Source: a virus (taxonomy: Duplodnaviria > Heunggongvirae > Uroviricota > Caudoviricetes). Taken from it: DNA of 37,440 nucleotides. Each line of letters starts with the position of its first letter. The stretch's first letter is position 1. The DNA lies in IMG/VR virus record IMGVR_UViG_2541047705_000012; one strand, written 5' to 3'. The translations under genes and the position numbers were made by a program. Under the pieces are notes generated by a model. The model searched no databases. It had not been told where the DNA came from and was given only the letters and a program-made list of their open reading frames with translations. Positions 1 through 37,440 of the stretch are shown here, one piece after another.

Positions 1-26
1 GGTAGATCTCCCTGACAAAAGCAGGA

Positions 27-284
27 ATGATGCCATTTGCTCGTTATTTCTGCATTTTCATAAACGTTGGTTTGGGAGAAGGGGCTGAACTACATGTTGG
101 TGTCGCTGTTAACCAGACTTCTGATACGTCGCCCTGGGCGGGTCCTGGATGCAATGGTACTTCTTTGATTCCTGAAGATGACGGGGTACTCACAAAGACG
201 GATCCTGCAAATATATGCGGTGATGTACGTATGGAGTTAATGAGTGACTATGCTTATGGCCTCAGCGTTGCTACAAGGTGTTAG
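27..284 (+). CDS. Alternative side-tail-fibre C-terminal cassette (Sv-prime-like), promoterless in the current orientation; would be fused to the constant N-terminal part of the fibre gene after inversion
   Basis: Frame is open from position 6 through crossover site A to a stop at 282-284. Shares the LGLGEG, CNG and ELMSD motifs with the C-terminus of the minus-strand fibre ORF 1739-2284, and is in the same frame relative to the crossover core. Confidence 0.5.
   Translation: MMPFARYFCIFINVGLGEGAELHVGVAVNQTSDTSPWAGPGCNGTSLIPEDDGVLTKTDPANICGDVRMELMSDYAYGLSVATRC
55..80 (+). other. Serine-invertase (Hin/Gin/Pin/Cin family) crossover site A
   Basis: 26-bp site TTTTCATAAACG-TT-GGTTTGGGAGAA; half-sites resemble the hix/gix consensus TTATCAAAAACC; 20 of 21 bp identical in inverted orientation to 1980-2000. 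Confidence 0.6.
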
Positions 285-1738
285 ATTCTCTCAACACCAG
301 AGCCATCTGTAGGTACTATTAAGGTGCTGGTAGTTATCCTTCTGGTAACATTGACAGGCTCTGGTGCTAAATTTACTGATTCTGCAGGGTCTGACGCGAC
401 CGCGATTAGTTTTTTTGTCGCCATCAGTAATGACAATTCGGTGGCGTTTAAAGTGGACAAAACCCTGGTTGATACCCGTCCTCCAGACATCGGCGTTAAA
501 TAGTTAATGATTGCAGCATAATGGTGAAATCAATATTATTTACTCCCGTAGGTGCAACAAATGATGGGCAAGTATCGTTTCAAAACTATGAGGGTGAAGC
601 TCCGCTACATGATTATGTTTTTGATATTTCCAGTGAAATTTGTGAGGATTTCCTGGGTTTTTCTTGACAAGGGAAAGAAGGTGTAGATAACGGTGGAGGA
701 CGTCCCGGTCGTTCTGTTAATTCAACCTCATGAGAAGAGGAGGCAGTGCTGCCCGGTGAAATGATCTAAATCTCTTAAGCTGGAGAAGTAAATACAATCA
801 TAAAACCGGATCAGTGGCCTGGAAATGCAACTACTAGTCGTCTGATAGCCGAATACGTTGCACAGTATGGTGAGTAGCTGGTTTACCTGAACGCGGCGCA
901 ACTGATCGATGCTGCAGGCGCGGCAGAAGTACAGCGTCCGTCGCTGACTGCAGTTCCAATGGGATCCAACGCTGCGATTCACTTGAAATTGTAGCCCGCA
1001 CCGCGTCAAAGGCATGCAGAAACACCTCGAGTCGGCGTTTTTCTGGATGACTTAGACTCGGTCACGGCAGCAAATACCAGCACATCGGAGGAATGCAAGT
1101 GGTTGGAACTGCAGTCAGCGTATGACGTTGAACTTCTGCCGCATCGAAAGCATCGCCCTGTTCCGGCTCATCATCATTATCCCACTACTAATTATCCTGC
1201 GCCAGTTCCGCCGTTAACAGACGACCAGTAGCTGTTTTGTCGGGGTAATGACGGGTTGTTGTGAAGTTTTTGGCTTCTGCAGTCTCAGTTATATATTCGA
1301 TTTCACCGGTCTAGACCTGCTCCTATTTCCAAGGGTTTAGGTAAACAAACCAACCGGGCGCTCCTCCCGTGTCAGCTATACCTTGTGTCTCCTGTCAGGA
1401 AAGTCCCAGAAATTCCACATCTGTTTCACGGTTTTTTCCTATAATATAAATATAATGCGTAGTTGCACCATCATAGTTATGAACGAAAATTTCCCCTTAC
1501 AAAGTTTCAATTCGTCGTCTAAATAATACTGAGTTCACCATTATCCTGCAATGACGAAATATTTAACGCCAATGTCGCGTGGAAGGGCTTCGTTCGGGTT
1601 AATGTCGACTTTAAACGAAACCGACTGATTATCCCTGATGGTAGCAAAAAAGTAACTCCCGGTTGAGTATAACCCTATTGTATCAGTAAATTCAGCACCT
1701 TAGGCTGTCGTTGTTACCAGGGTGATAGCGCGCTCCAC
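285..1738. repeat. Two diverged homologous arms in inverted orientation (roughly 441-730 vs 1330-1618, and 920-959 vs 1103-1142), symmetric about position ~1030; fragmented ORFs, possibly decayed tail-fibre-assembly genes
   Basis: Reverse-complement alignment by eye gives about 75 percent identity with indels. Some differences are synonymous (VQRPSL vs VQRHTL), implying former coding sequence. Neither arm has an ORF of 60 aa or more in the expected orientation. Confidence 0.45.
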
Positions 1739-2284
1739 CTAAAAAGGAACTACAAATGGCAATGTTGTTGACGGCACATAACGCTTTGTAGAAACGGCGA
1801 TCGCATCATCCTTGTCACTCATTAACTCCACCCCTAAATGGCCCATTATATTTGCAGTATAAACCTGAATGAGTACCCGGTATGCTTGAGCAGTCAAAGC
1901 CGCTCCATTGCATTCAGGCACCCCTGTGGACGACATAGCAGGGGGTTGGGGTTCCGCGTTACCAACATTCAATTTAGAGCCTTCTCCCAAACCAAGGTTT
2001 TCGAGAGCCGTTTTCACCGTGCCGTCCGATTTGATATCGCTAAACGGATTCTTGCGGCTTAACAGCAGCGCACGAAGCGCGGTAAGCAGCTGGTCGTGCC
2101 GCGCCTTCTCCAGACTGGCACCGGATGCCTCCACCACGCTGCAGAGTTCTTCCTGCAACATGTCAAAGTAGTCATCATCCAGATCGGTGGCAGGCGTGCC
2201 TGTCTGGGGGTTACCACGGGTAAAACCGTTCTTACCCGCGCCGAACTTATCCTTCTGCGCGGTTTTCGTGTCTATACGATGCAT
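1739..2284 (-). CDS. Side tail fibre protein (e14 StfP-like), currently expressed orientation; constant N-terminal part outside and variable C-terminal part inside the invertible segment
   Basis: 181-aa ORF directly downstream of the gp48/YmfQ-like gene; [11 protein letters not shown] motif typical of short side tail fibres; crossover site B lies inside the coding sequence at the LGLGEG motif. Confidence 0.65.
1982..2007 (-). other. Serine-invertase crossover site B, inverted relative to site A
   Basis: Minus-strand sequence CTCTCGAAAACC-TT-GGTTTGGGAGAA; close match to hixL core GAAAACC-NN-GGTTT. Confidence 0.6.
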
Positions 2285-2287
2285 GGA

Positions 2288-2872
2288 TTACTCCGGATAT
2301 TTAAAAATTACGTAGGTATGCGAAGGGCAGAGTTTGTTAAGCACACATTCGACGACGGTGTCGCCCCAGATACGCAGCGCGGAATCACAGGGATCGCCAC
2401 ATGTCATCCAGGTGCTGTTGGTGGCGGCTGGCATGTTGACCTGCCAGTAATACCGCCATTCCGGCGCATTCACCGCGTCAGTACAGGCCGATGAGCAGGT
2501 GAACGTGCTTTTGTCGTATCGCGTGATGGTGGCGTCTGGTCTGCCCAGGGCAGCAAGCTGTGCAAGGTAAAAATCCTCATTGATGCCGCCCGCCAGGTTA
2601 ACCTTCGCATCCAGTCGTTGCTGACGCTGGCGAAGGGTCTGTGTTCCTGCGGGAATACATTCATCCGGCAGGCCGCACAGACGCTCCCAGCGATTTATCA
2701 GTTCGGTGGTGGTGCGCGGATCCAGCTCCCGCATCAGGGCATCCGCACGCTGATGAACGCGGGTTAATGACTGTGCCGCACCGGCAATCGCCGGATCGCT
2801 GGCTGACCACGCCGGACCGGGCGGCAGCAGTGCCGACAACAGACGGATGTAATCATCGTTTGTCACGCCCAT
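2288..2872 (-). CDS. Mu gp48-like baseplate/tail protein (YmfQ, DUF2313 family)
   Basis: 194-aa ORF between the baseplate J-like gene and the tail fibre gene; sequence recalled as YmfQ-like. Confidence 0.7.
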
Positions 2873-3921
2873 GAAATCGTCCCCAGAACCGCCAGTTCAT
2901 TTTTTGCAATGGAGATATTTTCCGCCGGTGCAAGCAATTGATGGCTGTATTCCCCGTTCGCACCGGAAATCGCTTCACTGATACGCGACACCTTCAGTTC
3001 TCCCTGCGGATAACCATCACGCAGCAGGAACGAACGCAACTCCGCGGTGATGGCAGCCCGTATTTCCGGTGTATCCGGCGTCACACGGATATGAAAATCC
3101 ACCGTATGCGCCACCGGCCTGAACACATACAAATCAGAGCCTGCCACCGGGGCCAGTGGCCCGATATGTTGTCTTGCCGCCGTTTCCGTTGATTCTTCCG
3201 GAATGGGATTAATCAGGTCACTGCTGGCAATCATCACACCGACAGTCCCCGTTCCCATCCAGTGACGGTATGCCCATGCGCGGGTAATGCCGGGCAATTC
3301 TTTAGCCCAGACAACATAGTCCCCGTCAGCCCCGCCCTGAGGCGTCCAGTAATACCGCTCAATGACGCGGGCGCGCCACGTTTCCAGCTCTTCAGTATCA
3401 AATCCACCTGTCAGAGTGTCTGCCACGCCGGAAGACGGCAGACCATTAACCGGCGTGACCAGGATTAATGACGTACCGTCGTCAGCGTTACCGACCGCGC
3501 CTGCACTTGAGCAGGCGATCGGCACGCGCAGGACACCACCGGCGCTGGTTGCATCGGCAGTTGCCGTGTACTGAATCAGGTCATCGCGCTGAATAACACT
3601 CCCGGCGGTCACCTTCAGGCCATCGCTGACGCCTTCCCAGCGCATATACCCGCTGGCAGTCGTGGCCCCCTTGCGCGGACACCGTTTCATCGCAGCATGT
3701 CGCGCCAGCCAGGACTCATCGCACAGGTCAGGCAGCATGTTCATTGCCAGATAATCGATGTACCCGTAAACCGTATGCAGCGCCGCCGCATACACCTTTG
3801 CCCGCACGTCTTCATCCATGCGCCGGAGCGTGTCGCTGACGTCCAGCCTGGCGAATAAATCGTTACGGAGCATACTGATATTTTCTGCCAGCGTCGGGCG
3901 CTGAAATTCACTGTCCGCCAT
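2863..3921 (-). CDS. Baseplate J-like protein (Mu gp47 / P2 gpJ family)
   Basis: 352-aa ORF in the conserved Mu-like baseplate gene order. Confidence 0.8.
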
Positions 3922-4336
3922 GCGTTATCGCACTCCACAGATCATCTAAAGAAATCATTACCGGTCCGTCACGACGCCAGAGAGTGATACTGTTACCCAG
4001 TTCATTAATCCCGGTGCGGAGGATATCCAGATCAATACGGGACACCACGCCGTCATCAATCATCCATTGCAGGCATTCGCGGATATACCCCCTTACCGTC
4101 TGCACCAGCTGATTGGTCAGTTTGCTGCGCTGAAGCAGCCACAGTCGGGAGCCGTAACGGTCATTCTGTACCGCAGGCCAGGTATCCCCCCACCATCCCA
4201 TCGGGACGTCGGCGTTGTCATCAGGCTCCGCCCGCCGCCAGGTAAACAGGGAAATCACCACGGCGCGGGTCAGCGGATCCAGCGGTGCGCTGGCGCAGGT
4301 GCGTTTACCGTTCACCGTCAGCCACAGTTCCATCAT
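3908..4336 (-). CDS. Mu gp46-like baseplate protein (GP46 family)
   Basis: 142-aa ORF overlapping its neighbours by a few codons, in the gp45-gp47 order. Confidence 0.65.
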   Translation of the reverse strand: MMELWLTVNGKRTCASAPLDPLTRAVVISLFTWRRAEPDDNADVPMGWWGDTWPAVQNDRYGSRLWLLQRSKLTNQLVQTVRGYIRECLQWMIDDGVVSRIDLDILRTGINELGNSITLWRRDGPVMISLDDLWSAITHGGQ

Positions 4337-4881
4337 GCCTCCATCGCTTTATCAGGTTTGTCGGTGTTACTGCCCTGACCGTTCTCTCTGTGACGATGCC
4401 CGTTATAGGCAAGCCGCATCGCTGACATGGTGGTGCCGCTGGAGTCGCACAGGTCTTTCACCTGTCCTGTCACTTCCAGGTCCATTTCAAAACGTGCTTC
4501 AGGTGCATTGCGAAACGTGATCGTTTTACCTGCACCGTCCACCACGATCCCCTCCCGGGTCAGCGTCACAGACTGCCCCTGATCGTCATAGACCGCCACC
4601 TCACCCGTCTGCAGCCCTTTCAGGCGGTAGCGCCGGTCCGACACCGTAACAACCACCGCATGAGAACGGTCACCATCCGGAAACAACACCACCGCTTCCG
4701 CACCGCTGTTTGCCCTTGCGGTAAAACCGTAGGGTTCAAGATGTTCAACCCCGGCTTTGGGTTCACCGGCAATCAGGGACACATCCACGGTCTGACATTT
4801 CGTGGCGGCACTGATGCTTTTCACCACTGCCCGCCCAATCAGGCCGAGGAGTTGTCGCTGCATGGCTTCAATCGTACTCAT
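4333..4881 (-). CDS. Baseplate assembly protein V / spike (Mu gp45-like)
   Basis: 182-aa ORF; position and size in the Mu-like baseplate module. Confidence 0.7.
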   Translation of the reverse strand: MSTIEAMQRQLLGLIGRAVVKSISAATKCQTVDVSLIAGEPKAGVEHLEPYGFTARANSGAEAVVLFPDGDRSHAVVVTVSDRRYRLKGLQTGEVAVYDDQGQSVTLTREGIVVDGAGKTITFRNAPEARFEMDLEVTGQVKDLCDSSGTTMSAMRLAYNGHRHRENGQGSNTDKPDKAMEA

Positions 4882-5960
4882 CAGAACGGGTCCTCCTGTA
4901 CTCTGGCTTTTTTCTTTTTCCGCGCGCCGGGGGCTTCGGGTTCAGGCAGATAAGCATCAGGTGGGCCGACACGGATTTCCGTCAGGGTGCCGTTCTGGTC
5001 CTGAGTAAACGTGACTTCCGAGACAAGCAGTTCGGTATTGTCGAAACCACAGACCGGATCGAAGACAATCACCCGCTGGTTGGGCTGCCACAGCGTACCG
5101 TTACCCTGTCGCCAGCCCTGCACCACATAGGTGGTTTCATCCGTCCGCGCCGCCCGTTGTCGGGCTTCAAAGTCAGCACGCGCAATACAGCCTGCCCCCG
5201 TAGCCTGCCCTGTCTGCCTGATATACATCGGACGGTAACGGGCAATAAATGCGTCCTCTGTGCGGGCCCGCAGCGCGCTGGTGGTGGCCTCACCGAAATC
5301 ATCGTCGTTTCCAGCACGCTGCCCCGCCACCTGGTAAACAGAAAACCGCTCCCGGATACTCTTCTCCGTATCGCAGGAAAGGATGTTTTCCCCGAGTACC
5401 AGCGCAGTATGTGCCCGCGTTGAGCCAATACCGCCAATCACCAGCCTGCCGTGTGGGTCGTCGTAAGCCAGTGCCTGCTGCTGACCGAGTATTTTGTTGA
5501 TTACCTCAATCACCGTTTCACCGTGATCGGGCTGGACGTCAGGAATAACACCCGACGGCGCACCGTTGTTCACCACCTCAATGCCGAAAGGCGCAGCAAG
5601 CGCCTGCGCAATCTGTACCAGCGATCGTCCGTTAAACTGTGTCGGTTCGGCTGCACAGTCAATCAGGTCAGCGGTCAGACTGCGTCCGGCAATACCGGTG
5701 CTGACCGAACGGGCATCGTAACGAACGGGCGTCGCCTCCACCCAGCCGGTGATCACCAGCTCATCACCAATCAGCACCTCCACTTTTGAACCGTTTTTAA
5801 TGCGCGGCTGAAGCGTGGTGATACCCTCATCACCCGGCCACTGGCGGGTGATCTCCACACTGAAATCCCGCGCCAGCCGTTCAATACCGGCACCGATGCG
5901 CACCGATGTCCAGCCATTCCACTCCCGGCCATTTACCCGTAGCGTGACGTTATCGTTCAT
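4881..5960 (-). CDS. Baseplate hub protein (Mu gp44 / P2 gpD-like)
   Basis: 359-aa ORF immediately downstream of the DNA circulation gene. Confidence 0.65.
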   Translation of the reverse strand: MNDNVTLRVNGREWNGWTSVRIGAGIERLARDFSVEITRQWPGDEGITTLQPRIKNGSKVEVLIGDELVITGWVEATPVRYDARSVSTGIAGRSLTADLIDCAAEPTQFNGRSLVQIAQALAAPFGIEVVNNGAPSGVIPDVQPDHGETVIEVINKILGQQQALAYDDPHGRLVIGGIGSTRAHTALVLGENILSCDTEKSIRERFSVYQVAGQRAGNDDDFGEATTSALRARTEDAFIARYRPMYIRQTGQATGAGCIARADFEARQRAARTDETTYVVQGWRQGNGTLWQPNQRVIVFDPVCGFDNTELLVSEVTFTQDQNGTLTEIRVGPPDAYLPEPEAPGARKKKKARVQEDPF

Positions 5961-7327
5961 TGCACTGGCACCTTCAGAGGGATCACCGGCACAAAGCCGG
6001 GATGCGTAATGGCATTACGCCGGATAATGTCCGCGTCACGCGCCGCGTTATCAAACCAGGTCGCCGCCAGCACCAGCGCGGGTAAAACCTCATCCGGTGT
6101 GCGCTGAATGATCCGTGCAGACTGTTCAAGGCGCGTGTTGATATCCGCATTCAGATCTGCTTTCACCCGGCGCAGCGCCAGAAACAGCACATCACTGGTT
6201 GTACGGGACAACTCCTTATCAATTGCCGTATTCAGTGTGTCGCGAATGTCGGTCAGTTCTTCCCACGTTGGCAGGTCAACCGTGTTTTTCACCGCCGGTG
6301 CATTGTTCAGTGCCGGATGCGTGACAGAAGGCCAGCCGGTGCTCTGCGCGGGTGTTGTTGACTGCCCCACTGTGGCATTCTGCATCACCGCGGAAGTTGT
6401 GGGCGCAGGCAATCGTGTGACGGCATACGCCGCTTCGCTGATTGCGGTCGTACGAAGGGTGCTGGCAACCACGTTACGCTGCTGCGTCGCCGTGGCGGTG
6501 GTTTTACTGTCCGTTTTCCAGACGCCGCGCGGTTGCAGATCGCTGCCGAGGCTGACACCGGAAAGCGTTTTGATCATGGTGACCAGGTCGCTGGCGTTAC
6601 CATAAAGGCGTTTCCCGGTACGCCACATTTTCTGCACCTGCTCAACGAAATTTTTGCCTGACGATGGCGGCGGCAGAAGTACCGAGATATCCCCCTGCAA
6701 CAGCCTGGCGGCATCCGATACGGCAGAATCCACCACTTTCATCGCATCAGAAACATACCCAAGCATTGTGCTGGCATTACCGACGACGTCGTTCTGCACA
6801 AAATCTGCCACGCCATCGATACTGAAACCACTGAAGCTGTCACTGATGCAGTCATCCAGTGCAGAACAGGATGACATCAGCGTCTGCGCCGTCGCCGCAC
6901 CTGAAGTGGGGTAAGAGAGTTCTCCCGCTTCGACAAACTTCAGGTCAAAGCGGACAATACGCCCTTCACTCTTCGATGTGCTGACCCGAACTTCCCCGTC
7001 AACACAGACTTTCAGCTCACCGTAAGTCGGATGGACAAGCGTGCCGGGACCGGGTTTATTCAGCGCGTCAATCAGGCGATCGCGCTGGTCAAAGCAGTCA
7101 TCTCCCACCACATAAGCTGTGATGGACGGGCGGAAAGTGATTTTCCCCAGGTCTTCGGTATAGGGTTTGTCGCGGTTCGGGTATTCGTGCGTTTCCACAC
7201 GACGACCGGTTCCCGCACTTTCTTCTTCAACCTTAAACGGCACACCGCGAAATGACGCGTCCTGAAGTCTGTCTTTCCACGTCATATAAACTCCGTACAT
7301 AAAAAATCCCACCGGAGTGGGACTCAT
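5957..7327 (-). CDS. DNA circulation protein (Mu gp43-like)
   Basis: 456-aa ORF directly after the tape measure gene; N-terminal domain resembles Mu gp43. Confidence 0.75.
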   Translation of the reverse strand: MSPTPVGFFMYGVYMTWKDRLQDASFRGVPFKVEEESAGTGRRVETHEYPNRDKPYTEDLGKITFRPSITAYVVGDDCFDQRDRLIDALNKPGPGTLVHPTYGELKVCVDGEVRVSTSKSEGRIVRFDLKFVEAGELSYPTSGAATAQTLMSSCSALDDCISDSFSGFSIDGVADFVQNDVVGNASTMLGYVSDAMKVVDSAVSDAARLLQGDISVLLPPPSSGKNFVEQVQKMWRTGKRLYGNASDLVTMIKTLSGVSLGSDLQPRGVWKTDSKTTATATQQRNVVASTLRTTAISEAAYAVTRLPAPTTSAVMQNATVGQSTTPAQSTGWPSVTHPALNNAPAVKNTVDLPTWEELTDIRDTLNTAIDKELSRTTSDVLFLALRRVKADLNADINTRLEQSARIIQRTPDEVLPALVLAATWFDNAARDADIIRRNAITHPGFVPVIPLKVPVQ

Positions 7328-7345
7328 TAACAGATTAATTTTTCA

Positions 7346-9181
7346 TTACCTGCCAAAGCGCGTATAGCCAACATCATGGCTGACATCAAAACCGCTGGAT
7401 CGCGTTTCCATAACCCGCATACCCGGAGGTGAATTCACAAAAGAGACCTTGATCTCACCATCAACTTTTGGCGCAGAAGCTTTGTTAATCATGAAGGGAT
7501 TCGGGCCTGTGGCACCGGAGGCGTTGTTTGACTGAGCCGGATCCACCGCCTGATAAGGTGTGTATCCCCGTGCCGGTATTCCCGTCCCATAAGCATCATA
7601 AGCACCCGCGCCCCACTGCGCAGAGTTAATGGCATCGACCGTGTCACCGGAACTGTCGGTAAACCACTCAATAATTGGCTTCAGCTTGTCCCACATATCC
7701 TGAAACCACTTAACAACCGGTCCCCAGTTATTGATTACCATCCCCAGCGGCGACCAGGCAAAAACCTTCTTCAGAAGTTCCCGGCCAGCCTCAAAATAAG
7801 GACCAATGGTTTCCCAGAGCTTCTTGAAATAAGGTCCGACAACATCCCAGTTAGTGATAATTAATCCCGCAGCCAGGGCTATCGCCGTCGCAATCATGCC
7901 AATCGGCGTCATCGACATGATCCTGCTGACAATACTGATGGCACCGCCAACGCCCATCAATCCCAGTTTCAGAATCGCAAGACCGGCAGCAAGCCCGACG
8001 ACGCCGCGAATAACCCGGGGATTTTCATCCGCAAACTTCGTGAATTTCTCCCCCAACTCCCCCAGCCATTGCGTGATATTTTTAGCGTCACCAGAAAATG
8101 CGCCGCCAATAGCCGCAAGGCCGTTAGTTGCGGTCCCTGTCATTGCCTCCCACAGGTTGGACAGCGTACCAAGCTGTGCCTGAACACGTTTATTCAGACT
8201 GGCCTGTTTATTCATCTTCTGCTGGATCTGGTCGTAGCCATCCTTTCCTTTATCGATTAGTGCATTGACCACCTGAAGGGTTTCGGCATCATCACCAAAT
8301 ATTGCCTTAAGTACACCAGTTCGCTTAACGTCGGTCAGTTTTCGCAGCTTTGCCAGTTGCCTGAACATGTTATCAAGACCGCCAAAACTCCCTTTGCCGT
8401 CAGTAAAATCGAGCTGTACCCCGAGTTTCTGGCGGGCCATGACTTTATTGACGTCCCTGATTTTCTTAACGCTTAATCCGGACTGGATAACTTTTCGCAG
8501 GGCGTTACCTGCCGACTCCCCGTTCATCCCCATCTGATCCATCATGACGCTGATGGGGGCAAGGCTCTGTGCAGCCTGAAGACCGTCCTTGTTCACCATC
8601 TTCAGAACAGAGCTGGTTTTAGTGAAGAAGGACAACATGTTGGTATCGTCAACGCCCAGATAAAACGCCTTCTGGATAGTGTCGAACAGCCCCATCATGT
8701 CTTCTGACGCCGTTCCGGTAGCATCCTGCATCTTTGCGGCAAACTCGGCAGCCGCTTCCGGTGTTTTTTTCAGTTGTACCGCAAGATAAGCTGTCGCTTT
8801 ACCCACACCGCCAAGAATGTTTTCTGCCGGGATCCCCTGACGCACCAGCATCTGCATCATGTTCTGGAAATCAGCCGTTGTACCGGGTAGCTGGTTACCC
8901 AGACCAATAGCCAGTTTATTGATGTCCTGAAAGCGCTTTCCGACCTCACCGTTCGCATCCATCATGGCAACTTTCAGCCCGGTGGCGGCGTTTTCCTGAT
9001 CGGCATAAGATTTCAGGGAAAGCGTCAGACCCGCAGCCAGTCCGCCACCAAGCGCCAGCCCACCCTGTGACGCTTCTTCCGCCTGGCGTTTAAATCCCCG
9101 GATTTTCTTTTGCATTTTCGACAGCGCGGGAGAAAGCCTGTCGACACCGGTGATCAACGCCTTAAGCTCAAATTCAGCCAT
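7346..9181 (-). CDS. Tail tape measure protein
   Basis: 611-aa ORF, Ala/Gly-rich with a C-terminal hydrophobic region, located after the frameshifted chaperone pair. Confidence 0.85.
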   Translation of the reverse strand: MAEFELKALITGVDRLSPALSKMQKKIRGFKRQAEEASQGGLALGGGLAAGLTLSLKSYADQENAATGLKVAMMDANGEVGKRFQDINKLAIGLGNQLPGTTADFQNMMQMLVRQGIPAENILGGVGKATAYLAVQLKKTPEAAAEFAAKMQDATGTASEDMMGLFDTIQKAFYLGVDDTNMLSFFTKTSSVLKMVNKDGLQAAQSLAPISVMMDQMGMNGESAGNALRKVIQSGLSVKKIRDVNKVMARQKLGVQLDFTDGKGSFGGLDNMFRQLAKLRKLTDVKRTGVLKAIFGDDAETLQVVNALIDKGKDGYDQIQQKMNKQASLNKRVQAQLGTLSNLWEAMTGTATNGLAAIGGAFSGDAKNITQWLGELGEKFTKFADENPRVIRGVVGLAAGLAILKLGLMGVGGAISIVSRIMSMTPIGMIATAIALAAGLIITNWDVVGPYFKKLWETIGPYFEAGRELLKKVFAWSPLGMVINNWGPVVKWFQDMWDKLKPIIEWFTDSSGDTVDAINSAQWGAGAYDAYGTGIPARGYTPYQAVDPAQSNNASGATGPNPFMINKASAPKVDGEIKVSFVNSPPGMRVMETRSSGFDVSHDVGYTRFGR

Positions 9182-9356
9182 GTGTGCGTTTCTCCTGCTC
9201 TATCCTGTTTGCCTGACTGACCAGCAAGGGAATTTCACTGATCGGCATATTCAGCAATTCGAAGGGATTAATGCGCCAGTAGCTGGCGCAGTCAAAGAAG
9301 CGATCAGTGAGGTATTCAGCCGTCAGGCCTGGAGGAAAAAACCAGCCACAAGCCAC
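9174..9356 (-). CDS. Minus-1 frame extension of the tail assembly chaperone (fusion product analogous to lambda G/GT or P2 E/E+E-prime)
   Basis: ORF in the -1 frame overlapping the 3-prime end of the chaperone gene and ending at the tape measure start; slippery T TTT TTC at 9335-9341. Confidence 0.55.
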   Translation of the reverse strand: MACGWFFPPGLTAEYLTDRFFDCASYWRINPFELLNMPISEIPLLVSQANRIEQEKRTHG

Positions 9357-9592
9357 GCCGCAGCATTCAGGTCTGCCGGAGACATCTGGTCGACAGAGTT
9401 TTGCGGCACTTTCGCCAGCCGCACAATGTATTTCGATACCACATGCGCCAGAAGTCTGACGGACTCATCCTGATTCATCTGGTAGGGATACCCCAGCTCG
9501 CGGACATCTTTCCCGGTGGGCTCATCAAACTCCAGTACGGAGAGTGTCTCGCCATGAGCGGTAATCGGTTTCTTTAACTCAAGCTCTTTCAT
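9323..9592 (-). CDS. Tail assembly chaperone
   Basis: 89-aa acidic ORF between the tube and tape measure genes. Confidence 0.65.
   Translation of the reverse strand: MKELELKKPITAHGETLSVLEFDEPTGKDVRELGYPYQMNQDESVRLLAHVVSKYIVRLAKVPQNSVDQMSPADLNAAAWLVAGFFLQA
9335..9341 (-). other. Programmed -1 ribosomal frameshift slippery heptamer (T TTT TTC)
   Basis: Run of six T on the minus strand 12 nt before the chaperone stop; a -1 slip gives ...AGFF-PPGLTAEY..., continuous with ORF 9174-9356. Confidence 0.5.
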
Positions 9593-9948
9593 TACTGGTA
9601 ATCCCCTTCTTCACCGTGGAACTCAAGATCAACCGTCCCTTCTTCGGCATTATGGTTCGCTTCGCCGTGCAGCCAGGCAGACGACAGTACATAGACCTGA
9701 CCGTTCGCCAGCTCGGCAGTGATGGTCATCTCATCAGACGAGGTGATTTTGCTCACCGGAAAATTCTTCGGCACCTTGAAGGTCCCTTTAACATAAGGCG
9801 CACGGTGAGTTTCCTTGCGGTCCACTGAACCGTCCAGGCCGATGATGTCATCATTGACCGTCCTGTTCATGGGCACCTCAATGCCGCCGGTCAGCGATAG
9901 CTGCTGACCGTCAATTTTGAAATAACAGGTTCCCCCGATACGGGCCAT
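9592..9948 (-). CDS. Tail tube protein (Mu gpM-like)
   Basis: 118-aa ORF immediately downstream of the sheath gene. Confidence 0.7.
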   Translation of the reverse strand: MARIGGTCYFKIDGQQLSLTGGIEVPMNRTVNDDIIGLDGSVDRKETHRAPYVKGTFKVPKNFPVSKITSSDEMTITAELANGQVYVLSSAWLHGEANHNAEEGTVDLEFHGEEGDYQ

Positions 9949-11444
9949 TATGCGGACTCCTCTGAATACTGAAGACGGAACTGGTTAACCACGGCAAAGA
10001 CACGCAACTGGTTAACATAGTCAGGCGGGAACAGCGTGTTCAGGCGGTTCGGATCGCTGGCATCACGCTCCACAACCAGGTACTGCTTAAAAAGTTCGTA
10101 GTTTTCCACGATCCCCGCACGCTCAAGCTGACGGTAGGTTGCCAGCAGTTCCCCTTTGATCACCGCCGGGGTGACAATCGCCTGACCGGGACCAAAGCGG
10201 GTACCGTCGCTGGCAAGCTTGTGACGCCCGTACTTACTGGTAATGACGGATTTCAGTTTGCGCAGTACATACGCACTGGTATGCAGCGTCTCGCTGTCGA
10301 GGTAGCTGTTATCCGCAACCCCGTAAGCGTTTTTCCTGTACGTGGTGACATCACGCTGAATGCGCAGTACCCCGCTTTCGACATACGCCGTTGCCACGCC
10401 ATGAGACAGCAGGGTCTTTTGTTCGGTCATCGTGAACCGTTTCCCCTTCGGCGCAGGCAGCATACCCACCAGCTCACCGGTCTGCGTGGGACGTGCCGGA
10501 TCGTTGCGGATAAACACCGCTGCGCGGGCGGTACGGCTTGCCGCCAGCTCGTCGGCAGGCGTCTGGGTGTCTTTTTCGTACCCCGCCAGGGTAATGTGCT
10601 GCTGGTTAAACTGGTCACCTGCGGTCACCAGTTCTGACAGCGTGCCGGTCTTTGCCGTATACACATGACCATACAGCTGACGCGCATAGCTCCAGCGACC
10701 GCTGGTATCGTTCATCTCGGTCACCAGCGTGTTAACGGAGGCCGTGTCGTTGAACGGCAGGCCGATATAATCAAACGGCTCATCCGCCATTGCAGCCACA
10801 GCGCCGGTGAGAACCGGAGCACCCGTTCCGGCGGTACCCGTCACCACGGCAATCTGTACGCCCGCTGGCAGCACTTCGCCCCCACCAAAGCCGTAGTAAT
10901 TGAGGCTGACAGGAATTTCATTCCCGCAAAGCCCCTTATGACGCGCGGTCAGTGTGACCACGCCTGCCGAAGATGAAGCCGTAAACGGCAGGGTCGGAAC
11001 GGCATTGATGGCATCCTGGATACTGCTGGCAATCATCGTAACGTTATCGCCGTTAGTCACCGGTACCTGCACGCGGGTACGTCCCACATACACATTCACC
11101 GTGCCGGTTTCGGTTGCCGCCCCGGTCACCGTCAGCGTAACCGTTGCCGCCGCGCCTGTGGATTCAGGAACGGCAATCACATACAGCTCGCCAAACGGGT
11201 CAGTCTGGCGATAAGCCTCGACCATACGCGCCAGCTGACTTCCCGCACCACAAATCTGGCGTGCATAGTCTGCCGACGGCATCAGTACCAGACTGTTGGC
11301 AACAATCTCTGCACCGTTATTGGCATGACCAATCAGCAGCGATGCTCCGCTGTCCTGTGCAGTATTCGCAGCCTGGTTATCCATTTCCGCATAAAACAGC
11401 GGAACCAGCGTATTCGACGGAATGGTGTTAAAGCTTATCGTCAT
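9948..11444 (-). CDS. Contractile tail sheath protein
   Basis: 498-aa ORF followed by tube, chaperone and tape measure. Confidence 0.85.
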   Translation of the reverse strand: MTISFNTIPSNTLVPLFYAEMDNQAANTAQDSGASLLIGHANNGAEIVANSLVLMPSADYARQICGAGSQLARMVEAYRQTDPFGELYVIAVPESTGAAATVTLTVTGAATETGTVNVYVGRTRVQVPVTNGDNVTMIASSIQDAINAVPTLPFTASSSAGVVTLTARHKGLCGNEIPVSLNYYGFGGGEVLPAGVQIAVVTGTAGTGAPVLTGAVAAMADEPFDYIGLPFNDTASVNTLVTEMNDTSGRWSYARQLYGHVYTAKTGTLSELVTAGDQFNQQHITLAGYEKDTQTPADELAASRTARAAVFIRNDPARPTQTGELVGMLPAPKGKRFTMTEQKTLLSHGVATAYVESGVLRIQRDVTTYRKNAYGVADNSYLDSETLHTSAYVLRKLKSVITSKYGRHKLASDGTRFGPGQAIVTPAVIKGELLATYRQLERAGIVENYELFKQYLVVERDASDPNRLNTLFPPDYVNQLRVFAVVNQFRLQYSEESA

Positions 11445-11598
11445 CGGTGTTCACCTTTTTATTCACGCGCCGGATATCACCCGCTGCTTCACGGCGCAGC
11501 CAGTAGTTGTTCTCATCAACATTTCGCCCTTCGGCGGGCAAAAGGTCGCCGCGGGCAGGGTCAGGCACTGACCGCCCTTTAACAGGTTTCACAAACAT
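11428..11598 (-). CDS. Small conserved phage protein upstream of the sheath gene (DUF2635-like); absent from the ORF track because it is under 60 aa
   Basis: 56-codon ORF (MFVKPVKGRSVPDPARGDLLPAEGRNV...); GAGGA ribosome-binding site 5 nt upstream of the ATG at 11598; overlaps the sheath start. Confidence 0.45.
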   Translation of the reverse strand: MFVKPVKGRSVPDPARGDLLPAEGRNVDENNYWLRREAAGDIRRVNKKVNTDDDKL

Positions 11599-11606
11599 GA
11601 TGATCC

Positions 11607-12167
11607 TCAGGAAGGAAGGGGTATTTCGGTGTGATGTTCGATATCGCCGTCAGACCCGTTACCGGGATCGAGATAATCAACATCAATCGCCAGCGTTCGC
11701 AGTTCATCCAGACTGTTCAGGTCATCCTGCTGGCGGGTATCGTCTTCGGTCAGCTCTCTGATGACCGAAAAATCGAACTGATAAATCAGCTCATGACGAT
11801 TCAGATCCAGCAGCGTGCCGCCGTCATAGGTAATCGGGTTACCGCACGCTTCCGGGTTCCAGCCCAGCAGGGCCTTAAAGAGCATCTGCCGGACATCGTC
11901 CACCACATCATACGAGGCAAACTGACCGCGCTCATCACGTCCGTTACTCAGTATGACAACCACGGAGAAGCCCTCTTTCAGCTCCTGCCAGTAGTCGGTC
12001 TGGCTTTTGTTTTCTCCCGGAGAGTCATCACCCGGTACCACATATGCCGCCGGGAGTCTCAGCTTTCCGACCTCCGGCAGATTTTTGAACTGTGCCGCGC
12101 CTGCCACCCGGTTTTCAAAATACGGGCAGCGGGCACGCAGCGCAGCAATAACAGGCGTCAGTTTCAT
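11607..12167 (-). CDS. Tail completion / virion protein (Mu gp37-like)
   Basis: 186-aa ORF between the neck genes and the sheath; family assignment tentative. Confidence 0.45.
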   Translation of the reverse strand: MKLTPVIAALRARCPYFENRVAGAAQFKNLPEVGKLRLPAAYVVPGDDSPGENKSQTDYWQELKEGFSVVVILSNGRDERGQFASYDVVDDVRQMLFKALLGWNPEACGNPITYDGGTLLDLNRHELIYQFDFSVIRELTEDDTRQQDDLNSLDELRTLAIDVDYLDPGNGSDGDIEHHTEIPLPS

Positions 12168-12670
12168 CTGCGTCGTCGCTCCGGCTTCAGTGATTTACGT
12201 AATTCCCGCGCCAGAAAATAGCGTGTCCAGCTGCGGTTCTTTTCAAGCGTTTCCACCATAAAGTTATTACGTGGAGCCAGTCGCCAGCCGCTGCCACCGG
12301 ATGCACCACGATGATGGCTGCGACGACGCTTTGCCCCTCGCCTCACGCCATAGAACAAAAAAGCCGGATAAAAATCACCGGTGATACGGCGGTTTCCCTC
12401 TCCATTACGCTGGTTAGGGGCTATACGTGCCATAAAACCAGGGCGATGTTTACTGGCTCTGGGTACCATGTAACCAATCGAACGAGCCAGGCGTCCGGTC
12501 TGATAACCGGGGTTTTCACCCGGTGCCGACCGCGCACGGCGCATCACCAGCCGACGGGCATCACGCATATGACGCTGACCAATCGTGACAAACGCCCGCC
12601 GGACACGGGCGCGGTTAAAGCGCATCTCCGCGGGCTGCTGAAAATCAACGTGCAAAAAGGAAGTCGTCAT
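12164..12670 (-). CDS. Neck / head-tail joining protein (HK97 gp10-like, putative)
   Basis: 168-aa Arg-rich ORF in the head-tail joining block. Confidence 0.4.
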   Translation of the reverse strand: MTTSFLHVDFQQPAEMRFNRARVRRAFVTIGQRHMRDARRLVMRRARSAPGENPGYQTGRLARSIGYMVPRASKHRPGFMARIAPNQRNGEGNRRITGDFYPAFLFYGVRRGAKRRRSHHRGASGGSGWRLAPRNNFMVETLEKNRSWTRYFLARELRKSLKPERRRR

Positions 12671-13055
12671 TGTTGCCTCCGTGACTCTGCCTACATTCGC
12701 CCAGCTCCGTACACTCCAGCAGCAGAAAGCGCCGCGCCCCGTTCAGATCGCGCTGACGTTTCACCCGGTACACACTGTCACCGCAGACCACCTCATAATC
12801 AGCGGTAATCCCCCGGCGGTAACGAATGGTGATGTAATGGGTGATGGCGTCCCCGGTCTGCGCGGTTTCCTGCCAGGTGGTGGCACTGGTCTGGATAACC
12901 TTCGCCCATGTCCGGAACGTAATCAGGTATTGAGGCTCCACGCCAAAGTTATCCGCGGGCATATCCACCCGCAGGCGGATCAGGACGCGTTTATTCAGTT
13001 CACCGGGGTCCGGCAGAATGTAGGTTGCGCTGGTCTGCGCCTGACGAATTTTCAT
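12645..13055 (-). CDS. Head closure / head-tail adaptor protein
   Basis: 136-aa ORF following the connector gene. Confidence 0.5.
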   Translation of the reverse strand: MKIRQAQTSATYILPDPGELNKRVLIRLRVDMPADNFGVEPQYLITFRTWAKVIQTSATTWQETAQTGDAITHYITIRYRRGITADYEVVCGDSVYRVKRQRDLNGARRFLLLECTELGECRQSHGGNNDDFLFAR

Positions 13056-13375
13056 TGCGGAAAGTACCTGTACGGGCCGACAAGCCAGCCAAAACTCTGC
13101 GGCATGTCGAGTTTCTCCACTTCCGTAACCGACGAGCGGTTTTCGTAAAAATGGCTGATAAGCATCAGCATCCCCAGACGAATATCATCCGGCAGGTGCA
13201 GCCCGTCCGGATCGCTGTCCGGAATGGTTTCATCCGGTGCATAGAGCTTCCGGTTCAGATACGTTTCCGTCCGCTTTTGTGCCGCACAGGCCAGCAGTTG
13301 CAGATGGCGGTCATCAGCATCGAAATCCTCATCCAGCCGGAGTTGGGCTTTAATCTCTTCCATTGTCAGAAGCAT
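13052..13375 (-). CDS. Head-tail connector protein (gp6-like)
   Basis: 107-aa acidic ORF downstream of the capsid gene. Confidence 0.6.
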   Translation of the reverse strand: MLLTMEEIKAQLRLDEDFDADDRHLQLLACAAQKRTETYLNRKLYAPDETIPDSDPDGLHLPDDIRLGMLMLISHFYENRSSVTEVEKLDMPQSFGWLVGPYRYFPQ

Positions 13376-13377
13376 AC

Positions 13378-13578
13378 TCAGCCCTCTTTACTGGTCGTGG
13401 CTTTTTTCTCTTTTGCCGCTTTACTGCTTTTTGCACTGATTCCGCGCTCTGCTAACCCGGCCTGAAGTGCAATCTCCTGCACCCGGGCAGGAAGCGCCCC
13501 ATCGTCATACTCACCGGCCCGAATGACCTCAACACGCATACCGTCCGGTGACCATTTCAGATCTTGTTTCAGGATCAT
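13378..13578 (-). CDS. Small hypothetical protein between capsid and connector genes
   Basis: 66-aa ORF tightly packed with its neighbours. Confidence 0.35.
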   Translation of the reverse strand: MILKQDLKWSPDGMRVEVIRAGEYDDGALPARVQEIALQAGLAERGISAKSSKAAKEKKATTSKEG

Positions 13579-13627
13579 GATTCTTCACCCGTCAGAACAG
13601 GGGGCGCGGTTCCGCGCCCCTGAGTGA

Positions 13628-14833
13628 TTACGCCGCTGCAATCTTCAGCAGTTTGATGGCCTGCGAATCGACCAGCATCCCGCCGGTGCGCTTGGTGGTA
13701 TAAAAACCGACAAACGGTTTATTGGTGTACGGGTCACGCAGAATGCGGGTGCCGATACGGTCAACGATGGTGTAACCCCGTTTGAAGTTACCAAATGCAA
13801 TGGCTTTCGCATCAGCGGCGATATCCGGCATCTGTTCGTTTTCAGCGATACCGTAACCCGCCAGAGAGGACGGCTGCCCCAGTTCCAGCCCCGGACGCCA
13901 CAGATAGTTACCCTCGCTGTCTTTAAGCAGACGGATGGCAAACAGGCTGTTGTTGTTCATCATGAACTTCGCGCCAGTGCGGTGTGCCTTACGCAGCGTG
14001 TAAATCAGTTTGATAATGGCGTCTGCGGTCACCGCCGTCGCTTCGCCGGATACAATATGCTGAAGTTTGCCGAACGCCCGGACCTTATCGGTTTCATCAG
14101 TGGATTCATACGCCAGGAACCCTTTCGGCTTCTTGGTACCATCGCCGGTGGTAAAGGCAATTTCTTCCTGTTCGGCAAATTCGGTTGCCAGCTCGCTGTT
14201 GATCCATGCTTCCACGTTGAAAAAGGCATCATCCAGCATTTTCTGGGTGGCCTGCGGGTTACCGTAGATTTCCCCCATGAAAGGTTCAATCAGGCCCAGT
14301 TTTGAGGTGGCAGTCTGGGAGCGCGCGTCAGTCTCGCCAACCCATCCGGAAGCCGTGCCGCCCAGATTCACCAGTTTTTTGTAGTCGGAACCACCAACGG
14401 TGATCACCGTGGCTTCCTGGCGCATCACCACTTCATCTTTCAGCAGGGTGAGAATGTTGCGATCCAGTGCTTCCGGCACGGCATAGCCGCCGTCTTCATC
14501 GGTGCCTACCTGCAATGCCTTGCGCTCCAGATCGCGCAGACCATCTTCACGGCCTTTACGCAGGAAGCCCACAAACGCTTCTTTATGCTCGGTGGCCAGT
14601 TTATTTTGCGCACCACCTGCCGGACGTTTCAGCTCAAGCAGCTCTTTTTCAAGATCGCTTTTGAGGTTTTCCAGCTCGCTGAGTTTCCCGTTCAGGGTTT
14701 CCACCTGCCCGGCAAGTTTGCCTTTTTCCTGCTCAATCGCATCCACGCGCTTGTCGTTCTTTGCTTTGAAGTCGTCAAACTTCTGCTGCAGCTCCTGCGC
14801 GACCTGTTCGACATCTTTAATATCAACCGCCAT
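13628..14833 (-). CDS. Major capsid protein (HK97 fold) with N-terminal coiled-coil delta domain
   Basis: 401-aa ORF; N-terminal heptad-rich region, then a capsid-like body; follows the prohead protease. Confidence 0.9.
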   Translation of the reverse strand: MAVDIKDVEQVAQELQQKFDDFKAKNDKRVDAIEQEKGKLAGQVETLNGKLSELENLKSDLEKELLELKRPAGGAQNKLATEHKEAFVGFLRKGREDGLRDLERKALQVGTDEDGGYAVPEALDRNILTLLKDEVVMRQEATVITVGGSDYKKLVNLGGTASGWVGETDARSQTATSKLGLIEPFMGEIYGNPQATQKMLDDAFFNVEAWINSELATEFAEQEEIAFTTGDGTKKPKGFLAYESTDETDKVRAFGKLQHIVSGEATAVTADAIIKLIYTLRKAHRTGAKFMMNNNSLFAIRLLKDSEGNYLWRPGLELGQPSSLAGYGIAENEQMPDIAADAKAIAFGNFKRGYTIVDRIGTRILRDPYTNKPFVGFYTTKRTGGMLVDSQAIKLLKIAAA

Positions 14834-14847
14834 CGTATTTCTCCTGA

Positions 14848-15498
14848 TTAGAAGTTCAGATTTTTCAGTGCATTCAGTGCAGAGCCCACATCCTCAGCGT
14901 CGCGCAGGGACAGTGCGCCATAGCCCCCGGCCATGAATGCTTTGGCCTGGGTACGGGAGAGTCCGACATCACGCAGGACTCTTTCGATTTTTTTCTGTTC
15001 GGGGATTTCCCCGCGGGCCAGTGCGTTCTTGACGTCGCTGATCCGCGCCTCGTCGTTAGACGGGAACGTCACCAGGCTGACTTCCCAGAGGTCGATTTCT
15101 TTCAGCAGAAAGGCTTCTTTGCTCCGGTCGTATTCCCAGTCTTTCAGGACGTACCCAATAGAAAGGCCGGTTAACGAACCGGCCTTCATGTGTGCATGTG
15201 CGCGTTTTGCGAGGGGATCATCATCAATAAGCAACCGTCCCCTGACGTAAAGCCCGACATCGTCTTCCTTCATTTCGGTGTAAACACCGATGGGTTCATC
15301 CATGCGGTGCTGCCAGAGCAGCGCAGGTAACGCTTTTCTGTCACTCCACGCCCGCAGGGAAGCAGCAAATGCCCCGGACATCACCACATCATCGTGGCTG
15401 TCCTTTACACCAAAGACGGAGCCATACCCTTCAAACTCACCGGAGTCACTGACAGATTTCAGACTCAGCGGTACATCAAGACGTTGTTTCGTCTGCAT
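14848..15498 (-). CDS. Prohead protease (HK97 family)
   Basis: Longest ORF is 14848-15534; preferred start is the ATG at 15498 (AAGGA 7 nt upstream). N-terminus matches the EFEGY[GA]SVFG motif of HK97-type proteases. Confidence 0.85.
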   Translation of the reverse strand: MQTKQRLDVPLSLKSVSDSGEFEGYGSVFGVKDSHDDVVMSGAFAASLRAWSDRKALPALLWQHRMDEPIGVYTEMKEDDVGLYVRGRLLIDDDPLAKRAHAHMKAGSLTGLSIGYVLKDWEYDRSKEAFLLKEIDLWEVSLVTFPSNDEARISDVKNALARGEIPEQKKIERVLRDVGLSRTQAKAFMAGGYGALSLRDAEDVGSALNALKNLNF

Positions 15499-16717
15499 TG
15501 GCGTTATCCTTCTGCTTACCGGCTTTACTGCCATCGGAGGGTTTCGTGGTCATGTTCATCGGTGTGAGATAGACATCCCCACCGGGACGGGGATTCATAT
15601 CTTCCAGGTCGCGGCAGTCATTGGGAGAGTAAATTCCCCAGTTAATCCCGGTGGCGTAGGCTTCAAAACGGGACTTCATATCCCCGCGCAGTAACGCCCC
15701 GGCGTTAAATTTGGCGTAATAAACGCCCTGCTTACTTTTTCGAACCAGTCCGGTGTTGATCCGCTGCTCGATGCGGGTCAGATACGGCACCAGTGAATAG
15801 TTGATAAATCCCAGCCCCAGCTCTTCAATATTGTTGAAGGTGGCGCGATCGGTGTTCTGCACCATGTGCAACGGCACCCGGAACAGACGACAGATTTCTT
15901 CAAGCTGAAACTTGCGGGTTTCCAGGAACTGGCTGTCCTCGGCGTTCAGCGCCATCGACTTCCAGTCCAGCCCCATCTCAAGGATCATCGGGCGGTGAGC
16001 ATTACCAAGCCCGGTGTGACGCTCCTCAAAATCTTTCTTCAGGCGCTCGTAAGCCTGATCTGACAGCGTCTGCTCTGTACGCAACACACCCGACGTCACC
16101 GCACCATTGCTGAACAGTCTGGCCCCGTGCTCTTCGGTCGCAGCTGCCAGCGATATTGCCTCGCGGGCATAGGCGATGGGATTCAGCCCCACCAGACCGT
16201 CCAGCGTCAGCGTGCGCACATGCCAGATATCTTCCTGGCTCAGCACATCCGTGGAGCCGTCCGAGAATGTGACCTGATAGACCGGCTCCCAGCTACTGTT
16301 AAGCTTCGGTACCACACAGCCAGGATCGACGGGCAGCAGTTCAGCCACTTCGCCAAATGCTTTCACTTTGTAGGCGTAAAAGTTTCCCCGCAGGCACAGA
16401 CAGGTGACCACCAGCTCCCAGAACTCCTGCGGCGTCATATAGCCATTGGGATGCGTGGAGATCAGCTTATGCAGACGTTCGCCGGTGGCCCTCTGTTTCA
16501 GGCTGCCGTTCAGGTGATACAGATTGCAGGGCAACATCCCGACCGACTCTGCCAGCACCCTGACGCAGGAAAAAACCGCCGTCAGTCGCATGGCCCGCTG
16601 GCTGCTGATCTGCTTTCCGGTATAGGTGTCGTATGACAGCCCGATAGCCTCCGCCAGCTCTGCTGGCGTGGTCACCGGCGCGTCACTTTTTCGTTGAAAT
16701 AATCCCGAAAAGAACAC
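15476..16717 (-). CDS. Portal protein (HK97 family)
   Basis: 413-aa ORF between terminase and protease. Confidence 0.9.
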   Translation of the reverse strand: MFFSGLFQRKSDAPVTTPAELAEAIGLSYDTYTGKQISSQRAMRLTAVFSCVRVLAESVGMLPCNLYHLNGSLKQRATGERLHKLISTHPNGYMTPQEFWELVVTCLCLRGNFYAYKVKAFGEVAELLPVDPGCVVPKLNSSWEPVYQVTFSDGSTDVLSQEDIWHVRTLTLDGLVGLNPIAYAREAISLAAATEEHGARLFSNGAVTSGVLRTEQTLSDQAYERLKKDFEERHTGLGNAHRPMILEMGLDWKSMALNAEDSQFLETRKFQLEEICRLFRVPLHMVQNTDRATFNNIEELGLGFINYSLVPYLTRIEQRINTGLVRKSKQGVYYAKFNAGALLRGDMKSRFEAYATGINWGIYSPNDCRDLEDMNPRPGGDVYLTPMNMTTKPSDGSKAGKQKDNANADETTS

Positions 16718-16899
16718 TATTTACCTCCGCCGACAGACAGCTGTGTACGATCGAGATATCGCGCCACCAGCCACGACCAGAACAGGCACAGCGCCCCGGC
16801 AACAACAAAACCCGCCGGGGGATAAATCAGCCAGGCACCATATGCCAGCAAAAGCGCACCCAGCACGCCCACCAGAGGCGCGAGAATCAGCATGATCAT
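16717..16899 (-). CDS. Small membrane protein (two predicted transmembrane helices)
   Basis: 60-aa hydrophobic ORF between terminase and portal; stop overlaps the portal start. Confidence 0.35.
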
Positions 16900-16910
16900 A
16901 ATTACCTAAG

Positions 16911-18644
16911 TTAAAGCGAGCGGATCCCGTAGGACTCAATGTGGTCAGACAGCGTGTCTTCTTTCTCGTACAACATGGCTCTGCCAACCGCCATAATCAG
17001 CGCAACTGCACCATCGATTTTGTTTTCCGCCTGCTCTTTGACGGGTTTCACCACATCATCGTTACCCGGAATGGTTTTGCCGACCACGTTGCCGATACAC
17101 CAGGTCATGATGGGATTGCCATCATGATGAAAGCGCCCCGATTCAATTGCCGCTTCCAGCTCTTTCATCGGGTCGGACATGTTGGTGTAGTTCTGAATGA
17201 TAGTGATGGGGTTCAGGTCTTCATCAGCAAGGTCATGTGACAACCCGGTCGCCCCGAAGGGGTCGATGGGTGACTCACTGACCGGGCTGATTTTGTTCGC
17301 CGCTTTGGCCTCCTCGAGGATGTAGCGATAATCCACCTCCGCACCATCGGTAACGGTCAGAACGCCCATTTCCACCCATTTCTGAAAGCGTTCGGCTGTC
17401 CGTCGATCTTCATTTTTCTCGACGCTGTACACCGTGTCATACGGTACCCAGAAACGCGGGGCCACACTGTAGTAATGCGTTTTACCGTCAATCTCGCGGG
17501 TATAAAGTCGCGCCATGCTGTTCATATCCAGCTTACGCGCCAGGTCAAAGGCCAGAATGCACGGCTGCCCCTCGAACTGCTCAAGGGTCAGTGATTTATC
17601 CTCGCAGCTCTGCCAGCTCACCAGGTTGAAATACGCCGAACGCGCCGACACCCAGATATTGAGGTGTTTTGTTTTAAAGACGTTTGCCAGACGGGCGTTA
17701 TTTTTCGCACGCTGCTGCTGACTTAACAAAAATTCGCGATAAACCGACACGCCAATATTTGGATTGGCTTTTTCCAGCACCTGCGGGTCGGTCCAGTCGT
17801 CACCTTCATCAACGGTATAGATGATCCCGAACAGTTCATCGTTAGGCACCGAGCCATTGAGCATCTCGATGACTTCCCGCCGCTTGTCGTAGCACGGCCC
17901 CTCAATGTTGTACCCGGCGGTGGTGATAGCCCACATCAGTGGCTGACGTCGCGCCCCCATCCCGGTAAGCATCGTGGTGTAAAGCGCATCGGTGGCGTGC
18001 TCGTGATATTCATCCACCACCGCACAGTGGGGTGATGAACCATCACCGGGGTTACCGATCAGCGGTTCAAACCGCGCGCCATCCTCCGGACGGTTCATGT
18101 TTGAGGCGTTAACCTCAATCCCGAACGCTTCCGTCAGCATGGGTGTGCGTTTACACATCAGTCGAGCCGGGCGAAAGACTTCCCACGCCTGTTTCTCTGT
18201 CGTGGCACCGGAATACACTTCCGCGCCAAACTCGTTATCACAGGCAAAACAATACAGGGCAACACCGGCAGAGATTGCCGATTTGCCGTTCTTACGGGGG
18301 ATTTCGGTATACACCTCCCGGAAGCGGCGCAGCCGGGAGCCTTTATTGACCCAGCCAAACGCGCAGCAGATCACAAAGAGCTGCCACGGCTCCAGCGTGA
18401 TGGGCATCCTCTTAAATGCCCACTCACCCTTGGTGTGCGGCAACAGCTGAATAAATTTGGCGGCCCGTTCAGCCAGGTCCTTGTCGAAGCGGTAACGAAA
18501 CGACTTACTTTTTTCCGCCATCAGGTCATCAAGATGGCGCTGGCAGGCCTGAATCACAAACTGGCAGGCCACAATCTTTCCGCGCACGACATCCCGGGCA
18601 TACTGATTGGCAGCATTTACGTTGGGGTAAGATTTCCGGCTCAT
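16911..18644 (-). CDS. Terminase large subunit
   Basis: 577-aa ORF; start overlaps the small-subunit stop by 4 nt. Confidence 0.9.
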
Positions 18645-19135
18645 GATTCGATGATTTTCAGAAACGGGTTAGTGGCTTTCTTCTGCCCCGCCAGGCCAAT
18701 CAGACGCTGACGGCTGCTGGGGTCGAGTCCGAGCATTGCCCCCGTGCTGCTCATCTCGGACTCCTGTTCTTTTTTGGCTGTCAGCTCCGGATTTTTGACC
18801 CTGCCGCCCATTGCGCCGGTGATGGTATTGCCCTGTATGGCAATATTTTTCACAGCACGTCGCCAGAACTCATAGGCCACGCACCACCGCTCAAGCACCG
18901 CGAGGTCAGTCACGCACAGCAGGCCCTGACCGCAGAGTTCTTTGGTTGTCAGTTGCCACATGATCGTGGCGAGAGGGAGATCTTCTTCAGCGAACCACTC
19001 CGGTGGCTCAACACCTTTGATGGGCGTAAAAACAGGTTCATCTTTGTTCAGGGCTCGCTTGCCGGGGTTTCCGGCCAGCGCCTTGCGCGCCGTTGGCTTG
19101 GGGCGACGCCCGGAACGCCCCGCCGTTCCAGCCAT
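18641..19135 (-). CDS. Terminase small subunit (P27 family)
   Basis: N-terminus [27 protein letters not shown] matches the P27 pattern; start chosen at the ATG at 19135 (AGGAG 8 nt upstream) rather than the GTG at 19144. Confidence 0.8.
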
Positions 19136-19185
19136 ATGCGGCACTCCTGGTTAAATTTCATTTTTCGCGGGTATAAAAAAACGAT

Positions 19186-19234
19186 GGGGCGGGCAGTCCG
19201 GAAGACGTCAGGTCACAGGGATTTGACCCGCCCC
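19186..19234. repeat. GC-rich inverted repeat (GGGGCGGG ... CCCGCCCC) between the HNH gene and terminase small subunit; candidate cos / packaging site
   Basis: 8-bp G/C arms around a ~33-nt spacer containing GACGTC, in the only sizeable non-coding gap (19145-19260) of the packaging module. Confidence 0.35.
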
Positions 19235-19260
19235 TCCCCTCAGAAAGTTGAGAATTATTA

Positions 19261-19611
19261 TCACTTCAGTCGTTCACGGGCCGTCTTCGCCTTATGACAC
19301 GGCCAGCACAGGCTCTGCAGATTGCAGTCTGCATCAGTGCCGCCATGCGCTTTAGGGATGATGTGGTCAACGGTTTTCGCCTCACGCACCACACCGACAT
19401 GCAGGCACAACTGACACAGGCCTTTGTCACGCTTCAGCACGCGCGCGCGGATAACATCCCACTTCGAACCGTAGCCGCGCTGGTGACGGGATTGTCCTGG
19501 CTTGTATTGTTTCCAGCCTTCGCTTTTGTGGCTTTCACAATAGCCTGACGGATCAGTGGTGGTTTGGCGGCAGCCGCGAACGCGGCAGGCTTTTGGGGTT
19601 CGTGGGGGCAT
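19261..19611 (-). CDS. HNH endonuclease (terminase-associated)
   Basis: 116-aa ORF with Cys pairs (CRVRGC, CQLC, CWPCH) and an HNH-like H..H..N motif, immediately upstream of the terminase genes. Confidence 0.85.
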   Translation of the reverse strand: MPPRTPKACRVRGCRQTTTDPSGYCESHKSEGWKQYKPGQSRHQRGYGSKWDVIRARVLKRDKGLCQLCLHVGVVREAKTVDHIIPKAHGGTDADCNLQSLCWPCHKAKTARERLK

Positions 19612-19713
19612 TTAAAGTGGGATCTAACTCTAATAATTTAAAAAATTTAATTGGGTCTTGATATTAATCACATAGACTCAATGCTCTTTAGTTCTTACAT
19701 AGGTGGTTGTATT

Positions 19714-20154
19714 ATGAGTATCCCCAGTTTAGATGTTCATAAAGTTGTTAAGTGCGCAGAGCATAAAAAGGCTTTAGATGCAATATCTCTCAAACTTAAG
19801 AATAACATTATTGACTCAAGCTCTGAATACGATTTTCTTGGCGACACAATAATTTTCAATAAAGATAAAAAAAATAGGTTAACCCTCAAACTTTCAACAT
19901 ATGAACTAGAACTTATTTTCAAAGAAACACTGCTAGTCATTGATGAAGCTCCTGTATTGAAGTTTGCTGCCATTGACCCAACCGATGAAAATAACAACGA
20001 GCTGATTGATTTATTTTTATCCAAAGGTGGATTTATTTATATTAGAGAATACAAATCCGAGCCACATTATGAGTATGGCGACACTTCTCTATTTTTACAT
20101 ATACTTGACGCTACTCTTAAAGAGCTTAAATCTGCAAACAAAATATCCTATTAA
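19714..20154 (+). CDS. Hypothetical protein, low-GC moron transcribed opposite to the phage late operon
   Basis: Start taken at the ATG at 19714 (GGTGG 7 nt upstream) rather than the track start at 19651; soluble 146-aa product, no family recognised; GC far below the phage backbone. Confidence 0.5.
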   Translation: MSIPSLDVHKVVKCAEHKKALDAISLKLKNNIIDSSSEYDFLGDTIIFNKDKKNRLTLKLSTYELELIFKETLLVIDEAPVLKFAAIDPTDENNNELIDLFLSKGGFIYIREYKSEPHYEYGDTSLFLHILDATLKELKSANKISY

Positions 20155-20260
20155 ATAAATTTTTGCTAACATAGCCCCGCGCCATGACAAGATTTTCTGT
20201 TCTAGATGCAAGGGCTATGTGTGAATATCTATAAACAAAAACCCCATCCGGTGATTTTTG

Positions 20261-28771: not shown

Positions 28772-28972
28772 CTAATCTTTCGGATAGATATCCGGTCTTA
28801 AGTCAGATTTCGTAATTGCACCTGACGTGCATTGCTCAAGTTTTTTAGCCAGCACAAAACTGGCTTTTTTATAGCCATTGAAAACCAGCCGTAAGTAGCC
28901 AGGTGTTGAGCCAACTTTTCCGGCCAACTCGCCCTGCTGTTCTTTGGTTAAAGAGTCCCAATACGCTTTCAT
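28772..28972 (-). CDS. cro: Cro-like repressor (YdaS/Cro family HTH)
   Basis: Divergent from cI; start chosen at the ATG at 28972 (GGAGG upstream), giving 66 aa; C-terminus has an RPDI motif recalled from YdaS-family proteins. Confidence 0.6.
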   Translation of the reverse strand: MKAYWDSLTKEQQGELAGKVGSTPGYLRLVFNGYKKASFVLAKKLEQCTSGAITKSDLRPDIYPKD

Positions 28973-28978
28973 ACAATG

Positions 28979-29056
28979 TGTACCTCCAGTGTACATATTA
29001 CATGATTGAAATGAACCTTCAAGATACTTGTACCTTAACGGTACAAGGGTTTTAAT
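28979..29056. promoter_or_regulatory. Right operator/promoter region: divergent pR (cro) and pRM (cI) with two GTAC-type palindromic operators
   Basis: Palindromes TGTACctccagTGTACA (28979-28995) and CTTGTACCttaacGGTACAAG (29027-29047). pR on the minus strand: -35 TTGAAG (29017-29022), -10 TAATAT (28995-29000). pRM on the plus strand: -35 TTGTAC (29028-29033), -10 TTTAAT (29051-29056), ending 7 nt before the cI ATG, so cI may be leaderless. Confidence 0.45.
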
Positions 29057-29062
29057 TTCGTT

Positions 29063-29737
29063 ATGAAAACAATCCATGACATCCGGCGGTCTAACGCCAG
29101 AAAACTGAGAGATGGTGTTGGCGGGAATTCTTCCTTTGCCACTATGATTGATCGCGAGCCAACCCAGACCAGCAGGTTTATGGGAGATGGTGCTACTAAA
29201 AATATCGGTGACAGCATGGCACGACACATCGAAAAATGTTTCGACCTGCCTGTCGGATGGCTCGATCAAGAACACCAGACAACGAACATCACAAAAAAAC
29301 CTGATGTTTCAATCACTAATAAACAAATCACATTAGTCCCTGTCATATCATGGGTACAGGCCGGAGCATGGAAAGAAGTTGGATATTCTGAGGTTGATTT
29401 GAGCACAGCAGAAACGTATCCCTGCCCTGTACCCTGTGGGGAAATGACTTATATCTTGCGGGTGATAGGTGATTCAATGATTGATGAGTACCGCCCGGGA
29501 GACATGATTTTTGTCGATCCTGAAGTACCTGCCTGCCACGGTGACGACGTTATTGCATTGATGCACGATACAGGTGAAACCACCTTCAAAAGGTTGATAG
29601 AAGATGGGACACAGCGTTATCTCAAAGCGTTAAACCCAAACTGGCCTGAGCCTTACATTAAGATCAACGGTAATTGCTCTATAATTGGTACTGTGATTTT
29701 CTCAGGAAAACCAAGAAGATACAAAATCAAAGCCTAA
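29063..29737 (+). CDS. cI: CI-type repressor (N-terminal HTH, C-terminal S24 LexA-like autopeptidase domain)
   Basis: 224-aa ORF with the S24 serine motif (VIGDSM) and a downstream Lys; divergent from cro-like. Confidence 0.85.
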   Translation: MKTIHDIRRSNARKLRDGVGGNSSFATMIDREPTQTSRFMGDGATKNIGDSMARHIEKCFDLPVGWLDQEHQTTNITKKPDVSITNKQITLVPVISWVQAGAWKEVGYSEVDLSTAETYPCPVPCGEMTYILRVIGDSMIDEYRPGDMIFVDPEVPACHGDDVIALMHDTGETTFKRLIEDGTQRYLKALNPNWPEPYIKINGNCSIIGTVIFSGKPRRYKIKA

Positions 29738-29749
29738 TCAATGTTTATG

Positions 29750-29773
29750 AACCTGCTTCGGCAGGTTTTTTTA
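29750..29773 (+). terminator. Intrinsic terminator after cI
   Basis: Stem AACCTGC/GCAGGTT with loop TTCG followed by TTTTTTT. Confidence 0.7.
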
Positions 29774-29887
29774 TACTTGACAATGTACCTTTGGGATACA
29801 TAATGTACCCAAGAGAAACAACAAACAGGCAGGACGCCCACGAAGTAGCCGCCTGGGGCATATGAAGTCCAGGATGATTCGTTAGCA

Positions 29888-29912
29888 ACAAAAAAGCGCC
29901 CTATAGGACGCT
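29888..29912 (-). terminator. Intrinsic terminator after the minus-strand gene 29940-30452
   Basis: Hairpin GCGTCCTATAGGGCGC followed by TTTTTTGTTGC on the minus strand. Confidence 0.55.
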
Positions 29913-29939
29913 TCGCTCTTTAACAATCTGGATGACTTA

Positions 29940-30452
29940 TTACTCAGATTTGAACTTTGGTTCTGGCAAAAGAGGAGGAGTTGAGTCCTCGAATCGTAGC
30001 CAGTGCTCCCAGATATCGTGGGATTGTAATTCCAGAAGACCAATTTGACGTGATGCAACTGCAGTGCCAGCTATAGTTCCTCCTGCATAATCAACCTGGA
30101 CGGACTTTGACGCTTTCTCAATTAATTCTGTCCAAGCTTCACTTTCCGCGTTAAAAGAAGCAGTTAATTCCTGCAGACGCTGTGGATCATCCTTGTTGTC
30201 TTGTTTCAAACGATTCAGGGCGGCCACCGAATACTTATTCTTAACCCAACTAACCTGAGCTAACTGAACTCTCTGACAAGCGTCCATATCAGTAGTTGTT
30301 TCCTGAGGCATATCAAAGCAGGAAATAAAAAAAGTCTCAACACCATCATTTAGACTACTGCTCGGCTGGTTCAAAGCATCAGAAGCATTGGATGCTATCG
30401 GTATTATCAGTGCTACCGACAGAATCAAACGTTTAACATAAATCGCTCCCAT
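29940..30452 (-). CDS. Secreted/periplasmic protein with N-terminal signal peptide; weak resemblance to the DUF1311/LprI family is a guess
   Basis: 170-aa ORF convergent with cI, with its own terminator; hydrophobic N-terminus (LILSVALIIPIASNA). Confidence 0.45.
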   Translation of the reverse strand: MGAIYVKRLILSVALIIPIASNASDALNQPSSSLNDGVETFFISCFDMPQETTTDMDACQRVQLAQVSWVKNKYSVAALNRLKQDNKDDPQRLQELTASFNAESEAWTELIEKASKSVQVDYAGGTIAGTAVASRQIGLLELQSHDIWEHWLRFEDSTPPLLPEPKFKSE

Positions 30453-30739
30453 TTAATTATCCCCTCTAAGAACAGAGTCATCCAGATTAGCCGAATCCTT
30501 GTTGTTGGGGAATAACCAGGCCCACCTCGCCTGATGTGGCTAAAAGCAGGCACATAACAGCTAAGTATTTTCAACCAGAGAGAATCCTTAGCGTTGTGGT
30601 GAATGCGGCTCAGCGCACGCGGGTTAAGGTTGAGGCTGACAGTCGACCTTCTGTGGATACCCACCCGCCTGGTGTGCAACCTTCGCCAGGCACCGGGAGG
30701 CACCCGGCACCACAACTTTATGCTGTGTGTAGTCCTGGC

Positions 30740-30871
30740 GGTACCAGCTTGTACCCTTGCTTCCGGCTGGTACCGCTCTTTTTACAAAACAGAGAAGAGC
30801 ATCACCGGACGACGGGCTCATAACCCAATCCACCCGGGCGGCTGCCACCGCAGGTGTTCTTCTCTGTTTTG
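30740..30871 (+). promoter_or_regulatory. Early-left control region: GTAC-type operator-like palindrome, boxA-like motif and a large stem-loop
   Basis: GGTACCAGCTTGTACC (30740-30755); CGCTCTTTTTA (30774-30784); perfect 14-bp stem CAAAACAGAGAAGA (30785-30798) pairing with TCTTCTCTGTTTTG (30858-30871) around a GC-rich 59-nt loop. No N-like ORF is present. Confidence 0.4.
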
Positions 30872-30920
30872 TGGAGAAACCAACCGACCTTGCAGGGTCG
30901 ATATGATGAGGAGCAGCAAA

Positions 30921-31283
30921 ATGGCTAGCGAACGCAGTACCAACGTGCAGGAATTTATCGGGGAGCTGGACGGCGGCGTATTTGAAACCAAAATCGGCGC
31001 AGTTCTCAGTGAAGTCGCTTCCGGTGTGATGAACACGAAAACCAAAGGTAAGGTCTCGCTCAACCTGGAAATCGAACCGTTTGATGAGAACCGTGTGAAA
31101 ATAAAACACAAACTCTCATATGTTCGTCCGACTAACCGCGGGAAAATTTCCGAAGAAGACACCACCGAAACGCCGATGTATGTCAATCGCGGTGGTCGCC
31201 TGACTATTCTGCAGGAAGACCAGGGACAATTACTGACTCTTGCCGGTGAACCTGACGGAAAACTCCGCGCAGCAGGTCATTAA
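30921..31283 (+). CDS. Hypothetical early-left protein (recalled as YfdP-like)
   Basis: 120-aa product from the internal ATG at 30921 (GAGGAG 7 nt upstream); the long upstream extension of ORF 30603-31283 runs through the regulatory region and is rejected. Confidence 0.5.
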   Translation: MASERSTNVQEFIGELDGGVFETKIGAVLSEVASGVMNTKTKGKVSLNLEIEPFDENRVKIKHKLSYVRPTNRGKISEEDTTETPMYVNRGGRLTILQEDQGQLLTLAGEPDGKLRAAGH

Positions 31284-31348
31284 TATCGTTCTTAATTAAC
31301 TGATTATTTATCTCATCACTGAATATCTTTATATAGTGAGGACTTATT

Positions 31349-32173
31349 ATGTCTCAGAACTTAGACGCAACCGCAATTAATCAAATCCATGCCCTTATTT
31401 CTGCTCAGGGTGTTAATGAAATTATCAGTAAGATTGGTGCCGATGCTGTGGCATTGCCTGAGAATTTCCGCATTCATGATCTGGAAAAATTTAATTTAAA
31501 TCGCTTCCGTTTCCGTGGTGCGCTTTCCACTGCCAGCATCGATGACTTTACCCGTTATTCTAAAGATCTTGCGGATGAAGGCACCCGCTGCTTTATCGAT
31601 GCCGATAATATGCGTGCCGTCAGTGTGCTTAACCTGGGTACTATTGATGAGCCTGGTCACGCAGATAACACCGCCACTCTCAAACTGAAAAAGACAGCAC
31701 CGTTCTCTGCTCTGTTGTCTGTTAACGGCGAGCGTAACTCCCAGAAGTCACTGGCAGAATGGATTGAAGACTGGGCCGACTACCTTGTGGGCTTTGATGC
31801 TAATGGTGATGCCATTCAGGCAACAAAAGCGGCTGCGGCAGTCCGTAAAATCACGATTGAAGCAAACCAGACCGCTGATTTTGAAGACAATGACTTCAGC
31901 GGCAAACGCTCCCTGATGGAGTCTGTCGAAGCGAAGACCAAAGATATTATGCCAGTGGCATTTGAATTTAAATGCGTTCCGTTTGAAGGCCTGAAAGAAC
32001 GTCCGTTTAAATTACGCCTCAGCATTATCACTGGCGATCGTCCTGTACTGGTTCTGCGCATTATTCAGCTGGAAGCAGTGCAGGAAGAAATGGCTAACGA
32101 ATTTCGTGATCTGCTTGTTGAGAAATTCAAGGACAGCAAAGTAGAAACCTTTATTGGTACTTTTACCGCCTGA
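31349..32173 (+). CDS. DUF2303-family protein (recalled as YfdQ-like)
   Basis: 274-aa ORF with a ribosome-binding site; family assignment from memory. Confidence 0.5.
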
Positions 32174-32185
32174 TTTCATTACTGC

Positions 32186-32207
32186 AAATGCCCCTGCGGG
32201 GGCATTT
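32186..32207 (+). terminator. Perfect palindromic hairpin between the yfdQ-like and yfdR-like genes (possible terminator or attenuator)
   Basis: AAATGCCCC-TGCG-GGGGCATTT, 13 nt after the stop codon. Confidence 0.35.
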
Positions 32208-32300
32208 ATGGAAACGTAATTGACTCAATAATCGCCGGATGGTGAGGGCTTTCTTTTACCAGAATTCAGCGCGGTGCAGCGCATATACGTGGAGAACAAA

Positions 32301-32825
32301 ATGTCATTTATTAAAACTTTTTCCGGGAAGCATTTTTATTATGACAGGATAAATAAAGACGACATCGTTATTAACGATATCGCGGTTTCTCTTTCAAATA
32401 TCTGTCGCTTTGCAGGACATCTTTCACATTTCTACAGCGTCGCCCAACATGCGGTGCTTTGCAGCCAACTGGTACCGCAGGAATTTGCTTTTGAAGCGTT
32501 AATGCATGATGCAACAGAAGCGTATTGCCAGGACATCCCGGCGCCACTGAAACGCCTTCTTCCTGACTATAAACGGATGGAAGAAAAAATAGACGCCGTA
32601 ATCCGTGAGAAATACGGGTTACCCCCGGTTATGAGTACGCCCGTGAAATATGCCGATCTCATCATGCTGGCAACCGAACGCCGCGATCTCGGGCTTGATG
32701 ATGGCTCTTTCTGGCCCGTACTGGAAGGTATCCCGGCAACAGAGATGTTCAAAGTTATTCCACTGTCGCCAGGCCATACCTATGGGATGTTTATGGAACG
32801 CTTTAAAGAGTTAACTGAGTCGTAA
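32301..32825 (+). CDS. HD-domain phosphohydrolase (YfdR-like 5-prime-deoxynucleotidase)
   Basis: H...HD metal-binding motif (VAQHAVLCSQ...ALMHDATEAY); start at the ATG at 32301 (GGAG 6 nt upstream). Confidence 0.65.
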   Translation: MSFIKTFSGKHFYYDRINKDDIVINDIAVSLSNICRFAGHLSHFYSVAQHAVLCSQLVPQEFAFEALMHDATEAYCQDIPAPLKRLLPDYKRMEEKIDAVIREKYGLPPVMSTPVKYADLIMLATERRDLGLDDGSFWPVLEGIPATEMFKVIPLSPGHTYGMFMERFKELTES

Positions 32826-32933
32826 AAATCAGCACGTACGAATTCAAACTCTGCCATAAAAGAACATATAAGTAATTTATTAACATATAGATATAGGTTA
32901 TATTACAAATTGAAAAATTATTGGAGAGCAACA

Positions 32934-33800
32934 ATGAATCAAAATCCATTCTCATTCTATGACTTTCTTGGATATTTAATACCAGGTGGTTTTTTTATCC
33001 TATTAATGTATTTCTGTGGTTTGACATTCGATCTAGATATTGTTATTGACTTAAGTGAATTGCTCAGAGGTCAAAGTCAAATCTTTGGCATTTTGAACTA
33101 CGCTTCAATAGTTATTATATCTTATATAGCTGGACATTTTATTTCTATCACGTCAGCATTTTTTATCGAAAAATACATGAATAAAGAATTAGGATATCCT
33201 TCCAAATATCTATTTAAAAAATTGATAGATACCTCAGAAAGCATTTGTAGCCCATCATGCGATGAGAGAAGCGCTGATAAAAAAACAAAAATAAAGAATC
33301 GCATAATCAAATGCGTATTATGTCCAATAATACTATGGGATTTTATAACACAAAAACTATGTTATTCTCAATCTCTACCATTTCATTTAGCTAATACAAC
33401 ATGGTTAATGATCAAAGAAGGTTATGAGAAAAAGTTCATAACAAATCGCCAATTATTACAAGATAAAAACGGACTTGATGATGATCTCTTCAGATTGGCA
33501 TATCATTATGTTTATGAGTTTTCAAAACAACATCAAACAAAAATTCAAAACTATGTTGCATTATATGGTTTTTGCAGAAACATATGTTTAATCTTTATAA
33601 TTTCATTTTGGGTATCAGTTCCAACCTTTATTTATCGATTATGTACTCATAGTGATTATCTTTATAGTTTACTTTCAATAATGCTTAGCTTTTTCTTCGT
33701 CTATGTTTTCTATGTTGGTTTTGTTAAATTTTATAGAAGATATACTTTAGAAGTATTAATGGCATTTGCTGTACTTCAAAGTAACGACACTATTCGTTAA
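32934..33800 (+). CDS. Low-GC integral membrane protein (two N-terminal and two C-terminal predicted transmembrane helices around a ~130-aa soluble domain); candidate superinfection-exclusion or abortive-infection gene
   Basis: Start at the ATG at 32934 (GGAG 7 nt upstream); own AT-rich promoter-like sequence (-10 TATATT at 32899-32904); no family recognised. Confidence 0.5.
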   Translation: MNQNPFSFYDFLGYLIPGGFFILLMYFCGLTFDLDIVIDLSELLRGQSQIFGILNYASIVIISYIAGHFISITSAFFIEKYMNKELGYPSKYLFKKLIDTSESICSPSCDERSADKKTKIKNRIIKCVLCPIILWDFITQKLCYSQSLPFHLANTTWLMIKEGYEKKFITNRQLLQDKNGLDDDLFRLAYHYVYEFSKQHQTKIQNYVALYGFCRNICLIFIISFWVSVPTFIYRLCTHSDYLYSLLSIMLSFFFVYVFYVGFVKFYRRYTLEVLMAFAVLQSNDTIR

Positions 33801-33841
33801 TAATGTTGCTCCCGTGTGCAGACGGGATAATGGAGAAACGT

Positions 33842-34048
33842 ATGCTGAACCTCGATTGTGTTCCTATCTCAACTTATTGCAAAGAAACTGGCGAAACTCC
33901 TGAAGCAATAAACAAACGTGTACAGCGCGGTGTTTGGCGTGAAGGTGTTCAGGTTTTAAAGGTTGAAGGCGTTAAGGAGAGGTGGATTGATCTTAGTGAG
34001 GTTGCAAAATGGGCCAGACAAAACTGCTCAAACTACCGCGCGGCGTAA
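33842..34048 (+). CDS. xis: Excisionase-like small DNA-binding protein
   Basis: 68-aa product (GGAG 6 nt upstream of the ATG at 33842) immediately upstream of and overlapping the integrase start. Confidence 0.55.
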   Translation: MLNLDCVPISTYCKETGETPEAINKRVQRGVWREGVQVLKVEGVKERWIDLSEVAKWARQNCSNYRAA

Positions 34049-34209
34049 CAATCAGGAAACACCACCAGGGAGAAACGATCAATATAACTTTCACCTACAA
34101 AGGAGTTAGATGTCGTGAGCCGCTTTCCAATCTGGAAGTAACACCAAAGAACATTAAATACGCCGAGTGAACCGCCCCGGGTTTCCTGGAGAGTGTTTTA
34201 TCTGTGAAC

Positions 34210-35100
34210 TCAGGCTGCCAGATCATCGTTTCCGATGGAAGCATAATAAGCTTTTTCTGCTTCTGCCGGAGGAGTATGGCCCAGCCTTTCCAGCAATCGT
34301 CGATTGTTATACCAGTCCACCCACGTGAGTGTGGCCAGTTCCACTTCTGCACGGTTTTTCCAGCTCTTACGGTGTATTACCTCCGCTTTGTAAAGACCAT
34401 TGATGCTCTCCGCCATCGCGTTGTCATACGAGTCGCCTGTACTTCCTGTTGATGCCAGTAATCCGGCTTCCTTAAGCCGCTGTGTGTAGGCCAGCGATAC
34501 ATACTGAGAACCTTTATCACTGTGATGGACCGTGCCGGACGGTCGACGGGCCCATAACGCCTGCTCCAGTGCATCCAGCACGAATGTCGTTTCCATGGAC
34601 GATGAGACCCGCCACCCCACGATGTATCCGGCAAACACATCAATGATGAACGCCACATAGACGAAGCCCCGCCATGTGCTGACGTAAGTAAAATCAGCCA
34701 CCCACAGCTGGTCAGGTCGTTCTGCCACGAACTGACGGTTTACGCGGTCGCCTGCGGCAACGGCTTTCCGGCTGATGGTCGTACGGACCTTTTTACCCCG
34801 GAGAACACCGGCAAGTCCCATAACCGCCATGAGACGTGCCACAGTGCATCTGGCCACTCTGATACCTTCCCGTAACAACTGACGCCAGACTTTACGCACA
34901 CCGTATACCTTGTGATTTTCATCGTATACGCGCTGTATCTCTTTCTTCAGCCAGTCATCGCGCTGCGCACGGGCACTGCGTTTATCCGGATGATGTCGCT
35001 GTTGCTGACAGTGGTAATACGTTGACGGGGCAATATGCAGTTCGCTGCATAGCGGTCCGACCCCGTACTGCTCACGCAGCTTATCCAGCAGTGGCATCAT
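34210..35100 (-). CDS. IS3-family transposase OrfB (DDE integrase domain)
   Basis: 296-aa ORF in the -1 frame relative to orfA, starting within the A-run at the orfA 3-prime end. Confidence 0.85.
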
Positions 35101-35423
35101 TTTTTCCAGAGGCGGTCGAACTCCGCCTTCGCAAAATAAGCGGAAGCCTGGCGAAGGATATCGTTACTGCGGCGCAGTTCACGATTTTCACGTTCCAGCT
35201 CTTTCAGACGCTGACGTTCAGCGGTGGTGAGCCCTCCATCACCGCCCCCGGTATCCCGCTCATGCTGGCGAACCCAGACACGCAGAGTCTCCGGCGTACA
35301 GCCAATCTTTGGAGCAATGGAACAAATTGTCGCCCATTGTGAGTCATATTCGCTCTGACTTTCCAGAACCATACGGACTGCCCGTTGACGGACTTCGGGG
35401 GAAAAACGAGTATTTTTAGTCAT
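35097..35423 (-). CDS. IS3-family transposase OrfA (HTH and leucine zipper)
   Basis: 108-aa ORF ending in WKK at an AAAAAA run, typical of the OrfA/OrfB frameshift window. Confidence 0.85.
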
Positions 35424-36485
35424 CCTGTTTACCTCTTTCTCAGGAAGTTTAGTCTCCAGGATTCCCGGGGCGGTTCAGAGCGTACACTCGGCGAAATCCA
35501 TAATAAGATCGAAAGGGGAACATTCATTTATGCAGAATATTTTCCCCGTTCTGCTCGTTTGAAAATTTTTGGTAATGCTGCTGCAAGCAAAACGGTAAAG
35601 ATGTACCTGGACGAATATCTTGAAATCTGCGAAACAAGAAAACTTTCACCCTCTACGATTGGTGGCTATAAAAAATGCCGTAGTGCGTTAGCCTCACTTC
35701 ACATTTGCCCTGCAAGTGAATTAACACCAGCAACCCTGAAAGCGTGGATTCAAAGCCAGAAAACAACCTTAAAAACCATTCGCAACCAGTTATCTTTCCT
35801 ACGGTCAGCACTTGATGAAGCCGTGACCGATGGGGTACTTCAAATTAACCCCGTATCGTTAGTAACAGCTTCGCGCTACCAAAGTGATAAGTCAGAAGCA
35901 GAAAGCAGCTATGTGGTTGATCCGCTATCACCAGCAGAAGTTGATGCATTACTAGCAGCAGCCGGAAACAAACAATGGGAAAATCTGTTCCGGTTCGCCA
36001 TACATACAGGCCTGCGTAGTTCTGAATTATGTGCCCTACGATGGCATGATATCGACTTTGTTGGAAAAACAGCCCATGTTCAGAGCGCAAGTGTTGTCGG
36101 AGTTATCAAAGGAACAAAGACAAAAGCCGGTACCCGTAAAGTTGAACTGACTGAAGAAGCAATGTTGGCGTTGATAAACCAGAAGCCATTTACATTCATG
36201 AAGGATGCTACTGTCTTTGAAGATCCAAAGACCAATAAACCCTGGGCAAGTGCTGATGCAATTAGGAAAAAAGCATGGGTGCCAACATTGCGAAAAGCAG
36301 GTATTCGTTACAGAAACCCATATCAAACCAGGCATACATTCGCCACCAGCCATATCAGCCGGGGAGCAAACCTGTTTTGGCTTGCGGCTCAAATGGGCCA
36401 TAAAGGGCCTGAAATGTTATTCAGGCACTATGGACAATACTTGAAAGAGTATGATGGGAGGGCAAGTATCAAGGATAAAAAGGCT

Positions 36486-37103
36486 TTATTTTAAGTCATT
36501 ATGCCAATCGTCTACTGTTTGAAACCAAATTTTTAACCTTTGCATAAAGGTACGATCCTTTTTGGGAGGGTGGTACCTTTGAAAAGAAGTATGTAACGCT
36601 TCGATAACTCCCATACAAGCATCAATTACTTCTTGTGCTTTAACCGGGCGATCGGCATCTGAAAGCTTGTGAGCGACCTCACAATCCAGAGTTGCTTTCT
36701 CTAGTACAGATGAGAACACCTCGTCAGGTATATACAGTCCTCTGCTTTCCAAAATGCAAATCAGTTTGGAAACTTGTTGAGCTTTAGCCAAGATAGTTAA
36801 CAAGTATGAAACAGAAGCCTTTGTTCTATCCTTTTGCAACCTTAACAATCGATGCTTTGATGCTCTAATTTTAGGTTGAGTTGTCTGACTGAGCCAATAG
36901 TTAGAAGAAATATCAGAAATTTCAATAACTAACTTTGAAATAGCATCAATAATTGATTTCGATTCAGAACGTGTCGCCAGTTTTACAGAATTATTGTACG
37001 CAACTCGCCATCCAATGAAAACTAAGCAGACGCTAACTACTGTGATACACCACGAATACTGTCCTATTTGTGCTACTAATGACATTGGTTCCGTACTGAT
37101 CAA
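36486..37103 (-). CDS. Hypothetical protein with N-terminal transmembrane anchor
   Basis: 205-aa ORF with a TTG start (AAGAGG 6 nt upstream), 10 nt after the upstream stop; convergent with and overlapping the integrase 3-prime end by 9 nt. Confidence 0.4.
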   Translation of the reverse strand: MISTEPMSLVAQIGQYSWCITVVSVCLVFIGWRVAYNNSVKLATRSESKSIIDAISKLVIEISDISSNYWLSQTTQPKIRASKHRLLRLQKDRTKASVSYLLTILAKAQQVSKLICILESRGLYIPDEVFSSVLEKATLDCEVAHKLSDADRPVKAQEVIDACMGVIEALHTSFQRYHPPKKDRTFMQRLKIWFQTVDDWHNDLK

Positions 37104-37113
37104 CTATCGCCTC

Positions 37114-37440: not shown

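Follow-up and report, generated by a model that had tools for sequence, protein, structure and literature searches.

Serine invertases of the Din family have long been known to switch phage tail fibres, and the closest described relative of the locus considered here is the P segment of the e14 element of Escherichia coli K-12 with its invertase PinE (Plasterk & van de Putte 1985; Mehta et al. 2004; PMC12529663; PMC4272514). It was shown that PinE, PinQ and PinR each invert the e14 P segment, which establishes action in trans (PMC12529663), and clonal cultures with mixed orientations were observed by whole-genome sequencing (PMC4272514). A prophage-borne invertase acting on a segment elsewhere is also described in Salmonella, where, as far as the accounts in PMC12529663 and PMC4272514 go, the Fels-2 invertase Fin flips the H segment in trans (Kutsukake et al. 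2006). The Salmonella invertase Hin requires a Fis-bound enhancer that lies ~100 bp from one site, within the invertase gene (PMC3798978). The literature already covers the Pin/e14 switch, its sites and the fact that paralogous invertases activate it in trans, and the locus described below, which is a switch of an ordinary, long-known type, adds little to the biology of these systems.

The window (the whole stretch of viral DNA that was analysed, 37,440 nucleotides) comes from a near-complete SfV-like myovirus prophage of E. coli. In strain HVH 32 an IS3-family element interrupts the integrase gene of the prophage, which is intact in ATCC 11775; in APEC E19019, which gives the best match to the distal end of the window, most of the prophage is deleted beside an IS3 copy. 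We consider it very probable that the first two kilobases of the window are a Pin/e14-type invertible 'P' segment of this prophage, with an interior that is a mosaic and with an invertase that acts in trans.

Crossover sites and exchangeable fibre cassettes

The features of the locus are listed below in window coordinates; orientation F is that of E. coli ATCC 11775, where the locus lies at 1252141-1254540 of NZ_CP033092.2, and orientation I that of APEC O1.

1..54, no strand: spacer separating the left site from the invertase stump, which is read on the minus strand and has its start codon directly to the left of position 1
55..80, plus strand: left (pin-proximal) crossover site, 26 bp, 12-2-12, central dinucleotide TT at 67-68
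68..1994, no strand: invertible segment, ~1.93 kb long, whose window text at 82-1980 mixes the two orientations base by base
81..521, plus strand: alternative C-terminal cassette, which is silent in F and codes for 146 aa beyond the site; translation of the constructed and of the natural (APEC O1) inversion
524..967 (true F coordinates), plus strand: second assembly chaperone, partner of the alternative cassette, annotated as a tail fibre assembly protein
939..1541 (true F coordinates), minus strand: tfaE-type assembly chaperone of cassette F, annotated tfaE in ATCC 11775
1541..1994 (true F coordinates; window text scrambled), minus strand: variable C-terminal cassette F, fibre residues 102-247, tail-collar domain
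1982..2007, plus strand: right crossover site, 26 bp, in the tail-fibre gene, central dinucleotide AA at 1994-1995
1995..2284, minus strand: constant N-terminal fibre part, outside the segment, 100% identical to ATCC 11775, annotated 'phage tail protein'

Two inverted 26-bp sites, each with a 12-bp half-site on either side of a common 2-bp core (TT/AA), lie at 55-80 (TTTTCATAAACG TT GGTTTGGGAGAA) and 1982-2007 (TTCTCCCAAACC AA GGTTTTCGAGAG). Over their whole length they are identical at 21 of 26 positions, and the 20-of-21 core match that had been claimed for them holds for 62-82 against 1980-2000. At every base the left site is the pinE-proximal pix site of K-12 e14 (L003 13606-13631) and the right site is the pix site within ycfK/stfP of the same element (L003 11779-11804). 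Because the sites are those of e14, the element belongs to the known Din-family (Pin/Gin/Cin/Hin) tail-fibre switches. The sequence-only reading, i.e., the earlier interpretation made from the letters of the window, had noticed the pair and its resemblance to hix and gix, and both observations stand. When a 12-2-12 consensus of invertase sites was tested on the annotated boundaries of the Mu G segment, the Mu gix sites fitted it with two mismatches each, and the window sites fit it with one mismatch each. A scan of all 37,440 bases on both strands, allowing up to three mismatches, returned exactly these two sites, so that the pair is unique in the window; 0.02 sites are expected from shuffled windows, and two sites were reached in 0 of 100 shuffles. 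The right site was also correctly placed within the fibre gene at the LGLGEG codons: in the minus-strand gene that runs from 2284 downwards it spans codons 93-101 (ALENLGLGE).

The constant part of the fibre gene sits downstream of ymfQ and baseplate J, and fibre residues 1-101 are common to the translations of both orientations. In real sequences the expressed fibre has 247 aa, ends at 1541 and matches PF07484 Collar (E=1.2e-15), whereas the corresponding ORF of the window has 181 aa and ends at 1739; the tfaE-type chaperone of this cassette matches PF02413 Caudo_TAP (E=4e-30), and so does the second chaperone (E=6e-28). The alternative cassette is a 163-aa ORF at 30-521, 146 residues of which lie beyond the site. 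Inversion joins it to the constant part and gives a different 247-aa fibre, whose C-terminus matches PF21882 Gp53-like_C weakly (E=1.3e-4; 22.9 bits, under the cut-off of 24.9). Both orientations hence provide intact 247-aa fibres, with Collar or Gp53-like C-termini, next to two Caudo_TAP chaperones, and the arrangement of Mu S/S'-U/U', in which the constant N-terminal part lies outside and two opposed pairs of cassette and chaperone lie inside, is found in the real sequences but fails in the scrambled text of the window itself. The earlier reading proposed an in-frame cassette ending at 284 and a swap of 65-80 residues. An ORF at 27-284 exists in the window but is a product of the scramble, and since the real cassette ORF is 30-521 and the real fibre has 247 aa and ends at 1541, the true segment of ~1.93 kb exchanges the last 146 of the 247 residues of the fibre and, with them, the matching assembly chaperone. 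Two C-termini that, to judge from their domain families, differ in kind would be consistent with different receptors, and the segment may act as a host-range switch, as it was called in the sequence-only reading; that is the classical role of its kind.

The switch would work as follows. A Din-family serine invertase (Pin, Gin, Cin, Hin) would pair the two 26-bp pix sites, cut the central AA/TT dinucleotide and rotate the ~1.93-kb segment; the precedent for a Din invertase acting on identical sites is K-12 (PMC12529663). The late operon would read the constant first 101 fibre codons from outside the segment, and the orientation would decide which of two unrelated 146-residue receptor-binding C-termini is joined to them, each C-terminus being followed by its own assembly chaperone. 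The invertase would be supplied in trans from elsewhere, i.e., from another prophage or a plasmid.

The mosaic interior of the deposited sequence

Throughout positions 1-2600, each base of the window is either that of ATCC 11775 or that of APEC O1, which carries the exact inversion: across 68-1994 the two genomes are reverse complements of each other with 0 mismatches. There are 1359 informative positions, and 679 of them follow F, 680 follow I and none follows neither. Along the sequence, the choice between F and I makes 671 runs (684.5 expected) and is free of autocorrelation at lags 1-50, with all correlations below 0.04 in absolute value; it is also free of base bias, as all six base pairs split about evenly. 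No indels occur over the 1.9 kb, and both flanks match ATCC 11775 at 100% identity. The window interior 82-1980 is a random per-position mix of both orientations and corresponds to no real molecule. The scramble is present in the public record, since the window is identical to KE699135.1 (E. coli HVH 32, GCA_000456505.1) across 12,284 nt. This GenBank draft carries ~1.9 kb of sequence that never existed, including the chimeric 181-aa product EQO21709.1, which is annotated 'phage tail protein' and is a singleton among ~15 billion proteins. No Pfam family was matched by the scrambled 181-aa ORF, and a 40-mer from the scrambled interior had no exact match in genome, viral or metagenome contig collections.

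The same stretch could be taken for a genuine decayed locus, in which a 481-nt inverted repeat surrounds pseudogenised fibre and chaperone genes and the cassette is the short one that ends at 284. A repeat search on the window indeed finds arms of 481 nt that are 70% complementary, and the ORFs from 284 to 1739 are short and broken. However, ~65% self-complementarity is expected when a sequence is mixed per base with its reverse complement, and the degenerate 481-nt repeat is a by-product of the scramble. All 1359 of the 1359 informative positions carry one of the two expected bases and never a third, whereas a sequence that was unrelated or had diverged would fail to fit at about half; the choice between the two bases is statistically a coin flip, the 1.9 kb are free of indels between flanks that are perfectly conserved, and the translated product is a singleton without a Pfam match. 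The mosaic statistics refute decay, and its probability is practically nil. Because what the sequence-only reading had before it was a base-by-base mosaic, the cassette boundaries and sizes that it gave are wrong, although it recognized the kind of element.

It is conjectured that the scramble arose when an assembler collapsed two alternative paths of equal length. A literature search on ALLPATHS-type assemblers flattening alternative paths found no usable documentation, and the explanation therefore stays a conjecture. If two paths were collapsed, the sequenced HVH 32 culture would have held both orientations, and the mosaic would then reflect switching within one culture. Among other conceivable origins of the mosaic, a base-dependent or alphabetical tie-break is out, given the even split of the six base pairs, and a mixture on the scale of read length was rejected because the choice shows no autocorrelation at lags 1-50. 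It follows from the HVH 32 case that invertible segments can enter databases as per-base mosaics. Such mosaics resemble degenerate long inverted repeats with decayed genes, and they bear a signature that can be screened for, i.e., every base between two short inverted repeats is that of a sequence X or that of the reverse complement of X.

The invertase stump and the source of inversion

A serine invertase gene had been presumed just left of position 1, and the start of one does lie there. The full invertase does not: what remains is an ORF of 42 codons (L001 3878-4000; L088 12285-12413), the first 41 residues of which are PinE residues 1-41 and match PF00239, and a GmrSD/DUF262 restriction island replaces the rest of pin after this stump. 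As only 41 pin codons remain in place of an adjacent serine invertase gene of ~180-190 codons, the locus is an orphan Din-family segment and an incomplete system. The stump is present in the HVH 32 source record, ATCC 11775, APEC O1 and strain C1, and the last three share the layout ymfQ, fibre, tfaE, second tfa, alternative cassette, pin stump. A tblastn search with PinE, run on the window and on the 47-kb ATCC 11775 prophage region, which reaches ~7.5 kb past the stump, found no other serine recombinase; the sequence-only reading had named the lack of a serine invertase within a few kilobases as a finding that would speak against it, and over this distance that lack is what we observe. The truncated-pin/DUF262 junction occurs also in more divergent strains with other cassettes, which means that the truncation of pin is old.

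The centre of the left site lies 67.5 bp from the ATG of the stump, and the 123 bp of pin that are left extend to a distance of 190 bp from that centre. They contain G-N13-C Fis-like cores at pin nt 22-36 (95.5 bp from the centre of the site) and 71-85 (144.5 bp), with a TAATG tract between the cores; the conservation of the pin 5' DNA may be explained by its coding function alone. For the 5' alignment, L071 (S. diarizonae), which is not identifiable as a hin locus, was taken as a further member of the family. With the enhancer placed by homology with hin and gin and by the native enhancer-site spacing of Hin, which is 99 bp (PMC3798978), the retained 123 bp probably still supply a cis-acting Fis-dependent enhancer.

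The orientation of the segment was surveyed in 5426 complete E. coli genomes. At the right junction, 512 genomes are in the F state and 39 in the I state; at the left junction, taken together with the truncated pin, 79 genomes are F and 68 I-like (coverage of at least 80%), with 23 of the I-like matches full-length at no less than 99.9% identity. In all, ~150 genomes carry the stump. It is the same in APEC O1 (I) and ATCC 11775 (F), which differ by an exchange exactly at the sites. Among closely related genomes with this stump and with junctions that are 99.9-100% identical to the query junctions, UTI89, S88 and NU14 are F, and IHE3034, APEC O1 and PMV-1 are I. Since both orientations occur among complete genomes with the same stump, another Pin-family invertase, acting in trans, is the probable agent of the inversion. 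Extra pin-like chromosomal loci, detected as the difference between two blastn queries that gives no positions, exist in, e.g., UTI89, IHE3034 and FDAARGOS_1303. At blastn sensitivity, no second chromosomal pin-like locus was found in PMV-1, GN06489 and GN06758, all of which are in the I orientation, and their orientation may therefore be inherited and not recently switched; blastn is blind to diverged or plasmid-borne invertases. A scan of GTDB representatives with PinE gave at least 80 loci in other strains and genera and is uninformative for ATCC 11775, which is missing among the matches listed.

It is conceivable, though we think it unlikely, that the orphan P segment, having lost its invertase to the restriction island and kept its sites and an enhancer-bearing stump, still flips appreciably in ExPEC-type E. 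coli by means of invertases from prophages that share the cell or newly enter it. Such flipping is suggested by the bubble in the HVH 32 assembly. If it takes place, the state of the switch would reveal other mobile elements or change in response to them, and the switch might serve the host, e.g., through blocking of phages at the surface as for K-12 StfE2. A more extreme version would have the segment flip without any Din invertase in the genome, and PMV-1-like chromosomes show none. Also unlikely is a fossil switch that is locked, the orientations having been inherited from before the truncation or spread by recombination and the HVH 32 mosaic being due to mixed or contaminated DNA or to a quirk of the assembler. 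It would agree with the state of the cis invertase, of which all relatives examined retain a stump of 42 codons, with the several I genomes that have no other chromosomal pin-like locus, and with the age of the truncation that its presence in divergent strains implies. On the other hand, F and I copies with near-identical junctions and the same stump in closely related genomes suit repeated recent flips better, a two-path assembly collapse requires reads over both kinds of junction, and inversion of the e14 segment in trans by paralogous invertases is experimentally documented (PMC12529663).

We regard as very improbable that the segment is inverted by rare RecA-dependent recombination at short inverted repeats or by an unrelated recombinase, an idea to which the lack of an intact invertase nearby, and of any invertase at blastn sensitivity in some I chromosomes, might lead. 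The perfect inverted repeat of the real sequences is only ~15-16 nt, a length at which homologous recombination would be inefficient. Exchange within the 26-bp sites gives exactly the natural inverted form, these sites are canonical pix sites, and an invertase that is diverged or plasmid-borne would be missed by blastn. Inversion in trans by a Pin-family invertase is the explanation we prefer. The cis invertase has been lost from a widespread group of E. coli genomes of clinical and avian origin in which both states of the switch are found, and this makes the switch a convenient natural case for the study of trans-control of phage-derived switches.

Comparison with known switches

The locus shares its general architecture with the Mu G segment (Gin) and the P1 C segment (Cin), in which the constant part (Sc) lies outside, opposed Sv-U and Sv'-U' cassettes lie inside, the 26-bp sites are of the 12-2-12 type and the invertase gene adjoins one of them. 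Over the first 135 nt, Mu gin is 77% identical to pin. The cassettes differ, however, the gix core is GA/TC instead of AA/TT, the Mu segment is 3 kb long, and Mu Gin is intact and acts in cis where only a pin stump is found here. The Salmonella H segment is served by a recombinase of the same family at sites of the same type, and Hin/Fin is a precedent for a second, prophage-borne invertase that flips a segment; the system differs from the present one in that Hin flips a flagellin promoter instead of the C-terminus of a fibre and in that the hin gene is itself part of the segment.

The likeness to the K-12 e14 P segment goes much further. Both crossover sites are equal base for base, the distance from site to pin ATG is 67.5 bp in both loci, the order ymfQ-stfP-tfaP-tfaE-stfE-pinE is the same, and the inverted repeat reported for e14, TTGGTTTGGGAGAAGG, is also present here. 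The domain type of StfE2 was reported as Gp53-like (PMC12529663), and the alternative C-terminus of this locus gives the weak, below-cut-off Gp53-like match described above. The differences are that e14 is a 15-kb remnant, whereas the present element is a near-complete SfV-like prophage; that the segment is 1797 bp long in K-12 and ~1.93 kb here; that stfE is a pseudogene in K-12, whereas both fibres are full-length (247 aa) here; and that in K-12 an intact pinE is followed by mcrA, whereas here pin is cut after codon 41 and followed by the GmrSD island. In K-12, the e14 P segment is flipped by PinQ and PinR of other cryptic prophages, which leads to the anti-phage StfE2 (PMC12529663). In that system the cis-encoded PinE is intact as well, unlike here, and a role of fibre fragments in defence was shown for K-12 only. 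The inversion by PinQ and PinR nevertheless takes place at the same sites and with invertases encoded elsewhere, and this is the very mechanism that the present locus needs.

Crossover sites and the sequence between them

The window was searched, allowing up to three mismatches, for matches to the 12-2-12 invertase-site consensus, which was validated on phage Mu, where the annotated G-segment boundaries are the exact centres of its two matches. The search returned two 26-bp sites and no others (0.02 expected from shuffles): site A at 55-80, TTTTCATAAACG-TT-GGTTTGGGAGAA, and site B at 1982-2007, TTCTCCCAAACC-AA-GGTTTTCGAGAG. Both are located where the sequence-only reading had placed them, in inverted orientation and with 21 of 26 positions in common, and the 20-of-21 core that it described holds when 62-82 is compared with 1980-2000. 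The resemblance to known crossover sites proposed there extends to base-for-base identity with the two sites bounding the P segment, the invertible segment of the cryptic prophage e14 of E. coli K-12 MG1655, one of which lies within ycfK/stfP and the other 67.5 bp ahead of the pinE start codon. Site B does fall within the fibre gene, at codons 93-101 (ALENLGLGE).

The interior sequence between the sites is not real. The ORFs there are short and broken, a repeat search of the window finds 481-nt arms that are 70% complementary, and none of 5426 complete E. coli genomes matched over the full length by megablast. Against E. coli ATCC 11775, aligned without gaps, identity is 100% outside 55-2007 and, inside, 48-78% per 50-nt window (about 65% overall) with zero indels. 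Over window positions 1-2600, each base is either that of ATCC 11775 or that of the same segment reverse-complemented about its centre. E. coli APEC O1 carries exactly this constructed inversion (0 mismatches in 2600 nt), and thus a natural inverted form exists. At the 1359 positions that differ between the orientations the window follows ATCC 11775 at 679, APEC O1 at 680 and neither at 0, a 50:50 split that is uninformative on the ratio of the two forms in culture. The choice forms 671 runs along the mosaic (684.5 expected), has an absolute correlation below 0.04 at lags 1-50, is uncorrelated at mirror positions and favours no base, i.e., it behaves as independent coin flips. The 481-nt "degenerate inverted repeat" arises because a per-base mix of this kind is expected to be ~65% self-complementary; the true perfect inverted repeat is only about 15-16 nt long.

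The 181-aa "fibre" translated from the scramble has the accession EQO21709.1 and the title "phage tail protein [Escherichia coli HVH 32 (4-3773988)]"; it forms a singleton cluster in a collection of about 15 billion proteins and is without any Pfam family match. Its gene is on scaffold KE699135.1 in the NCBI draft assembly GCA_000456505.1, and across all 12,284 nt compared this scaffold and the window are identical; the mosaic is therefore part of the publicly deposited sequence and not a later addition. About 1.9 kb of this draft (window 82-1980) is such a per-base mixture, and proteins have been annotated from it. We infer that the scramble was produced by assembler flattening of mixed orientations: the segment and its reverse complement would form two paths of equal length joining identical flanks, and the assembler would have merged them one position at a time, picking either base arbitrarily wherever they differ. 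Such flattening needs reads over both kinds of junction, so both orientations would have been present in the sequenced DNA. No documentation of such assembler behaviour was found in the literature searched.

Anatomy of the switch and its prophage

The anatomy was taken from ATCC 11775 (forward orientation), APEC O1 (inverted orientation) and strain C1, and is expressed in window coordinates.

Features of the switch and of the prophage around it
Late operon, minus strand: DNA circularisation protein and baseplate genes
2863-3921, minus strand: baseplate J/gp47
2288-2872, minus strand: YmfQ/gp48
Start at 2284, minus strand: tail-fibre gene
Gene end at 1541: fibre C-terminus in the forward orientation, 146 residues, phage tail-collar domain PF07484 (E=1.2e-15)
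939-1541, after the forward fibre: tfaE-type chaperone
30-521, opposite strand to the forward fibre: ORF of the alternative cassette, 146 residues past the site, weakly Gp53-like
524-967, opposite strand to the forward fibre: chaperone of the alternative cassette, PF02413
35097-35423, minus strand: IS3-family orfA
34210-35100, minus strand: IS3-family orfB

Recombination at the two central dinucleotides, 67-68 and 1994-1995, flips a segment of about 1.93 kb. Fibre residues 1-101 are constant, and inversion joins the alternative cassette and its chaperone to this constant part, giving a different fibre, also of 247 aa. The cassette ending at 284 and the exchange of 65-80 residues that had been read from the window were by-products of the mosaic, the real values being the ORF 30-521 and 146 residues.

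The window overall is an SfV-like myovirus prophage, whose structural half (terminase to baseplate; the stretch covered within 2008-25000) shares 97-98% identity with Shigella phages SfII, SfI, SfIV and SfV and whose late operon has its terminal part at the left window end, on the minus strand. The prophage tyrosine integrase gene, unbroken in ATCC 11775, is interrupted by a 1310-bp IS3-family element (34168-35477) with a 3-bp target duplication, and therefore excision of the prophage in this strain is probably impossible. In E. coli APEC E19019 (NZ_CP126937.1, 1315372-1322765) the bulk of the same prophage is absent between two IS3-family copies and only the integrase end remains, beside ssrA; a deletion mediated by the IS copies is suggested. 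Leaving aside the segment, the window differs from ATCC 11775 at nine positions before the IS element; five are isolated (14507, 16908, 21299, 27531 and 28988) and four are clustered in 19 nt (31444, 31447, 31456 and 31462), where there may be a small recombination patch or a further local assembly ambiguity.

The truncated invertase gene and inversion of the segment

The invertase gene expected just left of position 1 does start there, on the minus strand, but only as a 42-codon ORF with a resolvase-domain match (KE699135.1, 12285-12413). In ATCC 11775, from which the left flank of the source scaffold differs at 1 of 4000 positions, the first 41 residues of this stump are those of PinE 1-41, after which the frame enters unrelated DNA and stops. 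Beyond the stump lie a GmrSD/DUF262 type IV restriction gene and then more defence-like genes. No other serine recombinase was detectable in the window or in 47 kb around the ATCC 11775 prophage copy, and therefore the system as encoded here is incomplete.

The island replacing the 3' part of pin (KE699135.1, 12509-17797; 62-3776 of the ATCC 11775 locus) encodes GmrSD (PF03235/PF07510, annotated DUF262), a LEM-3-like GIY-YIG protein and a DpnII/MboI-like protein. K-12 e14 has mcrA, another type IV restriction enzyme gene, at the corresponding place after pinE, and this prophage end looks like a hotspot for restriction cargo. The truncated-pin/DUF262 junction is also present in more divergent E. 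coli from pig, pigeon, goose and frog, joined there to related but different cassettes (86% coverage, 94-97% identity). This makes the truncation an old one, with later diversification or exchange of the cassettes.

Din invertases depend on a cis-acting enhancer that binds Fis and lies roughly 100 bp from one of the two sites; the native Hin enhancer has a spacing of 99 bp (PMC3798978). What is left of pin, 123 bp, reaches 190 bp from the site centre. Two G-N13-C Fis-like cores are present in it, one at pin nt 22-36 (95.5 bp from the site centre) and one at 71-85 (144.5 bp), with a TAATG tract between them resembling that reported for the Hin enhancer. The stump may thus have been kept as a putative enhancer. 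The strong DNA conservation of this stretch among gin, pin and a Salmonella homologue can be explained equally well by the conserved catalytic motif encoded there.

The constant fibre part is joined to the forward cassette in 512 complete genomes and to the alternative cassette in 39. In a second survey, limited to copies with the truncated pin and DUF262 flank, the forward junction was found in 79 genomes and the inverted-type junction, at coverage of at least 80%, in 68, with 23 of the latter matching full-length at 99.9-100% identity. UTI89, S88, NU14 and ATCC 11775 are forward and IHE3034, APEC O1 and PMV-1 inverted, all with 100% identity to the junction queries. These junction matches in both orientations, together with the HVH 32 assembly bubble, point to flips that would postdate the invertase loss.

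In Salmonella, the H segment is flipped by Fin, the invertase of Fels-2. The P segment of K-12 e14, with sites identical to those here, is inverted by PinE as well as by two invertases from other cryptic prophages, PinQ and PinR (PMC12529663), and both its states occur side by side in clonal cultures (PMC4272514). Inversion in trans by invertases of other prophages, as for e14, would be the obvious mechanism here. When a DUF262 plus full-length pin query was compared with a DUF262-alone query by differential blastn, one to four extra pin-like loci were found on some of the chromosomes (UTI89, 1; IHE3034, 1; FDAARGOS_1303, 2; GN04979, 4). At this sensitivity none was detected in the chromosomes of ATCC 11775, S88, PMV-1, GN06489 and GN06758, the last three of which carry the inverted orientation and the dead pin stump. 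By hand tally, an extra locus is present in 7 of the 10 inverted genomes of the differential list versus roughly a third of the forward ones, an excess that is suggestive only, as the genomes are not independent.

Comparison with known systems

The useful outcome of this work is that the first reading was corrected and a mis-assembled database record recognised. Trans-driven, possibly host-serving switching of the orphan segment is a possible reading that, if true, would be a modest extension of what was described for e14 (PMC12529663). In mechanism and membership the locus is the Pin/e14 P segment, with the same sites, spacing and gene order; Mu G/Gin and P1 C/Cin belong to the same class, and there is nothing new in kind. 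An adjacent invertase gene, a feature of the family, was looked for beside the segment and only the stump is there, so the locus is filed as an orphan segment of a known system. Compared with K-12 e14, the segment here is slightly longer, resides in a near-complete prophage and has both fibre forms intact, and most of its pin has been lost to the restriction-gene island in the place where K-12 has an intact pinE followed by mcrA.

What the first reader, a model, noticed from the sequence alone, without database searches (positions are those of the whole stretch)
19145..19260. Candidate cos / packaging site between the HNH endonuclease and terminase small subunit
The only sizeable non-coding gap in the packaging module contains an 8-bp G/C inverted repeat (GGGGCGGG ... 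CCCGCCCC) around a ~33-nt spacer. In HK97-like phages the cos site lies between the HNH gene and the small terminase gene, and HNH assists cos cleavage.
Basis: inference. Interest (0 to 1): 0.35.

Follow-up and report, generated by a model that had tools for sequence, protein, structure and literature searches.

The report
Known SfV/SfI-type phage cos site

Summary
The inverted repeat is real: GGGGCGGG at 19186-19193 and CCCGCCCC at 19227-19234, with a 33-nt spacer. Alone it is not significant, since 9.2% of shuffles of the gap do as well, and it is not conserved in related lineages.

The cos interpretation is supported. The window is a complete SfV/e14-like prophage, 100% identical to E. coli ATCC 11775. 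Over the 111-nt cos core it differs at 2 bases from Shigella phage SfI and at 1 from SfV. Run-off sequencing of SfI virion DNA mapped a 10-nt cohesive end, 5'-TGCCCGCCCC-3'. That sequence is window 19195-19186 on the minus strand, which is the terS-proximal repeat arm. Phage phiP27 has an annotated cos-site at the homologous place. The record ends of HK97, Edwardsiella EPP-1 and Proteus Pm34 fall at the same two nick positions.

The other repeat arm belongs to a G-rich/TCAAATC box (19241-19220), always 24 nt upstream of the cohesive end. This box recurs in many diverged HNH + P27-family terS modules. Downstream lies a T7 tract and ACCCGCGAAAAAT, at the position where HK97 terS binds.

Verdict: an already-known cos site found in about 20% of complete E. 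coli genomes; low interest. The one possibly undescribed point is the widely conserved upstream box.

The parts
19261..19611 (-). HNH endonuclease gene (116 aa, with an N-terminal Cys-rich stretch); the packaging accessory nuclease
   Evidence: Pfam PF01844 5e-14 over the full model. 111 of 116 residues identical to SfI HNH. 45% identical to HK97 gp74 over 42 aa, E 8e-10.
19220..19241 (-). G-rich/TCAAATC box (GAGGGGAGGGGCGGGTCAAATC). It contains the HNH-proximal repeat arm (GGGGCGGG on the minus strand, 19234-19227). Candidate upstream cos subsite, in the position of lambda cosQ.
   Evidence: The core ends exactly 24 nt before the cohesive end in the window, SfI, phiP27, HK97, EPP-1 and Pm34. 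The exact 15-mer occurs in at least 120 IMG/VR contigs. Among unique contexts it lies between an HNH ORF (52 of 70) and a Terminase_4 ORF (45 of 57). At least 18 lineages share it while their next 95 nt are under 70% identical. Its function is inferred.
19196..19219 (-). 24-nt spacer (CCTGTGACCTGACGTCTTCCGGAC), variable in sequence, fixed in length, ending in GAC
   Evidence: the length is constant, the sequence varies, and the final A(C) is conserved.
19186..19195 (-). Cohesive-end sequence (cosN equivalent), 5'-TGCCCGCCCC-3'. Predicted nicks lie between 19186 and 19185 on the minus (terS-sense) strand and between 19195 and 19196 on the plus strand. It contains the terS-proximal repeat arm (19186-19193).
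   Evidence: Identical to the 10 nt missing from run-off reads of SfI virion DNA (PMC3636060). The SfI and EPP-1 records end right after it, the Pm34 record starts right before its equivalent, HK97 ends with the equivalent CGCCGCCAAA, and phiP27 annotates CGCCCGCCCC as cos-site. The 3' polarity is inferred.
19153..19181 (-). T7 tract (19181-19175) plus ACCCGCGAAAAATGAAATTT (19172-19153), at +5 to +33 from the cut. Candidate small-terminase binding site (cosB equivalent).
   Evidence: Invariant in 80 close relatives. TTTTTA...ACC(C)GCGAAA is kept in phiP27, EPP-1, Moraxella Mcat25, Klebsiella Kp4885-3 and Serratia OS31. HK97 terS binds +15 to +29, a C:G step next to an A-tract (PMC11331095). 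The role here is inferred, and HK97 terS is not detectably similar in sequence.
18641..19135 (-). Small terminase gene (P27 family); Shine-Dalgarno AGGAG at 19148-19144, ATG at +51 from the cut
   Evidence: Pfam PF05119 4e-20. 161 of 164 residues identical to SfI terS. RefSeq annotates the same start.
16911..18644 (-). Large terminase gene (ATPase plus nuclease domains)
   Evidence: Pfam PF03354 and PF20441.

Best explanation
This is the cos site of an intact SfV/SfI/e14-like temperate phage integrated in E. coli. It is read on the minus strand, in the direction HNH to terS. During packaging of concatemeric DNA, the terminase (P27-family TerS plus HK97-type TerL) and the adjacent HNH endonuclease make two staggered nicks that bracket 5'-TGCCCGCCCC-3' (19195-19186). 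This leaves 10-nt cohesive ends, which by inference are 3'-protruding as in HK97. The layout is: G-rich/TCAAATC box (19241-19220), a 24-nt spacer, the 10-nt cohesive end, A/T tracts with ACCCGCG (19181-19153), then the terS start at +51. Shown: the sequence is virtually identical to a cos site mapped on virion DNA, and the geometry matches five other phages. Inferred: the 3' polarity, terS binding to the downstream A-tract region, and a role for the upstream box in positioning or triggering the cut (analogous to lambda cosQ). The 8-bp inverted repeat is a by-product. One arm is the C-rich cohesive end and the other is the G-run of the box.
For: Flanking genes are HNH, Terminase_4, TerL and portal. 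The window is 100% identical to the E. coli ATCC 11775 chromosome and carries a complete prophage gene set from integrase to tail fibres. Megablast gives 95-99.6% identity to SfV, SfI, SfII and SfIV, whose linear records break inside this gap. The SfI cos was mapped by run-off sequencing as TGCCCGCCCC (PMC3636060). The window differs from SfI at 2 of 111 core positions and from SfV at 1. phiP27 has an annotated cos-site CGCCCGCCCC at the homologous place. The spacing is identical, 24 nt from box to overhang and 34 nt to the top-strand end, in HK97, SfI, EPP-1, Pm34 and phiP27. HK97 has 10-nt 3' overhangs, terS binding at +15 to +29, and cleavage stimulated by HNH gp74 (PMC11331095, PMC9410871, PMC13595911). 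A 10-nt gap in run-off reads from both ends is what recessed 5' ends, that is 3' overhangs, would give (my inference).
Against: No virion DNA of this particular prophage was examined. The SfV GenBank record is linearised 7 nt upstream of the SfI-mapped overhang (window 19202), and I could not read the SfV paper. The exact nick positions therefore rest on SfI plus the concordant records. HK97 terS shows no detectable sequence similarity to this terS, so carrying its binding-site position over is only an analogy. Nothing here shows which protein reads the G-box.
Confidence: 0.9

Rival explanations
1. The inverted repeat itself is the functional signal. In this reading it is either a palindromic site for a dimeric protein, or a hairpin or cruciform that terminase recognises, with cleavage in or around the 33-nt spacer.
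For: The 8/8 repeat with a 33-nt spacer is also present in phiP27, whose spacer sequence differs. All-G/C 8-mer repeats are rare in the window, 2 in 37 kb.
Against: 9.2% of shuffles of the gap contain an equally long repeat. Close relatives change one arm without compensation: L020 and L068 have GGGGGAGG, and L060 has TGCCCGCCTC. In 16 of 18 diverged lineages that share the box, complementarity between the box and the overhang region is no better than shuffled controls. HK97, EPP-1 and Pm34 lack the repeat yet cut at the same distance. The mapped cohesive end coincides with one arm, not with the spacer.
Confidence: 0.07
2. The repeat plus the following T7 run is an intrinsic transcription terminator or attenuator, or another RNA structure, on the minus-strand late transcript between HNH and terS.
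For: On the minus strand the stem GGGGCGGG...CCCGCCCC is followed, after 4 nt, by TTTTTTT. The predicted hairpin has an energy of about -27 kcal/mol.
Against: The terminator scan does not call it: the loop is 33 nt and the T run is 4 nt from the stem. Fold energies are not unusual, with z-scores of -1.3 and -1.5 here and in phiP27, and -0.25 and +0.48 in EPP-1 and HK97, where different segments pair. There is no Rfam match at E up to 1. The T tract is conserved in relatives that lack the repeat, which fits a DNA-level A-tract element. The head genes must be transcribed through this point.
Confidence: 0.04
3. The sequence is a cos relic. The prophage is cryptic and the site is never cleaved in this host.
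For: E. coli carries many defective SfV/e14-like prophages. No induction data for this element were available here.
Against: The integrase, repressor, replication, Q, lysis, HNH, terminase, head, tail and baseplate genes are all annotated as intact; only one frameshifted hypothetical gene lies within the element, and a truncated recombinase gene lies just outside the window's left edge. The cos core is under strong conservation: the same 110 nt occur in 1118 of 5426 complete genomes, and 815 records are at least 99% identical.
Confidence: 0.1

Closest known systems
cos sites of Shigella serotype-converting phages SfI and SfV (also SfII and SfIV)
   Same: Essentially the same sequence: 109 of 111 positions match SfI and 110 of 111 match SfV, from the G-box to the terS ATG. 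The 10-nt cohesive end TGCCCGCCCC is identical. The HNH and terS proteins are the same (111 of 116 and 161 of 164 residues identical to SfI)..
   Different: The host and the cargo differ. This is an E. coli B2/ExPEC-type prophage with no serotype-conversion genes noted in the annotation. There are two single-base differences from SfI, at 19219 and at +1 (19185). An AT-rich insert lies upstream of HNH.
cos site of Stx2e phage phiP27 (AJ298298, annotated misc_feature 'cos-site')
   Same: The terS family is the same (the family is named after P27; 48% identity by tblastn). The box GGGGAGGGGCGGGTCAAATC is identical, the 24-nt spacing is the same, the overhang CGCCCGCCCC differs at 1 base, and the TTTTTAC-ACCCGCGAAA element is present downstream.
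   Different: 12 of the 24 spacer positions differ, the first overhang base is C rather than T, and the rest of the phage genome is different.
HK97 cos (10-nt 3' overhang; gp1 TerS, gp2 TerL, gp74 HNH)
   Same: The gene order HNH-cos-terS-TerL is the same. A G-run plus ATCAAATC box ends 24 nt before the overhang CGCCGCCAAA. GAC precedes the overhang. A C:G step next to an A/T tract lies at about +15 to +30. The terS ATG is at +50 in HK97 and +51 here. The mechanism is known from PMC11331095 and PMC9410871.
   Different: The terS proteins are not detectably similar. HK97 has no inverted repeat. The overhang sequence differs at 5 of 10 positions. HK97 is a siphovirus, whereas this element has a contractile (Mu-like) tail module.
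Phage lambda cos (cosQ-cosN-cosB)
   Same: It is a three-part site in the same order relative to the terS gene: an upstream element, the nick site, then a downstream small-terminase site next to the terS gene. It sits in a lambdoid genome between the lysis and head genes.
   Different: Lambda has 12-nt 5' overhangs, a Nu1-type TerS with R sites and IHF, no HNH partner, and a partly symmetric cosN. There is no sequence similarity.

Membership tests
SfV/SfI/phiP27-type cos site (HK97-like, HNH-assisted, 10-nt cohesive ends) | Lies in the intergenic region between an HNH endonuclease gene and the small terminase gene, on the same strand and directly upstream of terS-TerL-portal | tested here: met
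   ORFs and Pfam; RefSeq annotation of the identical locus.
SfV/SfI/phiP27-type cos site (HK97-like, HNH-assisted, 10-nt cohesive ends) | Contains the experimentally mapped cohesive-end sequence with homologous flanks | tested here: met
   TGCCCGCCCC at 19195-19186 (minus strand) equals the SfI virion-end gap (PMC3636060). 109 of 111 flanking positions are identical to SfI. phiP27 annotates a cos-site at the homologous position.
SfV/SfI/phiP27-type cos site (HK97-like, HNH-assisted, 10-nt cohesive ends) | Virion DNA of this element has unique ends with 10-nt complementary single strands at this position | not testable with these tools
   This needs virion DNA (run-off sequencing, or read-start pile-ups analysed with PhageTerm).
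SfV/SfI/phiP27-type cos site (HK97-like, HNH-assisted, 10-nt cohesive ends) | Fixed geometry: a G-rich/A-rich box 24 nt upstream of the overhang, and terS starting about 50 nt downstream | tested here: met
   One search shows 24 nt in the window, SfI, phiP27, HK97, EPP-1 and Pm34. The ATG is at +51 here and +50 in HK97.
HK97 cos in the strict sense (recognised by a gp1-type TerS through an arginine clamp on G21 plus an A-tract) | A TerS homologous to HK97 gp1 | tested here: not met
   BLASTP of the window terS against HK97 gp1 gives E 6.9. The site may work like HK97 cos, but the recognition protein belongs to another sequence family (PF05119).
Lambda-type cos | Nu1-type TerS, 12-nt 5' overhang, no HNH partner | tested here: not met
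   terS matches PF05119 only, an HNH gene is adjacent, and the homologous mapped end is 10 nt.
Intrinsic (rho-independent) terminator | G+C-rich stem with a short loop, followed immediately by a U tract | tested here: not met
   The loop is 33 nt and the T7 run starts 4 nt after the stem. It is not called by the scan and the fold z-score is -1.3 to -1.5.
Known RNA family (Rfam) | A covariance-model match | tested here: not met
   No match at E up to 1 in 18600-20700 on either strand. No tRNA or tmRNA in the window.

The most novel reading that the evidence does not exclude
The HNH-proximal arm of the repeat is part of a deeply conserved, apparently undescribed cos subsite, a G-run followed by TCAAATC. 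This box sits at a fixed 24 nt from the nick in HK97-like and P27-like packaging modules, across lineages whose terS proteins are only 12-30% identical. It is not the TerS site, because in HK97 a -20 to +80 fragment binds TerS. It could be the docking or ruler element for the TerL-HNH nuclease pair, or a cosQ-like termination signal. That would help explain how these phages place two different nicks 10 nt apart.
Probability: 0.3. Interest if true: 0.45.

Novelty: already known. Interest (0 to 1): 0.15.

Why it matters
For the finding as stated, little is new. It correctly locates a cos site that is already characterised in SfI, SfV and phiP27, and that occurs unannotated in about a fifth of complete E. 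coli genomes. The practical value is in annotation. The virion ends of this prophage family can be predicted to the base, which helps to define prophage-derived genome termini, to recognise cos-carrying satellites, and to interpret transduction. The conserved upstream box, if it is confirmed as a functional subsite, would add a missing element to the HK97 packaging model. That model currently accounts only for the TerS site downstream of the cut.

Tried and rejected
1. RNA structure or terminator. The folds are not better than shuffles and are not conserved, the terminator scan is negative, and Rfam and tRNA searches are negative.
2. Promoter in the gap. None was found.
3. Covariation of the repeat. 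The 80 IMG/VR loci found through terS were all at least 99% identical in protein, so they were too close to be informative. The few variants break the repeat without compensation. The 18 diverged lineages show no excess complementarity.
4. HK97 TerS homology as a basis for transferring the binding site. BLASTP was negative, so only a positional analogy is claimed.
5. IHF-like consensus in the box. By eye the match is poor in the window, and I dropped it.
6. Literature. The SfV genome paper and Kala et al. 2014 are not held. The phiP27 paper was not found in the library. A string search for the box returned only unrelated papers. Searches on cosQ with HK97, on cos/HNH conserved sequences and on cf-PICIs found no description of the box.
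7. The ST64B and SfII record ends also fall in or next to the gap (window 19151 and 19260). They match no other phage's ends, so I treated them as arbitrary linearisation points.

Full report
**Observation.** All genes around the finding are on the minus strand: portal 15476-16717, TerL 16911-18644, terS 18641-19135 and HNH 19261-19611. Pfam confirms HNH (PF01844, 5e-14), P27-family small terminase (PF05119, 4e-20), TerL ATPase and nuclease domains, and portal. The repeat is exactly as described: + strand GGGGCGGG at 19186-19193 and CCCGCCCC at 19227-19234, with a 33-nt spacer, and each 8-mer is unique in the window. SfV, SfI and RefSeq all use the ATG at 19135, which follows AGGAG (19148-19144), so the gap is 125 nt. 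By itself the repeat is weak evidence. 9.2% of 5000 dinucleotide-preserving shuffles of the gap contain a perfect repeat of 8 bp or more with a 3-60 nt spacer.

**What the window is.** Region 17000-21000 is 100% identical to the chromosome of E. coli ATCC 11775 (DSM 30083) and to several ExPEC/APEC strains. The RefSeq annotation of that locus shows a complete temperate-phage gene set. It includes integrase, LexA-type repressor, replication, Q antiterminator, holin, lysozyme and Rz, HNH, terS, TerL, portal, HK97-family protease and capsid, sheath, tube, tape measure, baseplate and tail fibres. This is an SfV/e14-like element with an HK97-type head and a contractile tail.

**Homology to mapped cos sites.**
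- Megablast of 18900-19500 hits Shigella phages SfV, SfI, SfII and SfIV at 98.6-99.6% identity, and their linear GenBank records break inside this gap.
- The SfI paper reports direct sequencing of the ends of virion DNA compared with the prophage. It found a 10-nt gap, 5'-TGCCCGCCCC-3', and concluded that SfI packages by a cos mechanism like SfV (PMC3636060).
- The SfIV paper states that SfI, SfII, SfIV and SfV have identical cos sites (PMC3851460).
- In the window that decamer is 19195-19186 on the minus strand. From the G-box to the terS ATG, 111 nt, the window differs from SfI at two bases (19219 and 19185) and from SfV at one. HNH is 111 of 116 and terS 161 of 164 residues identical to SfI.
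- A distant blastn search also finds phiP27, whose record carries a misc_feature 'cos-site', CGCCCGCCCC, at the homologous position.

**Geometry across phages.** I read every site in the terS orientation and measured from the end of the AAATC core.

| Phage | What falls at the boundary | Distance from core |
|---|---|---|
| HK97 | record ends ...GAC CGCCGCCAAA | 34 nt to record end |
| SfI | record ends ...GAC TGCCCGCCCC | 34 nt to record end |
| Edwardsiella EPP-1 | record ends ...TAC TGCCCGCCTC | 34 nt to record end |
| Proteus Pm34 (deposited in reverse orientation) | record starts just before CGCCCCCTTA | 24 nt to record boundary |
| phiP27 | annotated cos-site begins | 24 nt after the core |

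These are the two boundaries expected for nicks 10 nt apart. For HK97 the literature gives 10-nt 3' overhangs (PMC11331095 and the Figure 1 legend of PMC9410871). A 10-nt gap in run-off reads from both ends is what recessed 5' ends would give, so I infer 3' overhangs here too. Predicted nicks lie between 19186 and 19185 on the minus strand and between 19195 and 19196 on the plus strand.

**The repeat is a by-product.**
- One arm (19186-19193) is the C-rich cohesive end. The other (19227-19234) is the G-run of a box, GAGGGGAGGGGCGGGTCAAATC (19241-19220).
- Among 80 IMG/VR loci with terS at least 99% identical, the stretch from the overhang to terS is almost invariant. The upstream arm varies without compensation: L020 and L068 have GGGGGAGG, and L060 has TGCCCGCCTC.
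In 80 unique contexts the upstream ORF is an HNH protein in 52 of 70, and the downstream ORF is Terminase_4 in 45 of 57. This holds although terS identity to the window falls to 12-30%.
- At least 18 lineages share the 15-mer while the next 95 nt are under 70% identical. The conserved columns outside the box are the CT after it, the A(C) at the end of the 24-nt spacer, and a C-G-x-C pattern at the start of the overhang equivalent.
- In 16 of these 18 lineages, complementarity between the box and the overhang region is no better than shuffled controls. The overhang equivalents include CGCCGCCTGA, CGCCCCCTTA and even G-rich CGGCGTGGGG.
- In a sample chosen by terS similarity rather than by the box, five proteobacterial phages have G-run/A-rich variants of the box: Moraxella Mcat25, Klebsiella Kp4885-3, Serratia OS31, and Pseudomonas PG1 and TC7. 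Vibrio VaK lacks it, as do four phages of other hosts: Clostridium, Streptococcus and Agathobacter (Firmicutes) and Mycobacterium.

**Downstream element.** After the cut come ATCG, T7 (19181-19175) and ACCCGCGAAAAATGAAATTT (19172-19153). The TTTTTA...ACC(C)GCGAAA pattern recurs in phiP27, EPP-1, Mcat25, Kp4885-3 and OS31. In HK97, TerS binds +15 to +29 (CTAACCCGATTTTTT) through a G:C contact next to a bendable A-tract. A -20 to +80 fragment suffices for binding (PMC11331095). I therefore assign 19181-19153 as the likely TerS site. This is by position and composition only, because HK97 gp1 and this terS are not detectably similar. For the same reason the upstream box is not the TerS site in HK97, and its reader is unknown (TerL, HNH or a termination sensor).

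**Rival explanations.**
- Terminator or RNA hairpin: the scan does not call it. Fold z-scores are -1.3 to -1.5 here and in phiP27, and about 0 in EPP-1 and HK97 where different segments pair. Rfam and tRNA searches are negative.
- The repeat as the recognition element: contradicted by the lineage comparison above.
- A relic in a dead prophage: this cannot be excluded without induction, but the module is intact. The 110-nt core is present in 1118 of 5426 complete E. coli genomes, mostly at 99% identity or more, and is unannotated in the records listed.

**Caveats.** The SfV GenBank record is linearised at window 19202, 7 nt upstream of the SfI-mapped overhang. I could not read the SfV paper, so the nick positions rest on SfI, the phiP27 annotation and the concordant HK97, EPP-1 and Pm34 ends. 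Record ends of phages other than SfI and HK97 were taken at face value. I did not check how they were determined.

**Verdict.** Interest is low. The only point I could not find described in the searchable literature is the widely conserved G-run/TCAAATC box at a fixed 24 nt from the cut.

Noticed in passing
window 19220-19241 (minus strand); loci L090-L209; HK97 L004; phiP27 L085: A G-run plus TCAAATC box lies exactly 24 nt upstream of the cohesive end. It is shared by HK97, phiP27, SfI, EPP-1 and Pm34. The exact 15-mer occurs in at least 18 diverged HNH + Terminase_4 lineages in IMG/VR. I found no description of it in the searchable literature.
   Followed up: partly
window about 19600-20600 and about 21900-22400: Two AT-rich islands (GC 0.32-0.37 against about 0.55 in the flanks). 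The first lies between HNH and Rz and holds a + strand ORF (19651-20154) and a - strand ORF (20261-20512). The second lies between the holin and Q and holds ORF 21937-22272. They look like moron-type inserts of unknown function.
   Followed up: no
loci L141, L115, L156 and similar (IMG/VR): In another box-bearing lineage a different inverted repeat (TGACCCC ... GGGGTCA) brackets the box and the overhang equivalent. It is significant in L141 alone (0.8% of shuffles) but is not a general feature.
   Followed up: partly
window 19202, against SfV record U82619.2 position 1: The SfV GenBank record is linearised 7 nt upstream of the cohesive end mapped in SfI. The ST64B and SfII records end at yet other points in the gap (19151 and 19260). 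Deposited ends of this phage group are therefore not consistent with one another.
   Followed up: partly
window 19136-19245: The 110-nt cos core occurs in 1118 of 5426 complete E. coli genomes, with up to 4 copies per genome and 15 places on plasmids. No feature is annotated under the match in the five records listed.
   Followed up: yes
window 23224-24219 (minus strand): A DUF968 protein in the nin region, upstream of Q, has a C-terminal Cys/His-rich HNH-like motif (…CACCGKPADDPHHLIGHG…CRKHHDELH). It may be a second HNH-type nuclease in the prophage, unrelated to the cos-adjacent one.
   Followed up: no
window 1-2300, and just outside its left edge in NZ_CP033092.2: Two tail-fibre-assembly genes lie in opposite orientation next to a truncated recombinase gene. 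This looks like an e14/Mu-like invertible tail-fibre segment whose invertase is incomplete.
   Followed up: no

Follow-up and report, generated by a model that had tools for sequence, protein, structure and literature searches.

The class exemplars of leaderless mRNA are the transcripts of lambda cI and Tn1721 tetR. In E. coli K-12, the prophage repressor genes racR and dicA have leaders of 0 and 3 nt, respectively, and transcription of ymfK, the repressor gene of prophage e14, starts on the A of its ATG (class I, leader 0 nt; coordinate 1202156, which is also the gene start) according to dRNA-seq, with ymfK also examined by RLM-RT-PCR (Romero et al. 2014, PMC4681348). The immunity module of e14 is also that of the Shigella phages SfV and SfIV and of the prophage considered here. 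The GenBank record of SfV contains a feature, "putative operator region", that spans exactly the interval between the two dyads designated O1 and O2 below, and the operator interpretation is therefore not new.

The DNA that was analysed, referred to here as the window, is a stretch of 37,440 bp that carries a full-length prophage of the SfIV/PhiR29 type; e14, by comparison, is a 15-kb remnant. The region between its repressor and cro genes very probably serves as the OR control region in a lambdoid prophage of the e14/SfV type. An earlier note, made from the letters of the window, had read it as a divergent switch with TGTAC palindromes and a leaderless cI; that reading is correct, ordinary, and already known, the operator region being annotated and the leaderless mRNA published. 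At the DNA level the identity is 93-98% to PhiR29, SfIV, SfV, cdtI, the Stx2c phages, and Ayreon, rising to 99.4% over 1 kb for the ymfT-ymfK stretch of K-12 e14. The cI protein is 100% identical to those of SfIV and PhiR29 and 98.7-99.1% identical to those of cdtI and the Stx2c phages, and its first 85 residues are 98.8% identical to SfV cI. In the window, K-12, and SfV alike, cI and cro are 90 bp apart, with zero indels. On both cI identity and the cI-cro operator/promoter region, the immunity specificity is that of the e14/SfV group. The stretch from O2 through the cI ATG, and with it O2, pRM, and the cI start, is identical in the window and K-12, and pL and the OL sites are the same in the group; two SNPs relative to K-12 fall in or adjoin O1 (a flanking G at 28978 where the consensus is A, and a spacer A at 28988 that is G in K-12). 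Downstream of pL the genes differ, with an LprI-like open reading frame in the window and ymfJ in e14. Among 5426 complete E. coli genomes, 1324 carry the module (match of at least 95% identity, with annotated ymfK/ymfT).

The genes that make up the switch are the following.

28177 to 28740, minus strand: CII-like regulator of the YmfL family, second gene of the pR operon (Pfam Phage_CP76, 1.4e-13)
28772 to 28972, minus strand: cro-like gene, 66 aa, orthologue of e14 ymfT/croE (open reading frame and translation)
29063 to 29737, plus strand: cI repressor gene, 224 aa, orthologue of e14 ymfK/cohE

A Peptidase_S24 domain occupies residues 93-212 of cI (Pfam, 1.5e-26), and alignment with lambda CI places A100-G101, S138, and K176 opposite lambda A111-G112, S149, and K192. 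The N-terminal domain has no Pfam match, yet is homologous to the DNA-binding domains of phage repressors. The protein thus joins an N-terminal helix-turn-helix (HTH) domain to a LexA/S24 autopeptidase whose Ala-Gly site and Ser/Lys dyad are both present, and with its complete S24 domain it is not a RacR-like repressor lacking self-cleavage. The cro-like protein gives weak Pfam matches to YdaS_toxin and HTH_3, both under the gathering thresholds; at 25.1 bits against a cut-off of 30, it does not qualify as a member of the Pfam YdaS family. Its RefSeq name is 'YdaS family HTH protein', and the annotations of K-12, SfV, and SfIV call the gene ymfT or Cro. CI and Cro fall in different HTH subfamilies. 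The CII-like protein matches the NCBIfam equivalog phage_reg_YmfL (2.7e-50). The divergent cI/cro switch of the earlier note is borne out by this arrangement of an S24 cI with lambda-type cleavage residues, a YdaS/HTH_3-like cro, and then a CP76/YmfL-type CII, and by gene order, strands, and dyads over both predicted promoters the repressor and cro genes flank a shared operator/promoter region.

The cro-like ATG lies at 28972-28970 (minus strand) and that of cI at 29063-29065 (plus strand), leaving exactly the 90 bp (28973-29062) originally reported. The description of this gap as very compact holds only in relative terms, the equivalent distance being 100 bp in lambda and 113 bp in H-19B. Within it lie the following elements.

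28979 to 28995, no strand assigned: O1, putative OR1-like operator, an exact dyad (TGTACCTCCAGTGTACA) overlapping the pR start region
28995 to 29022, minus strand: predicted pR, with -35 TTGAAG (29022-29017), a 16-bp spacer, and -10 TAATAT (29000-28995)
29012 to 29028, no strand assigned: candidate degenerate middle operator (TGAACCTTCAAGATACT), centred at -43 from the cI start and overlapping the pR -35
29028 to 29056, plus strand: pRM, with -35 TTGTAC (29028-29033), a 17-bp spacer, and -10 TTTAAT (29051-29056)
29029 to 29045, no strand assigned: O2, putative OR3-like operator, an exact dyad (TGTACCTTAACGGTACA) with extended arms at 29027-29047

The pattern TGTACNNNNNNNGTACA has exactly two exact matches in the 37,440-bp window, both inside the 90-bp gap; in dinucleotide-preserving shuffles (n = 100) the mean was 0.01 matches, and 0 of 100 reached two. 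Run with this pattern, the motif search across the prophage that had been suggested as a check returns only O1 and O2 as exact sites, and their coordinates, read from the sequence, overlap the predicted pR -10/+1 and the pRM -35 as had been described. O1 spans about -7 to +10 relative to pR, its first base being the last T of the pR -10, and its spacer contains the cro Shine-Dalgarno sequence (CCTCC at 28983-28987, GGAGG on the minus strand). The arms of O2 are 8 bp long (CTTGTACC/GGTACAAG), with a midpoint at -26 relative to the cI start. The left arm doubles as the pRM -35; the right arm falls within the pRM spacer, and its conservation is not accounted for by any promoter element there. Whereas O1 and the early-left site OL1 are A-flanked (ATGTAC..GTACAT), O2 is T-flanked (TTGTACC..GGTACA). 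A possible significance of the KpnI site GGTACC was considered and rejected. Both promoters score 8/12 against the consensus and neither was called by a generic promoter scan, and they are assigned from geometry, from conservation, and from the published transcription start. The pR elements are a prediction, and for pRM the -10 ends 7 nt ahead of the A of the cI ATG, as noted earlier, a position with which the mapped K-12 start agrees. An extended -10 for pRM was also rejected, with the TG one position out of register in relatives.

Two sets of loci were compared. In 80 IMG/VR loci all cI proteins are 100% identical, such that they carry SNP-level information only; there are zero indels, the O2 arms are unchanged in 79 (the one variant being GGTACG), and SNPs cluster in the O1 and O2 spacers and at the first base of the right half-site of O1. 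More diverse relatives came from tblastn searches against phages and a profile scan of GTDB genomes, which together gave 32 distinct members from E. coli to Pseudomonas with cI identities down to 43-55%. In these the dyads are found at the same places, with an O1-O2 offset of 50 bp in 30 and 51 bp in the other two, and half-site entropy is 0-0.27 bit. The arms of O2 are invariant while its centre is free, the five central bases having 1.2-1.7 bit compared with 1.18 bit at synonymous codon positions. O1 adjoins the cro ATG in all 32 (consensus aTGTACCTCC..gTACAT), and the abutment of the pR -10 on O1 is kept. On the protein side, the CI helix-turn-helix stretch IDREPTQxSR..KNIG..ARHIE and, in Cro, the motif YLR show no variation from E. 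coli to Pseudomonas, with Y26, L27, and R28 kept in the cro orthologues of Edwardsiella and Pseudomonas phages. Conserved half-sites around a free O2 centre, the same dyad on pL, and co-conserved CI and Cro helices all point to the TGTAC dyads being operators.

The candidate OR sites are these two exact dyads 50 bp apart and one degenerate, conserved site between them. The middle site has three mismatches to the strict dyad in the window and two in many relatives (TGAACCnnCAAGGTACT, or TGTACCGTCAAGGTTCT in Pseudomonas and Salinicola), and always lies 16-17 bp to the left of O2. Its conservation is explained in part by the pR -35. The TGAAC bases are outside that hexamer, yet have an entropy of 0-0.75 bit, and we tentatively regard the site as a candidate operator.

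The same specificity recurs just downstream of cI, where four further features were identified.

29749 to 29775, plus strand: intrinsic terminator after cI from the terminator scan, with an 8-bp stem (GAACCTGC/GCAGGTTT) followed by a T-run
29777 to 29804, plus strand: pL-like early-left promoter from the promoter scan, TTGACA, 16-bp spacer, CATAAT, 11/12 consensus
29784 to 29800, no strand assigned: putative OL1 operator (TGTACCTTTGGGATACA), one mismatch, taking up the pL spacer plus two bases at the start of the -10
29804 to 29820, no strand assigned: OL2, putative weaker operator (TGTACCCAAGAGAAACA), two mismatches, 20 bp from OL1

A terminator is annotated at the same place in SfV and Ayreon. 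The earlier note had placed a recurrence of the half-site in the early-left leader. The recurrence is real, in the form of the one-mismatch site at 29784-29800, but its location is between the pL -35 and -10 rather than in the leader. An exact dyad occupies the OL1 place in many relatives, and the block TTGACA-A-TGTACC-N5-GrTACA-TAAT is present in 26 of the 27 that have a downstream site. The first base of OL2 is the final T of the pL -10, which is the geometry of O1 at pR; a one-mismatch dyad is found at exactly +20 bp in an Edwardsiella phage, an Edwardsiella prophage, and Trabulsiella, and most relatives keep the left half, ATGTACC. The early-left promoter thus carries putative OL operators of the same specificity that are conserved in relatives. 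The tandem operators on a strong pL just after cI and the degenerate middle site both go beyond the first reading of this DNA.

Shared with lambda are divergent cI and cro genes about 100 bp apart, 17-bp dyad operators over both promoters, tandem OL operators on pL, S24 autocleavage residues, and a pRM with a weak -35 and transcription beginning at the AUG. The operators are centred at -26, -43, and -76, compared with -19, -42, and -66 in lambda. In contrast, neither the DNA-binding domain nor the operators resemble those of lambda in sequence, the operators being of the type TGTACC-N5-GGTACA in the window and of the TATCACCGC type in lambda. The OR of the window has only two putatively strong sites and one degenerate one, with the best palindrome overlapping pRM, whereas OR3 of lambda is the site that CI binds most weakly; O1 is situated beyond the pR -10, on its downstream side, and takes in the cro Shine-Dalgarno sequence; Cro is of the YdaS type and CII of the unrelated CP76/YmfL type; and N and cIII genes are not reported for SfV or SfIV. 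The pairs of Rac (racR-ydaS-ydaT) and Qin (dicA-dicC) resemble the window in combining a divergent repressor with a YdaS/Cro-like partner, the window cro having a weak YdaS-family match. To our knowledge, however, RacR and DicA have no S24 autopeptidase domain and so are not RecA-cleavable, and their operators and DNA-binding domains are unrelated to those described here. A distant homologue of the N-terminal DNA-binding domain of cI is Rep of Salmonella phage SPC32H (PDB 5d50; E = 0.0018, residues 1-76). The cI of H-19B/Stx1 phage is 41% identical over residues 6-81, but H-19B lacks TGTAC dyads, its gap measures 113 bp, and its cI is preceded by a GAGGG Shine-Dalgarno sequence. The phage is of a different immunity specificity, and with its entirely different operators it was rejected as a covariation partner.

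A leaderless cI mRNA had been suggested in the earlier note from the distance of the -10 and the want of a convincing ribosome-binding site. Both points stand. The published ymfK start, with its leader of 0 nt, was mapped in K-12 and not in this host (PMC4681348), but the K-12 sequence and the window share every base from O2 through the ATG. The first base of cI, 29063, is taken to be both the start of transcription and the A of the AUG. The best anti-Shine-Dalgarno duplex in positions -20 to -1 reaches -4.3 kcal/mol and is formed by AAGGG at 29045-29049, 13 nt upstream of the ATG. Positions -6 to -1 have an entropy of 1.4-1.9 bit across relatives; these six nucleotides vary freely, and there is thus no conserved Shine-Dalgarno sequence, and none that appears functional, before cI. 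Most relatives have a -10-like hexamer, nTnAAT, ending at -7 or -8, and all 20 ungapped ones carry a T at -7.

It could be argued that cI is expressed mainly from a leadered transcript, arising at an upstream or pRE-like promoter and translated from the weak AAGGG, and that the -10 at 29051-29056 is incidental. The pRM -35 is indeed poor, AAGGG forms the anti-Shine-Dalgarno duplex described above, and the presence of a CII-like gene means that an establishment promoter probably exists somewhere. A transcript of the pRE type could, however, coexist with a leaderless pRM mRNA without contradiction, as in lambda, and the class I start exactly at the ATG was mapped in a K-12 lysogen (PMC4681348). 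Moreover, AAGGG is not conserved, being AAAGG in SfV and ACACAATG or similar in relatives, whereas the -10 keeps its position and the six nucleotides ahead of the ATG show no constraint. We consider it very unlikely that the leadered route is the main one, and retain the leaderless maintenance transcript.

The dyads themselves admit two other readings. That they act at the RNA level, as hairpins or intrinsic terminators, and not as DNA sites for protein binding, is suggested above all by O2, with 8-bp arms followed by GGTTTT, and the terminator scan does list 29027-29047 as terminator-like on the plus strand. But the T-run is just 4 T, and since the mapped start of cI (29063) and the predicted one of pR both lie downstream of O2, it is absent from both switch transcripts. 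From E. coli to Pseudomonas the arms are conserved as sequence and not by compensatory change, and the same sequence occurs again in the unrelated contexts of O1 and OL1. On these grounds a terminator or hairpin at O2 was rejected, and for the dyads as a whole this reading is barely credible. Somewhat less remote, though still improbable, is that the dyads serve as operators for one regulator only, be it Cro, CI, or the CII-like YmfL, while the other uses different sites in a logic unlike that of lambda's shared operators. CI and Cro being of different HTH subfamilies would fit such a division, and the A-flanked O1 and OL1 against the T-flanked O2 hint at two classes of site. Yet there is no other conserved dyad in the 90-bp gap, where the dyads and promoter hexamers cover everything conserved; across the phylogenetic range in which the dyads are conserved, so too are the recognition regions of CI and of Cro; and shared operators are, as a matter of general knowledge, the rule in characterised lambdoid switches. 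Operators shared by both proteins remain our preferred interpretation.

A working scheme for the switch can be proposed in which the LexA-like CI (YmfK/CohE) and the small Cro (YmfT/CroE) would both recognise 17-bp TGTACC-N5-GRTACA dyads. To judge from its position over the pR start and the cro ribosome-binding site, CI at O1 would shut off the rightward lytic operon of cro, ymfL, and replication genes, and CI at OL1 and OL2 on the core of pL would do the same for the early-left operon. O2, located over the pRM -35 and spacer, is where cI would be turned off by Cro or by excess CI. The most tentative step is at -43, where the middle site may let CI stimulate a pRM with a weak -35, in the manner of lambda OR2. 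Transcription from pRM would begin on the A of the cI AUG, as shown for the identical K-12 sequence, to give a leaderless maintenance mRNA. On induction, RecA-stimulated self-cleavage of CI at Ala100-Gly101 by Ser138/Lys176 would derepress pR and pL, a step proposed because the catalytic residues are conserved and e14 is reported to be SOS-inducible. Which protein would bind which site, and in what order, is modelled on lambda. O2 is the best palindrome and overlaps the pRM -35, and pRM is nonetheless active in the K-12 lysogen; putatively, therefore, CI occupies O2 only partially or prefers the A-flanked O1 and OL1.

Full-text literature searches for TGTAC operators, SfV and Stx2c repressors, and ymfK/cohE/croE found no footprint, EMSA, or ChIP of YmfK/CohE or YmfT/CroE on the dyads. 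The Reg-Seq 2025 preprint includes ymfT among its targets, but its text and supplement contain no ymfT result. A paper on Pseudomonas LfsT was set aside as irrelevant, its AAC-N-GTT motif being unrelated to the dyads.

As a discovery the locus carries little weight, this being the e14/SfV/SfIV immunity region, with operators flagged in GenBank and a published leaderless mRNA. Its value lies rather in annotation, through exact coordinates for O1, O2, OL1, OL2, pR, pRM, and pL, and in a comparative set of 32 members that defines the operator consensus TGTACC-N5-GRTACA. A broader reading, which we hold to be possible but doubtful, is that the e14/SfV switch represents a widespread family of the Gammaproteobacteria not described as such, with only two high-affinity operators at an invariant 50-bp offset, the strongest palindrome on a leaderless repressor promoter, a degenerate -43 site for CI-dependent activation, and discrimination between A- and T-flanked sites setting the order of occupancy. 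The family so understood would range over Enterobacterales, Halomonadaceae, Pseudomonas, and Amphritea. If true, the affinity wiring of the e14/SfV switch would be unlike that of lambda. The immunity type is carried by about one-quarter of complete E. coli genomes and includes Stx2c-converting, CDT-converting, and serotype-converting phages. The e14 gene sfiC/ymfM affects E. coli division, and the map presented here bears on the control of an SOS-inducible prophage with this effect on its host and on the induction of toxin phages.

The immunity region of the window is that of the e14/SfV module, as annotated previously, and a leaderless repressor mRNA for this module is already in print. Over 1.7 kb it shares 93-98% identity (Megablast) with PhiR29, PhiR49, SfIV, SfV, cdtI, Ayreon, and Stx2c-converting phages, and 1324 of the 5426 complete RefSeq E. 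coli genomes carry it. Among these is K-12 MG1655, where the counterparts of cI and the cro-like gene are the e14 prophage genes ymfK (LexA-family) and ymfT (YdaS-family). The cI protein contains a Peptidase_S24 domain with its autocleavage residues intact: A100-G101, S138, and K176 align with the cleavage site and catalytic dyad of lambda CI. A YmfL/CII(CP76) family regulator is encoded next after cro. The elements of the switch are as follows; the two reading frames come from direct reading of 28600-29500 and the ORF list.

28972 (start), minus strand: cro-like ORF, 66 aa
29063 (start), plus strand: cI ORF, 224 aa
28979-28995: operator O1, exact dyad, TGTACCTCCAGTGTACA
29012-29028: candidate middle site, degenerate, TGAACCTTCAAGATACT
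29029-29045: operator O2, exact dyad, TGTACCTTAACGGTACA
Minus strand: predicted pR, driving cro; -35 TTGAAG, 16-bp spacer, -10 TAATAT, whose final T is base 1 of O1
29028-29033 and 29051-29056, plus strand: pRM, driving cI; -35 TTGTAC (O2's left arm), 17-bp spacer, -10 TTTAAT, then 6 nt to the ATG
29749-29768: cI terminator, just before pL
Directly 3' of that terminator: early-left promoter pL, TTGACA-16-CATAAT, from the promoter scan (11/12 versus consensus)
29784-29800: OL1, one-mismatch dyad, occupying the pL spacer
29804-29820: OL2, weaker, its first base the last T of the pL -10

The earlier note had described a very compact divergent switch. The 90-bp gap (28973-29062) is real when read from the sequence, but it is hardly shorter than the 100 bp of lambda. 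Its claim of two TGTAC palindromes, overlapping the pR -10/start and the pRM -35, holds exactly: TGTAC-N7-GTACA has two matches in the 37,440-bp window, O1 and O2, both within the gap. Shuffled sequence gave a mean of 0.01 matches, with at least two in 0 of 100 shuffles, and allowing one mismatch across the prophage adds a single site, 29784-29800. The dyads are thus statistically and, from the comparisons below, phylogenetically real. Within the O1 spacer, CCTCC is the opposite strand of the cro Shine-Dalgarno sequence GGAGG, and the O1 flank at 28978 is G in the window versus A in the consensus. In the SfV GenBank record (U82619), a 'putative operator region' is annotated as a regulatory feature, and its mapped limits coincide precisely with the outer edges of O1 (left) and O2 (right).

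Transcription starts of MG1655 have been mapped by differential RNA-seq (Romero et al. 2014, PMC4681348). That of ymfK is class I at 1202156, the gene start, giving a leader length of 0 (Table S3), and ymfK is included in the RLM-RT-PCR figure (Fig. S1D); the same approach in that study gave leaders of 0 nt for racR and 3 nt for dicA. The K-12 gap differs from that of the window by two SNPs, both within or beside O1, and is identical from O2 through the ATG. The leaderless start of cI, previously offered as probable, is therefore experimentally established for exactly this promoter, and the predicted proximity of the pRM -10 to the ATG is likewise correct. pR and pRM each match consensus at 8/12 positions, and a generic promoter scan called neither. 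A leadered transcript as the main source of cI is contradicted by the mapped start and by the fact that the weak AAGGG is not conserved among relatives; positions -6 to -1 are unconstrained, in agreement with the view that cI has no convincing ribosome-binding site. A lambda-like pRE transcript could exist alongside the leaderless pRM mRNA.

A tblastn search using the DNA-binding domain and a GTDB genome profile scan supplied distant relatives; these and phages EPP-1, CF3a, LESphi3, and SfV make up a set of 32 distinct upstream regions. Their hosts belong to Enterobacterales, Salinicola, Pseudomonas, and Amphritea, and the lowest cI identity is 43%. In all 32, O1 lies at the cro start (consensus aTGTACCTCC..gTACAT) and O2 (consensus cTTGTACC-N5-GGTACA) lies exactly 50 bp to its right, or 51 bp in two Pseudomonas phages. 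From the start of O2 to the cI ATG there are 34-35 nt in most relatives, 37-38 nt in four, and 57 nt in Amphritea. Per-column entropy over 20 ungapped relatives was 0-0.27 bit in the operator half-sites, 1.2-1.7 bit in the five central bases of O2, 1.18 bit at cI third codon positions, and 1.4-1.9 bit in the six bases from the pRM -10 to the ATG, with an invariant T at -7. Judged from sequence, this is the apparent signature of protein-binding dyads and of a promoter constrained near the start by distance only, which fits a leaderless start without a Shine-Dalgarno sequence. The idea that O2 is an RNA hairpin or terminator was rejected, since its sequence rather than its pairing is conserved, the dyad recurs elsewhere, and neither switch transcript includes O2. 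Across relatives carrying the dyads, the CI stretch IDREPTQxSR...KNIG..ARHIE does not vary, nor does the Cro motif YLR. H-19B, whose cI DNA-binding domain is 41% identical, lacks the dyads altogether.

Two relatives bear on start-codon annotation. In Amphritea atlantica an in-frame ATG 15 nt 5' of the assumed start, together with a TACAAT box, suggests that translation really begins further 5', in which case near-leaderless geometry may be retained there too. In Edwardsiella phage EPP-1 (1435-1500) the GenBank repressor CDS begins 66 nt 5' of the homologous ATG, inside the operator region and covering O2 and the -10, so this start is probably mis-annotated.

The 80 IMG/VR loci with 100% identical cI comprise 28 upstream variants with no indels. 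Their pRM hexamers are invariant, and the O2 arms are the same in all variants except one (L025, GGTACG). SNPs concentrate in the O1 spacer, base 1 of its right half-site (GTACA/ATACA), and the O2 centre. O1 is a polymorphism hot spot among these prophages (28978-28991; spacer AGT, GGT, GAT, TGT, or AAT), and this variation may modulate repression of pR or translation of cro.

The candidate middle site is always 16-17 bp left of O2 in relatives. Its left half is conserved (0-0.75 bit) even though it falls beyond the -35 hexamer of pR; in Pseudomonas, Salinicola, and Proteus this half is a perfect TGTACC. Its centre is at -43 from the cI start and that of O2 at -26, compared with -42, -19, and -66 for lambda OR2, OR3, and OR1.

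The half-site reported in the early-left leader is present (29784-29800), but its placement with OL2 on pL makes it part of a putative pL operator pair rather than a leader element. OL2 sits on pL as O1 does on pR, and is a 1-mismatch dyad in Edwardsiella and Trabulsiella relatives; the block TTGACA-A-TGTACC-N5-GrTACA-TAAT-GTACC is kept in nearly all relatives. The Pseudomonas phages CF3a and LESphi3 share the O1/middle/O2 arrangement; no OL-type dyads were found in the 400 bp 3' of their cI, and early-left control is therefore arranged differently there. LESphi3 has a BrnT-like toxin/repressor pair 3' of cI.

Elsewhere in the window, a 170-aa ORF (29940-30452, minus strand) has a signal-peptide-like N terminus and a weak Pfam match to LprI (lysozyme inhibitor) below the gathering threshold, with a terminator-like hairpin beside it (29893-29914). 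Its antisense placement, with pL on one side and the early-left genes on the other, makes the ORF a candidate moron or lysogenic-conversion gene; the corresponding place in K-12 e14 is taken by ymfJ and ymfI. Four to five tandem 15-bp repeats (27460-27523; consensus CAGATTTTGACGGGT), alternatively read as 2 x 30 bp, occur within the gene for a 313-aa HTH_36/DnaD-like replication initiator (26891-27832, minus strand). The repeats resemble origin iterons, which in lambda O are likewise embedded in the initiator gene. Directly downstream in the early-right operon is a 164-aa ORF (26400-26894, minus strand) with a PerC transcriptional-activator domain (7.8e-09).

By position and lambda analogy, CI at O1 and OL1/OL2 would repress pR and pL, O2 would serve as the pRM shut-off site for Cro or excess CI, and the -43 site may give positive autoregulation of pRM with its weak -35. 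SOS-triggered CI cleavage would then derepress the prophage; e14 has been described as SOS-inducible and cohE (ymfK) as a CI-like repressor. Although O2 is the best palindrome, the K-12 lysogen has an active pRM. The arms of O1 and OL1 are A-flanked (ATGTAC..GTACAT) and those of O2 T-flanked, a difference that might set the order of operator occupancy. That the dyads serve just one regulator is possible but unsupported. In the literature searched, no footprint or gel-shift study of YmfK/CohE or YmfT/CroE was found. The original observation is confirmed and its interpretation supported, and what remains new is the family-wide architecture of the switch, together with its predicted operator wiring.

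What the first reader, a model, noticed from the sequence alone, without database searches (positions are those of the whole stretch)
30453..30920. GC-rich 468-bp early-left leader with operator-like palindrome, boxA-like motif and a large stem-loop, but no N gene
The divergent interval between the cI-convergent secreted-protein gene and the first early-left gene contains GGTACCAGCTTGTACC (same GTAC half-sites as the right operators), CGCTCTTTTTA (like boxA of nut sites), and a perfect 14-bp stem enclosing a structured GC-rich 59-nt loop, ending in a T-run. No N-like ORF fits between these elements and the first gene. This could be a terminator/attenuator or a cis-acting RNA for protein-independent antitermination (HK022 put-like), or a small RNA.
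Basis: partly seen in the sequence, partly recalled or inferred. Interest (0 to 1): 0.5.

Follow-up and report, generated by a model that had tools for sequence, protein, structure and literature searches.

The report
Prophage small RNA plus terminator
The interval holds a divergent copy of a known prophage small-RNA family (STnc100/PasD/sRNA-17) with its own transcription terminator, followed by two conserved hairpins, and it probably keeps the phage's early-left genes silent rather than acting as an operator, a nut site or an HK022-type put site.

Summary
The motifs are real, but two were misread. "GGTACCAGCTTGTACC" and "CGCTCTTTTTA" are the 5' arm/loop and the 3' arm/U-tail of one intrinsic terminator (30738-30785). 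This terminator ends a ~190-nt structured RNA (30593-30782). The RNA matches Rfam STnc100 just below threshold (45.4 bits against 47; E 1.6e-8).

The real PL/OL lies about 650 nt upstream, at 29777-29820.

The RNA fold is P1, a bulged P2, a pseudoknot, P4 and a near-invariant P5. It is backed by covariation across 85 distinct Enterobacterales copies.

The copy at the same locus in phage mEp460 is the published sRNA-17 of E. coli K1. That 193-nt RNA has the same first nucleotides and the same terminator. Its deletion raised the downstream gene yfdP about 95-fold.

The "14-bp stem" is a conserved long hairpin (30784-30872) of the yfdP module. It is not a terminator.

No N-like ORF is conserved, and there is no put or nut architecture.

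Best reading: a small RNA released by an attenuator that insulates the early-left operon. A cis-acting antitermination role is not excluded. Many early-left copies carry a boxA-like motif at a fixed distance, but this window's copy matches it poorly.

New member of a known kind; moderate interest.

The parts
29777..29820 (+). Context: PL-like promoter (TTGACA-16-CATAAT, 29777-29804) overlapped by two OL operators (TGTACCTTTGGGATACA 29784-29800; TGTACCCAAGAGAAACA 29804-29820). This is the true start of the early-left leader.
   Evidence: Promoter scan scores 11/12. The operators form direct-repeat families with the OR operators at 28979-28995 and 29029-29045.
30560..30592 (+). 5' hairpin (GCUAAG...CUUAGC) just upstream of the RNA. 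It occupies the position where other early-left copies carry a boxA-like UGCUCUU motif; here the match is poor (AAUCCUUAGC).
   Evidence: MFE fold; comparison of upstream contexts.
30593..30782 (+). Predicted ~190-nt STnc100/PasD/sRNA-17-family RNA, running from the first nucleotide of P1 to the U-run of the terminator.
   Evidence: Rfam STnc100 hit at 30563-30785, 45.4 bits, E 1.6e-8. Both ends are homologous to the RACE-mapped 193-nt sRNA-17, which equals mEp460 L002:2855-3047.
30593..30716 (+). Structured core. P1 30593-30601 pairs with 30708-30716. J is AAU at 30602-04. P2 is 30605-09 with 30615-16 and 30618-20, with A30617 bulged. The pseudoknot pairs AAGGUUG (30626-32) with CAACCUU (30677-83) in the P4 loop. 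P4 is 30667-74 with 30684-91. A30692 is unpaired. P5 is CCGGG-AGGCA-CCCGG at 30693-30707.
   Evidence: Covariation on 85 distinct copies: score 0.258 against 0.095 in shuffles (0/500), P2 99% paired with 4 of 5 pairs compensatory. The bulged-P2 model fits 84/85. Pseudoknot: 58/76 copies have at least 6 complementary nt, against a mean of 22 (max 33) in 200 partner permutations. The 20-nt P5 motif is unique in the window, with 0 expected by chance.
30721..30734 (+). Conserved single-stranded linker UGCUGUGUGUAGUC between P1 and the terminator. It is a candidate seed or protein-binding segment.
   Evidence: 13 of 14 nt are invariant in the window, e14, ST64B and phiES15, while the neighbouring terminator stems differ.
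30738..30785 (+). Intrinsic terminator: 11-bp G+C-rich stem, 17-nt loop and a UCUUUUUAC tail.
   Evidence: Perfect inverted repeat I18. The stems in ST64B and phiES15 have different sequences but stay paired, and the T-run is invariant. The 3' end of sRNA-17 maps to this U-run.
30784..30872 (+). Long hairpin with about 24 stem pairs (15 consecutive Watson-Crick pairs at the base) capped by two small hairpins. It belongs to the yfdP-proximal module. It is possibly an RNase III or translation-control structure (inference).
   Evidence: Repeat I1; fold at -56.2 kcal/mol, z -4.38. ST64B shows a G-C to A-U compensatory change in the stem, and the inner hairpin changes from GCGG/CCGC to GCUG/CAGC. 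The module is 97-99% identical in many phages that lack the canonical STnc100 body at BLAST level.
30883..30902 (+). Small hairpin (ACCGACC-UUGCAG-GGUCGAU) immediately 5' of the Shine-Dalgarno sequence GAGGAG (30908-13) of the first early-left gene.
   Evidence: MFE fold. Three different sequences (CGACC/GGUCG, CGCCCC/GGGGGC, UGGCGG/CCGCCA) form a hairpin at this position in relatives.
30921..31283 (+). First early-left gene, yfdP-like (120 aa), followed by yfdQ and yfdR homologues.
   Evidence: phrog_204 match, E 2.7e-49. RefSeq annotation of the identical E. coli ATCC 11775 locus.

Best explanation
The interval is the distal part of the roughly 1.1-kb PL (early-left) leader of an e14/SfV-immunity lambdoid prophage. 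It encodes a divergent member of the STnc100/PasD/sRNA-17 family of prophage RNAs. This is a ~125-nt pseudoknotted multi-helix domain (P1-P2-PK-P4-P5), then a short conserved single-stranded linker, then a strong intrinsic terminator.

Transcription entering from upstream stops at this terminator. That releases a stable ~190-nt RNA (30593-30782). Its 5' end is tucked into P1, and its 3' hairpin plus U-tail is the kind that binds Hfq. The same stop keeps yfdP-yfdQ-yfdR and, further on, xis/int silent, so the terminator is a tL-type barrier or attenuator.

The long hairpin and the small hairpin that follow belong to the yfdP module. They most likely set processing, stability or translation of the first early-left gene.

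Shown: family membership, the fold with covariation, the terminator, and the position in the operon. Shown in a relative only: the accumulation of the RNA, its ends, and the rise of yfdP after deletion. Inferred: that this copy is expressed, that it acts in trans through Hfq, how PL transcription passes the terminator after induction, and the role of the two downstream hairpins.
For: Rfam STnc100 matches 30563-30785 at 45.4 bits, E 1.6e-8, and it is the only such hit in the window. The invariant GGUGAAU and the near-invariant P5 motif are shared with Stx2-phage STnc100 (207.7 bits) and a Klebsiella phage copy (82.6 bits).

P1 and P2 covary: score 0.258 against 0.095 in shuffles, 0/500, with slid controls at 0.02-0.12. 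Both the pseudoknot and the P4 stem change sequence from copy to copy while staying complementary.

The terminator is conserved by compensatory changes. The terminator plus downstream hairpins are 97-99% identical in phages whose repressors are unrelated.

sRNA-17 of E. coli K1 is a 193-nt RNA confirmed by RACE and Northern blot (PMC7719688). It equals mEp460 L002:2855-3047. It begins at the same GUUGUGGUGAAU and ends in the same GGUACCGCUCUUUU. Replacing it raised yfdP from 0.49 to 47 reads and yfdR from 0 to 8.5.

Relatives PasD and EcOnc27 are Hfq-associated sRNAs, and STnc100 copies accumulate in lysogens. Many family copies have a consensus sigma70 promoter abutting P1 and a terminator 20-75 nt after it, so they are stand-alone small-RNA genes.
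Against: The Rfam score is just below the gathering threshold. I found no convincing promoter in front of this copy: GAGAAT is a possible -10 but there is no -35 (sequence). Its 5' end would therefore have to come from processing or from a weak promoter, and expression here is not shown.

The sRNA-17 deletion used a resistance cassette, so read-through from the cassette could explain part of the yfdP increase.

A plain base-pairing sRNA does not need an invariant pseudoknotted fold. The same fold also sits directly in 5' UTRs without any terminator (Buttiauxella yfdP, the kdgM porin operon, tRNA arrays), which hints at a cis function.

An efficient terminator in front of genes that must be expressed after induction, in a phage with no N, still needs an explanation.
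Confidence: 0.7

Rival explanations
1. Cis-acting leader element that makes RNA polymerase resistant to termination (a functional analogue of nutL/N or of HK022 put). It would work through a host factor such as NusB/NusE bound to a boxA-like motif, with the folded domain contacting the elongation complex. The small RNA would be a by-product.
For: The element sits where nutL/N would be, in PL operons of at least five immunity types that have no N-like gene: this window, SfV, ST64B, mEp460, phiES15 and Buttiauxella L195, the last with a lambda-type PL. YGCTCTY, matching the first seven bases of rrn boxA (UGCUCUU), lies exactly 15-16 nt before GGTGAAT in 13/33 early-type contexts against 0/113 promoter-proximal copies. 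P5 and the junction are near-invariant, as expected for a conserved host partner. Copies also head tRNA arrays and long untranslated leaders. The mEp phage collection, to which mEp460 belongs by name, was defined as Nus-dependent (PMC11893012).
Against: In this window the boxA-like position reads AAUCCUUAGC and is paired within a hairpin. There is only one copy and none in the PR operon. The mapped 5' end of sRNA-17 excludes the boxA-like motif. RNAs of this family accumulate as terminated species, so their own terminators work in lysogens. The fold bears no resemblance to the two-stem put RNA. The motif could equally be a processing signal.
Confidence: 0.15
2. Riboswitch-like sensor: the pseudoknotted domain binds a small ligand or senses a physical signal, and sets the efficiency of the terminator (or of translation where an RBS follows directly).
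For: It has the aptamer-like anatomy: a closing P1, a multi-helix junction, a pseudoknot, invariant unpaired nucleotides, then a terminator or an RBS. Tandem domains occur within one transcript (L230, L151, L214). A chromosomal copy lies upstream of a kdgM porin / pectate lyase operon.
Against: By eye, in the few copies I examined, I saw no alternative anti-terminator pairing between the 3' strand of P1 and the terminator. The spacing to the terminator or RBS is variable and unconserved (about 10 to 220 nt). The downstream genes are unrelated to one another (holins, porin, lipoproteins, kil, yfdP, tRNAs). Many copies are stand-alone promoter-to-terminator units.
Confidence: 0.07
3. The interval encodes a protein: a YmfH-like or N-like arginine-rich ORF, such as 30603-31283 in frame with yfdP, or 30536-30823.
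For: ORFs exist in the window. E. coli K-12 e14 annotates ymfH over the homologous stretch.
Against: One-nucleotide indels separate close homologues inside the putative ORF: GCGGGTTAAGG against GCGGG-TAAGG, TTTA-TGC against GTTATTGC, and the e14 ACCGGG-GGCACC. RefSeq calls the identical locus a 'frameshifted' pseudogene. In Buttiauxella the P5 motif is read in a different frame that is not continuous with yfdP. Substitutions are pair-compensatory. There is no Pfam hit and no arginine-rich N-type motif in the neighbouring small ORFs.
Confidence: 0.02
4. GGTACCAGCTTGTACC is an extra repressor operator (a remote OL3-type site), so that DNA-level control is what matters.
For: It contains GTAC half-sites like the OR/OL operators TGTACC-N5-GGTACA.
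Against: The half-site spacing differs (6 nt between the GGTAC/GTACC half-sites against 7 nt between the operators' TGTAC/GTACA half-sites) and so do the outer bases. The string is the 5' arm and loop of a hairpin whose partner arm lies 18 nt downstream. It is retained in mEp460 and in Stx2c and cdtI phages; the repressor I checked (mEp460) is unrelated (15/39 identities locally). It is replaced by a different but still paired stem in ST64B.
Confidence: 0.03

Closest known systems
sRNA-17 of E. coli K1 RS218 (mEp460-like prophage; Front Microbiol 2020, PMC7719688)
   Same: It sits at the same locus, between the repressor region and yfdP. It has the same P1 (GUUGUGGUG/CACCACAAC), the same GGUGAAU and the same terminator, with arms identical to the window's, and a similar length (193 nt against ~190 nt). 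Its deletion raises expression of yfdP and yfdR, the genes that also follow the window element.
   Different: The interior differs: another P2, no canonical pseudoknot/P4, and P5 replaced by CCGG-AGAUCAGCA-CCGG. The linker also differs (AGCCACUGCUUU). The upstream ~30 nt differ, so the reported ArcA-controlled promoter cannot be assumed here. Rfam does not detect sRNA-17, and that paper reported no Rfam homologue.
STnc100 (Rfam RF02076) / PasD1-PasD2 / EcOnc27 prophage sRNAs
   Same: The core fold and invariant motifs are shared, as is a 3' intrinsic terminator. All are prophage-borne in Enterobacterales. Hfq association and accumulation in lysogens are documented for relatives.
   Different: The canonical copies lie in the late region, after Q, after stxB, or in front of holin or nanS-p. 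They often have their own sigma70 promoter ending 8-11 nt before GGTGAAT. This copy is embedded in the PL operon without a clear promoter, has the GCGGC-type P2, and scores below the Rfam threshold.
StxS and lambda 6S RNA (short PR'-tR' transcripts of antiterminated phage operons)
   Same: In both cases a small RNA is produced because a phage operon is terminated early in the lysogen. The same terminator gates downstream lytic genes (PMC7547250).
   Different: Those RNAs come from the late promoter and are read through by Q. Here the operon is the early-left one and no antiterminator for it is known. There is no sequence or structural relationship.
HK022 putL/putR
   Same: Both are structured RNAs in the early leader of a lambdoid phage that lacks N.
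   Different: put is a ~70-nt two-stem element present in both the PL and PR operons, and it acts on the RNA polymerase beta' zinc-binding domain (PMC9378689). Here there is a ~125-nt five-helix pseudoknotted fold in a single copy, followed by a terminator that demonstrably stops transcription in a relative. By eye I see no shared motifs with the HK022 sequences; the BLAST comparison was uninformative.
Lambda nutL (boxA-boxB) with N and tL1
   Same: Position between PL and the early-left genes. A terminator follows. Many early-type relatives have a boxA-like UGCUCUU just 5' of a structured RNA.
   Different: There is no N-like protein and no boxB-type 5-bp/GNRA-like hairpin in the right place.

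Membership tests
STnc100 (RF02076) / PasD family | Covariance-model score at or above the curated gathering score (47 bits) | tested here: not met
   45.4 bits, E 1.6e-8 on 801 nt and 7.6e-7 on the whole window, with a full-length match to model positions 1-206. Other early-left copies score 35-41 bits.
STnc100 (RF02076) / PasD family | Invariant GGUGAAU after the 5' strand of P1, and ACCGGGAGGCACCCGGCACC (P5 plus the 3' strand of P1) | tested here: met
   Both are present, at 30598-30604 and 30692-30711. The 20-mer is unique in the window with 0 expected by chance.
STnc100 (RF02076) / PasD family | P1-closed junction with bulged P2, P4 and P5, and (found here) a pseudoknot between the post-P2 segment and the P4 loop | tested here: met
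   The window forms every helix, and its pseudoknot has 7 bp (AAGGUUG/CAACCUU). Caveat: the genome scan fixed GGTGAAT and P5, so their invariance in that set is by construction. The viral scan did not fix P5 and still finds it nearly invariant.
STnc100 (RF02076) / PasD family | Intrinsic terminator 20-75 nt after P1 | tested here: met
   30738-30785, which is 21 nt after P1.
STnc100 (RF02076) / PasD family | Own sigma70 promoter abutting P1 (stand-alone gene) | tested here: not met
   There is only a -10-like GAGAAT at 30580-85 and no -35 (sequence). The promoter scan found none on the + strand between 30460 and 30921. The 24/133 genomic copies with strong promoters are of the other (CCCCC) subtype.
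STnc100 (RF02076) / PasD family | Hfq binding and trans targets | not testable with these tools
   Known only for relatives (PMC8550237, PMC12711010).
sRNA-17 (E. coli K1) | Same genomic position and same RNA ends (5' GUUGUGGUGAAU..., 3' ...GGUACCGCUCUUUU) | tested here: met
   Alignment of the window with mEp460 L002:2822-3055, and the supplementary alignment of PMC7719688.
sRNA-17 (E. coli K1) | Sequence identity over the 193-nt body | tested here: not met
   The interior (about window 30605-30707) is not alignable to sRNA-17; only the ends and the terminator match. That paper would class it among its 'degenerative sRNA-17' copies.
HK022 put | Roughly 70-nt two-stem RNA with the conserved put sequence | tested here: not met
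   HK022 putL/putR were read from L001. The core motif is absent from HK022 and the architectures differ. BLAST cannot even link putL to putR, so it was uninformative.
HK022 put | Copies in both early operons (putL and putR) | tested here: not met
   There is a single copy in the window, in the PL operon only.
HK022 put | Protein-independent antitermination through the beta' zinc-binding domain | not testable with these tools
   This needs transcription assays.
Lambda-type nut site | Conserved boxA followed by a boxB hairpin, plus an N protein | tested here: not met
   CGCTCTTTTTA is the terminator's 3' arm and tail, and it reads CGTCCTTTTTA in most relatives. There is no N-like ORF.
Repressor operator (OL/OR type) | Matches TGTACC-N5-GGTACA and co-varies with immunity | tested here: not met
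   The operators are at 28979-29045 and 29784-29820. The palindrome persists with an unrelated repressor.
Intrinsic (Rho-independent) terminator | G+C-rich hairpin followed by a U-run, conserved by structure | tested here: met
   11-bp perfect stem plus TCTTTTT. Compensatory stems occur in ST64B and phiES15. The 3' end of sRNA-17 maps to the U-run.

The most novel reading that the evidence does not exclude
The STnc100/sRNA-17 fold is not merely an sRNA scaffold. It would be a host-factor-binding leader domain with a pseudoknotted core, an invariant P5 and, in operon-embedded copies, a boxA-like motif at a fixed distance. It would modify transcription elongation (anti-Rho or antitermination), and in N-less lambdoid phages it would take the place of nutL/N. 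That would make it a distinct RNA-based early-antitermination device alongside HK022 put.
Probability: 0.13. Interest if true: 0.8.

Novelty: new member of a known kind. Interest (0 to 1): 0.4.

Why it matters
For this locus, the result replaces a speculative operator/nut/put reading with a concrete and testable anatomy: PL at 29777, a ~190-nt family RNA, its terminator, and two hairpins before yfdP. It also explains why annotation pipelines call a 'frameshifted' or ymfH ORF here.

Three wider points came out of the comparison, and I did not find them stated in the papers I read. First, sRNA-17, described as having no Rfam homologue, shares its P1, GGUGAAU, overall architecture and locus with the STnc100/PasD family, which suggests that it is a divergent member. 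Second, that family has a conserved pseudoknotted multi-helix fold and occurs across Enterobacterales, including tandem arrays, tRNA-operon leaders and a chromosomal kdgM/pectate-lyase leader. Third, the copies embedded in early-left operons of phages without N share a boxA-like motif.

If the fold binds a host factor, these abundant prophage RNAs are more than seed-carrying sRNAs. In that case the long-standing question of how N-less lambdoid phages express their early-left genes becomes directly testable.

Tried and rejected
- **HK022 comparison.** I fetched HK022 and compared putL/putR with the leader. There is no shared motif. BLAST was useless as a test because it does not even link putL to putR.
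- **Literature.** A search for ymfH gave nothing relevant. A search for SfV antitermination and nut found no description of an N analogue for this phage group; the mEpimmI paper concerns a different group that does have an N-like Gp17. A search for HK639 and antiterminator RNAs gave nothing usable.
- **Candidate N analogues.** SfV orf33, e14 YmfJ and phiES15 gp10 have no arginine-rich motif and no significant Pfam match.
- **Protein-coding reading of the interval.** Rejected because of frameshifting indels among close homologues.
- **tRNA or tmRNA.** None found.
- **Other Rfam families.** Only chance-level hits (DicF 15.9 bits, hairpin ribozyme 17.5 bits).
- **RS218 genome.** Not in the collection, so the sRNA-17 coordinates were reconstructed from the paper's supplementary alignment and the mEp460 sequence.
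- **P4 covariation.** The MAFFT alignment was too poor in the variable region to count P4 and pseudoknot pairs with the pair-counting tool, so I used a per-sequence hairpin/complement search with partner permutation.
- **Targets of the conserved linker.** A search within the window found one weak match in an IS transposase gene, which is compatible with chance.
Full report
**Setting.** The window is a complete lambdoid prophage. The 468-nt interval is 100% identical to a locus in E. coli ATCC 11775. There RefSeq annotates ymfT(cro)/ymfK(repressor), a 170-aa hypothetical gene on the opposite strand, a 'frameshifted hypothetical protein' over the interval itself, and then yfdP, yfdQ and yfdR. 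The repressor is 99% identical to SfV cI, and RefSeq gives it the same protein accession as YmfK of the K-12-type e14 prophage.

In window coordinates:
- cro is 28772-28972 (-).
- The OR operators TGTACCTCCAGTGTACA and TGTACCTTAACGGTACA lie at 28979-29045.
- cI is 29063-29737 (+), and its terminator is 29749-29768.
- Directly after that comes a near-consensus promoter, TTGACA-16-CATAAT (29777-29804, +). It is overlapped by two further operators of the same type, at 29784-29800 and 29804-29820.

That promoter is PL/OL. The early-left transcript therefore starts about 650 nt upstream of the finding. It runs antisense through a 'moron' gene (29940-30452, -; a secreted 170-aa protein with a weak LprI match) and only then enters the interval. 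The prophage has a Q-like antiterminator (22458-23252, -) but nothing that resembles N.

**Checking the observation.** GGTACCAGCTTGTACC is at 30740-30755 and CGCTCTTTTTA at 30774-30784. The long inverted repeat is at 30784-30808 / 30848-30872, with 15 consecutive Watson-Crick pairs around 59 nt. Both halves of the interval fold far better than dinucleotide shuffles: z -4.25 and -4.38, with 0/200 shuffles as stable. GC rises to 0.54-0.61 from about 30525 to 30975.

The first two motifs, however, are not independent elements. GCGGTACCAGC (30738-48) and GCTGGTACCGC (30766-76) are perfectly complementary arms. They are followed by TCTTTTTAC, which makes an intrinsic terminator. The T-run of the big hairpin lies inside its 3' arm, paired to an A-run, so that hairpin is not a canonical terminator.

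Upstream of the terminator lies a multi-helix RNA. Rfam's STnc100 model (RF02076) matches 30563-30785 over its full length at 45.4 bits. The gathering score is 47. The E-value is 1.6e-8 on the local search and 7.6e-7 on the whole window, and it is the only such hit.

Canonical copies score much higher: 207.7 bits downstream of stx2B in an Stx2 phage, and 82.6 bits between Q and the holin gene in a Klebsiella phage. The copies in early-left operons all fall just under threshold: SfV 39.5, phiES15 40.6, ST64B 35.1. The window element is therefore a member of a divergent 'early-left' subgroup.

**The fold.** I collected copies with two collection scans: one of viral contigs keyed on the early-type P2, and one of one-genome-per-species contigs keyed on GGTGAAT...P5. 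The second shows the element across Enterobacterales (Kosakonia, Pantoea, Erwinia, Rahnella, Klebsiella, Raoultella, Citrobacter, Buttiauxella, Superficieibacter and others).

Eighty-five copies that are less than 86% alike were aligned. The results:
- **P1.** The four inner pairs GGUG/CACC never vary, and the five outer pairs all show changes on both sides.
- **P2.** It carries a 1-nt bulge, is 99% paired, and shows compensatory changes at 4 of 5 pairs (for example CCCCC/GG-N-GGG, GCGGC/GC-A-CGC, CCAGC/GC-A-UGG, CUCUU/GA-A-GAG).
- **Overall.** The covariation score is 0.258 against 0.095 in shuffles (0/500) and 0.02-0.12 for slid partners.
- **P4.** In 76 of 85 copies a perfect hairpin of very variable sequence ends right before ACCGGG.
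- **Pseudoknot.** The P4 loop is complementary to the segment that follows P2. Of 76 copies, 58 have at least 6 contiguous complementary nucleotides, against a mean of 22 (maximum 33) when loops are swapped among sequences. Examples are AAGGUUG/CAACCUU in the window, ACUGGAUA/UAUCCAGU, UUUGAUC/GAUCAAA and CAGUUAA/UUAACUG.
- **P5.** CCGGG-AGGCA-CCCGG was fixed by the pattern of the second scan. It is nevertheless nearly invariant in the first scan, which did not constrain it.

In the window:

| Element | Coordinates |
|---|---|
| P1 | 30593-601 / 30708-716 |
| P2 | 30605-620 |
| Pseudoknot | 30626-32 / 30677-83 |
| P4 | 30667-74 / 30684-91 |
| P5 | 30693-707 |

The pseudoknot does not appear in the structure line of the Rfam match, and I did not find it mentioned in the papers I read.

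**The terminator and the experimental link.** ST64B and phiES15 have different terminator stems that stay paired, and the T-run is invariant. The decisive link is phage mEp460. It has an unrelated repressor. In front of the same terminator, long hairpin and yfdP, it carries a variant element with the same P1, the same GGUGAAU, a different interior and a P5-like hairpin.

The supplementary alignment of PMC7719688 shows that this variant is sRNA-17 of E. coli K1 RS218. sRNA-17 is a 193-nt RNA mapped by 5'/3' RACE and seen on Northern blots. It corresponds exactly to mEp460 L002:2855-3047. It starts at the first nucleotide of P1 (GUUGUGGUGAAU...) and ends in the U-run (...GGUACCGCUCUUUU).

In the mutant where sRNA-17 was replaced by a cassette, the strongest changes were in the genes immediately downstream. 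yfdP went from 0.49 to 47 reads (log2 6.6) and yfdR from 0 to 8.5. Those authors interpreted these as trans targets. Given the gene order, a cis effect (loss of the terminator, possibly helped by cassette read-through) is the simpler reading. By homology of both ends, the window should give a ~190-nt RNA, 30593-30782. The paper reported no Rfam homologue. The shared P1, junction and architecture suggest that sRNA-17 belongs with STnc100/PasD, although Rfam does not detect it.

**What is known about the family.** STnc100 copies are numerous in EHEC (11 in EDL933). They are expressed in lysogens, and one was confirmed by Northern blot. The copy after stx2B overlaps the Hfq-bound sRNA EcOnc27. 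PasD1 and PasD2 of EPEC are Hfq-dependent sRNAs with many RIL-seq partners, and they are structurally related to STnc100. No function has been established.

My context survey adds the following:
- Many copies have a consensus sigma70 promoter whose -10 ends 8-11 nt before GGTGAAT, so P1 starts at the transcription start. They also have a terminator 20-75 nt after P1, in front of holin genes. These look like PR'-tR'-type late leader RNAs.
- Superficieibacter prophages have two or three tandem [element + terminator] units before the holin gene.
- Other copies lie directly before an RBS, before tRNA genes, or upstream of a chromosomal kdgM-porin/pectate-lyase operon.
- Buttiauxella prophages have the order: lambda-type PL, hairpin, UGCUCUCUU, element, yfdP, with no terminator and no N.

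**The downstream hairpins.** The terminator, the long hairpin (30784-30872), the small hairpin (30883-30902) and the yfdP SD form a module that is 97-99% identical in many phages, including Stx2c, cdtI and mEp460. Variation within E. coli is too small to test pairing.

ST64B and e14 are more informative. They show a G-C to A-U double change in the long stem, wobble-preserving changes, and an inner hairpin switching from GCGG/CCGC to GCUG/CAGC. The small hairpin exists in three unrelated sequence versions. A stem of about 24 bp just upstream of the first gene resembles RNase III sites in phage leaders, such as the lambda N leader. That comparison is from my own knowledge and is an inference, not a result.

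**Rejecting the other readings.**
- *Operator.* The true operators are beside PL. The palindrome's spacing differs, and it persists with an unrelated repressor.
- *boxA at 30774-84.* Most relatives read CGTCCTTTTTA there.
- *N-like ORF.* Single-nucleotide indels separate close homologues. The reading frame of P5 differs between the window and Buttiauxella. RefSeq has to call the ORF frameshifted. The small upstream ORFs of relatives (SfV orf33, YmfJ, phiES15 gp10) have no arginine-rich motif.
- *put.* HK022 putL/putR are ~70-nt two-stem RNAs present in both early operons. The window has one copy of a five-helix pseudoknotted fold, with no shared motif.

**What remains open.** A strong terminator sits in front of genes that must be expressed after induction, including xis/int further downstream in relatives such as SfV. 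The phage has no N. A simple sRNA also would not need such a constrained fold.

One observation keeps a cis-acting role alive. In 13 of 33 distinct early-type contexts, YGCTCTY lies exactly 15-16 nt before GGTGAAT. This motif matches UGCUCUU, the first seven bases of rrn boxA. It never occurs there in 113 promoter-proximal copies. mEp460 also belongs by name to a phage collection defined as Nus-dependent.

Against this, the window's own copy has a poor match at that position. The mapped 5' end of sRNA-17 excludes the motif, which could instead be a processing signal. And the terminator evidently works in lysogens.

**Probabilities.**

| Reading | Probability |
|---|---|
| Attenuator plus small RNA | 0.7 |
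| Cis-acting antitermination | 0.15 |
| Riboswitch-like sensor | 0.07 |
| Extra operator | 0.03 |
| Protein-coding ORF | 0.02 |

**Verdict.** The finding is real and non-random, but it is largely explained. It is a sub-threshold, unannotated member of a known prophage sRNA family with its terminator, plus conserved leader hairpins of the yfdP module. I rate it a new member of a known kind, with moderate interest. The interest comes mainly from the family-wide fold and from the unexplained way N-less phages pass this barrier.

Noticed in passing
window 29925-29948 and 30465-30488: A 24-nt imperfect inverted repeat (79% complementary) brackets the opposite-strand 'moron' gene (29940-30452, a secreted 170-aa protein, phrog_7681, weak LprI match). 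Relatives carry other inserts at this spot: SfV orf33, and e14 ymfJ/ymfI.
   Followed up: partly
window 34210-35142: An IS3-family element lies beside the excisionase/integrase end of the prophage. Its ALIL frameshifting pseudoknot is at 35026-35142 (-), 120 bits, and its transposase ORF at 34210-35100 (-). The integrase looks disrupted.
   Followed up: no
L003 226-414, L004 409-597, L002 323-511 (minus strand): SfV, ST64B and mEp460 carry a C4 antisense RNA plus an isrK RNA (P1/P4-type immunity RNAs) within or next to the antirepressor-like gene of the early-right operon. The window has neither.
   Followed up: no
L154 4435-4551 (-), and L137, L146, L150, L152, L161, L164 and others: An STnc100-type element lies 80-220 nt upstream of a chromosomal KdgM-family porin gene, followed by a periplasmic pectate lyase. 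This occurs in Kosakonia, Enterobacter, Klebsiella and Raoultella, with no phage genes nearby in the locus examined. Stx phages place the same element before nanS-p (annotated yjhS). From my own knowledge, the chromosomal homologue nanS shares an operon with NanC, a KdgM-family porin.
   Followed up: partly
L159 6362-7009 (-); also L172, L208, L158, L230, L151, L214: Tandem arrays of the element. In Superficieibacter prophages there are three [element + terminator] units in a row in front of a holin gene. L230 has three folds in one terminator-less stretch.
   Followed up: partly
L220 ~455-600, L088, L232, L226: Copies of the element are followed within about 10 nt (L220, L088), or after a terminator (L232, L226), by tRNA genes. 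This suggests that it also serves as the leader of phage tRNA arrays.
   Followed up: no
L005 3576-3887 (e14 ymfH); L251 2644-2954; L002 2560-3113 (mEp460 gp36, gp37): Annotated ORFs lie over the structured RNA and its leader: ymfH in K-12 e14, a 'frameshifted hypothetical protein' in ATCC 11775, and gp36/gp37 on the opposite strand in mEp460. They are probably not genes. The e14 copy also has a damaged P5 (ACCGGG-GGCACCCGAC).
   Followed up: partly
L006 3083-3137 (-): In the Stx2 phage, the anti-sRNA AsxR (88 bits; AgvB-like at 41 bits) is encoded antisense, immediately after the STnc100 terminator.
   Followed up: no
window 34478-34491 (-): The conserved linker UGCUGUGUGUAGUC (30721-34) is complementary at 12 of 14 positions to a site in the IS transposase mRNA strand. 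About 0.13 such matches are expected by chance, so this is probably coincidence.
   Followed up: no
L195 650-760: A Buttiauxella prophage has lambda-like operators (TATCAC... repeats) and a PL of the form TTGACT-17-GATACT, but no N. Instead the order is hairpin, UGCUCUCUU, STnc100-type element, yfdP.
   Followed up: partly

Follow-up and report, generated by a model that had tools for sequence, protein, structure and literature searches.

Genomic evidence has led to the prediction that Csx27 forms part of a channel for DNA uptake. Csx27 was described as the membrane accessory protein of the type VI-B1 CRISPR-Cas13b systems (NCBIfam NF040557, PADLOC PDLC01605), where it lowers Cas13b-mediated interference, and the tagged protein did not localise to the membrane (10.1101/092577; PMC8209922). 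Csx27 has since been counted among the anti-CRISPR-like inhibitors (PMC6538845). A wider Csx27 family was proposed by Makarova, Gao, Zhang and Koonin (2019, FEMS Microbiol Lett fnz088); as that survey is relayed by the papers that cite it, members are associated in operons with natural-transformation proteins (DprA/ComF), with multidomain proteins of the ubiquitin system, and with WYL-HTH proteins or DNA-modification genes. Csx28, the other accessory protein of type VI-B systems, forms an octameric membrane pore that is activated by Cas13b (PMC12669027). On the side of temperate phages, the interval between gpA and gpQ of P2-like phages is a cos-proximal hotspot that was shown experimentally to hold anti-phage systems (Rousset et al., 2022, PMC9122126); exclusion genes that the prophage expresses, old and tin among them, are found there as well (PMC9122126).

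The window analysed here, a stretch of 37,440 nucleotides from a virus of the Caudoviricetes, corresponds to a CPS-53/KpLE1-like prophage with the gene order yfdP-yfdQ-yfdR-[288-aa gene]-xis-int. The gene for the 288-aa protein is a horizontally acquired single-gene cassette in a variable slot of this prophage. The features of the slot and its surroundings are as follows.

32301..32825, plus strand: context, yfdR, an HD-domain 5'-deoxynucleotidase and the last backbone gene of the early-left block (profile matches, RefSeq)
32821..33800, plus strand: AT-rich single-gene cassette replacing yfdS/yfdT, between yfdR and xis (homology breaks versus prophage L221; low GC)
32826..32933, plus strand: non-coding leader of the cassette, 108 bp, with weak promoter-like hexamers and GGAG (identical between two alleles)
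32934..33800, plus strand: coding sequence of the predicted stand-alone inner-membrane protein of the Csx27 superfamily, WP_001075212.1, PHROG 12528 (profiles, conservation, model)
33842..34048, plus strand: context, the excisionase gene xis, 41 nt 3' of the 288-aa coding sequence (no intervening terminator)
34009..36494, plus strand: context, the integrase gene, interrupted by a 1310-bp IS3-family element at 34168-35477

The open reading frame (32934-33800) is intact and encodes 288 amino acids from the ATG plus a stop codon; an alternative in-frame TTG at 32910 would extend the product to 296 residues. An identical coding sequence is called by RefSeq in UTI89, as the hypothetical protein WP_001075212.1, and a GGAG ribosome-binding site (32923-32926) lies 7 nt 5' of the ATG. 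The GC content of the frame is 28.4% (21% at third codon positions) against 50.8% across the window, and the whole 980-bp block ranges from 26 to 31%. The earlier note, made from the letters alone, had described a protein of about 288 aa with a good ribosome-binding site, encoded in an AT-rich block set in a backbone of about 50% GC, and all of this holds. The only match in an Rfam scan was the frameshift pseudoknot of the insertion sequence.

The borders of the cassette are sharp. Homology to prophage L221, which has the same yfdR and xis-int, stops at 32820/32821 and resumes at 33800/33801; in L221 the slot is filled by a yfdS-like gene and a small ORF. The same slot holds yfdS-yfdT in K-12-like prophages and a yfdS-like gene, a methyltransferase and an exonuclease in an O157 prophage. 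Of 5426 complete E. coli genomes, 2971 have yfdR, and 205 of these also contain the cassette. Most copies (181 of the 205) are at least 95% identical to the one in the window, 176 of them at 99% or more, and the other 24 represent a second allele at 80-90% identity. This second allele has an identical 108-bp leader and an identical first 120 nt of coding sequence, and then drops to 83% identity, so that a recombination joint is placed within the conserved 5' end of the cassette. Outside E. coli, an Enterobacter prophage and Klebsiella phage P7641 each have a homologue of about 50% identity directly ahead of xis-int, where the xis-int pair and the other flanks are unrelated to those of the window. 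Together with the borders and the 205 genomes, such homologues in unrelated temperate phages give good support to the proposal that the gene is horizontally acquired cargo. Enterobacterial copies in general have about 30-34% GC in surroundings of 46-51%. Well-studied E. coli carriers include UTI89, CFT073, S88, ATCC 11775 and P2-like prophages.

Could the frame be spurious, or a decaying remnant in AT-rich junk DNA? Such DNA can give long open reading frames, and the gene is annotated as hypothetical in all databases. Between the two E. coli alleles, however, dS is 0.60 and dN 0.14, giving an omega of 0.23, full-length homologues with invariant motifs occur across phyla, and the AlphaFold model is confident (pLDDT 91). 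The conservation data rule out a chance or decaying frame, whose probability we regard as negligible: the 288-aa protein is under purifying selection. The turn between TM3 and TM4 (residues 226-252) departs from this, with an omega of about 1.2 between the alleles over 27 codons only.

The earlier note had recognised no family, and on this point it was wrong. PHROG 12528, which bears no functional annotation, matches the protein from end to end (E 8e-174, residues 1-288 on profile positions 1-288). At E <= 0.001 the protein database yields 593 relatives, mostly enterobacterial among the 120 matches listed. A family profile matches 945 representatives of clusters formed at 50% identity; almost all are 260-320 aa long and are matched over their full length. 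An alignment of 133 representatives has 31 nearly invariant positions. A pattern scan with one genome per species finds relatives in the Gamma-, Beta- and Deltaproteobacteria, Bacteroidota, Bacillota, Chloroflexota, Acidobacteriota, Spirochaetota, Gemmatimonadota and Acholeplasmataceae. A Pfam search gave no match for the 288-aa protein itself and scattered chance matches only for the 133 family members. Our literature search found no paper mentioning WP_001075212.

The link to Csx27 comes from profile comparisons in both directions. The PADLOC Csx27 model matches 95 of the 133 family members (best E 2.2e-10), and a second VI-B-associated membrane model matches 29. The independent NCBIfam model CAS_Csx27 matches 22, and in that search other families never recur. 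PDC-M48A of PADLOC is matched by 6 relatives. In the reverse direction, 80 type VI-B CRISPR loci were collected from metagenomes by their repeat pattern, and the family profile retrieved seven of their 431 ORFs of at least 100 aa (206-259 aa; E 1.6e-10 to 3e-4). Five of these directly adjoin an ORF of the size of Cas13b (1124-1213 aa), and all seven score 112-157 bits on CAS_Csx27, for which the cut-off is 65. Alignment of the family with Csx27 by hhalign gives 96.5% probability and an E-value of 8.9e-10, reported over the N-terminal 60 columns only, and four motifs are common to the two in the same order. Reciprocal profile matches, hhalign and the ordered motifs therefore establish that the 288-aa protein is homologous, remotely, to the Csx27 superfamily, as judged from these alignments; the profile searches suggested in the earlier note thus lead to a family after all. 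For the middle part the two methods disagree. HMMER aligns the second helix of Csx27 to a helix-Pro-helix hairpin, and hhalign pairs it with TM2; we favour the hhalign register because the G-H and YPS motifs are common to both, which would make the two TM2 helices equivalent.

The 288-aa protein is nevertheless not Csx27 proper: against NF040557 it scores 14.9 bits (E 0.02) with its N-terminal 39 residues only, where the equivalog cut-off is 65, and PADLOC run on the protein returns weak matches to Csx27 and tm_4 only. Beside the gene there is neither cas13b nor a type VI-B CRISPR array, the neighbours being yfdR and xis, and a large neighbour is not conserved in any of the family loci examined. 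Falling below the cut-off and lacking a nearby cas13b, the protein therefore belongs to a stand-alone branch. On profile and alignment grounds its family is a large, phylogenetically scattered and partner-less remote branch of the Csx27 superfamily. Taken together, we hold it highly probable that this is a real gene, carried on a cargo cassette, for a membrane protein of the Csx27 superfamily.

The four transmembrane helices predicted for the Csx27 superfamily are found here by Kyte-Doolittle hydropathy and in the AlphaFold model, at about residues 11-31, 52-78, 216-237 and 244-266, together with an extra hydrophobic hairpin. Two N-terminal and two C-terminal helices are what the earlier note had predicted. 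The model, built from the 133-sequence alignment, has a pLDDT of 91.1 and a pTM of 0.89. The extra stretch, residues 116-139, has a family mean hydropathy of 1.87, comparable to that of the transmembrane helices; P131 is conserved in at least 90% of members, and AlphaFold breaks the helix at 129. Both flanks of this hairpin are rich in Lys and Arg, as is the C-terminus, and a four-helix protein with both termini in the cytoplasm and the hairpin on the cytoplasmic side is therefore the topology that the positive-inside rule and the model point to. Residues 116-139 would form a re-entrant or interfacial segment that dips into the inner leaflet from that side. The domain of about 130 residues between the helix pairs, previously taken as cytoplasmic, does lie between them, but it is not purely soluble, since the hydrophobic helix-Pro-helix element is part of it. 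The parts of the protein along the coding sequence are listed here.

32946..33026, plus strand: N-terminal motif PFSxYDFLGYxxPG (aa 5-18) running into predicted TM1 (aa ~11-31) (nearly invariant in 133 representatives)
33087..33203, plus strand: predicted TM2 (aa ~52-78) with a polar stripe of Y64, G67, H68, S74 and E79, then Y88-P89-S90 (conservation, model; paired by hhalign with TM2 of Csx27)
33279..33350, plus strand: predicted helix-Pro-helix hairpin (aa 116-139, P131) (hydropathy 1.87, K/R flanks, AlphaFold break)
33480..33578, plus strand: predicted cytoplasmic helical motif DDLFRLAYHYVYE...HQxKxQNYVALYGFxRN (aa 183-216) running into TM3 (most conserved block after the N-terminus)
33579..33761, plus strand: predicted TM3 (aa 216-237), hypervariable periplasmic turn, TM4 (aa 244-266) and cytoplasmic K265-F-Y-R-R...E273..M276 (hydropathy, model, conservation)

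Across the family the conserved blocks are PFSxYDFLGYxxPG ahead of TM1, DDLF..AYHY.YE...H..K.QNYVALYGF.RN ahead of TM3 and KFYRR...E..M after TM4, and the periplasmic loops are the least conserved parts. In the model D10, Y14, H68, S74, E79, H191 and H200, and likewise K203, N206, R215, K265, R268 and E273, which together make up the strongly conserved polar or aromatic positions, appear to gather at the cytoplasmic face, where the transmembrane helices would extend into a helical bundle. The model has no counterpart among solved structures, and a search of PDB sequences with the family profile gave no match. As modelled, the protein is a member of the Csx27 superfamily that stands alone and is carried by phages, with the hairpin as an addition and a fold new among solved structures.

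When is the gene expressed? The earlier note had given it its own promoter and expression in the lysogen, and neither claim is borne out. A consensus scan upstream of the coding sequence found no sigma-70-like site. In a relaxed scan of the leader the best candidates match at 8 of 12 positions (TTATTA-16-TATATT, 32877-32904), and the density of promoter-like sites, 3 per 108 bp, compares with 2.7 inside the AT-rich frame itself, so that a promoter is not supported above chance. No intrinsic terminator was found between 33800 and xis; the downstream terminator of its own by which a moron is recognised is absent from this interval. The hairpin at 33810-33827 lacks a U-tract, has a z-score of -1.3 and is part of the xis backbone rather than the cassette, and a meaningful RNA structure between the gene and xis was rejected on these grounds. 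A constitutive promoter at this place would, for lack of a terminator, read into xis. The gene is co-directional with the early-left operon and with xis-int, and its homologue in the Enterobacter prophage starts 40 bp after the preceding early gene. In lambdoid prophages the gene is thus probably co-transcribed, in the main, with the early-left/xis-int transcript, which weakens the idea of a lysogen-expressed function. In P2-like phages the homologue starts 39 bp after a gene for a DUF4760 protein, in a small unit convergent with partition genes, and it would be expressed as part of that unit in the cos-proximal hotspot.

The P2-like homologue, WP_000193205, is 42% identical and lies between gpA and gpQ in 289 of the 5426 genomes; with the carriers of the window gene added, about 9% of the complete E. 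coli genomes have one or the other. The table of hotspot contents published by Rousset et al. (2022, PMC9122126) has 161 entries for WP_000193205, labelled hypothetical and accompanied by ParM/StbA partition genes and by a DUF4760 protein; the protein is absent from the validated systems described in the text of that paper. Rst_3HP and the other systems of that study were considered as identities and rejected, as neither the P2-like homologue nor its neighbours match the corresponding PADLOC models.

A conserved partner gene was likewise rejected. Within four genes on either side, no family formed by BLAST clustering recurs in more than three of 79 loci from other species, the Pfam families at positions one and two on either side are heterogeneous (280 genes), and the DUF4760 neighbour is confined to P2-like phages. 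None of the recurrent Pfam families among these 280 flanking genes is DprA/ComF, ubiquitin-system, WYL or DNA-modification, the associations named for the wider Csx27 family in so far as citing papers relay them. Most family members are on bacterial chromosomes with no phage genes around. In eleven distant loci with Pfam annotation that were inspected, some adjoin AbiH, a DpnII restriction enzyme with its methylase, or ParE; others are found in a mobile element at most 4 kb from Hachiman, in an integrative element, or in a cassette-like run of small ORFs, and four of the eleven lie between ordinary metabolic genes. These contexts fit a mobile single-gene accessory function that may lean towards conflict systems.

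What, then, might the protein do? A superinfection-exclusion or abortive-infection role, as put forward in the earlier note, is plausible but only circumstantial. Searches against the known exclusion, abortive-infection and defence families in Pfam and PADLOC gave no match beyond the weak ones to Csx27, tm_4 and PDC-M48A, and SieB (PF14163) has no sequence match to the protein. The reading that we tentatively put forward, at somewhat less than an even chance, is a self-contained, membrane-acting exclusion or abortive-infection determinant. The 288-aa protein would work by itself at the cytoplasmic membrane, in a conflict of phage with phage or of phage with host, with its conserved machinery facing the cytoplasm at the membrane interface and its periplasmic side free to vary. 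It might exclude by blocking or gating incoming nucleic acid as it crosses the inner membrane; alternatively, infection might be sensed at the cytoplasmic side, upon which a conduit would open and the membrane potential collapse. The P2 gpA-gpQ location, the defence and mobile-element neighbours in distant genomes and the precedent of the Csx28 membrane pore (PMC12669027) speak for a role in conflict. Against it, defence genes are adjacent in only a minority of the distant genomes and metabolic neighbours are frequent; in other prophages the yfdR-xis slot is filled with ordinary early-left genes of the phage rather than known defence genes; and Csx27, the only tested relative, lowers immunity rather than raising it. 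As to a channel, an enzyme or a ligand site would account equally well for the many His, Glu, Arg and Lys residues that are conserved.

Several other functions have to be weighed against this. The gene may be an accessory of the early phage programme, read from the early-left promoter after induction or infection and altering the inner membrane for the phage, for example to keep out secondary infection in the lytic phase, to adjust the physiology of the membrane or to handle DNA, rather than a host defence expressed in the lysogen. Its orientation with yfdP-yfdQ-yfdR and xis-int, the 41 nt before xis with no terminator to keep a constitutive promoter from reading on, the 40-bp spacing in Enterobacter, the chance-level promoter matches and the replaced yfdS/yfdT, which are ordinary early-left genes, all agree with such a programme. 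Most members of the family, however, are chromosomal with no surrounding phage genes, and their function is therefore independent of the phage lytic programme; the P2-like homologue sits in a hotspot of prophage-expressed exclusion genes (old and tin), and the 108-bp leader moves together with the cassette and has the same sequence in the diverged alleles. We consider an early-programme accessory unlikely. Somewhat less probable again is a membrane enzyme, or a transporter of small molecules or ions, that alters a universal component of the membrane or envelope and brings a benefit of the lysogenic-conversion type. The invariant or nearly invariant D10, H68, S74, E79, H191, H200, K203 and N206 at the interface of the inner leaflet, joined there by R215, K265, R268, E273 and the re-entrant-like hairpin, form a pattern of membrane enzymes and transporters; a spread over Gram-negative, Gram-positive and wall-less bacteria implies a universal substrate; and a few distant members lie beside glycosyltransferase, epimerase, fatty-acid or polyketide genes. 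Yet polysaccharide or lipid neighbours are found in some 3-5 of roughly 90 loci, no known membrane enzyme or transporter shows similarity in sequence or fold, and an accessory, patchy and phage-borne distribution is unusual for such enzymes.

The homology to Csx27 also opens the opposite direction, in which the protein would be a negative regulator or anti-defence factor that dampens a host immune or membrane-effector pathway and so protects the phage. Csx27 does lower Cas13b interference (10.1101/092577; PMC8209922; PMC6538845), and an early operon is where phages place counter-defence genes. But that repression by Csx27 may be indirect, and most homologues are chromosomal and unlinked to any particular immune system. 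We know of no type VI-B systems in E. coli, and we regard an anti-defence role as improbable.

Since 2017 Csx27 has been known only for dampening Cas13b interference. What is added here is a stand-alone relative in E. coli with defined invariant residues and a confident structural model, by which the family becomes testable in the easiest possible host. Our literature search, which took in the 2019 survey of the Csx27 family through the papers that cite it, found none that ties Csx27 to prophage cargo. A bolder form of the conflict reading, that the partner-less Csx27-superfamily branch is a single-gene module of membrane immunity or of DNA-entry gating with a fold new among solved structures, seems to us doubtful. 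If it were true, the module would have spread over many phyla, reaching about 9% of E. coli genomes with lambdoid and P2-like prophages as carriers; Csx27 would be a copy, recruited by CRISPR systems, of an older membrane defence that stands alone; and the prophage gene of E. coli would give the first genetically tractable access to the function of the family. Should the gene protect against phage or gate the entry of DNA, it would bring a new single-gene membrane system to the defence catalogue and explain a recurrent hypothetical in the tables of the P2 hotspot; should it not, it would still represent a widespread membrane family with no Pfam entry or solved structure.

How does the protein compare with the systems already described? 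With the cargo of the P2 hotspot (old and tin, and the systems that Rousset et al. described) it has a location in common, through its 42%-identical homologue, which is always accompanied there by the ParM/StbA partition genes and the DUF4760 protein; this homologue differs in matching no PADLOC model of those systems and in standing outside the validated set. SieB of lambda and P22, lambda RexB, T4 Imm and HK97 gp15 are small polytopic inner-membrane proteins of exclusion or abortive infection. The window protein resembles them as a predicted small polytopic inner-membrane protein in an accessory phage slot, for SieB also in the early-left region, and one Enterobacter prophage with a homologue of the window gene carries SieB too. 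It differs from all four in having no sequence match to them and in a family that extends far beyond phages. Csx28 of type VI-B2 systems is likewise a small membrane protein of the CRISPR subtype to which Csx27 belongs and sets a precedent for altering membrane permeability, but it is unrelated in sequence, has a divergent HEPN domain and needs activation by Cas13b, in contrast to the partner-less window protein. The closest likeness is to Csx27 itself. Both have four predicted transmembrane helices, with FSxYDF..PG ahead of TM1 (FSLYDF..PG in Csx27), a G-H / I-H motif in TM2 followed by W/Y..YP(S), a D(D)LF..AY(H/Y)Y..E ... F.RN block ahead of TM3, for which Csx27 has DDLFxxAYYYLEY...FQSMYFFLRN, and FYR(R/K) after TM4, at the place of FYRxKM in Csx27. 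Unlike Csx27, which measures about 200-260 aa, the window protein has 288 residues, including some 50 extra ones that hold the helix-Pro-helix hairpin and are missing from Csx27 proteins of 211 aa; it has no cas13b or CRISPR array nearby, and it is carried by temperate phages.

The slot between yfdR and xis (window borders 32821 and 33801), in which the AT-rich cassette carrying the 288-aa membrane-protein gene lies, varies in content across the four prophage loci compared (L221-L224). It can hold yfdS and yfdT, or else a yfdS-like gene accompanied either by a 71-aa ORF or by a methyltransferase and an exonuclease. In slots with these yfdS or yfdS-like contents, the backbone yfdR and the gene after it overlap; the window copy of yfdR instead stops 5 nt inside the cassette.

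Comparison with the locus of the second allele (L002) shows that window 32826-33053 is 100% identical to L002 8001-8228, a stretch that covers the 108-bp leader and extends 120 nt into the coding sequence, while the remainder of the two alleles is 83% identical. This change in identity points to a recombination joint within the conserved N-terminal motif region of the membrane-protein gene.

In P2-like phages, the family homologue is preceded, with a gap of 39 bp, by a gene for a DUF4760 protein:

L220 3964-4461, also L088 4464-4958: DUF4760 protein WP_001068329, 165 aa, single TM

WP_001068329 has no match in PADLOC and a single mention in the literature; in one phage record the opposite strand is annotated in place of its gene. 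Among distant family members, those at L096 and L227, both from Bacteroidota, are followed by the same two small ORFs of 141 and 68 aa (6984-7627), and this arrangement may be a lineage-specific mini-operon. The other surroundings of these two loci differ: one has Hachiman, the second a DpnII nuclease together with a methylase. Another distant member, at L094, lies within a run (5187-12659) of more than 12 small co-directional ORFs encoding NADAR, RraB, NTP_transf_6 and acetyltransferases, an arrangement resembling a gene-cassette array.

The prophage integrase gene is split by a 1310-bp IS3-family element (window 34168-35477), which we take to be IS629-like, with a 3-bp target duplication (GAG) and a frameshift pseudoknot:

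35026-35142, minus strand: ALIL pseudoknot (RF01497)

This insertion is absent from all 5426 complete E. coli genomes (best coverage 89%), and thus the window prophage is probably locked in place. The prophage end carries a further cargo block:

window 36486-37103 and beyond, L001 10348-12218, minus strand: gene block

In UTI89 (L001), it consists of three minus-strand genes between int and the chromosomal glaH, encoding a STAS-like domain protein and two hypothetical proteins, one of which is 303 aa long.

One more ORF has the cI-like repressor gene (ymfK) on one side and the early-left genes on the other:

window 29940-30452, minus strand: 170-aa ORF

It has no match in PADLOC. Its position is that taken by SieB in an Enterobacter prophage (L085). 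As a candidate for lysogen-expressed exclusion, this ORF may be more classical than the gene at 32934-33800.

Follow-up and report, generated by a model that had tools for sequence, protein, structure and literature searches.

The locus considered here raises the question of whether a prophage integrase gene (int) has been split by an insertion sequence, and of what such a split would mean for the prophage that carries it. We analysed the whole 37,440-nucleotide stretch of viral DNA in IMG/VR record IMGVR_UViG_2541047705_000012 (hereafter the window), for which an earlier note had proposed an interrupted integrase and a probably excision-defective prophage. The source of the window is draft assembly GCA_000456505.1 (0 mismatches over 13.4 kb). 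The prophage concerned is ~43 kb in length, lies between ssrA and glaH, and resembles e14/SfV, its tail being Mu-like and its head HK97-like; the host is related to ExPEC strains of the ST95 type, UTI89 among them. GmrSD-like, DpnII/MboI-like and GIY-YIG genes were observed as prophage cargo, and PADLOC gave no hits for the genes lying between int and attR. The features of the locus are collected in Table 1.

Table 1. Features of the interrupted integrase locus, in window coordinates
Feature	Coordinates	Strand	Basis or remark
xis (excisionase), 68 aa, intact	33842..34048	+	PHROG 2917 'excisionase', E = 7.7e-44, full length
int 5' fragment, codons 1-53, with the N-terminal part of the arm-DNA-binding domain	34009..34167	+	Arm-DNA-bind_2 spans the break
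Left target-site duplication GAG	34165..34167		Removal of one copy gives the intact allele exactly
Complete IS629 (IS3 family)	34168..35477	- (transposase genes)	Exactly 1310 bp; NCBIfam transpos_IS3, E = 1e-93
IRR, terminal inverted repeat, orfB-distal end	34168..34192		TGAACCGCCCCGGGTTTCCTGGAGA; 14/14 perfect and 23/25 overall against the other end
IS629 orfB, 296 aa, DDE/rve catalytic domain	34210..35100	-	Pfam rve, E = 8.3e-28, and HTH_21; length of annotated IS629 OrfB
Programmed -1 frameshift signal, A6 run and ALIL pseudoknot	35026..35142	-	Rfam RF01497, full model
IS629 orfA, 108 aa, HTH_Tnp_1	35097..35423	-	PF01527, E = 7.4e-13; length of annotated IS629 OrfA
Artefactual ORF, 369 aa, TTG start	35385..36494	+	The IS covers its TTG and first 31 codons
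IRL, terminal inverted repeat, upstream of orfA	35453..35477		Complementarity with IRR
Right target-site duplication GAG	35478..35480		Matches left copy
int 3' fragment, codons 54-390 and stop	35481..36494	+	Remaining arm-binding, core-binding and catalytic domains (R232, R337/H338, H360, Y370)

The earlier note had described a 1310-bp IS3-family element with terminal repeats, and its boundaries, when re-derived from the sequence, were those of a complete IS629. The repeats held up on re-inspection: the termini (TGAACCGCCCCGGG and CCCGGGGCGGTTCA) were perfectly complementary over 14 of 14 positions and at 23 of the first 25 bp, and the 5'-TG...CA-3' ends and the length are those of the IS3 family (~1.2-1.55 kb). 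The coding content is likewise that of the family, with an orfA carrying an HTH domain, an orfB carrying a DDE/rve domain and -1 frameshifting between them. Specifically, orfB overlaps orfA in the -1 frame, the A6 run of the frameshift signal (TGGAAAAAATGATG) lies at 35100-35105 (plus-strand coordinates), and the ALIL pseudoknot (RF01497) scored 120.2 bits relative to a gathering score of 50.

IS629, a mobile element common in E. coli, belongs to the IS3 family and has the isoforms IS1203 and IS3411. Assignment to IS629 was made at a threshold of ≥95% nucleotide identity (the ISfinder isoform convention), with the mobile element annotated 'IS3 family IS629' in LC567824.1 (an O157 Stx2a phage), rather than the ISfinder type sequence, as the reference; 1304 of 1310 positions were identical to this copy (99.5%, 6 differences). 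On this nucleotide comparison the identity is firm, and the label 'IS629-like' given earlier was if anything too cautious. Indeed, the window element shares with IS629 its 1310-bp length, TG...CA ends, 108-aa OrfA, 296-aa OrfB, -1 frameshift and 3-4 bp target duplication, and nothing substantive sets it apart, the O157 copy differing at six single positions. No differences were found from the copies in AF017626.1, E12053, E19019 (second copy) and AH20K059, and this complete identity across four other records indicates recent spread. Judging from its intact parts and the identical copies at other sites elsewhere, the window copy looks active, i.e., competent for transposition.

The element is flanked on both sides by GAG, as had been reported, and a duplication of 3 bp is the only one that fits at its borders, repeats of 2, 4 or more bp being mismatched. 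This lies within the published range for IS629 target duplications (3-4 bp; PMC3271280). A 3-bp repeat alone would arise by chance at a frequency of 1/64; chance is ruled out here because removal of the IS and one GAG exactly restored a known allele. Joining 34009..34167 (53 codons) to 35481..36494 gave an uninterrupted ORF of 1173 nt encoding 390 aa, identical at 1173 of 1173 nt to the UTI89 'site-specific integrase' gene (NC_007946.1 2939949..2941121, WP_000531794.1). The earlier proposal of an insertion after codon 53 of a ~390-aa tyrosine recombinase was thus borne out, as was the overlap of the restored frame with xis, which amounts to 40 nt.

The restored protein, a full-length tyrosine recombinase, contains three Pfam domains, namely Arm-DNA-bind_2 (PF12167, aa 10-77, E = 7.5e-24), SAM-like (aa 94-178) and Phage_integrase (PF00589, aa 202-372, E = 2.3e-16), and matches PHROG 1 'integrase' (E = 1.9e-63). 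Its closest solved relatives were Tn1549 Int for the catalytic domain (E = 1.3e-11) and lambda Int for the core-binding domain (E = 2.5e-5), with both of which it shares a three-domain architecture and an N-terminal arm-binding domain. It differs from these relatives in that its arm domain is of the Pfam Arm-DNA-bind_2 family. Of the catalytic set R, K, H-x-x-R, H/W and nucleophilic Y, alignment to Tn1549 Int pointed to R232, R337, H338, H360 and Y370 as the putative counterparts, but a tyrosine (Tyr334) takes the place of the first His in HxxR. In the window itself the arm-binding domain is not contiguous, being split at aa 53, and the 5' fragment ends at the TGA (34168-34170) with which the IS begins.

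The 369-aa ORF that was listed for the integrase begins 93 nt inside the IS, and we agree that it is an artefact: its TTG and 31 codons lie within the element, and its product had no match among the gene calls of public assemblies. The gene call for the int remnant in GCA_000456505.1 starts instead at an internal ATG (35601). Downstream of the IS the only in-frame restarts are codon 80 (TTG) and codon 94 (ATG), and no Shine-Dalgarno-like sequence was evident by eye upstream of either TTG 35385 or ATG 35601. Because the first start codons within the 3' fragment itself are codons 80 and 94, any product made from it would lack the arm-binding domain.

The neighbouring xis has the properties of an excisionase gene, being small, overlapping int and encoding a member of an excisionase family (PHROG 2917); the 68-aa protein had no Pfam or NCBIfam match. 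Its product is 100% identical to UTI89 WP_001331174.1, and the gene runs 40 nt into restored int, as annotated in UTI89. Proteins from ymfQ through xis, together with those of the two genes after int, were 100% identical to their UTI89 counterparts, with one at 99.7%, and both attL and attR, ~190-bp repeats containing the 3' end of ssrA, were present in GCA_000456505.1. With every other protein that was compared matching UTI89, and with the two att repeats in place, the break in int is the only lesion visible in the prophage sequence. Decay of the tail-fibre region (82-1975), which would have made the prophage defective in any case, was considered and rejected, as was perturbed sequence in that region: the two orientations of an invertible segment are mixed there base by base in the consensus, and the stops that seem to interrupt the tail fibre are an artefact of assembly. 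All relatives have in common a small ORF with a frameshift near yfdP and a tail-fibre invertase reduced to a 42-aa remnant.

We consider it very likely that IS629 transposed into int, splitting the arm domain and leaving the prophage locked but otherwise apparently functional. The element would have entered the gene by ordinary IS3-family transposition, generating the GAG duplication and dividing int between codons 53 and 54, within the arm-DNA-binding domain at the N terminus. Translation of the 5' piece would then terminate at once on the TGA supplied by the IS, and the 3' piece could yield only a product begun at codon 80 or 94 and devoid of the arm-binding domain. Lambda-type integrases depend on this domain to link arm sites with core sites in the intasome; according to established work on lambda Int, arm-less fragments cleave core sites but are unable to perform arm-dependent recombination, whether integrative or excisive. 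With the arm-binding domain lost, Int-dependent excision and re-integration should be lost as well, and the suggestion that the prophage is probably excision-defective unless complemented is a reasonable one. Genomes carrying this int have a median of 1 copy and a maximum of 3. As xis, the two att repeats and all of the lytic and structural genes are intact, the result would be a prophage locked in place. Read-through transcription might still yield an Int shortened to residues 80-390 or 94-390 and so devoid of its arm domain. Two further ways of escape, which the earlier note did not mention, may exist: the ~190-bp att repeats could recombine through RecA, giving rare loss of the prophage without Int, and precise excision of the IS would restore int.

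This account has to be weighed against three others. The source is a draft whose consensus is demonstrably artefactual in at least one other part of the prophage (82-1975), and one might suspect that the IS was misplaced in the scaffold and that the gene is really intact. We regard this as scarcely credible, as mis-joins do not create a perfect 3-bp duplication around a complete IS, and independent samples carry the same junction. The junction-specific 53-aa stub was recorded in GCA_000456505.1 and also on four other contigs, independent and from other samples, each of which stops exactly at ...GCCGAG; short-read assemblies break at repeats, so contig ends at this position are expected where an IS begins. 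The int::IS629 insertion is therefore no artefact of a single assembly. The exact junction of the window was absent from 5,426 complete RefSeq E. coli genomes.

That the truncated Int, or a fusion started within the IS, might still supply enough recombinase for excision with Xis is very unlikely in our estimation. The insertion leaves the core-binding and catalytic domains whole and the open frame does reach 93 nt into the IS, but the arm-binding domain is destroyed, arm-less lambda Int fragments lack arm-dependent recombination, and neither the TTG nor the internal ATG is preceded by a Shine-Dalgarno-like sequence that can be recognised by eye. Somewhat less improbable, though still unlikely, is that the prophage was already cryptic and that the break in int is neutral decay of no functional consequence. 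Sharing of the yfdP-proximal frameshift and the invertase remnant by all relatives is consistent with such a history, and a literature search for a description or induction of the ST95 ssrA prophage found nothing usable. However, everything that was compared, including the repressor, Cro-like, replication, lysis, head, tail and Xis proteins and the two att repeats, is intact and matches UTI89 exactly or almost exactly, the tail-fibre stops are an artefact, and int was in one piece in 396 of the 412 E. coli genomes carrying the gene. The locked but otherwise apparently functional prophage remains our preferred reading.

Partial int alleles numbered ~16 in all, five of which were characterised, and several proved to carry insertions of their own. 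In APEC E19019, IS629 lies at nt 601 of int in minus orientation with the duplication ATC, 442 bp further into the gene than in the window, and most of the prophage is deleted; in E12053 it lies at nt 740 in plus orientation with the duplication TTGT; in AH20K059 it abuts int at nt ~960 without a duplication and beside a 37-kb deletion. IMT5155 has an IS66-family insertion in the same gene. E19019, which at first seemed to match the window with 100% coverage and identity, was rejected as its source on account of the shifted IS and the deletion; the 100% figure came from separate BLAST pieces that had been joined. Removal of the IS and duplication from the E19019 and E12053 alleles gave the same intact int gene as in the window. 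E19019, E12053 and AH20K059 thus share with the window both the integrase allele and the IS, whereas their positions, orientations and duplications differ, which makes them events independent of the window allele.

Such recurrence might reflect selection for inactivation, an adaptive locking-in of a prophage with useful cargo that insertion bias and tolerance would be insufficient to explain. Four independent IS629 events (nt 159, 601, 740 and ~960) and one ISCro1 insertion (~nt 855) fall within a gene of 1.17 kb, uniform insertion would give a per-genome hit chance of only ~0.5% for 19-27 copies, and the prophage carries the GmrSD-like, DpnII/MboI-like and GIY-YIG cargo. Nevertheless, we consider selection doubtful. 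The genomes examined were chosen for a broken int, which introduces ascertainment bias; 62% of IS629 copies sit in prophages or prophage-like elements (PMC3271280), and given the ~five-fold preference for prophages published for IS629, three additional hits in ~128 genomes are only marginally unexpected (P ~0.04-0.19 at prophage-biased rates). Moreover, a broken int gives the host no protection from lytic induction, and most of the prophage was later deleted in E19019 and AH20K059, which fits decay better than retention. The wider proposal, that IS inactivation of int is convergent and selected in ST95-complex/APEC lineages, fixing a prophage with defence-type cargo in the chromosome as the opening step of a repeatable, IS-driven route to domestication (int::IS, a further IS, and finally deletion between the two IS copies with retention of the cargo at the ends), is in our view equally tentative and improbable. 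The recurrence is mildly interesting and the phenomenon itself is already known.

Similar interruptions occur in other prophages. In E. coli EC38 (AF017626.1), an IS identical at 1310 of 1310 positions lies inside the phage 21 integrase gene with a 3-bp duplication, TAT; there, in contrast to the window, the prophage is another one (integrated at icd) and the integrase gene is unrelated. Split integrases of this kind are already flagged as pseudogenes by annotation pipelines. In the Stx2c prophage of O157 strain 9000, IS629 lies in the excisionase gene, and a likely effect on induction was proposed (Shaaban et al. 2016, PMC5359411); both this insertion and that in the window hit the integration/excision module of a prophage, but the target in strain 9000 is xis rather than int, and the phage is a lambdoid Stx phage.

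The IS629-split integrase is a real but ordinary instance of a known phenomenon. Its recognition corrects an artefactual gene call and provides a lineage marker, as the int::IS629 junction is found in several draft assemblies and in none of the complete genomes. The hits in int form a small natural series, from the intact gene through int::IS to two IS copies and a 36-37-kb deletion, that can be used to ask whether the grounding of a prophage is neutral or selected. For the lineage carrying the window allele, the prediction is that an otherwise complete prophage can neither excise nor transfer from it as a lysogen-forming phage.

In silico removal of the IS together with one GAG, the decisive check of the earlier note's proposal that the prophage tyrosine integrase gene (int) is split by an insertion, joined 34009..34167 to 35481..36494 in a 1173-nt ORF encoding a 390-aa integrase. 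At every base, this restored gene was identical to the intact site-specific integrase gene of the reference strain UTI89 (NC_007946.1 2939949..2941121, WP_000531794.1). The restored protein matched PHROG 1 'integrase' (E = 1.9e-63), its nearest solved relatives were Tn1549 Int and lambda Int, and the break at residue 53 fell within its arm-binding domain. In the alignment to Tn1549 Int, residue 334 (window ~36321-36323) was a Tyr (PYQTRH) that, in this integrase family, replaces the first His of the conserved HxxR motif. Direct reading and scripted re-derivation both reproduced every coordinate that had been reported, and the proposed overlap of int with the excisionase gene xis was also borne out; the 68-aa gene matched an excisionase PHROG over its full length (E = 7.7e-44; no Pfam or NCBIfam model matched). 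The 369-aa ORF starting within the IS is a mechanical artefact, as had been suspected: no Shine-Dalgarno-like sequence was evident by eye before its TTG, and its product was absent from public gene calls.

Features of the split integrase, its surroundings and broken alleles in other strains (L001-L018, comparison stretches with their own coordinates; all other positions, window)
Feature	Location	Strand	Details
Very AT-rich gene (27-29% GC)	32934-33797	+	288 aa, hydrophobic-looking by eye; directly upstream of xis
xis	33842..34048	+	68 aa; 40-nt overlap with int
int 5' fragment	from 34009	+	53 codons; stop is TGA from the element's first three bases
GAG target duplication	34165-34167 and 35478-35480		directly outside each IS end
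IS629	34168..35477	transposase genes minus	exactly 1310 bp (sequence read and scripted re-derivation)
IS629 orfB	34210..35100	minus	296 aa; HTH_21 and rve DDE domain; -1 frame overlap with orfA
ALIL frameshift pseudoknot, full	35026..35142	minus	Rfam, 120 bits vs gathering score 50
IS629 orfA	35097..35423	minus	108 aa; Pfam HTH_Tnp_1
369-aa ORF	35385..36494	+	TTG start, 93 nt within IS
Arm-DNA-bind_2	restored int aa 10-77		E = 7.5e-24
SAM-like core-binding domain	restored int aa 94-178
Phage_integrase catalytic domain	restored int aa 202-372
199/205-aa protein, function unknown	36486-37103	minus	between int and attR
DUF4325 STAS-like protein	37114-37440	minus	between int and attR
303-aa protein, function unknown	L011 13437-14348	minus	between int and attR, beyond window
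attL-side cargo	L017 12509-14398 and 15450-17603		beyond window; GmrSD-type (DUF262), LEM-3-like GIY-YIG nuclease, DpnII/MboI-family protein
E19019 IS629	L001 7611-8920	minus	after int nt 601; duplication ATC
E12053 IS629	L004 4750-6059	plus	after int nt 740; duplication TTGT
AH20K059 IS629	L008 2689-3998		adjoining int at nt ~960
IMT5155 ISCro1 (IS66 family)	L006 ~4857-7554		near int nt 855

Judged by its sequence, the inserted element, described earlier as an IS629-like member of the IS3 family, is IS629, a name whose isoforms include IS1203 and IS3411 (PMC3271280). It was equal in length to the copy in LC567824.1 (labelled 'IS3 family IS629' by its depositors), from which it differed at 6/1310 positions, and identical copies were found in APEC E12053, APEC E19019 and AH20K059. 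Its termini, TGAACCGCCCCGGG and the reverse complement CCCGGGGCGGTTCA, were perfectly complementary over 14/14 positions and at 23/25 across the first 25 bp, and 3 bp was the only length that fitted the flanking duplication, upholding both the terminal repeats and the GAG duplication; IS629 duplications measure 3-4 bp (PMC3271280). The NCBIfam IS3-family transposase model matched orfB (E = 1e-93), and an A6 run, TGGAAAAAATGATG, lay within the orfA/orfB overlap. The element is complete and, by all sequence criteria, transposition-competent.

Lambda Int binds arm sites through its N-terminal domain, which is required for assembly of a recombinogenic intasome, and fragments without this domain keep core cleavage and lose arm-dependent recombination. 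Insertion of an IS3-family element with target duplication destroyed the corresponding arm-binding domain here, leaving Xis, the att repeats and the lytic genes intact. Because lambda Int requires this domain, Int-dependent excision and re-integration are predicted to be lost; the only in-frame restarts past the IS were codons 80 (TTG) and 94 (ATG), both after the Pfam arm-domain match. The lost function could be supplied in trans by another integrase encoded elsewhere in the genome (copies of this int per carrying genome: median 1, maximum 3), and precise excision of IS629 would restore int exactly.

The int break was the sole lesion visible in the prophage, which spans ~43 kb between ssrA and glaH, occupies the same site in UTI89, APEC O1, S88 and IHE3034, and has a contractile tail of the Mu-like kind, a head of HK97 type, and ymfK, ymfT and ymfL in its immunity region. 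Compared to UTI89, the proteins encoded from ymfQ through xis and by two genes past int were 100% identical, except one at 99.7%. Direct repeats of ~190 bp, which take in the final ~25 nt of ssrA and the terminator that follows it, bracket the prophage in UTI89 and in GCA_000456505.1, the draft assembly carrying the window's prophage, with both copies beyond the window; these could permit rare RecA-dependent prophage loss. The identity block is unusually long for att and sufficient for RecA-mediated loss; the repeats at the prophage ends (L017 reverse-complemented ~2320-2520; L011 ~14480-14700) shared ~93-95% identity, and in the attR copy the 3' end of ssrA was 5 nt short. The 288-aa protein encoded before xis matched PHROG 12528 (unknown function) and, weakly, PADLOC Csx27 (E = 1.4e-5), and its gene is probably a moron acquired from a foreign source. 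The three minus-strand genes between int and attR gave no PADLOC match; they were conserved in all relatives and kept even where the prophage core was deleted. The attL-side cargo genes are likely defence genes.

Window positions 82-1975 span the cassettes for the tail fibre and for tail-fibre assembly in an invertible segment. This interval showed ~64-66% identity to UTI89 with 0 indels, a flat substitution spectrum and sharp edges, every ORF within it contained stop codons, and no close match was found among complete genomes. Since 672 of the 680 differences from the UTI89 forward orientation were the inverted-orientation base, the interval is an artefact in which the consensus of the deposited draft assembly mixes the two orientations; this implies that the segment was inverting in the sequenced culture. 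The stop codons, being a product of this consensus, were rejected as a sign of a defective prophage. Of the adjoining invertase gene only a remnant of 42 aa is left, so an invertase likely acts on the segment in trans.

The 53-aa int stub served as a junction-specific marker of the window's allele. It was recorded in GCA_000456505.1 on scaffold KE699135.1, which showed 0 mismatches to the window over the compared stretches (1-12284 and 24009-37440), and on four contigs (three other assemblies and one metagenome), each terminating exactly at ...GCCGAG, as expected where short-read assembly breaks at a repeat. A fifth contig, from another metagenome, was set aside as evidence of insertion; it ends 2 bp beyond the insertion point and reads as an uninterrupted gene. 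The junction was found in 0/5,426 complete RefSeq E. coli genomes, and the single apparent full-length match, E19019, arose from joined BLAST pieces. Given these occurrences, the int::IS629 allele is real, lineage-inherited and uncommon.

Among 412 complete genomes carrying int, the gene was uninterrupted in 396, and five broken-int genomes were characterised among the remainder. Removal of the IS and duplication from E19019 and E12053 gave the same intact int in both. E19019 had lost ~36 kb of prophage beside a second IS629 (L001 2048-3357), and in AH20K059 the far side of IS629 was joined to the DinI region with loss of 37 kb; both IS629-bounded ~36-37-kb deletions spared the cargo genes at the prophage ends. 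In E12053 the GmrSD-like cargo gene contained another IS629, oriented as the int copy (L018 3635-4944 and 40684-41993), an arrangement that could give rise to an IS x IS deletion. In GPEC1054, a plasmid-borne relative of int was disrupted by IS256.

Including the window allele, four independent IS629 events were found in the 1.17-kb int; if insertion were uniform, the chance of int being struck would be ~0.5% in a genome with 19-27 copies. This recurrence possibly reflects selection to lock the prophage in; against this stands ascertainment, as the genomes examined were selected for a broken int. For three extra events among ~128 genomes with a ≥99%-identical allele, P was 0.0005 at a uniform rate and about 0.04-0.19 at prophage-biased rates; 62% of O157 IS629 copies lie in prophages or prophage-like elements (PMC3271280). 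Given this bias, the extra events are only marginally surprising, and the recurrence is in keeping with ordinary decay of prophages driven by IS elements.

Each of the three, IS, integrase and phenomenon, was already known. IS629 has been reported within prophage integration modules (PMC5359411), PGAP labels the sister alleles in E19019 and E12053 pseudogenes, and a 1997 GenBank record from strain EC38 (AF017626.1) already shows another prophage's integrase, that of phage 21, interrupted by an element identical to the window's IS. What goes beyond the routine case, by a small excess, is the convergence of insertions in int together with a visible series of stages in prophage decay.
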